Shown: positions 1 through 32,179, numbered from the stretch's first letter. The stretch is 32,179 nucleotides of DNA from Methanoregula sp. (GCA_030653335.1 JAURZP010000403.1:1-32179); one strand, 5' to 3'. Program-made: numbers and translations. Notes: a model not told the origin generated them from the sequence alone.

Positions 1-82
1 GGTAGCCCTGCAGCACCGTCATCTGGTTGTTGATATCGTGCCGGGTGATGGAAGGAAGGTGAGCAGGATTTTTTGGATACAT
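1..82 (-). CDS. Histidine kinase N-terminus (partial, runs off left edge)
   Basis: Manual translation from ATG at 82: MYPKNPAHLPSITRHDINNQMTVLQGY, matching the Methanomicrobiales HisKA H-box (SSITRHDIxNQ). GGAGG RBS ~10 nt upstream; in-frame stop at 176-178. Not in ORF track. Confidence 0.7.
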   Translation of the reverse strand, partial: MYPKNPAHLPSITRHDINNQMTVLQGY

Positions 83-206
83 AAAGGGCGTCCTCCTTTC
101 TGCCGGAGATCCGTGATCTTGCTGACTGCCACCAGGACCGCTGGTGCCCCTTTTTAGATCCTCTACCGTGCTTATCTATTCAGAATACACAGAAGTCTGG
201 CCCGTT

Positions 207-965
207 TTAACTCCGCACGCAGAGAGTCCCTTTCCCCCGGTTTGCCACATCACCCTTATACACATCCGCAGTAACCTTCCACTCAGGAAGCACCCGCTGC
301 TCAATCTTTTCAAAGGTGGGGAGCATGTCGTGCACCGTACCTAAAATAACGCACGAGCCGCTCTTCATATTCCCGCAGGGCCGGGTGGCATCGCCTTCGA
401 TGATTAATTCCCCGCCCCGCATCTCCACACCGGGGAAATCACCGGCACTGCCATGGATGTGCACGGTTCCGCCGGCAAGGTATTCAGCGCAGAAATCCCC
501 GGTATTGCCAGACACTTCCACCTTGCCGCCCTGCATCCCTTTCTTCTCGCCGCGGTATCCGGTTGCACAGTAATGACTGGCATTGCCCCGGCAGAGGATA
601 GTCCCGCCCCGCATCTCCCGTCCGAGCCACGAATCGGCATTGCCACGGATCTCGATCGTTCCGCCGCTCATGAAGTTCCCGCAGTGCATGCCGATGTCCC
701 CTTCGATCACGATACTGCCGGTATCCATGTACTCGCCGACCCGCTTGATCCGCGAAGTATCGCCTTTGAGTATCACTTCGATGTTTTCGGGAGAGACTGC
801 GGTTCCTTCGACAAAGATCCAGAACATCTCTGAGAGCGTACGCTCCTTGTTACCCTCATAGACGATAAGGTCAGTACCTTTTAAGAAATTGCGGGGAATG
901 ATCGCCTCTGCTTCGATCGGGAGATTAGGCTTTGCCCGCACTTTGCTCTCGAGGATCACTCTCAT
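207..965 (-). CDS. fwdC: Formylmethanofuran dehydrogenase subunit C
   Basis: GXGXG beta-helix repeats (GEYMDTG, GNFMSGG, GREMRGG), CATGYRGEKKGM, C-terminal GDVANRGKG; overlaps fwdA. Confidence 0.95.
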   Translation of the reverse strand: MRVILESKVRAKPNLPIEAEAIIPRNFLKGTDLIVYEGNKERTLSEMFWIFVEGTAVSPENIEVILKGDTSRIKRVGEYMDTGSIVIEGDIGMHCGNFMSGGTIEIRGNADSWLGREMRGGTILCRGNASHYCATGYRGEKKGMQGGKVEVSGNTGDFCAEYLAGGTVHIHGSAGDFPGVEMRGGELIIEGDATRPCGNMKSGSCVILGTVHDMLPTFEKIEQRVLPEWKVTADVYKGDVANRGKGTLCVRS

Positions 966-2662
966 GTAAATACCTCCGTTTCTATGCGCCGCCCGCGGGG
1001 GAGGTACACGTCCTGCACCGGGTAATTGCTCATTCTCACCGTGTAGAACTGCTCAAATCGTTTGATGAATTCCGGGTCATTCTCCATCCGGAGATCCTCG
1101 GGTACCTTTGCATCCACCCAGAAGGTCGCATTTGCACCGTCCACAATGATATCTCCGTCACGCGAAACCACGCGTCCCCGTTTGATCGTGTACCGGGTCT
1201 TCTGGAACCCTTCCACCACTTTCCGGTATTCCCGGGCCGGGTCAACGGAATCGGTCCGGATCGGGTAGATGGCAATGTCGGCTTCCGCACCGATGCCGAG
1301 ATGGCCTTTACCCTGGTTGATGATACCCAGTGCCTTTGCCTGCCCTGCCCGGGTCATGACGGCGATATCGTGCCAGTCCAACTCCCGTTCAAGCGCACAG
1401 AGCGAGGTTCTCTGCTCGACACCGGTTGCCAGCGTGGCACATTCCTCATCCCTATAGCGTTTGCTCATCAGGAGGCCGATGATCTCGGGATATTTCACAA
1501 ACGGTGCACCGTTGGGGTTGTCGGTCTCAAGCAGGCACTGGTACGGATTTTTCGTGAGAAGTGCCAGTTCGAGGCCGATCGCCCACATGATGCAGTTCAC
1601 GGCACTCTTCTTCGAGTACGTTACCGGTATGATACCGGACCCGGTCTCCAGCTCCACATCGTGGTTGCTCCATTTGTTGTGGTGGAGACAGTGGAGGTTG
1701 AACTCCATGGGACCATCAGCGGTCATGGTCATGGTCCGGCCGAACATGATCTGGCCCATGTCCATCACGATCTGGGGTTTGCTGTTGACCGAGCGGGTGA
1801 TCTCTTCGGCCTTGGAACTGATGTTCTTCCATGTCCCGCCGCCGTACGCATGGAACTGCACATGAGTGGCGTACAGGGTCTGGCGGTCGGGATTTAAGTC
1901 AGGCACGATATCGAACGTTTCGAGCGTGGTCTGGTAATTGCCGGGTTTTCCTAAGTTGTTGCAGTGCAGGTGCACCGAATGGGGGAGTTTGAGAAGTTCG
2001 TTTGCCCGGATCATGGTGGTGATGATCTCGGCAGGAGTTACCGCAAAATGCGGAACCATCTCATGGATGCCGGTTAAGTCCTCACCAAAGCCCCACGCTT
2101 CGGTGCCGCCGGGGTTGGTCAGTTTGATCCCGTATCCCCGGGCTGCTTTTAGCGTCCATGCAACTACTGCCGCCGTCTTCCGGATATCTTTTTCCCGCAC
2201 CGCATCCATGACTGCCCAGTTGCCGTCGAAGAGAGTGTTGGCCAGCATGTCCTGGTGGGGAGTTGCCGTGAACTCTTCGTGGGTGTGACGCGCCTCTAAG
2301 GGAGCCATCGCCCCTTCGAGCAGGGTGGTGTATCCCATCGCACTGTACCGGTAACTGTTCCCAAACGTGGTCGGGACATAGTAGCCGCTCGTGACATGCA
2401 TCTTCCCCTTACGCTTTGTGCGACCCGCCCGCATATCCTCAGGGCTCATGTACCGCCCGAAGTTCACCTTCGTGCCGCTGACATGGGTATGCGAGTCGAT
2501 GCCCCCGGGCAGCGTGAGACAACGCTGTGCATCGATTACATCTGCCCGGTCCGAAACAGATTCCACAATCCTGCCGTCACGGATTGTGATATCCATGATC
2601 TCGCCGTTGATGCCCCGGATCGGGTCAATGACACAGGCATTTTTTACCCATATTTCGGTCAT
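962..2662 (-). CDS. fwdA: Formylmethanofuran dehydrogenase subunit A (amidohydrolase)
   Basis: PGGIDSHTH, GIKLTNPGG, SVHLHCNNLG, THVQFHAYGG, GHLGIGAEADIAIY motifs; 566 aa. Confidence 0.97.
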   Translation of the reverse strand: MTEIWVKNACVIDPIRGINGEIMDITIRDGRIVESVSDRADVIDAQRCLTLPGGIDSHTHVSGTKVNFGRYMSPEDMRAGRTKRKGKMHVTSGYYVPTTFGNSYRYSAMGYTTLLEGAMAPLEARHTHEEFTATPHQDMLANTLFDGNWAVMDAVREKDIRKTAAVVAWTLKAARGYGIKLTNPGGTEAWGFGEDLTGIHEMVPHFAVTPAEIITTMIRANELLKLPHSVHLHCNNLGKPGNYQTTLETFDIVPDLNPDRQTLYATHVQFHAYGGGTWKNISSKAEEITRSVNSKPQIVMDMGQIMFGRTMTMTADGPMEFNLHCLHHNKWSNHDVELETGSGIIPVTYSKKSAVNCIMWAIGLELALLTKNPYQCLLETDNPNGAPFVKYPEIIGLLMSKRYRDEECATLATGVEQRTSLCALERELDWHDIAVMTRAGQAKALGIINQGKGHLGIGAEADIAIYPIRTDSVDPAREYRKVVEGFQKTRYTIKRGRVVSRDGDIIVDGANATFWVDAKVPEDLRMENDPEFIKRFEQFYTVRMSNYPVQDVYLPRGRRIETEVFT

Positions 2663-3948
2663 AGCTCCTTTCCTCCGTTCAGGCGATCATAGATCTTTTT
2701 TAGGATCTCTGCATCGTCCGGGTACCCACGGTCGATCACTTTTTTCAACCGTATGGGTACCCCGTCCATACGGTACGCGGTTCCTGCTGCATCGATACCC
2801 GCCGCAGTGCAGGGAATATGGATGCGGGATAGGGCAGTTGTCGCGTTCACGTGCGGGTCGATAACCACGGTTGGGATCTTTGCAAGGTGGGCAGCAGCAG
2901 CCCGGGGGAAGTTCGCCCCCGGGTCACTTGCAACAATAAGGGCTGCATCGCATTCTCCCCTCCGCAATATGTCAACGGCTGTTGTCTCGCCGGGATTGTA
3001 AAACGCAATGCCCCGGGCAAAATCAACGGCAAAGGGATACCCGGTCATCCACGTGAAGACTTCATTGGAACCATAGACATTCCCGTGGCCCCGCAGCGGG
3101 GAGATCACAAATTTCGTGTGACGGTTGAGTTCGTCGGTAAGCTCAATGGCATTTCTTATGTTCTTGTATTTTCCACGGCTCATCGTGAGACCGAGACCAA
3201 AAAAGATCGCCCCGAACTTTGCCGTTTTACAGATCTCTGCAATACGGATAAGCTGCTCCTTAGAAACACCGGCGACTTTTGCGGGAATGACCGATGCTTT
3301 TCCACGGACAATTGCCCGTAGTGCGGATAGCACCGCGTAATCCCCGCTGTGTTCGATCTGCACGAATTCGTCGGCAATGCCGGCAGTATCGGTCCTGCGG
3401 GTATCGACAACGATCACCGTTCGTTCCCGCTGGGCATCCGGGACAAAAAAGCCAGTAGCATACGTGGTATACCGGCTCATGTGGCGGGGATGCGCCTCAA
3501 TAGGATTGCACCCCCAGTAGATGATCACATCCGCCCGGTTCTTCACCTGGCCGAGCGTGCAGCCGGGATGGCCGACTTCCTGGATGGCAAGAATGGACGG
3601 CCCGTGGCAGACGGTACTTGTATTGTCGATGACAGCTCCAATGAGTTCAGCGATATGCACACCAATGCTCTGTGCTTCACCGTGCGTGCTGCTCCACCCG
3701 TACAGGAGCGGCCGGTCTGCACCCTGTAAGATCTCTGCCGTCTCTTTGATCGCTTCGGTATAGGAGATATCCTCCCAGCCGCTCTCCGTGCGCCTTATTG
3801 GGGACGGGAGCCTTACGTCATTCATGAACGTTGACTCTGCAAGGGCGCAACCGTTCTGCACCTTTACGATCTTTCCTCCTTCGCACACGAGTTCGAGATC
3901 ATCGCAGAGGCAACCACAGAAGGGGCAGACCACATCATGTTCGATCAT
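2659..3948 (-). CDS. fwdB: Formylmethanofuran dehydrogenase subunit B (Mo/W-pterin, Cys form)
   Basis: CPFCGCLCDD, TVCHGPS (Cys ligand), CTLGQVKNRAD, HPRHMSRY, GTAYRMDGVP. Confidence 0.97.
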   Translation of the reverse strand: MIEHDVVCPFCGCLCDDLELVCEGGKIVKVQNGCALAESTFMNDVRLPSPIRRTESGWEDISYTEAIKETAEILQGADRPLLYGWSSTHGEAQSIGVHIAELIGAVIDNTSTVCHGPSILAIQEVGHPGCTLGQVKNRADVIIYWGCNPIEAHPRHMSRYTTYATGFFVPDAQRERTVIVVDTRRTDTAGIADEFVQIEHSGDYAVLSALRAIVRGKASVIPAKVAGVSKEQLIRIAEICKTAKFGAIFFGLGLTMSRGKYKNIRNAIELTDELNRHTKFVISPLRGHGNVYGSNEVFTWMTGYPFAVDFARGIAFYNPGETTAVDILRRGECDAALIVASDPGANFPRAAAAHLAKIPTVVIDPHVNATTALSRIHIPCTAAGIDAAGTAYRMDGVPIRLKKVIDRGYPDDAEILKKIYDRLNGGKEL

Positions 3949-4333
3949 AACGCAACCCCCCGATCGCTTCCATGAGTTCCCCTACGCTCTTTACCGGTTC
4001 TTCTGTAGGTTCGATTTCCACACTCTGGCTCTTGAAGTCCGGCATGCCGGTACCATGGGTCTCAGAGGAGATGATGTGGTTGGCATACGGGCCGATCGCG
4101 ACAAAAATCTCCGCTCGTGCCACTCCCTCTGCGGGACGTGCGGTAAGGACGATATAACCGGCAGGCGTAGTGAGCCGGACCCGGTCCCCGTCCTCGATTC
4201 CCAGCATCATCATATCCACAGGATTGAGAAAGCCAGCCGATGTCACGCTACGATAGTTATCCGACCCCTTGTGCTCGACCGAAGTACCCTGCGGAACCGT
4301 GCGCCCGGTGTTGAGGATACACTTCACTGCCAT
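3935..4333 (-). CDS. fwdD: Formylmethanofuran dehydrogenase subunit D
   Basis: Start reassigned to ATG 4333 (MAVKCILNTGRT; GGAGG RBS); GPYAN and ETHGTGMPDFK motifs. Confidence 0.93.
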   Translation of the reverse strand: MAVKCILNTGRTVPQGTSVEHKGSDNYRSVTSAGFLNPVDMMMLGIEDGDRVRLTTPAGYIVLTARPAEGVARAEIFVAIGPYANHIISSETHGTGMPDFKSQSVEIEPTEEPVKSVGELMEAIGGLRYDRT

Positions 4334-4941
4334 CCCTCCTGCACGGGCTGCTGGTATCCTTCGAGGATCCGGGCAATCCGGATGGCACCATTCGGGCAGC
4401 TGACTTCGCAGGTCTTGCAGCCCGTGCATTTATCCTCGTGGATTACCACAATGTCACCTTCCTGCACCCGCATGATCACGTCGTCATTGGAGGAATGCCC
4501 GCCTGCCCCCATCTGGGCATCGGCCTGCTTGTTGACCGGACACGCAGTACAGCAATTCCCGCAGCCGGTGCAGAGTTCCGTATCAATCGCGATACGGAAC
4601 GAGAAGAGCAGCGACGTGCCTTCGCGTTCCATCGTCTCACGGATCCTCCCGCTTTTTAAGACGCCGTTCGGGCACGCCTCCACGCAGAGCCCACAGCGGA
4701 TGCAGTGCCCTTTGTGGATTTTTGGCATCCAGCCATCGCCGGCATGCACCACCTCGATAGCACCCGGTGCCGGGCAGGCCATCATGCAGAAGAGGGCATG
4801 TGTGCAGGTCTTGCCGGTCGGCTCCGGAAATCCCCGGAAATGGGAAGGAGTAACTAATGGAGCGGTCTTTGCAAAGAGGAATTTTTTGATCCACTCAGCG
4901 CGGGCAAACTCCCTGATATACCAGACCAGAGACGATACCAT
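4324..4941 (-). CDS. Polyferredoxin, apparent EhaP (N-terminal)-FwdG (C-terminal) fusion
   Basis: Start reassigned to ATG 4941 (MVSSLVWYIREFAR, EhaP-like). Four ferredoxin motifs; C-terminal half CTGCGNCCTACPVN...GG...DVIMRVQEG...CTGCKTCEVSCP resembles FwdG. Confidence 0.8.
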   Translation of the reverse strand: MVSSLVWYIREFARAEWIKKFLFAKTAPLVTPSHFRGFPEPTGKTCTHALFCMMACPAPGAIEVVHAGDGWMPKIHKGHCIRCGLCVEACPNGVLKSGRIRETMEREGTSLLFSFRIAIDTELCTGCGNCCTACPVNKQADAQMGAGGHSSNDDVIMRVQEGDIVVIHEDKCTGCKTCEVSCPNGAIRIARILEGYQQPVQEGWQ

Positions 4942-4943
4942 TT

Positions 4944-6029
4944 TTACCGCTCCGTGCAGGCAACACAAGGGTCTGCCGAGATGAAGGTTGCAGTGACATC
5001 GGCGATTGAATCCGACCCGATGATCATCTCGTGGCAGCACGCTTCGATGTTCATGATGGACGGAGTCTGGATCTGGATCTCTACGATTCGTCCGAATTCA
5101 TCACTCTTGATAAAATAGGTCAGTTCTCCCCGTGGGGCTTCGCCGCTGTACCGGGTCTCTCCCGCTTTGCAGACGCCCCCGCCACGCACTACACCTTTTG
5201 GAAGTTCCCGCAGGCATTTCCGGATCAGATCGATGCTCTGGAAGACTTCGTCGAACCGGACCATCACCCGCGCAAAGTTATCGCAATCGGGCCGGGTGAT
5301 CGGGACAAAGCCGAGTTTCTGGTAGGTTGGATGATTTTGCCGGCAGTCATACGCGATTCCACTCCCCCGTGCAGTCGGACCAACCACATGGGCCCGCTGT
5401 GCTGCCTCCAGTGTGAGAATCCCGACACCCCGGCTACGCAGTGCGATCATCGGACCGCTCTCAAACATCCCGGAATACCGGCGCAGATCCCCTTCGATCC
5501 GGTCGAGCGATACCAGTAATGCTTCTGCTTCCTTTCTCTGGATGTCGCACCGGACACCCCCGGGGATCATGTAAGCGCAGGTGACCCGGGCACCGGTCAG
5601 GCGCTCAAGTTCATCCATCACATGCTCCCGTAAGTCAAGCAGGTACATCCCCAGTGTCTCGTGCTCAATCGTATAGCAGTACGAGAAATTGGCGAGTATG
5701 TGGCTCTGCATCCGGTCGAGTTCGTTTGCGATCACCCGGAGATACGCGGCGCGGGGCGGAACGACGATATCGCTGATCTGTTCCATAGCCTCGATAAATA
5801 CCATGTTATGGATCACCGAGCAGATCCCGCAGACTCGCTCGGCAAGGAACATCACCTCCTGCCACGGGCGCCCCTTCATGATCCGCTCGATCCCCTTCTT
5901 CATGTACCCGAGCTCGACTTCGGCGCCGGTAATGCGTTCACCTTTTGCCTCGCACTTGAGCCGGACCGGCTCCTTGAAGCAGGGGTGAATGGGCCCTAAC
6001 GGAATATTGACATCCACAATACGTTTCAT
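4944..6029 (-). CDS. ehaO: Energy-converting hydrogenase A, [NiFe] large subunit
   Basis: GPIHP, ERVCGIC (L1) and DPCVAC (L2) motifs, EAPRGEL. Confidence 0.95.
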   Translation of the reverse strand: MKRIVDVNIPLGPIHPCFKEPVRLKCEAKGERITGAEVELGYMKKGIERIMKGRPWQEVMFLAERVCGICSVIHNMVFIEAMEQISDIVVPPRAAYLRVIANELDRMQSHILANFSYCYTIEHETLGMYLLDLREHVMDELERLTGARVTCAYMIPGGVRCDIQRKEAEALLVSLDRIEGDLRRYSGMFESGPMIALRSRGVGILTLEAAQRAHVVGPTARGSGIAYDCRQNHPTYQKLGFVPITRPDCDNFARVMVRFDEVFQSIDLIRKCLRELPKGVVRGGGVCKAGETRYSGEAPRGELTYFIKSDEFGRIVEIQIQTPSIMNIEACCHEMIIGSDSIADVTATFISADPCVACTER

Positions 6030-6481
6030 TAGTGCTCCTCCTCCCAGTTGGCAAAGACTGAATCGCGCACCGACATGATTGCCTGCAGGATCTCGGTGGG
6101 ACGGGGCGGGCAGCCCGGAACTTCAGCAGCGATCGGGATGTGCTTTTTTACCGGTGGATCGACAAAGGAGCCCTTCCGATCGAACAGGCACCCGGAGATG
6201 GGGCAGTTGCCGATGGTGATTGCGGCCTTTGGTGCGGGAATCTTCTCCCAGACCATGGCAAGTTTCTCCTCCCAGCCCGGGGTATAGGCGCCGATCACGA
6301 GCAGGACATCAGCTTCCCTTGGGTTATTGTGGACAAATATGCCGTACTGTTCGATATCGTAGCGGGGGGCTAAACAGGCGAGCACCTCGATATCGCAGCC
6401 ATTGCAGGATCCGACATCTACGTATGCCACATGGATCGAACGCGACCGTACCTTATTTTTTATCCGCTGGAGAATGTTCAT
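6029..6481 (-). CDS. ehaN: Energy-converting hydrogenase A, small subunit
   Basis: GSCNGCDIE, NPREADVL, GNCPISG, PGCPPRP (NuoB-like). Confidence 0.95.
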   Translation of the reverse strand: MNILQRIKNKVRSRSIHVAYVDVGSCNGCDIEVLACLAPRYDIEQYGIFVHNNPREADVLLVIGAYTPGWEEKLAMVWEKIPAPKAAITIGNCPISGCLFDRKGSFVDPPVKKHIPIAAEVPGCPPRPTEILQAIMSVRDSVFANWEEEH

Positions 6482-6867
6482 ATATTCAATGCCTCCCGTA
6501 TCTGTATCCTGCCATACGCGATCGCGTCATCCAATGGTGTGCCTGTTTGTAAGCGTGCATCCACTTCCCTGAAAATGGCATCCATTGCTGCACCGGAAAG
6601 GATCTGAAGATAAACCGTATATTTTTCCCGTCCCAGTGCCTGTGCAACTGCATCGCCCTGATCGGCATGATCTGCTGCCATCTCCGCCCGTGCGGGGAGA
6701 TTTTCCAACTGGATCATGTCAAGATGTTCAATTAAGTATCTTCGCAACTCCTGCACGGGAATATTCAGTTCAAGGGCAATCTTCCGCACAAGGATGTCGT
6801 GCCGCATCGCAACAAGAATCCGGTATTTCTGGGGAACAAGATCCTGCTCGTAGAGGTAGGTGGTCAT
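6478..6867 (-). CDS. ehaM: Eha subunit M (DUF1959-like)
   Basis: Soluble 129 aa directly before ehaN; LDMIQLENLPAR motif. Confidence 0.75.
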   Translation of the reverse strand: MTTYLYEQDLVPQKYRILVAMRHDILVRKIALELNIPVQELRRYLIEHLDMIQLENLPARAEMAADHADQGDAVAQALGREKYTVYLQILSGAAMDAIFREVDARLQTGTPLDDAIAYGRIQIREALNI

Positions 6868-7106
6868 AACAGCCCCCCGTATTTGAACGCCCCGTAAACC
6901 ACAAACAGGAGCACGGCGGCCCAGAGTGCGACAATCTCAGCAGTGTGGAGCCGGTGCTCATCATTTATGAGATAGTATGCAGTGGCAATCGCGAGCACAA
7001 TGGCAACAACAATGCCTTCTGCCCAGATAGATGGCCGGTCAATGATCTGGGCGATGGTGATGAGAATGTACAATACACCTCCAAAGAGAATCGTTTCACG
7101 GATCAT
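6864..7106 (-). CDS. Small Eha membrane subunit (EhaK-like by position)
   Basis: 80 aa, three hydrophobic segments, overlaps ehaJ and ehaM. Confidence 0.65.
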   Translation of the reverse strand: MIRETILFGGVLYILITIAQIIDRPSIWAEGIVVAIVLAIATAYYLINDEHRLHTAEIVALWAAVLLFVVYGAFKYGGLL

Positions 7107-7951
7107 GGTTGCACCACCATCAGGACTATCGCCGCATACACAAGCATCAGGGCGGTTACCAGCATCTGGATGGTCACCGAATCAAAAGGCGACATCATCG
7201 GCGTGACTGCACAGGCAAACGCGAGAATTACAATCATCAGGATCATACCAACCAGAAGCCATGGCAGGGAGAGCGGCCCGATGAATACCGCAAGGAAGAC
7301 GGCGATCAGGACATAGGTCTTTAAGCCGTTGCAGATCTCAAGACCCGCACGCCAGATGCCGAAGTGTTCGGTCTTGTACCCGCTTACCAGCTCCTTTGCC
7401 TCAACAATGGAGAAGGGACCAAAGGGCATCTTTGAGAGGATCACAATGAACATCGCACAGGCTGCCGGAAATGCAATGATGAGCAGCGGGCCGTGCACCT
7501 GCTGGTAATACATAATGGCAGAGAGGTCGAGTGAGCGGGTGTAGACTGCGATCACTGCAACGCTGACAAAGAGCGGGAGCTCCGATGCGGCCGAGATGAC
7601 TGACCGGACACCGCCATACTTGCTGTACGGCGATCCGGACGAGAGCCCGAACCCATGCTCCACGATCTTATGGAGCATGTAGATCCCAAAAATGACAAGG
7701 AGGCTTCCCCCGCTGATGAGCACGTAGAATGCAGCCGTCCAGATACCAATTGCGATCAGGACAACCCCGACAAAGAGGACCGGGCTTGCGGTCTTTGGGA
7801 TCCAGGTTGTCTTGAAGGAGAACTTGAGCATGTGCAGGATCTCCTGCCATATGGGCGGGCCGGGTCTCCGCTGGATCCGGGCGATGATCTTCCGGTGGAT
7901 GCCTAAGAGGAGCAGGCCAAAGAAGGTGGCAATGAGGAGTTCTGCGATCAT
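7103..7951 (-). CDS. ehaJ: Eha subunit J (NuoH-like membrane subunit)
   Basis: ARIQRRPGPPIWQ, SSGSPYSKYGGVR, PFSIVEAKELVSGY; start reassigned to ATG 7951. Confidence 0.92.
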   Translation of the reverse strand: MIAELLIATFFGLLLLGIHRKIIARIQRRPGPPIWQEILHMLKFSFKTTWIPKTASPVLFVGVVLIAIGIWTAAFYVLISGGSLLVIFGIYMLHKIVEHGFGLSSGSPYSKYGGVRSVISAASELPLFVSVAVIAVYTRSLDLSAIMYYQQVHGPLLIIAFPAACAMFIVILSKMPFGPFSIVEAKELVSGYKTEHFGIWRAGLEICNGLKTYVLIAVFLAVFIGPLSLPWLLVGMILMIVILAFACAVTPMMSPFDSVTIQMLVTALMLVYAAIVLMVVQP

Positions 7952-7952
7952 A

Positions 7953-8162
7953 TCAGTACCCGATGAACGGGATGTCACCTCCGGACTCTCCTGCCATCCA
8001 GATAAAGAAGAGTGAAAGAACCGTGACCGGGAATGTCACGACAAGCAATGCGGAGCAGACAGGGAGCGGTATCATTCCCATGAAGTACAGTACGGATGCG
8101 ATCACACAGACACCCGCACCCACCCAGAATATTCGTGCAACCGTTGTTCTCTTCATCTTCAT
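7953..8162 (-). CDS. ehaI: Eha subunit I (small membrane protein)
   Basis: Two TM segments, C-terminal DIPFIGY; start ATG 8162 overlaps ehaH stop. Confidence 0.75.
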   Translation of the reverse strand: MKMKRTTVARIFWVGAGVCVIASVLYFMGMIPLPVCSALLVVTFPVTVLSLFFIWMAGESGGDIPFIGY

Positions 8163-8821
8163 CACCCCAGCATAATGATCTCGACAACCCGCAGGAATAT
8201 CAGCAGCGAGGAGAGCGAACACATGATCACATACGGTGCACCCGGGGCCCGGAACATCTCGGCTTTTGCCGCGTAGAAGGGAGCCATTCCCTCACCGATC
8301 ACGCCGAGCATGAGCATCCCCTTTGCGATCAGCGGAACGGCCGGCACGGTGCCTTTCATCAGCTCGATCATCGAGAGCGAGCCGGTTACAGCAGCGTACA
8401 CAGCAGCGCCAGCAAAGAGGGGGACTGTTGCTGCAAGAGCCACCAGCCCGTACTGGTATGCCGCGTCCTGCACGTGCGGGCTCTTTACCGCAGCAACAAT
8501 CCCGACATTGGTGATTCCGACCATCGCAGTAAAGAGGGTGAAGTTAAAGATATCCCCGGTCACCATCGCTCCCATCGTGGCAAGCCCGCAGGCGATCGCC
8601 ATAAAGCGCCGGAACCGCATCTCGTCCACACTGATCTCCTTGGCCCGGTAGGCATCGCCACCAAACGCGATATCGATCTGTTTTTCGGGCTGGCTGATGA
8701 GCGCAAGCACGGTAAAGGTCAGGGCGAGCAAAAAGAGCGTGATCGTGTAAGGCGTCAGGTATACAAGTTCATCGCCAAACTCCAGTATATAGAGGGGGAC
8801 TCCCCCGACAAGATCAATCAT
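8162..8821 (-). CDS. ehaH: Eha subunit H (antiporter-like)
   Basis: RFRRFMAIACGLAT, TGDIFNF, APFYAAKAEMFRAPGAPY; start ATG 8821. Confidence 0.88.
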   Translation of the reverse strand: MIDLVGGVPLYILEFGDELVYLTPYTITLFLLALTFTVLALISQPEKQIDIAFGGDAYRAKEISVDEMRFRRFMAIACGLATMGAMVTGDIFNFTLFTAMVGITNVGIVAAVKSPHVQDAAYQYGLVALAATVPLFAGAAVYAAVTGSLSMIELMKGTVPAVPLIAKGMLMLGVIGEGMAPFYAAKAEMFRAPGAPYVIMCSLSSLLIFLRVVEIIMLG

Positions 8822-9419
8822 GCTGCTTCCCCCACATGGTCCCGACAAGGGACATCTTCACGGTTACTTTCAGGAGGATGCCAATCGCAGCTCCCATGAG
8901 CGCAACAAACCAGTACTGCGGCAGGAACATGAAGACAAAGAATGCAAAGATCCAGATCGCCCATGAGATACCGCTTGCCATCTCGAGCAGGTTTAAGTCA
9001 TTCCGGTACGTGCGGGAGATGAAGAGAAAGACCAGGCCAAGCCCCGCCACCCCGCCCCCGGTAAACCCGGAGAGGACCATGCCATACGCAACAAGGAAGA
9101 TCGAGAGGATCAACGGTGCATCAGACTTTGTGATCACTTCGATGTTGAGCCCCATCACGGGCCGGTTCCGGATCCCCTCCTTGGTGCAATAGATCTGGGA
9201 AAGGGCGAGCAGTTCAGCAATTCCCACCGTAAGGCCCGGGAGGATCAGGGCTTCTGCAAGATCGGTGCCGAGCATTGCGATGATACCGAGCGCCACGATC
9301 TCGACCAGATCGAGAAGGAGAAGCTTGTGGAGGTCATCGCGCTCCCGTGCCAGTGCATAGAACGCAATGACTGCGGCAACCATTATGACCAATATCCCGT
9401 AACTATACTGTGCCCACAT
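8814..9419 (-). CDS. ehaG: Eha subunit G
   Basis: GTDLAEALILPGL, SGFTGGGVAG motifs; operon position. Confidence 0.85.
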   Translation of the reverse strand: MWAQYSYGILVIMVAAVIAFYALARERDDLHKLLLLDLVEIVALGIIAMLGTDLAEALILPGLTVGIAELLALSQIYCTKEGIRNRPVMGLNIEVITKSDAPLILSIFLVAYGMVLSGFTGGGVAGLGLVFLFISRTYRNDLNLLEMASGISWAIWIFAFFVFMFLPQYWFVALMGAAIGILLKVTVKMSLVGTMWGKQHD

Positions 9420-9421
9420 GG

Positions 9422-9865
9422 TCAGACCTTCCGGTAGATATACGAGGCAATGGCAAACGCGATGAAGAGGATCGTGGCCTCAACAACCGTATCAAGGCCC
9501 CGGGTGTTGTACAGGATCTCGTCAATGATTCCTCCCGGGTGCGCGACAATGGTGGTCCCAAGGTGCATGGTTACCTGCGACAGGAACAGGGAAAACGGTG
9601 TCAGGTAGGACGTAACAAGCCCTGCGGTCGGGGAATTTTCCGGGTACTGGGAGACTATGCTCACTTGCGTGAATGGTGGTCCCCCGCGATCGTACGGGTC
9701 GAGCGAGCTGTTGCGGTCAAAGGTCTTGGGATAGAGCTGTTTCTCACTGTACGGGAGCGGAAGAAGTAAGATACCGGCAATAAACAGTAGCAGGCAGGCA
9801 CCCGCAAAGAGGGGCATGATATTTTCATAGTTGCAAAGGAAGTGCGAGATCTTCCTGATGATCAT
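9422..9865 (-). CDS. ehaF: Eha subunit F
   Basis: QLYPK, PYDRGG, QYP, PGGIIDEILYNTRGLDT motifs. Confidence 0.88.
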   Translation of the reverse strand: MIIRKISHFLCNYENIMPLFAGACLLLFIAGILLLPLPYSEKQLYPKTFDRNSSLDPYDRGGPPFTQVSIVSQYPENSPTAGLVTSYLTPFSLFLSQVTMHLGTTIVAHPGGIIDEILYNTRGLDTVVEATILFIAFAIASYIYRKV

Positions 9866-10113
9866 GCTGCCGCCTCTTTCTTCTGGATGACCCGGACATA
9901 GATGAACGTCGAAAGCACGGATATTGCCCCGAACGTGAGCAGGGCCAGCGCCTCATTGTACGAGAGCATGACGAGCAGCAGGCCAAAGGCCGGGATCTCA
10001 AGATTGATCAGCCGGGTCAGGTAATCTTTCGGACGGGGAAACGCCACGGCGATCGTACCGGCTACCAGCACGATGAGGCCGAGAATAAATTCCGGGGCAT
10101 AACCGGCAATCAT
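9862..10113 (-). CDS. ehaE: Eha subunit E
   Basis: RLINLEIPAFG...SYNEALALLTF; 83 aa membrane protein. Confidence 0.82.
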   Translation of the reverse strand: MIAGYAPEFILGLIVLVAGTIAVAFPRPKDYLTRLINLEIPAFGLLLVMLSYNEALALLTFGAISVLSTFIYVRVIQKKEAAA

Positions 10114-10343
10114 GATGATGCTCTCCTCTGGCAGGCCATCAGGATGAAGACCGTTGATAGCGGGGCGATCAGTGCAAGTGCAATAGCCACGTCAAGCAAT
10201 CCGCGATCAACAATGAACGGGAAGATCCCGGCGATCAGGATCGAGAGCGAGATCAGTTTGTCAAACGGATCGCGGTTGACAATCGCTGCGATCATGCCAA
10301 TGAGGATGAGGATGGCTGAAGCAGCCATGATGATCTCATCCAT
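10110..10343 (-). CDS. ehaD: Eha subunit D
   Basis: DPFDKLI...LDVAIALALIAPLST; 77 aa. Confidence 0.82.
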   Translation of the reverse strand: MDEIIMAASAILILIGMIAAIVNRDPFDKLISLSILIAGIFPFIVDRGLLDVAIALALIAPLSTVFILMACQRRASS

Positions 10344-10581
10344 TGCGCTTCATCCCCCCGGACCAGGTACTCGCGATCGCGTTGGACTCAAACGTGGACC
10401 CGACAAAGAACGCTGCTGCTGCAAGGATTGTAAGAGGATGCGGTACCAGGAGTGCAATGATCGCGGTCACGGCAAACGAGATGACGTTGAGAAACGGCAG
10501 TTTGCGCATGGTATTTCGTTCGGTGATGATCCGCAGGGCTGCATACACCGCGATTACTGCGCAGAGGTATATTGCGATCAT
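10336..10581 (-). CDS. ehaC: Eha subunit C
   Basis: KLPFLNV, FFVGSTFESNAIAST; 81 aa. Confidence 0.85.
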   Translation of the reverse strand: MIAIYLCAVIAVYAALRIITERNTMRKLPFLNVISFAVTAIIALLVPHPLTILAAAAFFVGSTFESNAIASTWSGGMKRNG

Positions 10582-11084
10582 GGATTAACTCCCAGCAACC
10601 TGTTACGGAGATCCCAGAGCCGGGCAATCAGCCGGCTGGAATGCACATGGGAGATGCCCTGTATGGTGAGGATCGCAATCACCATGCCGGCAATAAAGTC
10701 CGAAGCGGCAAACCCGATCTGGGTCATGCCAAAGACAATAAACGTCGCGGTGATCGCGCCGGTCGTGCCCGCATAGCCGGGATCGTAACAGATGCGGTTC
10801 CCGATATACACGAGCAGGGCTGCAAAAAGACCGCCGGGAAGTCCTGCGCAGTACACCCCGCAGGCAGCAAGGAGCGTTCCTGCCGAAGCATCGGGAGATG
10901 ATACGATGTTGCCCAGCATGAAACCGCCGTGCAGGTTCCCGCCGCCCTTTTCCACTTCCTGTGCAATCGCAGTTGCCCCGCAAACGCCCCCGCTCGCTGG
11001 TAAATTAAAGAATACATCAATAGCTACAAAATTGATCCAGCACAGCGCTGCGGCAATAAGGATACGGGCGGGCTCATCGAGCAT
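10578..11084 (-). CDS. ehaB: Eha subunit B (first gene of this eha operon)
   Basis: GGNLHGGFMLGNIVSSPDASAGTLL, GNRICYDPGYAGTTGA motifs. Confidence 0.82.
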   Translation of the reverse strand: MLDEPARILIAAALCWINFVAIDVFFNLPASGGVCGATAIAQEVEKGGGNLHGGFMLGNIVSSPDASAGTLLAACGVYCAGLPGGLFAALLVYIGNRICYDPGYAGTTGAITATFIVFGMTQIGFAASDFIAGMVIAILTIQGISHVHSSRLIARLWDLRNRLLGVNP

Positions 11085-11129
11085 GGTACAACCCGGCGAA
11101 GATCATCGTCTGACCGAATCATCGGCGGG

Positions 11130-11150
11130 ATACTGGATAAAGGTTGTGAT
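11130..11150 (-). promoter_or_regulatory. Candidate BRE/TATA of eha-fwd operon
   Basis: Minus strand cacaacCTTTATCc ~55 nt upstream of ehaB ATG. Confidence 0.35.
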
Positions 11151-11296
11151 ATTGACGGGGTTTGGTTTTACGTTTTTTTTAAGATAGTGGGGAAATGAAA
11201 AAAGGTCTTATGCTATCATACGGAAGGCGTCTGGATATTCACTGCGATAATCCGGATAAAATTTCAGAATAAGGACGCATCCAATTTTTATTTATC

Positions 11297-11303
11297 AAAA
11301 AAA
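11297..11303 (-). terminator. Oligo-T (T7) archaeal terminator candidate after eno-orf154 operon
   Basis: A7 on plus strand (T7 on minus) ~15 nt downstream of the stop at 11318. Confidence 0.4.
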
Positions 11304-11317
11304 TGTATCCACCACGG

Positions 11318-11782
11318 CTAACGTTCACATGAACCGGATTTTTCACTGGCAAGATAGTCGTGGAGACGAATGGCCCGGGTCTGCAATTCTCCTGCAAAAC
11401 GGGTGAGTTCTGTTGCGGCGGCAGCAGAGACTTTGCCATATCCCCGCATGTGTCTTGGTCTGATCTCTTCGGCTGCAATGTCGATGGAATATAGTCTGGA
11501 ACGAATGGCCCGGGAGACAGGAATACCCGGAGGGTTACTGGAAATTCCCTGTTTTTCCAGTGTCTGGGTGAGCTGGGCGCGGACGCTGGCAATATAATCT
11601 TCAATTACCTTCCGTTGTGCATGAGTAATATCAGGGATATATGAAGGGAATGCCGCTTGTGAATCAGTCTCGTTCAGGACACTCTCAATCTCGCTGAGGA
11701 TGCTGTCGATGTGCTGGCAGGTGATGCGAAGGCGGCGTTCCTGGTTCTCGTCCAGAGTGTCATTTTCCGCTCTTGTGGTCAA
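11318..11782 (-). CDS. Helical protein resembling the N-terminal domain of bacterial dynamin-like proteins
   Basis: LDENQERRLRITCQHID...FPSYIPD...IEDYIASVRAQL...DIAAEEIRPRHMRGYG matches, from recall, the N-terminal region of some bacterial dynamin-family proteins; 6 nt gap after eno. Confidence 0.7.
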   Translation of the reverse strand: MTTRAENDTLDENQERRLRITCQHIDSILSEIESVLNETDSQAAFPSYIPDITHAQRKVIEDYIASVRAQLTQTLEKQGISSNPPGIPVSRAIRSRLYSIDIAAEEIRPRHMRGYGKVSAAAATELTRFAGELQTRAIRLHDYLASEKSGSCER

Positions 11783-11788
11783 GATATG

Positions 11789-13072
11789 TCACCGGACGAA
11801 CGCTTTCCTGCCGGCATAGACTGCTCTGCTGCCGAGTTCTTCCTCGATCCGCATGAGCTGGTTGTACTTCTCTACCCGTTCGCCCCGGCAGGGTGCACCG
11901 GTCTTGAGCTTGCCGGCACATGTTGCGACCGTGAAATCGGCGATGAACGAATCAGGGGTCTCGCCGCTCCGGTGGGAGACGTTGATGCCCCAGCCGGCTT
12001 TCTTTGCGAGATCGATAGTTGCAAGCGTCTCGGTCACGGTCCCGATCTGGTTGAGTTTGATCAGCACAGAGTTTGCCGTATGTTCTGCAATGCCCCGCTT
12101 CACCAGTTCCGGGGACGTGACAAAAATGTCATCTCCGATCAGTTCGATTGTGTTCCCGAGCGCTTCTGTCAGCAGTTTCCAGCCCGCCCAGTCATCCTCG
12201 GCAAGCCCGTCTTCGATAGAGATGATGGGATAGGTATCGACAAGCTTCCGGTAATACGCGGTCAGCTCATCGGGTGACAGATTCCTGCCCTCGCGTTTGA
12301 GTTCATACTTCCCGTCATGGAAAAAACCGCTCGACGCCGGGTCCAGCGAGATCCCGATATCTTTACCGGGCCGGTACCCTGCCTGTTCTATGGCGCGGGT
12401 GATGAGTTCGAGCGGTTCCTCGTTGGATGCAACCTTCGGGGCAAACCCGCCTTCGTCGCCAATCGCAGTCGGGTAGTTTTTCTTTTTCAGGATGTCCTGC
12501 AGTGCGTGGTACGTCTCGGCACCCCATTGCAGTGCGGTGTGGAAATCGGGAGCACCAAAGGGAGCGATCATATACTCCTGGAAATCCGCACCCTGCCACT
12601 GGGCATGCACCCCGCCGTTGAGCACATTCATCATCGGGACCGGCAGGAGATACTGATTGTCTTTGTTCAGGTACTCGTAGAGCGGGATATCCCTTGATAA
12701 GGAAACGGCCCGGGCTGCCACCATCGAGACCCCGAGGATTGCATTTGCGCCGAGCTTACCTTTGTTCGGAGTTCCATCGATTGCGTTCATGGCACGGTCT
12801 ATTGCCTCCTGTTCAGTGGCATCCTCCGCGATAAGAACAGGTGCAATGAGGGTGTTCACATTAGCGACAGCTTTGAGCACCCCTTTGCCTCCGAACCGCT
12901 TCGGATCTTTGTCCCGGAGTTCTACAGCCTCATGTATCCCGGTCGATGCTCCTGACGGTACCGCAGCCCGTGCCTTGGTACCGTCAGCAAGAACAATATC
13001 CACTTCGACGGTCGGGTTGCCCCGTGAATCGAGGATCTCGCGTGCATGAATTTTTTTAATTGCTGTTTTCAT
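11789..13072 (-). CDS. eno: Enolase (phosphopyruvate hydratase)
   Basis: AREILDSRGNPTVEV, VPSGASTG, GDEGGFAP, SHRSGET, KYNQLMRIEEELG; likely start ATG 13072 with AAGGAG RBS (alternative 13123). Confidence 0.97.
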   Translation of the reverse strand: MKTAIKKIHAREILDSRGNPTVEVDIVLADGTKARAAVPSGASTGIHEAVELRDKDPKRFGGKGVLKAVANVNTLIAPVLIAEDATEQEAIDRAMNAIDGTPNKGKLGANAILGVSMVAARAVSLSRDIPLYEYLNKDNQYLLPVPMMNVLNGGVHAQWQGADFQEYMIAPFGAPDFHTALQWGAETYHALQDILKKKNYPTAIGDEGGFAPKVASNEEPLELITRAIEQAGYRPGKDIGISLDPASSGFFHDGKYELKREGRNLSPDELTAYYRKLVDTYPIISIEDGLAEDDWAGWKLLTEALGNTIELIGDDIFVTSPELVKRGIAEHTANSVLIKLNQIGTVTETLATIDLAKKAGWGINVSHRSGETPDSFIADFTVATCAGKLKTGAPCRGERVEKYNQLMRIEEELGSRAVYAGRKAFVR

Positions 13073-13272
13073 CTCATTACGCTCCTTTGTATTCCCGTTT
13101 TGTTTTCCATTCATTTTATCCATCGTTCATTCAGCAATATGCCCCTCAACAGCATATCGTTTTTGCACAACAAGCCCCAACACAGGAATCATTGACTTAC
13201 CTTTCCGGGTCAGTCCCTGACAAAGTCAACTGACTTCCCCGTGCAGGTACAACGGACATAATTGCCGATAAA

Positions 13273-13320
13273 ACAGAAGTCATCAGCCCGGATAAGGCGG
13301 TTATGGCGGACTTCATCGCC
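13273..13320 (-). ncRNA. Fluoride riboswitch (crcB motif) upstream of eno
   Basis: Minus strand GGCGATGAAGTCCGCCATAACCGCCTTATCCGGGCTGATGACTTCTGT: P1 GGCG/CGCC, pseudoknot GAAGT/ACTTC, AACCGC...GCTGATGAC core. Confidence 0.92.
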
Positions 13321-13773
13321 AGATGATTAAAAAATGATGGTTCTTTACTGTTTTATGTGTATGCATTTCTTGATGCTTTGTGGATGTCGACAACAGAGAT
13401 CGCAACCGTGAAGAAGCTGACGGCAACATCGTGCCGGGTGTGTTTTTTAATCTTTGAGGATCCGGTTTTGTGGTCCGCAGGGAAATGATTCGGGACCAAA
13501 GTTTTCACCGGCGCTATCTATAGGGAAACACGAGCGGAGGTGTTCGACAAGACGTTTGCCAGGATCGGGGCGGTGTGGGTGACTCCATGAGTGCACCTTT
13601 GGTGCCCCTTTAAGAAAATCGTGAAATCCCTTAACTGTAACCCTTCACGGGTCGCAAAGATTATTGTCCGCAATGTGTCCGCTATCAATCTCCCCCTCCC
13701 CCTTCAAATTTTCAGTGGTCTTGATTTTTCTTTGAATTTCACTCGTTTTCCAGATCGCAGGTATTTGGCTGCA

Positions 13774-13801
13774 ATGTCCGATAATGTCCGAATATGTCCG
13801 A
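13774..13801. repeat. Three direct repeats ATGTCCGA at 10-nt period
   Basis: Copies at 13774, 13784, 13794; further TGTCCG copies near 13665-13681 and 13906. Confidence 0.7.
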
Positions 13802-13881
13802 ATTACCCATTAGGTTATTCGGGAATATTTTGCCTCATTTACTCAAACGGGTGGAAGTTCTCAGCCGGATTGCTAACCCTA

Positions 13882-15264
13882 TCAGTGCCCGGAATTTTCT
13901 GGAAATGTCCGAAATGGATCATTTAGCAGATAGATAGTACTCTTGGTCTTTCCTTCTTTCAGGACAATATGCAACGTCTCCAGTTCTGAAAGATCCCGCT
14001 GGGCGGTCTTTTGCGTGCAGGCGAATTGTTTTGCATACTCAGCAGATGTGATCCCTGGGTGCTGACGGAGATATACGAGTGCCTGTTTTTGCCGGTCGTT
14101 GATCAAATTCGGTTCTTCCATGAAGCGGTTGATGCTTGACCGGGTGAAGGTTACTGAGAATGAATCATCCTGTTCCCTGAACTCCGGATCGGGAAGGGTT
14201 TGTTCACGGCATGCCTTTACCATGTGAATGGTCCCAGAACCCCATTGTTCAATGAATCCTGCGAGGAAGAGCAGATCCGCAACAGCGGTATTTCTCGGAA
14301 GGGACAGGTGATCAATCTTTAATGATTCTACGGTCAGGACATTCGGGAGTTTTCCCGGGTTACATACCTGAAGTTGTCCGGCAAATATCCGGACCTGGGC
14401 ATGTGCAACGGACCGGTAATCCCGGTGGCAGAGCGCGTTGATAACGGATTCCCGCACGGCTTCCGGGGGATAATCCCAGTGTTCCTCCCGCCGTGTTTTG
14501 CCGGGAACGACCCATGCGGATTTCCGGATCTCCGACAGGATAAAACTGACCGTATCATCGATCTGGCGCATAAGCGGTCCACCGATCAACTTCATGCTGA
14601 TGCAGGTGCTGGTAACATCGGTCCCGCTGAAATGGCCGCAGCGGATTTCGGCCTGATGGATGAATTGCTGGGGATCTTTTCCGAATATCAGGATCGCAGT
14701 GTTTGTAGGCACACCGTCTTTGAGCAGGTGGAGTTTTTTAAGGAGGCTGGAAACGGATGCACTTGCGTCGGCATCGTGGCGGCGTTCGTCTTTTGCCTTT
14801 GCAAGAAAATCGTAAACAATGGCAGGATCGATATCATCGATCGTTGCGCCAGGGCAAATTTCCCCATCCCACGGGGGCTGGTTGATGGTAAGGATCGTCC
14901 GCTTGATTTCGTCGGGGGGCATGACCCGGTTCTCGGTTCCTGTCCGCATGTACGCGATACCATCAAGATAGTACGGTTTGCTGATTCCCTCCGGGACCGC
15001 GACAACGATCAGGTGTTTTCCCCCTTCTTCGATGACGCGGATATCGGATGTAATCTCCGGTTTTATCCGGGAGGCGATTTGCTGGGAGAGTTTGCGGAGT
15101 GAGTGGTCAGCAGGATCTACGCCGACTATTGCCCCGGTGTTGGTCCTGCCAAACGAGATGACGCCGCCATGATGGTTGAGGAATCCGCAGACGGATTTGA
15201 GCGCAGGCTCGATGAGGGAGAGGGATTTTTTGAATTCAACCGTATCGGATTCGTGGAGGGTCAT
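13882..15264 (-). CDS. AlbA_2 (Schlafen-like) + HATPase_c_4 + winged-HTH protein (RecG-C-like regulator)
   Basis: ESDTVEFKKS...CGFLNHHGG; YPPEAVRESVINALCHRDY; NPGKL; RN...IEQWGSG; C-terminal NDRQKQAL...TAQRDLSEL. Confidence 0.88.
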   Translation of the reverse strand: MTLHESDTVEFKKSLSLIEPALKSVCGFLNHHGGVISFGRTNTGAIVGVDPADHSLRKLSQQIASRIKPEITSDIRVIEEGGKHLIVVAVPEGISKPYYLDGIAYMRTGTENRVMPPDEIKRTILTINQPPWDGEICPGATIDDIDPAIVYDFLAKAKDERRHDADASASVSSLLKKLHLLKDGVPTNTAILIFGKDPQQFIHQAEIRCGHFSGTDVTSTCISMKLIGGPLMRQIDDTVSFILSEIRKSAWVVPGKTRREEHWDYPPEAVRESVINALCHRDYRSVAHAQVRIFAGQLQVCNPGKLPNVLTVESLKIDHLSLPRNTAVADLLFLAGFIEQWGSGTIHMVKACREQTLPDPEFREQDDSFSVTFTRSSINRFMEEPNLINDRQKQALVYLRQHPGITSAEYAKQFACTQKTAQRDLSELETLHIVLKEGKTKSTIYLLNDPFRTFPENSGH

Positions 15265-15579
15265 GAACGGAGGGCCTCATACAATGTACTGAATTAGGGT
15301 TCTCTTCCTTTTTCTGGTTGTTGCTCTCCTCCTAAAGAAAAAACGTGATTTGTTCAGATTCTGCACAACGGATCTCCCCACAACCCCATTCAGCAAAACC
15401 TAAATTTCCCGACCGAGGGGGAATTATTCCAGCCCGGGGGCCCAACGGTGGGGAGCAAGAGAAAACTATTGGCAGATTTCGTATAGAGCAATGTCACCAA
15501 GAGTGCGGTTTTGTGAACTCGCGGACCCGAAGCGGATATCTTCCAGAGTTTTCTTTTTCTTTTTTTTGCCGGGATAAAC

Positions 15580-15595
15580 AAAGAATTAATTATCT
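15580..15595 (+). promoter_or_regulatory. Candidate BRE/TATA for riboswitch-dynamin transcript
   Basis: aaagAATTAATTATct ~28 nt upstream of the riboswitch 5' end. Confidence 0.5.
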
Positions 15596-15620
15596 GCACA
15601 TGCGAACGATTTCAGTATCC

Positions 15621-15667
15621 GGTGATGGAGTTCACCGCTAACTGCCTTTTGTGCTGATAACTCCTAC
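15621..15667 (+). ncRNA. Fluoride riboswitch (crcB motif) upstream of dynamin-like GTPase
   Basis: GGTGATGGAGTTCACCGCTAACTGCCTTTTGTGCTGATAACTCCTAC: P1 GGTGA/TCACC, pseudoknot GGAGT/ACTCC, AACTGC...GCTGATAACTCCTAC core. Confidence 0.92.
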
Positions 15668-15736
15668 CCGACCGTTTCCCGGTGCCACAATTGCGGGCTG
15701 CCAGATCGGCCGGATAATACAAGGAGGAATACTCCT

Positions 15737-17542
15737 ATGGATGATACCAGCACCCCCACTCCATTACCCTCTCAAAGCACCACTACGATCTCCGTACCGG
15801 AAAACCTGCCGGAGATCCTGAAGACTGAACGGCGCCGCTTTGAAGATATGGACTCACGCTACGCCGTCCATGCAAAACGACTGGACGAGCTGGAAAAGCG
15901 CCTTTCACAAGGGCGGTTCCATCTCGCGGTGCTCGGGCAGGTGAAGCGGGGCAAAAGTACGCTCTTAAACGCCTTGCTCGGAGAGGACGTACTTCCGAGT
16001 TCGGTCGTCCCGCTCACTGCCCTCCCGACATTCGTCCAGTACGGGGAACAGCGGTTGCTCACGGTACGGTACAATGACAATCGCCCGGACACGGTCATGA
16101 AAGGCGAACCAACGCAATGGTTAAACAAGCAACTGATGGGCTTTGTGACCGAGGATGCCAACCCGAAAAACGAAAATGGTGTGCTCCAGGTGGAGATCAC
16201 CCACCCCGCTGCGATCCTCCGGGATGTTGTCCTCATCGATACACCCGGCATCGGTTCAACCTACCGACACAACACCGAGGCAACGATGAACTTCCTGCCG
16301 CAATGCGATGCGGCTCTCTTTGTCATTTCGGCGGACCCGCCTATAACGGAAGTTGAAGTCACTTTCCTCAAAGAGATCCGGAGCCGGATCGGACAATTAT
16401 TTTTCGTGCTGAACAAGGTGGACTACCTGACCGATGCTGAGCGCGAAACAGCTGTCGGTTTTTATCGCACGGTCCTGACACGCGATGCAGGTATCGAACC
16501 CGGCACCCGGATCTTTCCTACGTCCGCACGGAAGGGATTGCTGGCAAAAGAGTCCGGGGATGCACAGCAGTGGGAGGAGAGCGGACTTGCCGAAGTGTTC
16601 GATCACCTGATAACCTTCCTCGCCAAGGAAAAGAACCGGGTACTGAGGGATGCCATCGGCAGAAAAGCGTTCGATGTTTTCCAGGATGTACACCTCCAGA
16701 TTGGTCTTGAGAACCGGGCGCTTGAACTGCCACTCGCCCAGCTGGAGTGCAGGCTCGCTGTGTTTGACAAAAAGATCGTAGAAGCAAAGGAGCAGCGGAT
16801 TCATGCACAGGATATCCTTACCGGGGACCAGAAACGGGTGTACGCTCAGTTAGAAGCGTATATCGAAAATCTCCGCTCCCCTCTCCGCGAGCGGCTCACA
16901 ACAATAGCCGAAGCAGCTATCTCCGCATCACCGCAGAGCCCTGAGCATACAGCGCAGCAGGCTGTGGCAGATGCGATCCCGGCATGGTTCGAGCGCGAAC
17001 TGGGGCGGATCTCTGCGATGATGGACCAGGAGATCGCAGCACGGCTAAAGGACCACGAACAGCGGGCCGACGACCTCATCGAATCCATCCGGAAAGCAGC
17101 AGCGGAACTCTTTGACATTCCGTATCACGCACCTAGGGGTGAACGGGCCTATGAGCCGGTGAGAAAACCGTACTGGGTTGAACATGACTGGGACAGTTCA
17201 TTCTCTCCGGTTTCGGCCGAAGTCATCGGACGGTTTCTGCCTAAATCCCTGCGTGAGAGCCTGGCCCGGGACCGGCTGAAAAAGCAGATCGATATGCTGG
17301 TGATTCGCAATCTTGAGAACCTCCGGTGGGCGACCATTCAGAACATTGATACGGCCTTCAGGAAGTTCAGCAGCGATCTCGATACGAATCTTGGCCTGAC
17401 TATCGATGCTACCCAGGGTGCAATCCGTTTGGCACTCGAAGAGCGGACACGGCATGAGGAGAATGTTGCGGGCCGTATTGATGAACTGAAGAAGACTGCA
17501 ACTGATATTCAGTGCGTGATCGACACATTCGGGAGCGGGTAA
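15737..17542 (+). CDS. Bacterial-type dynamin-like GTPase
   Basis: G1 GQVKRGKS, G2 PSSVVPLT, G3 DTPG, G4 NKVD, G5 SAR; long helical C-terminal region; AGGAGG RBS. Confidence 0.9.
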   Translation: MDDTSTPTPLPSQSTTTISVPENLPEILKTERRRFEDMDSRYAVHAKRLDELEKRLSQGRFHLAVLGQVKRGKSTLLNALLGEDVLPSSVVPLTALPTFVQYGEQRLLTVRYNDNRPDTVMKGEPTQWLNKQLMGFVTEDANPKNENGVLQVEITHPAAILRDVVLIDTPGIGSTYRHNTEATMNFLPQCDAALFVISADPPITEVEVTFLKEIRSRIGQLFFVLNKVDYLTDAERETAVGFYRTVLTRDAGIEPGTRIFPTSARKGLLAKESGDAQQWEESGLAEVFDHLITFLAKEKNRVLRDAIGRKAFDVFQDVHLQIGLENRALELPLAQLECRLAVFDKKIVEAKEQRIHAQDILTGDQKRVYAQLEAYIENLRSPLRERLTTIAEAAISASPQSPEHTAQQAVADAIPAWFERELGRISAMMDQEIAARLKDHEQRADDLIESIRKAAAELFDIPYHAPRGERAYEPVRKPYWVEHDWDSSFSPVSAEVIGRFLPKSLRESLARDRLKKQIDMLVIRNLENLRWATIQNIDTAFRKFSSDLDTNLGLTIDATQGAIRLALEERTRHEENVAGRIDELKKTATDIQCVIDTFGSG

Positions 17543-17551
17543 ATTTGTCTG

Positions 17552-17740
17552 ATGAGTGGTACTATGCGTTGTGATGAAGGTAAACGCTGTCCCAGCTGCG
17601 GGAACTTTCTCACCAGTTCAGAAAAAATCCACTATAGCGGGAAGAATGATTATCAGAGCAAGGCATTTGTTTTCTGTCCTGCCTGCGGATGGAAACAGCG
17701 CTGCACCGAAAGGGACGATGATCTTTTTCCCTATCGTTGA
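17552..17740 (+). CDS. Small zinc-ribbon protein
   Basis: 62 aa with CPSCG and CPACG; 9 nt gap after dynamin stop. Confidence 0.6.
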   Translation: MSGTMRCDEGKRCPSCGNFLTSSEKIHYSGKNDYQSKAFVFCPACGWKQRCTERDDDLFPYR

Positions 17741-17783
17741 TGACGATATGCCCGGTTGGGGTAGATAGCAGGGTTCTGATGGG

Positions 17784-17803
17784 TGAGGGGATAACTCCCC
17801 TCA
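17784..17803 (+). terminator. 8-bp perfect hairpin after dynamin operon
   Basis: TGAGGGGA-TAAC-TCCCCTCA; no strong U-tract follows. Confidence 0.4.
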
Positions 17804-17901
17804 GCGCCTTTAGCCCCTTACCGGGGTAGAACCGTACGGCATACGTGAAGTCCCGATACTTTTTCCAAGTCTTTTTCTATCCTGTTGCAAGTACACTACA
17901 C

Positions 17902-19194
17902 ATGGATCCCCTCCTCGCGTTTGTGATCACCCTTATCCTCATCACCATTGTCAGCCTCTGGTACAGGATATCCCCGTTCTTCACACTGATCGGAGGGGCG
18001 GTCCTGTTCGGGCTCCTTGCAGGTATGACACCCGACGCAACCATGCTGGGGATCATCGCGGGGATCGGCAAGGTATTTTCAGCATTTGGCATCATCATCC
18101 TCTGCGGGGCAGTCATTGCAAAACTCCTGCAGGAACAGCACCAGATCGAAGAGATCGTTACCGACATCAGGAGATACGTGAAAAATCCGCCGGTGATTGC
18201 AGGGATATCCGGATACCTCCTGTCAGTGCCGATCACCTGCTGCATCACCGCGTATATCATGTTAAACCCGATCCTTGACAGTCTTGAGAAAGACAGAACA
18301 AAGCGTAACGTGCTCCTGTATCTTGCTGCCGTTGGGGGCATCATCTCCTACGCCCTTATATACCCCACACCGGTTGTCATCCCGCTTTACGAAGCATTCT
18401 CCGGGGGGATGAGCCCATTACTCTTCGATGCCATTTCCATCCCGCTATCGCTTTTGCTATTAGGGGGAATCCTCCTTTACTTCCGGTTCATCCATCCGGC
18501 TTCTTTCACCACGGAAAGAGATAACCCACAAGCTACACCTCCTACTCAAAGCGATGAGATCAGTACTCCGGTCCTGCACCAGGGAATTCACTGGCGGGCA
18601 TGGGCCCCGTTTATCGCCATCCTGATCGCTATTCCGGTTGCACTTCTTCTCCTGAAATTGTCTCAGATGAGCATGATCAACTTCATCATGCTTGTCGGAG
18701 CGGTCACGGCAATCGCCCTTTCCCCTCCGGCAGCACGGGCAACGGGATTGTCGCAGGGAGCAAAACACGCGGGGCTAATCATCTTTGACATCTGCGGAGC
18801 AGGGGCGCTCGGTTTTGTGATTGTCAAAAGCGGATTTGCACATGTAGCCCTGGGTCAGCTGACCGTATTGATCCCTATCATTCTCGTGCCGTTCATCCTC
18901 GCTGCACTGATCGAGACTGCGCAGGGTTCAAGGGTGGTAACCGCAGTAATTACGGCCGAAGTTCTCGCAGGTTCGGCAGTTGTCGGCGCAATCCACCCGC
19001 TCCCACTTATCCTCCTAGTCGGGGCCGGGTCGTGTGTAGTGTCCTACGTGACCGATCCCTTCTTCTGGCTTGTCCAGCGGACCACAGGGGATGACATTAA
19101 GACCGTGGTGAAGAATTACACGCTGCCCATCGCGCTCGCCGGTGTCGGGATCTTCATTGTGGCGCTCGGGCTTGAGTACCTGGTCTTCCGGTAA
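17902..19194 (+). CDS. GntP-family permease
   Basis: Multi-TM; AQGSRVV, SYVTDPFFWLV (GntP HxNDSxFW-like); start reassigned to ATG 17902. Confidence 0.85.
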   Translation: MDPLLAFVITLILITIVSLWYRISPFFTLIGGAVLFGLLAGMTPDATMLGIIAGIGKVFSAFGIIILCGAVIAKLLQEQHQIEEIVTDIRRYVKNPPVIAGISGYLLSVPITCCITAYIMLNPILDSLEKDRTKRNVLLYLAAVGGIISYALIYPTPVVIPLYEAFSGGMSPLLFDAISIPLSLLLLGGILLYFRFIHPASFTTERDNPQATPPTQSDEISTPVLHQGIHWRAWAPFIAILIAIPVALLLLKLSQMSMINFIMLVGAVTAIALSPPAARATGLSQGAKHAGLIIFDICGAGALGFVIVKSGFAHVALGQLTVLIPIILVPFILAALIETAQGSRVVTAVITAEVLAGSAVVGAIHPLPLILLVGAGSCVVSYVTDPFFWLVQRTTGDDIKTVVKNYTLPIALAGVGIFIVALGLEYLVFR

Positions 19195-19351
19195 TGAAAA
19201 ATGGTTATATAGTCACGTGGATTGTCCGTTTCTGAGGATACAAGGATTGCTATCAGTGCATAAAATAATCGGAATTCCGGAAGAAAAGGAAAAGACACTG
19301 TTATAAAAAATCTCTTTCCGATGTGAACAGCCCCTCCATTTCCGCAACCGA

Positions 19352-20107
19352 TCACATCCTCTTTGGCATGGTCCTCTTGTGCAGGTACATCGTACCAACC
19401 GTAAACACGACCGTGAAAACAGCCAGCGCAGCGATATCGATCCACACGGCGAAAAAGTGTGTGCCGGTAAACGAGTAGCGAACAAGATCCGTAAAATAGG
19501 TGAGCGGGGAGCACACCGCAAGCACCAGCCCCCATGCCGGCATCTGCTCCAGCGGGACGAAGATGCCGGAGATGAAGACCAGCGGGAACTTGATCAGCGA
19601 CGAGAGCATCATGATGTTCGACGGTACATTAGTGGGCGGTACGGCAAGCAGCATCCCGATTGCCGAGAAGCAACACGCGGCCAGAAGAATAGCAACAAGC
19701 AGCGTGATGCCGTGAATGAGAGAAAGACCGACAGCCAACCCGATGATGACCGTAACTATCGTAATCCCGATGCCGAAGAGAATAGAGGCGATCATGTCGC
19801 CAAAGACAATGGCTTCGACCGTGACCGGGCACGACGCGAGCCGCTCAAGGGTCTTTGCCTGACCTTCCCAAGGAAAGATGGCGGGAGACACAGCGGTCGC
19901 TGTAAAAAAGAGTGTCATCCCGACCAGCCCGGATATGAGAAATGAAAGGGGGAGCTGCCTGCCCCCCATCAGGAAGGCAAGAAACATGAAGAGCGGCATG
20001 AAGACCCCGAAGATGAGCACAGGTCCCTTTAGGTAATAGATGCGGATATCCTTCTTTGCAATCGCCCATGCCCGCCGCACCTGTTCGGAAAAACCCGCCG
20101 GGTTCAT
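19352..20107 (-). CDS. ABC-2 type exporter permease
   Basis: WEGQAKTLERL, FISGIFVPLEQMP, SPLTYFTD; six TM. Confidence 0.9.
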   Translation of the reverse strand: MNPAGFSEQVRRAWAIAKKDIRIYYLKGPVLIFGVFMPLFMFLAFLMGGRQLPLSFLISGLVGMTLFFTATAVSPAIFPWEGQAKTLERLASCPVTVEAIVFGDMIASILFGIGITIVTVIIGLAVGLSLIHGITLLVAILLAACCFSAIGMLLAVPPTNVPSNIMMLSSLIKFPLVFISGIFVPLEQMPAWGLVLAVCSPLTYFTDLVRYSFTGTHFFAVWIDIAALAVFTVVFTVGTMYLHKRTMPKRM

Positions 20108-21033
20108 GGTTTTGCCTCCTGCGTCAACCGGAGGAACGCTTCATCGAGGGAGGGGGCCAGCGTGTTCAGCGTGACAATCGCCGCACCGTTCTGCTGGCTG
20201 AAGGTCACAAGGGAGTGAATAGCGGCATCCCGGTTTTCTGCGGAAATCTGCCATTTGTCGCCGGTCCGGTTCACTCCAGTCACATCGCTGAGTCCTGCAA
20301 GGGCATCACTGGATACTTCACGGTCAAAACTTATTTCGATCTTATGCACCCGGTCGATTGCGACTTTGAGTTTCTCCGGAGCATCGATGGCTACCATCTT
20401 CCCGGCCCGGATGATGCCGACCCGGTGGCAGAGCCGGTTGGCCTCCTCCATGTTGTGCGTGGTAAGGAAGATGGTGGTTCCCTTCCGGTTCAGGTCGCGG
20501 AGCAGGGTAAGGATCATCTGGGTGCTCTGCACATCGAGACCGCTAGTAGGTTCATCGAGGAAGAGGAGTTCCGGCTCATGGATGAGCGCCATCGCGAGAA
20601 TGAGCCGCTGCTTCATGCCTTTGGAGTACGCCTGCACTTTCTGGTCTTTGCGCTCAAGGAGTCCCACCATAGTGAGCAGTTCAGAAGAACGCTGCTCTGC
20701 CCGGGAACGCGGGAGCCCGTAGAGTTCCCCCATCAGCATCAGGTTCTGCCATGCGGTGAGATCCGTGTAGGCATTCGAAGTCTCCGGCACCACCCCGAAT
20801 CCCTGTTTTGCCATCACCGGCTCGGTCCGGATATCATGGGCGAGGATCGTGGCGGTCCCGGCATCCGGGGGGATGACTCCGGTCAGCATCCGGGTAGTGG
20901 TGGTCTTGCCCGCGCCATTCGGGCCAAGGAAGCCGAAGATCTCACCTTTCTGGACCTCGAACGATACGTGTTCAACGGCAGTGCTTTTGCCAAAAACTTT
21001 CGTCAGATTTGACGCTTGAATTACCGGGGTCAT
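20104..21033 (-). CDS. ABC exporter ATP-binding protein (DrrA-like)
   Basis: Walker A GPNGAGKT, signature YSKGMKQ, Walker B LLFLDEPT, THNMEE. Confidence 0.95.
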   Translation of the reverse strand: MTPVIQASNLTKVFGKSTAVEHVSFEVQKGEIFGFLGPNGAGKTTTTRMLTGVIPPDAGTATILAHDIRTEPVMAKQGFGVVPETSNAYTDLTAWQNLMLMGELYGLPRSRAEQRSSELLTMVGLLERKDQKVQAYSKGMKQRLILAMALIHEPELLFLDEPTSGLDVQSTQMILTLLRDLNRKGTTIFLTTHNMEEANRLCHRVGIIRAGKMVAIDAPEKLKVAIDRVHKIEISFDREVSSDALAGLSDVTGVNRTGDKWQISAENRDAAIHSLVTFSQQNGAAIVTLNTLAPSLDEAFLRLTQEAKP

Positions 21034-21048
21034 AGCGATCTCATCTCC

Positions 21049-21345
21049 TCATACATCTTCGCGAATGCCGAGAAGGACCATTCGCTGAGTGCAGCGGATC
21101 CCCCGGTTCTCATCTTTTTTTACTGATACAAGGTGCTGGGGTTTGACGGGATGCTCGACACTGCCCGCTGTGATAATCCCTTCACCCTGAAGAACTACAA
21201 ATACAACCGCATAGGGTTCCGGGTGAGGCGGAATCACCTGCCCGGTCTCAAGGCCGACGAGAACAATGTTCGACCCTGCGGTTTTCATCAGGTCTTTTTT
21301 GACCGGACCGGTTGGGGAAAACTCCGTTGCGCTCAGGAGATCCAT
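21049..21345 (-). CDS. Cupin-domain protein
   Basis: GQVIPPHPE...VVLQGEG; start reassigned to ATG 21345. Confidence 0.8.
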   Translation of the reverse strand: MDLLSATEFSPTGPVKKDLMKTAGSNIVLVGLETGQVIPPHPEPYAVVFVVLQGEGIITAGSVEHPVKPQHLVSVKKDENRGIRCTQRMVLLGIREDV

Positions 21346-21456
21346 CGTACCTTCCCCATATTTCGATGGATCCCGGTTTTCCGGGTTTCTCCTTCCATCC
21401 GGATTTTCTTTATGATCTTCATGATTGGATGGTAGGGCTTTAAGTAAATAAAAGTT

Positions 21457-21475
21457 ATTCAATATTTTTTGAAAT
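21457..21475. promoter_or_regulatory. Putative ArsR operator upstream of cupin-ABC operon
   Basis: ATTCAA-TATTTT-TTGAAAT, adjacent to a minus-strand TTTATTTA TATA candidate. Confidence 0.65.
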
Positions 21476-21511
21476 ACTCGAACCATTTCGGTACCATGAG
21501 AGCCCTGGATT

Positions 21512-22246
21512 TCAGACAATCCCATTCCCATAAATTTTGACGAGATAGTACACTCCGATCACAATAAAAACCGCAGCAACCGCTCTCCGTATCCAGACTT
21601 CAGCAGCACCGATTTTCTGAACAATCCCGCTGCACTTCCCAACGCCCTTTACAAGTATATACGAGATCAAGATGACCGGCAACCCCGTGGCAATCGCAAA
21701 CACTGCCGGTATGAACACCGGATCGCCCGCCCCGAGCGCCAGCGGGATGAGCATCGCAAAGAATAGCACAGCGGAGAACGGGCAGAAACTCAGCGCGAAA
21801 ATAATCCCGAGCAGGAATGCGCCCAGGTATCCCTTCTCTGCCAGCCGTGCCGAAATGCCGGATGTGAACCCGGAGAACCAGTCGCCTCCGGGCAGCCGGT
21901 CGAAATGGATGATGTCGAGCAGGTAAATCCCGCATAAGACAAGAAACGGCCCGAGCAGCCGTTCGCCGTAGTGCTGGAGTCCCAAGGCCACTATCTGGAT
22001 GTTCATCCCGAAGAAAACGATGACCGAGGCAACCGTGATATACGCCGTCATCCGGCCGAGTGTGTATACGAACCCGGTGAGAAGCGTGTGCCGGCTGCTG
22101 TCAATCCTCTTTGAAATATAGGCAATAGCGGTGATGTTAGTCGCGAGCGGACAGGGGCTGATAGCGGTCATCAGCCCGATGAAGAATGCGGCAACAAGAG
22201 GGACAGGATTTTCTCCCATTGTCCCGAGAAAATTCAGGAGATCCAT
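21512..22246 (-). CDS. ArsG-family / CcdA-DsbD-like membrane protein
   Basis: AISPCPLATN and ALSFCPFS conserved Cys pair; multi-TM. Confidence 0.85.
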   Translation of the reverse strand: MDLLNFLGTMGENPVPLVAAFFIGLMTAISPCPLATNITAIAYISKRIDSSRHTLLTGFVYTLGRMTAYITVASVIVFFGMNIQIVALGLQHYGERLLGPFLVLCGIYLLDIIHFDRLPGGDWFSGFTSGISARLAEKGYLGAFLLGIIFALSFCPFSAVLFFAMLIPLALGAGDPVFIPAVFAIATGLPVILISYILVKGVGKCSGIVQKIGAAEVWIRRAVAAVFIVIGVYYLVKIYGNGIV

Positions 22247-22247
22247 A

Positions 22248-22724
22248 TCAGGTGAGATCCCCGTTTAAGCGTTTCGAGATCAGACCCGTGAGATAGAAGT
22301 TATAGGTATCTTTGTTGCCGATCAGGGACCACACCCGGGTATCTTCTTTTTTGTGGAAACCATTTGCATCATAAACACCGATCCAGAGTGATGACCCGGT
22401 CACCCCATACTTCGTTGCAAGAGCGACATTCTCCGGAAGGTCATAATTGATATGAGCAAACACGAGCTTTCCTGATGCGAGTTCGACTTTGAAATTGGCA
22501 TTTACGGTCTTTTCCGCGAGGTTGCCAACGGCGATGCAGGATGTGCATTGGGAGTTGCCGTGGAAATGGTACACCTCGACCCGCTCAACAGTGCTGGGGG
22601 CACTGGTTTTGGACAAGGTTGCAGACGGTGCTGCACCCAGATGAGGTGAAGTGTCGGTACAACCTGAAGTAACCAGGAGAACGATAATGAGAAAAACCAC
22701 GGTGAGAGAACGCAAAAGCTGCAT
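22248..22724 (-). CDS. ArsF-family thioredoxin-fold lipoprotein
   Basis: Lipobox-like VTSGC; VEVYHFHGNSQCTSC. Confidence 0.8.
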   Translation of the reverse strand: MQLLRSLTVVFLIIVLLVTSGCTDTSPHLGAAPSATLSKTSAPSTVERVEVYHFHGNSQCTSCIAVGNLAEKTVNANFKVELASGKLVFAHINYDLPENVALATKYGVTGSSLWIGVYDANGFHKKEDTRVWSLIGNKDTYNFYLTGLISKRLNGDLT

Positions 22725-22743
22725 GATGCTATTTTCCTCAGGG

Positions 22744-23142
22744 TTACTTCCCCATGCGTTCAGTGCACTTCAGAGCCTTACGCCCGCTATCCGTGATTGT
22801 GTAGATAATCCAGTTGCCCTGCTGTTCACCGACAATAAGCTCCTGTTCTTTAAGGATATTGAGGTGATAGGAGAGTTTCGATGCCGCAATGTTCACAATA
22901 CCTTTGATGACACAGACACAGAGCGGCTGGGAGAGAAGTGCATACAGGATAGAGAGCCGGATCGGGTCTGCAAGTGCCTGGTGCAACCGGCTGCCGTCGA
23001 GAAGTGCAGTCGAATCCGGGATCTTCGAGAGAAGGCCTTCGATCCCGCCCTGTTTGTCAAGATCTTTTTTAATCGGATCCGGAAGCTCATGACTAAAATC
23101 ACAGCAATTTTTCTTCAGGAGCGATGTCCGTTTCAGTACCAT
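22744..23142 (-). CDS. arsR: ArsR/SmtB transcriptional repressor
   Basis: ALADPIRLSIL, PLCVCVI, SKLSYHLNILK, GNWIIYTIT; N-terminal CC. Confidence 0.88.
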   Translation of the reverse strand: MVLKRTSLLKKNCCDFSHELPDPIKKDLDKQGGIEGLLSKIPDSTALLDGSRLHQALADPIRLSILYALLSQPLCVCVIKGIVNIAASKLSYHLNILKEQELIVGEQQGNWIIYTITDSGRKALKCTERMGK

Positions 23143-23147
23143 GAGTA

Positions 23148-23218
23148 ATTCAAATTAATATGAAATAGCAAGGTATATAATCTTGTCCTGCTCACATTGA
23201 TTCAACAAAAATTGAAAT
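23148..23218. promoter_or_regulatory. Divergent promoter: central TATATAA flanked by two ArsR-type operators
   Basis: ATTCAA-ATTAAT-ATGAAAT (23148-23166), TATATAA (23174-23180), ATTCAA-CAAAAA-TTGAAAT (23200-23218). Confidence 0.75.
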
Positions 23219-23230
23219 GATGTGAGGACC

Positions 23231-23617
23231 ATGGAAGGACAAAAAACCTCCTGTAGTTGTGGTGCAGAGGGAAAAACACGGATCATCTACTCCTGCTCCG
23301 GTATCGGATCGAATGTCGGGCAACTCGCCAATGCGGTCGCGTGCCGGCTGGCGGGCGAAGGGTACGGCGGGGGCTCGTGTCTCGCCGGTGTCGGTGGGGG
23401 TATTGAAAAACTGGTTGGCCAGGGAAAATCGGCTGACGAGCGGATCGTGATTGACGGTTGCCCGGTTGCCTGCGCAAAGAAGATCATGGTTGACAAAAGC
23501 TTGTCAATCGATCGTTACGTTATGATCACGGATCTCGGCATCACCAAAACACCCGGCCCCACATTCGTTGAGAGTGATGTACAAACAGTAATCGATGCTG
23601 TCAAAAACACGCGGTAA
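23231..23617 (+). CDS. DGC-domain putative zinc-binding protein
   Basis: CSG..SNVGQ, SCLAG, IDGCPVAC; ATG 23231. Confidence 0.85.
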   Translation: MEGQKTSCSCGAEGKTRIIYSCSGIGSNVGQLANAVACRLAGEGYGGGSCLAGVGGGIEKLVGQGKSADERIVIDGCPVACAKKIMVDKSLSIDRYVMITDLGITKTPGPTFVESDVQTVIDAVKNTR

Positions 23618-23712
23618 TATCAGGTATGTATGTACAAGACGGTAAAATAGCACCTTGATAAAACTGGAACAGTACGAGCGGATAACAAAATAACTAACAG
23701 AGGAATACACTT

Positions 23713-24783
23713 TTGACAGATCCAATCATCGGCTCACTCCTGATGGGATGGGATACCCTGTTTGGGTATCTCTCGCAACACGTAGTTACCTGCCTGATCC
23801 CGGCGTTCTTTATCGCCGGTGCTATCGCATCGTTTATCAAGAAAGATGCAATCCTGAAATACTTCAGCCCGGAAACCAAAAAGAGCACCTCTTACGGGAT
23901 TGCATCGGTATCAGGTGCTGTGCTTGCGGTATGCAGCTGCACGATCCTCCCGATGTTTGCAAGCATCCTTAAGAAGGGCAGCGGGCTTGGACCCGCGATC
24001 ACCTTCCTGTACGCGGGACCGGCGATCAACATCCTTGCCATCGTCTACACGGCAAATGTGCTCGGGTATGATCTTGGTATCGCCAGAGCAGTGGCGGCGG
24101 TCGTGTTGTCTATCTTGATCGGACTTATCATGATGTCACTCTTCCCCGCCCATGATGATGAGACCACAAAGACTCACGCCGCTGCCCGCAGGGCAGTCAT
24201 GGCAAAGGAAGATACCCGGCCAAGATGGGTTATACCGGCGTTCTTTATCTTCCTGGTCGCCATTCTCCTCATAGGGACTTCAGCGCTTGATGTTTTCATC
24301 AGGCTCCTGATCGTGTACTTCCTCTCAATGGCGGTCGCGTTCCTGCTGATCTACTACTTCACCCGCGACGAGATAACCGACTGGGGACTTGAGATCTGGG
24401 ACCTGACCAAAAAGATCTTCCCGATCCTGGTCATCGGCACGTTCGCACTCGGCGTCCTTGCCTTCTTCCTTCCCCCGGAGACATTCAAGCCGTTCTTTGG
24501 CAACAACTCGCTCCAGGCAAACTTCCTTGCAGCAATCGTGGGAGCAATCCTCTACATGCCAACGCTGCTTGAAGTGCCGGTCATCGGAACAACACTGGGG
24601 TACCTGTCGGGATCCATGGCAAAAGGCCCGGCCCTTTCCCTGCTTTTAACCGGCCCGAGCGTCAGCCTGCCGAGCCTGCTGGTCATCTACCGGATTATAG
24701 GTGCGAAAAAGACCCTTACGTATGCCGGTCTTGTGATCGTATTCTCGACTATGGCCGGATTCCTCTTCGGGAACTTCTTCTGA
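23713..24783 (+). CDS. ArsP-like (DUF318) permease
   Basis: HVVTCLIPAFFIAG, LAVCSCTILP, FLYAGPAIN, GPSVSLPS; TTG start. Confidence 0.88.
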   Translation: MTDPIIGSLLMGWDTLFGYLSQHVVTCLIPAFFIAGAIASFIKKDAILKYFSPETKKSTSYGIASVSGAVLAVCSCTILPMFASILKKGSGLGPAITFLYAGPAINILAIVYTANVLGYDLGIARAVAAVVLSILIGLIMMSLFPAHDDETTKTHAAARRAVMAKEDTRPRWVIPAFFIFLVAILLIGTSALDVFIRLLIVYFLSMAVAFLLIYYFTRDEITDWGLEIWDLTKKIFPILVIGTFALGVLAFFLPPETFKPFFGNNSLQANFLAAIVGAILYMPTLLEVPVIGTTLGYLSGSMAKGPALSLLLTGPSVSLPSLLVIYRIIGAKKTLTYAGLVIVFSTMAGFLFGNFF

Positions 24784-24792
24784 GGTAGTACC

Positions 24793-25071
24793 ATGAGCGA
24801 CGACAAACCCTGCTGTGCCGCAGAAGCGCTCCGGCGCATCCGGCAGATCCCGGTCAACGGGATCATGACGGGCATCACGATGCTCGATGAGAGCATTGAG
24901 GATGTGAATGAGCAGAACCTGGGAAGTGAACAAGAGACCATCGCTGCGCTCATGAAAAAGATCAGAATCTACAATTATGTCCCAAAAGGGGTTGAGGAAG
25001 CATATGCCCATGCCATTATGGAAGAATACAAAAAACCATCCCAAAAAACTAATACAAAAAATGTTGAATAA
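24793..25071 (+). CDS. Conserved hypothetical protein with vicinal Cys pair
   Basis: PCCAAEALRRIRQI...NYVP; GAGGT RBS; tight operon spacing. Confidence 0.7.
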   Translation: MSDDKPCCAAEALRRIRQIPVNGIMTGITMLDESIEDVNEQNLGSEQETIAALMKKIRIYNYVPKGVEEAYAHAIMEEYKKPSQKTNTKNVE

Positions 25072-25085
25072 CTTCTGTAGATCCC

Positions 25086-25322
25086 ATGACAAAAATTGAA
25101 ATTCTCGGGACCGGCTGCGCAAAGTGCAAGCGGCTCTTTGCAAATGTCGAACAGGCGGTAAAGGACTTAAAGATCGCAGCTGATGTCGTCAAGGTTGATG
25201 ACCTTGATGAGATTGTCGAGCGGGGTGTCATGCTGACACCTGCCCTCTTAATCAACGGTGAAATCGTTGCGGAAGGCCGGGTGCCTGACGTGAATGAGAT
25301 CAAATCCCTACTTACAGAGTGA
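25086..25322 (+). CDS. Small redox-active disulfide protein (MTH895/ArsE-like thioredoxin)
   Basis: KIEILGTGCAKC, GVMLTPALLING, GRVP. Confidence 0.9.
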   Translation: MTKIEILGTGCAKCKRLFANVEQAVKDLKIAADVVKVDDLDEIVERGVMLTPALLINGEIVAEGRVPDVNEIKSLLTE

Positions 25323-25327
25323 AAATT

Positions 25328-25774
25328 ATGGCAGAAAAACCAACCTGTTCCTGTGGAGCAAACGAACCAAAACGGATCATCTTTCCCTGTGCGGGAGTGG
25401 CAAATGTCGGACAGCTGACCAACCTTGCCGCGATACAGCTTGCAGAAGAGGGGTACGGCTCACCATCCTGTATTGCGCTCCTTGCTACCGGTGCCGAAAC
25501 GCTGGTGAGCGGAGCAAAACAGGCAGACGAGGTTCTCGTCATTGACGGGTGCCCGGTCACCTGCGCAAAGAAGATTGCCGATGCAAAAGGTGTCCCCGTT
25601 GCACAGCACATCGTTGTGACAGAACTGGGCATCACCAAGGGGCCTTCGAAATCATACACAGCTGATGATGTCGAGAAAGTGGTTGCGGCGTGCTGGAAAG
25701 GCGAAGGGAAGAAGAACTCTGCCGATCCTGCAAAGAAGAATGGGTGTGGCTGCGGATGCGGTGGGACCTGCTGA
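25328..25774 (+). CDS. DGC-domain protein with Cys-rich tail
   Basis: PCAGVANVGQ, SCIA, IDGCPVTC; C-terminal GCGCGCGGTC; ATG 25328. Confidence 0.85.
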   Translation: MAEKPTCSCGANEPKRIIFPCAGVANVGQLTNLAAIQLAEEGYGSPSCIALLATGAETLVSGAKQADEVLVIDGCPVTCAKKIADAKGVPVAQHIVVTELGITKGPSKSYTADDVEKVVAACWKGEGKKNSADPAKKNGCGCGCGGTC

Positions 25775-25782
25775 GCCAGTGA

Positions 25783-26084
25783 GGGGCGAGAACAACGAAC
25801 GATGAAGCAGGGATCCGTGCGTGTGCTGAAGAGTACGCAAAAGAGGATGGCTGGGTACTGAACCAGGACAAAAAATACTCGATACGGTTATCCGGGGACT
25901 GGCACGCAACAAGCAGAAGTTCGGCGAGCGGTATTGTCCGTGCCGGCTCCGGTCCGGTGATTTGGAGAAGGACCGGGCGATCATCTGCCCGTGCATCTAC
26001 CACCGGGACGAGATCGAAAAGGATGGCCAGTGCCACTGCCAGCTCAACTACCGCAGGGACGATGCAGAGCCGGTGACCGGGTGA
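25783..26084 (+). pseudogene. Ferredoxin:thioredoxin reductase catalytic subunit, frameshifted
   Basis: First frame EEYAKEDGWVLNQDKK; after the A6 run at 25870-25875 a second frame gives ILDTVIRGLARNKQKFGERYCPCR...ICPCIYH...GQCHCQL (CPC/CPC/CHC motifs); no in-frame start codon. Confidence 0.8.
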
Positions 26085-26089
26085 AAAGA

Positions 26090-26437
26090 ATGACAATTGC
26101 ACTCGTCACCTGCTCCGGTGTCTCGAACACTGGGAAACTTACCACGCAGGCTGCCCAGATCCTACTCCAGCGAAAGCCGGGCCACTACATCTGGATGCAT
26201 GCCAAGCAGTCCACTGCAATGCTCGAAGCGGAGATCGGAGACGCGGATCAGCTGATAGTTATTGATGGGTGTAAAGACTGTTGCGCGACAAAGAAACTCT
26301 CTGCCTCCCGCATCGCACCCCATCATCACATCATCGCGACCGAGCTCGGCATCGAAAAGAAGGGAATGGGCGAAGTGCAGTATGATGAGATTGAGAAAGT
26401 GGTTGCGGCTGTTGATCAGAAAATAACCAAAGAATAA
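26090..26437 (+). CDS. DGC-domain protein (third copy)
   Basis: TCSGVSNTGK, IDGCKDCC; start reassigned to ATG 26090. Confidence 0.82.
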   Translation: MTIALVTCSGVSNTGKLTTQAAQILLQRKPGHYIWMHAKQSTAMLEAEIGDADQLIVIDGCKDCCATKKLSASRIAPHHHIIATELGIEKKGMGEVQYDEIEKVVAAVDQKITKE

Positions 26438-26441
26438 CACC

Positions 26442-27021
26442 ATGCAGGATTATTTACAACTATTCGCCGATTGGGTGACATACACGATCATCGGACTGGT
26501 GCAAGGCTCTCCCCTCGCATCATCTGTAAACTTCTTTTTCTACGATTCGATCAAGGTAACGCTCCTTCTTGCCGTGATCGTCTTTGCAGTCGGCATTGTC
26601 CGCACGAATATCACCCCGCAAAAGGTGAAGAAATGGGTGGCAGGACGATCAGAAGGGGTGGGCAACGTGATTGCCGCCCTTCTTGGTATCCCCACGCAGT
26701 TCTGCTCCTGCTCAGCGGTGCCGCTCTTCATCGGCTTTGCGGAGTCCGGACAATCCGCTCGCGATCCCCATTGCGGTGCTGATCGGTATCCCGCTCTACT
26801 CGAATGCAGCGGGTATGATCCCCATCATGGATGTCCTCACGGCCAAAAGCATGGCGATGGGCACGGCGCTTGCGTTCATGATGGCCGTCATCGGTCTTTC
26901 GGTACCAGAGATGATCATCCCCAAAAAAGTGATCAGGATCAAACGGCTCCTGGTTTTTGCTGGAATCCTGTTTGTGTCATTTTCTCTGACGGGGTATTTG
27001 TTTAATGCGATACTGGGATAA
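26442..27021 (+). pseudogene. Second ArsP/DUF318 permease with internal deletion and frameshift
   Basis: N-half (FFFYDSIK...FCSCSAVPLFIGFAESG) joins out of frame at ~26750 to C-half (DNPLAIPIAVLIGIPLYSN...GTALAFMMAVIGLSVPE). Confidence 0.85.
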
Positions 27022-27098
27022 CCTGAAGTAATACGGTTAACAATACCCGGATAGAAGAAAAGAAAATCAGCGTGATGTTCCGGACGAACACGCAGCCC

Positions 27099-27109
27099 TT
27101 TTTAAAAAA
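27099..27109. terminator. Bidirectional T/A-tract between convergent genes
   Basis: TTTTTAAAAAA between the arsP remnant and the acylphosphatase stop. Confidence 0.35.
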
Positions 27110-27115
27110 CCAAGG

Positions 27116-27391
27116 TCACCATTCAACCCGGAAACCGTGGAATTCTTCGGTGGCATGACTGTTCTTAACCACGATATCTTCAACCTGTATCACAGGGTCA
27201 TCCCGGGCATAGGCCAAGCGGACGAAATCCGCAAGGGAGGCTGGAGAACTCTCTGCCACCATCTCCACGGTGCCGTCAGGAAGGTTCCTGACGTACCCAT
27301 GCACCCCGGTTGCCTGCGCACAATTCGAGATGAAATGCCGGTATCCTACACCTTGGACCTGACCCTTTGCTATGGCGGTGATCCGTTCCAT
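27116..27391 (-). CDS. acyP: Acylphosphatase
   Basis: GQVQGVGYR and GYVRNLPDGTVE; start reassigned to ATG 27391. Confidence 0.9.
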   Translation of the reverse strand: MERITAIAKGQVQGVGYRHFISNCAQATGVHGYVRNLPDGTVEMVAESSPASLADFVRLAYARDDPVIQVEDIVVKNSHATEEFHGFRVEW

Positions 27392-27670
27392 AATATATTT
27401 CGGGAGCCGGGGTGTTTTATAGCTTGGGAAATGTATCCTGGTGCCTCTACAGTTTCCTGCCATAAACCTCCAGTCAGGTCCTGCCATGTAATACGGAGTG
27501 GTGGCGGATAACAATTAAAAAAATGGCCTTTTTGGGGTTCTAATCCTCCGGGCACATATCGCTGCAGTCATCAGGATCCAAATCCTACCGGTTTTTAACC
27601 TCCGGCACAAGAATACAAATGATCAAACAAGGAAGATACACGGGATGAAGTACTCATAAAAAACCCCGAT

Positions 27671-27952
27671 ATGCAGGATATGAAAGATCCCGGTTAAGAG
27701 ATCTTCATCATCCTCGTCTCCATATTGTCCATCATCAACCTCATTATTATCTGGCTTTCCGGTATCGATCCCGATGCCCTGAACGTTATTATCACATTCA
27801 ACTTTTTCTTAACCATCATATTCCTTTCTGATTTCCTGTACCGCTTCATCACTGACATCTCGCAGATCCGAAATGCCCTCCACGAACAGAACCGGCAGCG
27901 ACTCGACCTGATCGAACAGCAGCTCAAACGACGGTTTCCGGAAGGGACATAA
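27671..27952 (+). pseudogene. Ion-transport (K+ channel-like) remnant
   Basis: MQDMKDPG*EIFIILVSILS...LTIIFLSDFLYRF (S1-S2-like helices) with in-frame TAA at 27695, joined to a short coiled-coil tail; no pore region. Confidence 0.55.
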
Positions 27953-28156
27953 GTTCTGTTGCAGGTCTTATGCATACGAAACATCTGTTGCTGCCCGTTA
28001 TTGGGCTGGTTCTTATATATCGTCAATAACACAACCCCGGTAGATCTCAACGCAACTAAATTTTCGTTAACACAAATCCACATGATTAAATAATCCCGCA
28101 TACGCTTCCGATTTTTAAAAAGGGCTTAATATACTCCGTTTTCGCCGAAACCAATT

Positions 28157-28172
28157 CGAAACCTTTTAATCA
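28157..28172 (+). promoter_or_regulatory. Candidate BRE/TATA of mtr operon
   Basis: cgaaacCTTTTAATca ~105 nt upstream of mtrE; GGAGG RBS at ~28262. Confidence 0.5.
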
Positions 28173-28273
28173 AGCGCTCACCAAAATTACACTAACCACA
28201 AAGAGTTTAACTCGATGTGCGTGGCATTGCATTTTGAATACTCTCGTACATTCGCACGAGGGGAGGAGGCTAA

Positions 28274-29173
28274 ATGGAAAATATTGTATTTGGCATTGGA
28301 ATTACTGCATTGACAGGAGCTCTTGCCACTGTAGCCGGTTCTGCGGAAGATACTGAATCCAACATCGGATCACAAGGTGACCCGAACTCACAGGTTCAGC
28401 TCGCCCCGCAGATGGGATTCCTGCACCGCATCTTCAACAAGGCGGTTGCAGGTGAACCCCCGGCATACGGTCTCTGGTGTGCACTAGGTGCAGGCCTGGC
28501 ATGGGCTTTTATGGCTATGCAAGTCAACGCGATCCTTGCAATCGTCCTAGGCTGTATTCTTGCAGTCTTTGTTCAGGGCGTATACGCAACGACTGCGTAC
28601 CTTGGCAGAACAGCAAGTCTTGCCAAGTTCGGTCAGCCCGTTTATGTGGATATCATTAAGTCCATGACAACGGTCACCATGGCGCATGCGTTCATCGCAA
28701 TTTTCTGTACTGTGGCACTCTGTCAGTTGATCAATGGCGCGCTGGGACACCCGTTCCCGCTGCCGCTGCTTGCACTGATCTGGGGTATTGCACTCGGTGC
28801 AGCAGGATCTGCGACGGGCAACCCGTACTATGGTAAGGAACGTCAGTACCAGAACCAGAAATTCGGCGCAGGTGTGCCGATCTCTGCATCAGGTAACATC
28901 GTCCGCTACGCTGAAGCCGGTGAGCGCAACTCGATTGACAACGGATTTTTCACCCACAAGATTGGGGGTTCTGCATCCGGTATCTGTTTTGGTCTGATTG
29001 TTTTCTTAGAAATCTGGCGTACCATTCTCTTTGAGAGAATCTACGCAGGCTGGGGTGCAATCGCAGTCGGCGTCCTTATGATCCTCATATTCACCGTCAT
29101 CGACCGGTACATAGAGGTCTGGGCACGCAAGAACTACGGACCCTACACAGTAGCTAAGGAGGCAGACGCATGA
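28274..29173 (+). CDS. mtrE: Tetrahydromethanopterin S-methyltransferase subunit E
   Basis: AEDTESNIGSQGDPNSQVQLAPQMG, GEPPAYG, YYGKERQYQ. Confidence 0.97.
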   Translation: MENIVFGIGITALTGALATVAGSAEDTESNIGSQGDPNSQVQLAPQMGFLHRIFNKAVAGEPPAYGLWCALGAGLAWAFMAMQVNAILAIVLGCILAVFVQGVYATTAYLGRTASLAKFGQPVYVDIIKSMTTVTMAHAFIAIFCTVALCQLINGALGHPFPLPLLALIWGIALGAAGSATGNPYYGKERQYQNQKFGAGVPISASGNIVRYAEAGERNSIDNGFFTHKIGGSASGICFGLIVFLEIWRTILFERIYAGWGAIAVGVLMILIFTVIDRYIEVWARKNYGPYTVAKEADA

Positions 29174-30012
29174 GCGCAGTTGCAGCAAAACCACAGGCTG
29201 GCGGCGCAATTAACCCGACGGCAATGGCAGTCGGGGTTGTTCTCCTGATAATAATTCTCGGAGCCTGCTGGTATGTCTCACCGAACCTCGGTCTTACGGC
29301 CCTGATCGGTGTCATCGTTGGCGGTGTCCTGATCGGATTCGGTACTCACTTTGTTCCAGTCGGCGGTGCTCCCGCAGCAATGGGACAGGCACCGGGTATT
29401 GCAACAGGTGTCGCAATGCTTGCCGCTGGTGCAGGTCTTGCCGGACTCTTCGGAGGGGCATGGGCAGCAGAACTGGGTACAACCGTTGCAGTCATTACCG
29501 GAGGTATTGGGGGTGGCCTGATGATGGCAATCACCTGTATGATGGTGAACTTTGTCTACGTCTTTGGCATGGGTATCCCGGCCGCGTCAGGTAAAGTTTT
29601 ACACGACCCCATCACCGGAGATTCGCAGGCGGAATACAAATCCCAGGGTACTGAAGGTCACGGCCTTCCGTTCGTCTCATTTGTGGGCGGCGTAATTGGA
29701 GGTATCCTTGCCGGTGCAGGTGGTACACTCATCTATCTGGCCCTTCTGGACCTCTACAAGGCAACGTTCCCGACCATGATGGGAGCAACCCATGCACAGG
29801 TTTTACCAGTTGCTGTATCAGTAGCAGGTATGTTTGCAGTCGCCTTATTCCTCGTGAATGCAGTGCTGACCGCATACAACATCACCGGAACGATTGAAGG
29901 TCCCCACGACCCGAAGTTCAAACGCTGGCCACGGGCAATCGTTGCATCCGCTGTCGCTTCGGCACTCTGCGGATTTGTTGCGATCCTGATTGTGGTAAAA
30001 CTGCCAATGTGA
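29170..30012 (+). CDS. mtrD: Mtr subunit D
   Basis: HFVPVGGAPAAM, SQGTEGHG, YNITGTIEGPHDPKFK. Confidence 0.97.
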   Translation: MSAVAAKPQAGGAINPTAMAVGVVLLIIILGACWYVSPNLGLTALIGVIVGGVLIGFGTHFVPVGGAPAAMGQAPGIATGVAMLAAGAGLAGLFGGAWAAELGTTVAVITGGIGGGLMMAITCMMVNFVYVFGMGIPAASGKVLHDPITGDSQAEYKSQGTEGHGLPFVSFVGGVIGGILAGAGGTLIYLALLDLYKATFPTMMGATHAQVLPVAVSVAGMFAVALFLVNAVLTAYNITGTIEGPHDPKFKRWPRAIVASAVASALCGFVAILIVVKLPM

Positions 30013-30021
30013 GGTGTGAAG

Positions 30022-30870
30022 ATGTCAGTAAAAATTGAAGTAATTGCAGGGGGTGTCCCGCACGATAAAATAATGATTGCGGGCCTCGTTAGCACAATCG
30101 TGTGCATATATCTGACGTACCTCAATGCGTTCACCAACACTCAGATGTTCTCATTCTTCGGTGGACTTGCAGTAGTCGCTGCACTGATCTGGGGCAGCCA
30201 CACCATCAAGGTGCTGTGCAGCTACGGTATCGGTACAGGTGTTCCCTCTGCGGGTATGATCGCATTCGGCTCAGGTATAATCGCGATGCTGCTCGCAACC
30301 AAGTTTGGTATGCTAGCGCCTATTGTTGCACTCGTTCTTGCAGCAGTCATTGGTTTGATCCTCGGGTACGTGTCTAACAGTATCCTGAACATGAAGATCC
30401 CGGCCATGGTCCAGGCACTCACTGAAATGGCAGTTGTTGGTGCATTTACCGTTATGGGATTTGCAGCAATGATCTCCGGAGGATTCACCTTTACCGGCCT
30501 GACAACATCAACGGCCACGTTCCTTGGATTCCCCATCACCAGCTATGCAAATTCATTCATTGGTGGCGGACTCATCGCTGTCGCATTCCTGCTTGGCGCA
30601 ATTGCAATCCAGCACCCGTTCAACGCGTGCTTAGGACCCGGCTGGAAACAGGACAGGATGCTCATGCTCACTGCAGAGTGCGGATTTTTGAGCATGATTG
30701 TCGCAGCAGTGATGTCGTTTGCCCTGATAAGCGCTGGATCAGCACTCATATCGCTGATTGTCGCAATCATCGGCTGGTTATACACATATACCCGTTTCTT
30801 TGAAATGTCAAAGCGCGATGCTGCAGCATGGCTTGATTCCAAGCCGATTCCGGATACGGAGGGACACTGA
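30022..30870 (+). CDS. mtrC: Mtr subunit C
   Basis: SYGIGTGVPSAG, QHPFNACLGP; ATG 30022 (GTG 30016 alternative). Confidence 0.96.
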   Translation: MSVKIEVIAGGVPHDKIMIAGLVSTIVCIYLTYLNAFTNTQMFSFFGGLAVVAALIWGSHTIKVLCSYGIGTGVPSAGMIAFGSGIIAMLLATKFGMLAPIVALVLAAVIGLILGYVSNSILNMKIPAMVQALTEMAVVGAFTVMGFAAMISGGFTFTGLTTSTATFLGFPITSYANSFIGGGLIAVAFLLGAIAIQHPFNACLGPGWKQDRMLMLTAECGFLSMIVAAVMSFALISAGSALISLIVAIIGWLYTYTRFFEMSKRDAAAWLDSKPIPDTEGH

Positions 30871-30871
30871 T

Positions 30872-31165
30872 ATGGCATACATTCAGGTTCTTCCGGAGTT
30901 CGGACTGGTCGCTGACCCGATGATCGGTATTGTTACCTCAGCTGGCGAATCCCTCTCCCCCGTTCTGGAGAAGGTTGCCCTGCTTGAAGCAACAAGCGAT
31001 GATCTGGTCAACATGCTCGCAGGTGAAGGCAACATGCTTGCCTCATTCCCCAACAGGGAGAAGGGACTTGCGATTGGTGGCAGTATCACGTCATTCTGGT
31101 ACGGGCTTGCGGTTGGATTATTCATTGCTGGGATCATTGCATTCCAGTTGATCAAGGTGGGCTGA
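30872..31165 (+). CDS. mtrB: Mtr subunit B
   Basis: [16 protein letters not shown]...SFPNRE...FWYG; start reassigned to ATG 30872. Confidence 0.93.
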
Positions 31166-31166
31166 T

Positions 31167-31889
31167 ATGGCAGACAAGAAATCACCAGCAAGTGGATGGC
31201 CGCTCGTAAAGGGTGACTTCCATTCAGGAGACGCAAACAGCCCGGTGGCTGTTGTCACCATGGGTTCACACCTCGATGAACAGGGTGTCTGTGATGCGGG
31301 AGCGGCATTGTGCGGTTCTTGTAAGACTGAAAATCTCGGTCTTGAGAAGGTTATCGCAAACGTCATTGCCAACCCCAATATCCGGTTCATGCTGTTCTGC
31401 GGTACGGAAGTCAAGGGCCACTTATCAGGTCAGACTTTCGCTGCACTCCACAAAGGCGGTGTCAAAGACGGCAGGGTTGTCGGTGCTGAGGGAGCGATTC
31501 CTTTCATCGAGAACTTAAACGACGCAGCGATCAAGCGCTTCCAGGAACAGACGGAAATCGTCAACATCATGGAAACCGAAGACATCGGCGCAATCAAGGC
31601 TAAAATCAACGAACTCAAAGCCCGTGACCCGGGTGCGTTCGCTGCTGAAGCTATTGTCGTTGAAGTCAAGGAAGCTGCCGGTGGAGCTGAAGAAGCAGGT
31701 GGCGAAGTACGCCCGCTGTCCGGTGAAATGGCACTCATTACCGCCCGTATGAAGATCATCGAAAAGATGGTTACAGACATCGGGTACCGGGACAAGTTTG
31801 CCGCCGGGGTTTATGCAGGTAAGATCGAAGGTCTGATGATTGGTCTGATCGTCTCGTTCGCCCTGGTCGGAATCCTGATGATGAGGTGA
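31167..31889 (+). CDS. mtrA: Mtr subunit A (corrinoid protein)
   Basis: [30 protein letters not shown]; C-terminal TM. Confidence 0.97.
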
Positions 31890-31894
31890 AAGAG

Positions 31895-32101
31895 ATGGCA
31901 GAAGAAGCAAAATCTACAGGACCTGTCAGGATGGTGGCGATCGAGAATATGGTGGAAAACATCCGCTATAAGTCACAGATCCTCGTTAGGACCAACAAGA
32001 TTGACTCGGCAGTCACTGCGTCCGGTCTGGTCGGATTTATTGCAGGATTACTCCTTGCATTGATCCTGATCATTTTACCGGCATTACTGGTGGTGAAATA
32101 A
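31895..32101 (+). CDS. mtrF: Mtr subunit F
   Basis: IENMVENIRYKSQILVR...SGL + TM; ATG 31895. Confidence 0.9.
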   Translation: MAEEAKSTGPVRMVAIENMVENIRYKSQILVRTNKIDSAVTASGLVGFIAGLLLALILIILPALLVVK

Positions 32102-32102
32102 A

Positions 32103-32179
32103 ATGGCAGACAAGAAATCACCAGCAAGTGGATGGCCGCTCGTAAAGGGTGACTTCCATTCAGGAGACGCAAACAGCCC
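32103..32179 (+). CDS. mtrA: Second mtrA copy (partial; probably MtrA-MtrG fusion)
   Basis: 77 nt identical to 31167-31243; occupies the usual mtrG position. Confidence 0.85.
   Translation, partial: MADKKSPASGWPLVKGDFHSGDANS

Follow-up and report, generated by a model that had tools for sequence, protein, structure and literature searches.

Two divergent fluoride riboswitches heading a second enolase and dynamin-like proteins in a Methanoregula: a candidate fluoride-responsive module shared with bacteria

Fluoride riboswitches of the crcB family (RF01734) have been described in front of genes for Fluc/CrcB, CLC-F, a Na+/H+ antiporter and enolase, as well as pyrophosphatase, MutS-like proteins and formate hydrogen lyase (PMC2864571, PMC11139923, PMC7266159), enolase under these switches being already known (PMC11139923, PMC9796867). 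The switch of Thermococcus kodakarensis (Speed et al. 2018, as cited in PMC8241225), which controls export genes, is described in the citing paper as presumably acting on translation, and as the one archaeal riboswitch of natural origin to have been tested. The locus described here shares the aptamer and a downstream enolase with the classic regulons, and departs from them in its dynamin-like GTPases and in a domain outside Pfam, with no exporter found in the genome; from the Thermococcus switch it differs in being a divergent pair, in a methanogen, that heads enolase and dynamin genes. We found no published account of a link between fluoride switches and dynamins, the word dynamin being absent from the body text of PMC2864571, PMC11139923 and PMC7266159.

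The locus occupies positions 11318..17740 of a stretch of 32,179 nt, referred to below as the window, from Methanoregula sp. (GCA_030653335.1 JAURZP010000403.1:1-32179), whose genome is 93.5% complete. Its minus arm runs from riboswitch 1 through eno to orf154, and its plus arm from riboswitch 2 through DLP-B to the gene of a 62-aa CxxC protein:

11318..11782, minus strand: orf154, the free N-terminal four-helix domain of a partner dynamin, DLP-A
11789..13072, minus strand: second enolase, bacterial-like (TIGR01060)
13220..13266, minus strand: putative second fluoride aptamer of the enolase leader, tandem and decayed (leaders compared by eye)
13267..13329, minus strand: fluoride riboswitch 1, heading eno and orf154 (RF01734, 54.1 bits, E 1.6e-12)
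13344..15546, no strand: strain-specific insertion between the switches (spacing, breakpoints, uninserted contigs)
13882..15264, minus strand: AlbA_2 (Schlafen), HATPase_c_4 and HTH gene (Pfam), carried by the insertion
15576..15594, plus strand: intact BRE/TATA-like promoter motif, dynamin arm (homologous leaders)
15612..15673, plus strand: fluoride riboswitch 2, heading DLP-B and the putative Zn-ribbon gene (RF01734, 51.7 bits, E 1e-11)
15737..17542, plus strand: DLP-B, complete 601-aa dynamin-like GTPase (PF00350, E 3e-28)
17552..17740, plus strand: putative Zn-ribbon protein of 62 aa, two CxxC motifs (homologues after DLP-B)

An earlier note on this DNA had recognized two complete crcB aptamers, and such they are: both score above the RF01734 gathering score of 34 bits, both cover the full model (1-64 of 64), and a search of the host genome returned these two only. 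The compensatory differences that it had remarked between the copies are likewise present, one P1 pair being C-G against U-A and one pseudoknot pair A-U against G-C; among 33 homologous aptamers, in which the P1 cells are 100% paired and the pseudoknot cells 98.8%, the P1 double change occurs in 13 and the pseudoknot double change in 14, which amounts to few independent events because the sequences are related. Riboswitch 1 lies about 195 nt 5′ of eno, and riboswitch 2 ends 63 nt 5′ of DLP-B. No terminator-like site overlapping either aptamer was found. In folding calculations, locking the aptamer raises the opening of the eno Shine-Dalgarno from 0.47 to 0.96, and opens that of DLP-B by at least 0.2 in 6 of 15 leaders; in the DLP-B leader of this strain a hairpin at 15722-15736 covers the Shine-Dalgarno, with the aptamer locked or not. 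These models, mixed in outcome, weakly suggest that fluoride control would be a translational on-switch rather than termination. The stretch 13220..13266 could be, as judged by eye, the decayed remnant of a second aptamer, a tandem copy being intact in one related locus (L036/G028, 38.4 bits) and near-intact in another (L041); our own model gave no match there at E<=10.

That the minus-strand switch heads eno and orf154, as had been proposed, is borne out by the enolase, which reaches 616 bits with TIGR01060 (cut-off 300) over its full length, and which the best solved enolase matches at E 3e-161; its longest start is at 13123 and the probable one, at 13072, gives 427 aa. This second enolase shares 84-88% identity with its nearest switch-linked counterparts in methanogens, 54-58% with bacterial switch-linked ones, and only 38% with the genome's own enolase, which sits in a ribosomal-protein gene cluster.

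The plus-strand switch had been said to head a 601-aa dynamin-like GTPase and a zinc ribbon, of which the GTPase is firm (PF00350, 99 bits against a cut-off of 27). Its G1 (67-74), G2 (T94), G3 (168-171) and G4 (226-229) elements show little or no variation among 60 homologues, profile matches extend to BDLP (E 5e-41), IniA (3e-31) and Cj-DLP1/2 (5e-30), and the predicted model (pLDDT 80.5), with long helices at 299-458 and 503-597, finds IniA by Foldseek at E 3.6e-22, IniA and BDLP both being matched over their whole length. By its predicted fold, DLP-B is an IniA/BDLP-like protein of the BDLP/IniA/mitofusin class, for which binding and remodelling of membranes have been demonstrated (PMC6715688, PMC6104087). 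No transmembrane paddle was predicted in DLP-B (maximum hydropathy 1.3); an amphipathic stretch near 494-507 and an aromatic loop are conserved among methanogens, and the trunk tip, residues 468-492, is modelled with low confidence. DLP-B is the sole dynamin that a search of the host genome returned, and since only 53 of 401 genomes of the order carry it, it is an accessory protein and not a housekeeping enzyme that is topped up. The 62-aa gene starts 9 nt 3′ of DLP-B, and its product has the CxxC..CxxC arrangement with a Pfam zinc-ribbon match that falls under the cut-off, so that this part of the claim stays putative; homologues follow directly after DLP-B in L040, L041/L106, L057, L101, L186, L187 and L203.

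The description of the system as a split dynamin, in contrast, has to be abandoned: orf154 is no missing piece of the 601-aa protein and comes from the front of another dynamin. Longer proteins that match it number 47 (509-717 aa), all but one of them carrying PF00350, and it corresponds to the N-terminal domain of a second dynamin, DLP-A, of about 685 aa, of whose GTPase or trunk no remnant was found downstream of orf154. As halves of one protein the two do not fit, given that DLP-A and DLP-B are 31% identical over 218 GTPase residues only, and that the 601-aa protein has full-length orthologues beside intact DLP-A. The AlphaFold2 model of orf154 (pLDDT 88.7) has helices at 12-40, 54-77, 89-115 and 120-149, with no Pfam family match and no clear known fold; C22, E105 and E106 are invariant, and further acidic residues are conserved. 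The free form occurs in 19 of 70 loci, with its stop at residues ~146-185, near 150. Differences from the free homologue of L035 number 26/22/67 of 135 by codon position, and dN/dS is 0.07-0.41 among free domains, the median for fused domains being 0.12. These substitution patterns indicate that the free domain is under purifying selection, evolving faster than the fused form. It has arisen several times separately. By descent it belongs to the dynamin system, often within one operon with DLP-B, as in L194-L198, where a single switch is followed by DLP-B, a COG1689-like gene, eno and the free domain.

Across 151 genomes the linkage of switch and dynamin is conserved, since a crcB motif stands directly upstream of all 18 full-length DLP-B genes, -5 to 192 nt away on the same strand, with 17 of the 18 above the Rfam cut-off. 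A same-strand switch lies within 5 kb in 58 of 70 loci with an orf154 domain (15/21 archaeal, 43/49 bacterial), and within 400 nt in 32 of the 49 bacterial ones. Rfam, applied to 16 of the bacterial loci, confirmed switches in 12 of them, 21 in total; because the genomes are related, these counts do not represent independent events. Of the six switch-less archaeal loci, four are orphan DLP-A genes, two of them frameshifted. The loci with a switch come from methanogens and mostly from Acidobacteriota, and the system is not restricted to archaea. The fluoride-switch regulon of the earlier note holds, in that enolase and dynamin genes are linked to the switches in a conserved manner, without the obligate halves of one dynamin and with parts that are separable. 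DLP-B and eno plus full DLP-A stand behind back-to-back switches in L040, L041/L106 and L107, which is the ancestral layout; many relatives carry a pair of full-length DLP genes at the locus, which is absent here.

As had been observed, no Fluc/CrcB or CLC-F was found in the window, nor was Fluc, CLC or DUF190 found in the 93.5%-complete host genome. Twelve of 18 methanogen DLP-B genomes, the host included, are without Fluc, and in G101 and G105 (98-99% complete) DLP-B is present and neither Fluc nor CLC was found. Of the 49 bacterial loci 40 contain Fluc, in most cases as the gene that follows DLP-A, and a missing exporter is no general feature of the module; related loci also carry DUF190, Na+/H+ antiporter, USP, MutS_V, MFS and hydrogenase-like genes.

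The two switches here are 2,282 nt apart, against 76-112 nt in 11 uninserted archaeal pairs. Contigs from runs X3 and X15 join across the insertion site, so strains free of the insertion exist, and its left and right junctions are bridged by X2 and X1, respectively, with zero differences. Between the switches lies the AlbA_2 gene (460 aa), absent from the earlier note, which has four or more paralogues at other sites of the genome and is carried by the insertion, being no part of the conserved module; in the related loci that were mapped, no AlbA gene was matched next to a dynamin gene. In most homologous leaders a motif similar to that of the dynamin arm stands at an equal distance, and this conserved motif we take, from the archaeal consensus, to be BRE/TATA. 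Its counterpart on the enolase side is cut at 15547: the A-rich part stays at 15547-15558, separated from the core, which is absent 5′ of riboswitch 1, where an A-rich TATA-like stretch is seen by eye at about the same distance.

The reading towards which we incline, by no wide measure, is that of a fluoride-induced accessory module composed of a backup enolase, a membrane-remodelling GTPase and a free-domain adaptor or regulator. As fluoride builds up in the cell, the two switches would likely turn on both arms, Mg-fluoride binding locking the pseudoknot and setting expression on, as is understood for the family. The extra enolase could then offset the inhibition of the housekeeping enolase by fluoride, and DLP-B, judged by its fold, may bind the inner membrane face with its trunk tip and use GTP to repair or reshape the membrane, and so keep down lysis, proton leakage or the entry of HF; in Pseudomonas putida membrane-integrity genes matter for fluoride survival (PMC11139923, PMC9796867). 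The free orf154 would be an optional adaptor or regulator left from the lost partner DLP-A, and in this strain a recent AlbA_2 insertion has cut the enolase-side promoter motif. A wider proposal, tentative and rather doubtful, is that of an exporter-independent fluoride defence in archaea and bacteria, with a membrane-protecting dynamin and a detachable four-helix module working alone; if true, this genome, G101 and G105 would depend on the module as their chief inducible defence against fluoride, and the orf154 family, repeatedly cut free from DLP-A, would respond to fluoride as an independent protein.

Other arrangements of the same facts have to be considered. In a version of the earlier note's reading, each transcript would provide an indispensable part of a single machine, and DLP-B would depend on orf154 for assembly just as the Campylobacter tetramer depends on the N-terminal domain of Cj-DLP1; orf154 sits where that 119-aa domain does, as an N-terminal extension of a dynamin (PMC6104087), and DLP-B is present in 21 of the 26 methanogen genomes that have the free domain (53/401 overall), the two sharing single operons. 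However, the orf154 domain is missing from 21 of 53 DLP-B genomes, some 98-99% complete (among them G092, G101, G102 and G107), the DLP-A profile meets Cj-DLP1 only from position 282 on, and an assembly domain that is joined to no second GTPase cannot tether anything, which makes this reading quite improbable. It is unlikely, to a lesser degree, that the domain has its own fluoride job, as a Fluc/DUF190 partner or a binder of ions or metal-fluoride, its fusion to DLP-A being incidental. Such a job would suit the invariant and acidic residues and the loci L051, L076, L091 and L096, where a switch is followed by the free domain, Fluc and two DUF190 genes, where no dynamin was found in the genomes, and where dN/dS is 0.07 and 0.14; it would also suit G091/G174 (98% complete), with the domain directly behind a switch and neither dynamin nor Fluc found. 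The free-domain genomes in which no dynamin was found, a point that also weighs against the preferred reading, are G168-G171, G173, G174, G176 and G127; yet G168-G171 come without a stated completeness, the methanogen free domain mostly tracks DLP-B, and the host has neither Fluc nor DUF190.

A direct part of the dynamins in export or detoxification, by placing or clustering Fluc or an antiporter, by shedding vesicles or by trapping metal-fluoride with GDP, would agree with the many bacterial loci that hold Fluc. Metal fluorides bind GTPase active sites. Cj-DLP1 has been shown to bind GDP-AlF4 (PMC6104087); DLP-B without Fluc or CLC in G101 and G105 is also in favor of it. But most methanogen DLP-B genomes offer no Fluc to act on, and one fluoride complex per 67-kDa protein would be a poor sink, so that we give this reading little credence. 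The left arm may instead be crippled in this strain, its eno/orf154 promoter destroyed and the dynamin arm alone responding, or be read through from the inserted gene: the motif cut at 15547, the core missing 5′ of switch 1, the decayed tandem aptamer and the existence of uninserted strains point that way, whereas eno, orf154 and switch 1 are all intact and the TATA-like stretch lies at a comparable distance from the switch. This is somewhat unlikely and concerns one strain, not the whole system. Finally, a defence island, with an anti-phage dynamin beside the Schlafen/AlbA gene and the switches as bystanders, is highly improbable: PADLOC matches DLP-B to LeoA (E 9e-20) and LeoBC (E 8e-13), the AlbA_2 neighbour has partial defence-model matches and the insertion site is variable, but DLP-B scores only 22.7 bits with NCBIfam LeoA (NF041922; cut-off 325), no AlbA gene was matched beside the dynamins of the mapped related loci, and the switch directly precedes all 18 full-length DLP-B genes.

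Among known dynamin systems, the LeoA/LeoB/LeoC "Dynamins" and Bacillus DynA share the DLP superfamily with DLP-B, the PADLOC matches being weak and partial; DLP-B differs from LeoA/LeoB/LeoC in lying far under the NCBIfam LeoA cut-off and in being tied to fluoride switches, not to defence genes. IniA/IniC (6J72/6J73) is the best structural match (TM about 0.5, identity 19%), IniA being a soluble DLP in which a long loop and a lipid-binding tip replace the paddle (PMC6715688), a paddle that is not predicted in DLP-B either. In its stress induction and paired genes the pair resembles the proposed module, and it differs from it in its induction by cell-wall drugs, with no riboswitch and no free partner domain in the parts of that account available to us (PMC6715688). 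Cj-DLP1/Cj-DLP2 (5OWV/5OXF), a pair of different DLPs from adjoining genes of which one has an additional domain at its N-terminus (PMC6104087), and Nostoc BDLP (2J68) are of the same GTPase class as DLP-B; orf154 resembles the Cj-DLP1 assembly domain in position and size, but no sequence likeness to it was detected, and sequence and fold searches with so small a helical domain gave no decisive match. The Campylobacter genes lie side by side, whereas here the genes are divergent, the second GTPase has been lost and its front domain is left.

A scan of the window against Rfam gave two matches in all, both fluoride riboswitches, and none beyond these two was found in the rest of the genome:

13329-13267, minus strand: fluoride riboswitch 1, Rfam 54.1 bits against a gathering score of 34
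15612-15673, plus strand: fluoride riboswitch 2, Rfam 51.7 bits against a gathering score of 34

These scores confirm the two complete aptamers of the earlier note, and the compensatory differences it had seen in P1 and the pseudoknot are equally real: an alignment of 33 copies has 100% of P1 cells and 98.8% of pseudoknot cells paired, and both sides of a pair have changed in 13 and 14 sequences, respectively, these being the two differences that separate the window's copies (these counts cover P1 and the pseudoknot; the register of P2 is off, so that our own switch model, R1, is imperfect and Rfam serves as the check). Annotation agrees with the proposed gene order as well, switch 1 heading eno and orf154, and switch 2 the 601-aa dynamin-like GTPase (DLP-B) and a 62-aa protein with two CxxC motifs, a putative Zn ribbon for which the search found one homologue. 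As had been stated, the window holds no Fluc or CLC exporter, and searches of the whole genome (2.9 Mb, 574 contigs, 93.5% complete; the window is contig C20) found neither Fluc nor CLC. A second aptamer after switch 1 has decayed in the window and, to a varying extent, in L040 and L041 as well; it is intact in locus L036 (2149-2257, G028:C80), where a tandem pair of intact fluoride aptamers precedes eno.

The host is a methanogen, given the fwd, energy-converting hydrogenase and mtr genes in the window (Pfam/NCBIfam), and its nearest named loci are Methanoregula species. The top three sequencing runs matching the window are groundwater metagenomes, the best possibly being the source sample; runs with a small share of window DNA were left out as evidence, and no RNA data set was among those listed. 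At 207-11084 an energy-converting hydrogenase-type operon leads straight into fwdD/B/A/C-like genes, an order which we take to be ordinary in this group, and at 21512-27005 lie ArsR, three DGC-domain genes, two ArsP_1 permease genes (one just 187 aa), thioredoxin and a DsbD-like gene, a cluster that may be an arsenic or metal response adjoining the fluoride module.

The association of switch and dynamin recurs among relatives. A full-length DLP-B match is found in 18 of 151 related genomes (partial matches in G075 and G067 not counted), and a switch lies on the same strand upstream of all 18 genes, at -5 to 192 nt; 17 of these switches are above the Rfam cut-off, that of G101 reaching 26.5 bits. 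Of the loci with the orf154 domain, 15 of the 21 archaeal and 43 of the 49 bacterial ones have a same-strand switch no more than 5 kb upstream, and 3 archaeal and 32 bacterial ones have it within 400 nt, counted as matches of at least 25 bits to our own model. When 16 bacterial loci were tested with Rfam, 21 switches were confirmed, spread over 12 of these loci. The bacterial loci are nearly all labelled Acidobacteriota (47/49), and the domain's range as searched is Methanomicrobiales and mainly Acidobacteriota. Several loci without a switch match have little upstream DNA, and four archaeal ones are orphan genes for DLP-A, a second dynamin, two of them frameshifted. The expectation of the earlier note that dynamin homologues elsewhere follow crcB motifs holds for all 18 full-length DLP-B genes in these 151 genomes and for 58 of the 70 orf154-domain loci within 5 kb, although the genomes counted are kin and the counts not independent. 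The link is common to two domains of life, and that it represents a regulon is very probable. DLP-A genes without a nearby DLP-B (L042, L046, L047, L062, L043/L205) are often switchless or frameshifted; either decay or errors in sequencing could account for the frameshifts.

The neighbouring genes of the related loci (Fluc, DUF190, enolase, Na+/H+ antiporter, USP, MutS_V, MFS, hydrogenase-like) are the classic fluoride set. Fluc is present in 40 of 49 bacterial loci and in just 6 of the 18 methanogen DLP-B genomes; of five Fluc-less DLP-B genomes tested for CLC, three carry it elsewhere, and in G101 and G105 neither exporter was found. Eight acidobacterial loci (L048, L049, L061, L063, L074, L079, L082, L087) have a third dynamin-like gene upstream, which often follows a cyclopropane fatty-acid synthase gene bearing its own switch, a hint of membrane modification under fluoride. 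In three islands of about 12-14 kb, L105 (G043:C16:70098-82052), L106 (G085:C33:12806-26950) and L107, there are 5-8 fluoride riboswitches, no two of them preceding the same gene; the genes they precede are second copies of glutamine synthetase, dihydroxy-acid dehydratase and F420 ligase, as well as an MFS gene, a Na+/H+ antiporter and a prenyltransferase-fold gene, presumably COG1689-like. The islands resemble a toolkit of spare enzymes that depend on metals.

The description of orf154 and DLP-B as one split dynamin has to be abandoned. Of 47 longer proteins matching orf154, mostly of 677-717 aa, 46 contain a Dynamin_N domain, and this DLP-A matches DLP-B at just 31% identity over 218 GTPase residues; orf154 was therefore not cut from DLP-B, and its sequence matches identify it as the front domain of DLP-A, DLP-B's usual partner dynamin, whose GTPase and trunk were not found in the window's genome. 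The protein has no Pfam, NCBIfam or PDB sequence match, and among 69 members of its group the matches to Pfam are scattered and weak, the window protein falling in no family. Its AlphaFold2 model is a confident four-helix fold (pLDDT 88.7) with no Foldseek match at E<=0.001; a VIA structure search reached no higher than Z 7.1, the matches being helical hairpins of a generic kind, and the best ESM Atlas matches are unnamed clusters of 139-181 aa with 81-93 members each. The possibility that two hairpins form an internal repeat was rejected (probability 0.3%).

The free orf154 domain is no accident. The 70 loci comprise 44 full DLP-A, 19 free domains, 4 frameshifted DLP-A and 3 running off the contig end, the 19 being 15 assigned by script plus L052, L084, L095 and L097, reclassified by hand because their short downstream matches belong to the DLP-B gene; L104 is a weak partial match. 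Free-domain stops cluster at residues ~146-185 and are not spread over the full 685, in a search whose query was the domain itself, so that DLP-A fragments from elsewhere are invisible. In a tree of 68 rows the window clusters with four more free archaeal copies (100/97), the free copy L064 adjoins L107 amid full-length copies (99/91), and free L052+L068 and L076+L091+L096 are nested in groups of 99/91 and 100/91; this tree left out ten loci, eight were dropped over motif mismatch and its labels are partly wrong, so its count of free/fused changes is set aside and status follows the later reclassification. Free copies have dN/dS of 0.07-0.41 across 21 unsaturated pairs, fused copies a median of 0.12 across 86, and between the window's orf154 and L035, its free sister, 26, 22 and 67 of 135 codons differ at positions 1, 2 and 3. 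The domain is accordingly under purifying selection of a somewhat relaxed kind. In L113 (5010-5933, G127) the domain sits within a longer frame of ~300 aa that lacks the dynamin GTPase; a switch and a further gene, which we assume to be COG1689-like, precede this frame.

The two transcripts had been proposed to supply the parts of one machine, and in its strictest form this would mean an obligate complex of DLP-B with the free domain. The domain occurs in 44 of the 401 genomes surveyed in the order and is free in 26 (no DLP-A GTPase match, a few being partial, broken or fused), and DLP-B is present in 21 of these 26, against 53 of the 401; moreover, L194-L198 have a single switch followed by DLP-B, one more gene (COG1689-like, we presume), eno and the free domain, and L186 a switch followed by DLP-B, a Zn-ribbon gene and the free domain. 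Co-occurrence and joint operons support a common function. However, 21 of the 53 DLP-B genomes lack any orf154 domain, and in seven free-domain genomes no dynamin was found (G168-G171, G173, G174, G176; G174 has a marginal match, E 6e-4), four of which have the order switch, free domain, Fluc, DUF190. A complex prediction from alignments for DLP-B (20-601) and orf154 (8-151) scored 0.00, which is no answer and counts neither way. The common regulon of the original proposal stands, a single obligate machine is improbable, and DLP-B and the orf154 domain act like modules of a shared regulon that can be parted from each other.

Pfam places an AlbA_2/HATPase_c_4/HTH gene, absent from the first description, between the window's switches. 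In the ancestral layout one arm carries Zn ribbon and DLP-B, the other eno and full DLP-A, and the switches lie 76-112 nt apart, whereas those of the window are separated by 2,282 nt, and homology to relatives picks up again at ~13343 and ~15547. The insertion severs the conserved enolase-side promoter motif just past its A-rich part and leaves the dynamin-side motif intact; we take these motifs to be BRE/TATA (a sigma-70 scan uses a bacterial-type model unsuited to an archaeal host). Contigs from runs X3 (a different study) and X15 lack the insertion and pass straight over its site, and those of X2 and X1 match the window without a difference over the left and the right junction, respectively. 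The insertion is therefore real, and it is specific to the strain. It has no convincing terminal repeats, and no transposase was found; stretches 15385-15530 and 13378-13685 within it recur at 70-85% identity on several contigs of the genome, possibly as small repeats or mobile-element ends. The module as a whole probably occupies a variable site bounded by the hydrogenase operon and the gene of a GntP-family permease. In an X5 contig position 11158 runs directly into 17863, a weak junction whose shorter side has 57 letters; two of 29 relatives have these flanks at a distance of 1.3 kb, enclosing other genes, and for the remaining 27 the comparison covered 1.5 kb of flank. An X4 contig (another study) connects orf154 with the hydrogenase side at 97% identity, hence Fluc was not simply lost at a neighbouring assembly gap.

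Switches of this family are described as on-switches (PMC2864571, PMC11139923). A window scan found no terminator-like site overlapping either aptamer; when leaders were folded (15 of 17 DLP-B leaders covered), locking the aptamer raised ribosome-site opening for eno from 0.47 to 0.96, and opened the site by at least 0.2 in 6 of the 15 DLP-B leaders, the window's not among them, which makes translational control plausible in the model. The switch-1 enolase (TIGR01060, 616 bits) shares 84-88% identity with its closest switch-linked counterparts in methanogens, 54-58% with those of bacteria and 38% with the genome's housekeeping enolase, and an additional enolase would fit the inhibition of this enzyme by fluoride (PMC11139923). 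DLP-B could likewise compensate for a housekeeping GTPase poisoned by fluoride; but it is an accessory protein tied to the switch, so that a dedicated response is likelier. As such a response, DLP-B would, at a best guess, repair or reshape the membrane, considering the dynamin class it belongs to and how much membrane genes matter when P. putida has to survive fluoride (PMC9796867). The whole chain, from switch to an induced enolase and a membrane-remodelling DLP-B module, is slightly favoured.

Full-text searches found no published link between fluoride switch and dynamin; Baker 2012, Speed 2018 and the gene-context supplements of Weinberg 2010 could list such GTPases. The window adds candidate natural riboswitches in methanogens, and a passage of one review (PMC8241225) counts only one archaeal riboswitch example tested. 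The small uncharacterised helical protein orf154 is retained even once the GTPase is gone. Fluoride exporters were revealed through riboswitch gene neighbourhoods, and in archaea and bacteria alike such neighbourhoods now suggest a part for dynamin-like GTPases in the response to fluoride. A prokaryotic dynamin family would thereby gain a defined inducing signal, and one salt makes testable both the cellular role of these GTPases and the effect of fluoride on membranes.

In summary, the switch-dynamin module is real and conserved, a variant of the fluoride regulon in which the function of DLP-B is putative. DLP-B keeps GTPase motifs G1-G4, its profile matches BDLP, IniA, Cj-DLP1/2 and mitofusins, no transmembrane paddle is predicted, and the trunk tip carries an aromatic loop and an amphipathic stretch. 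Its predicted structure is closest to IniA, for which a lipid-interacting loop is described (PMC6715688), and by analogy with that loop the tip of DLP-B would suit peripheral membrane binding.
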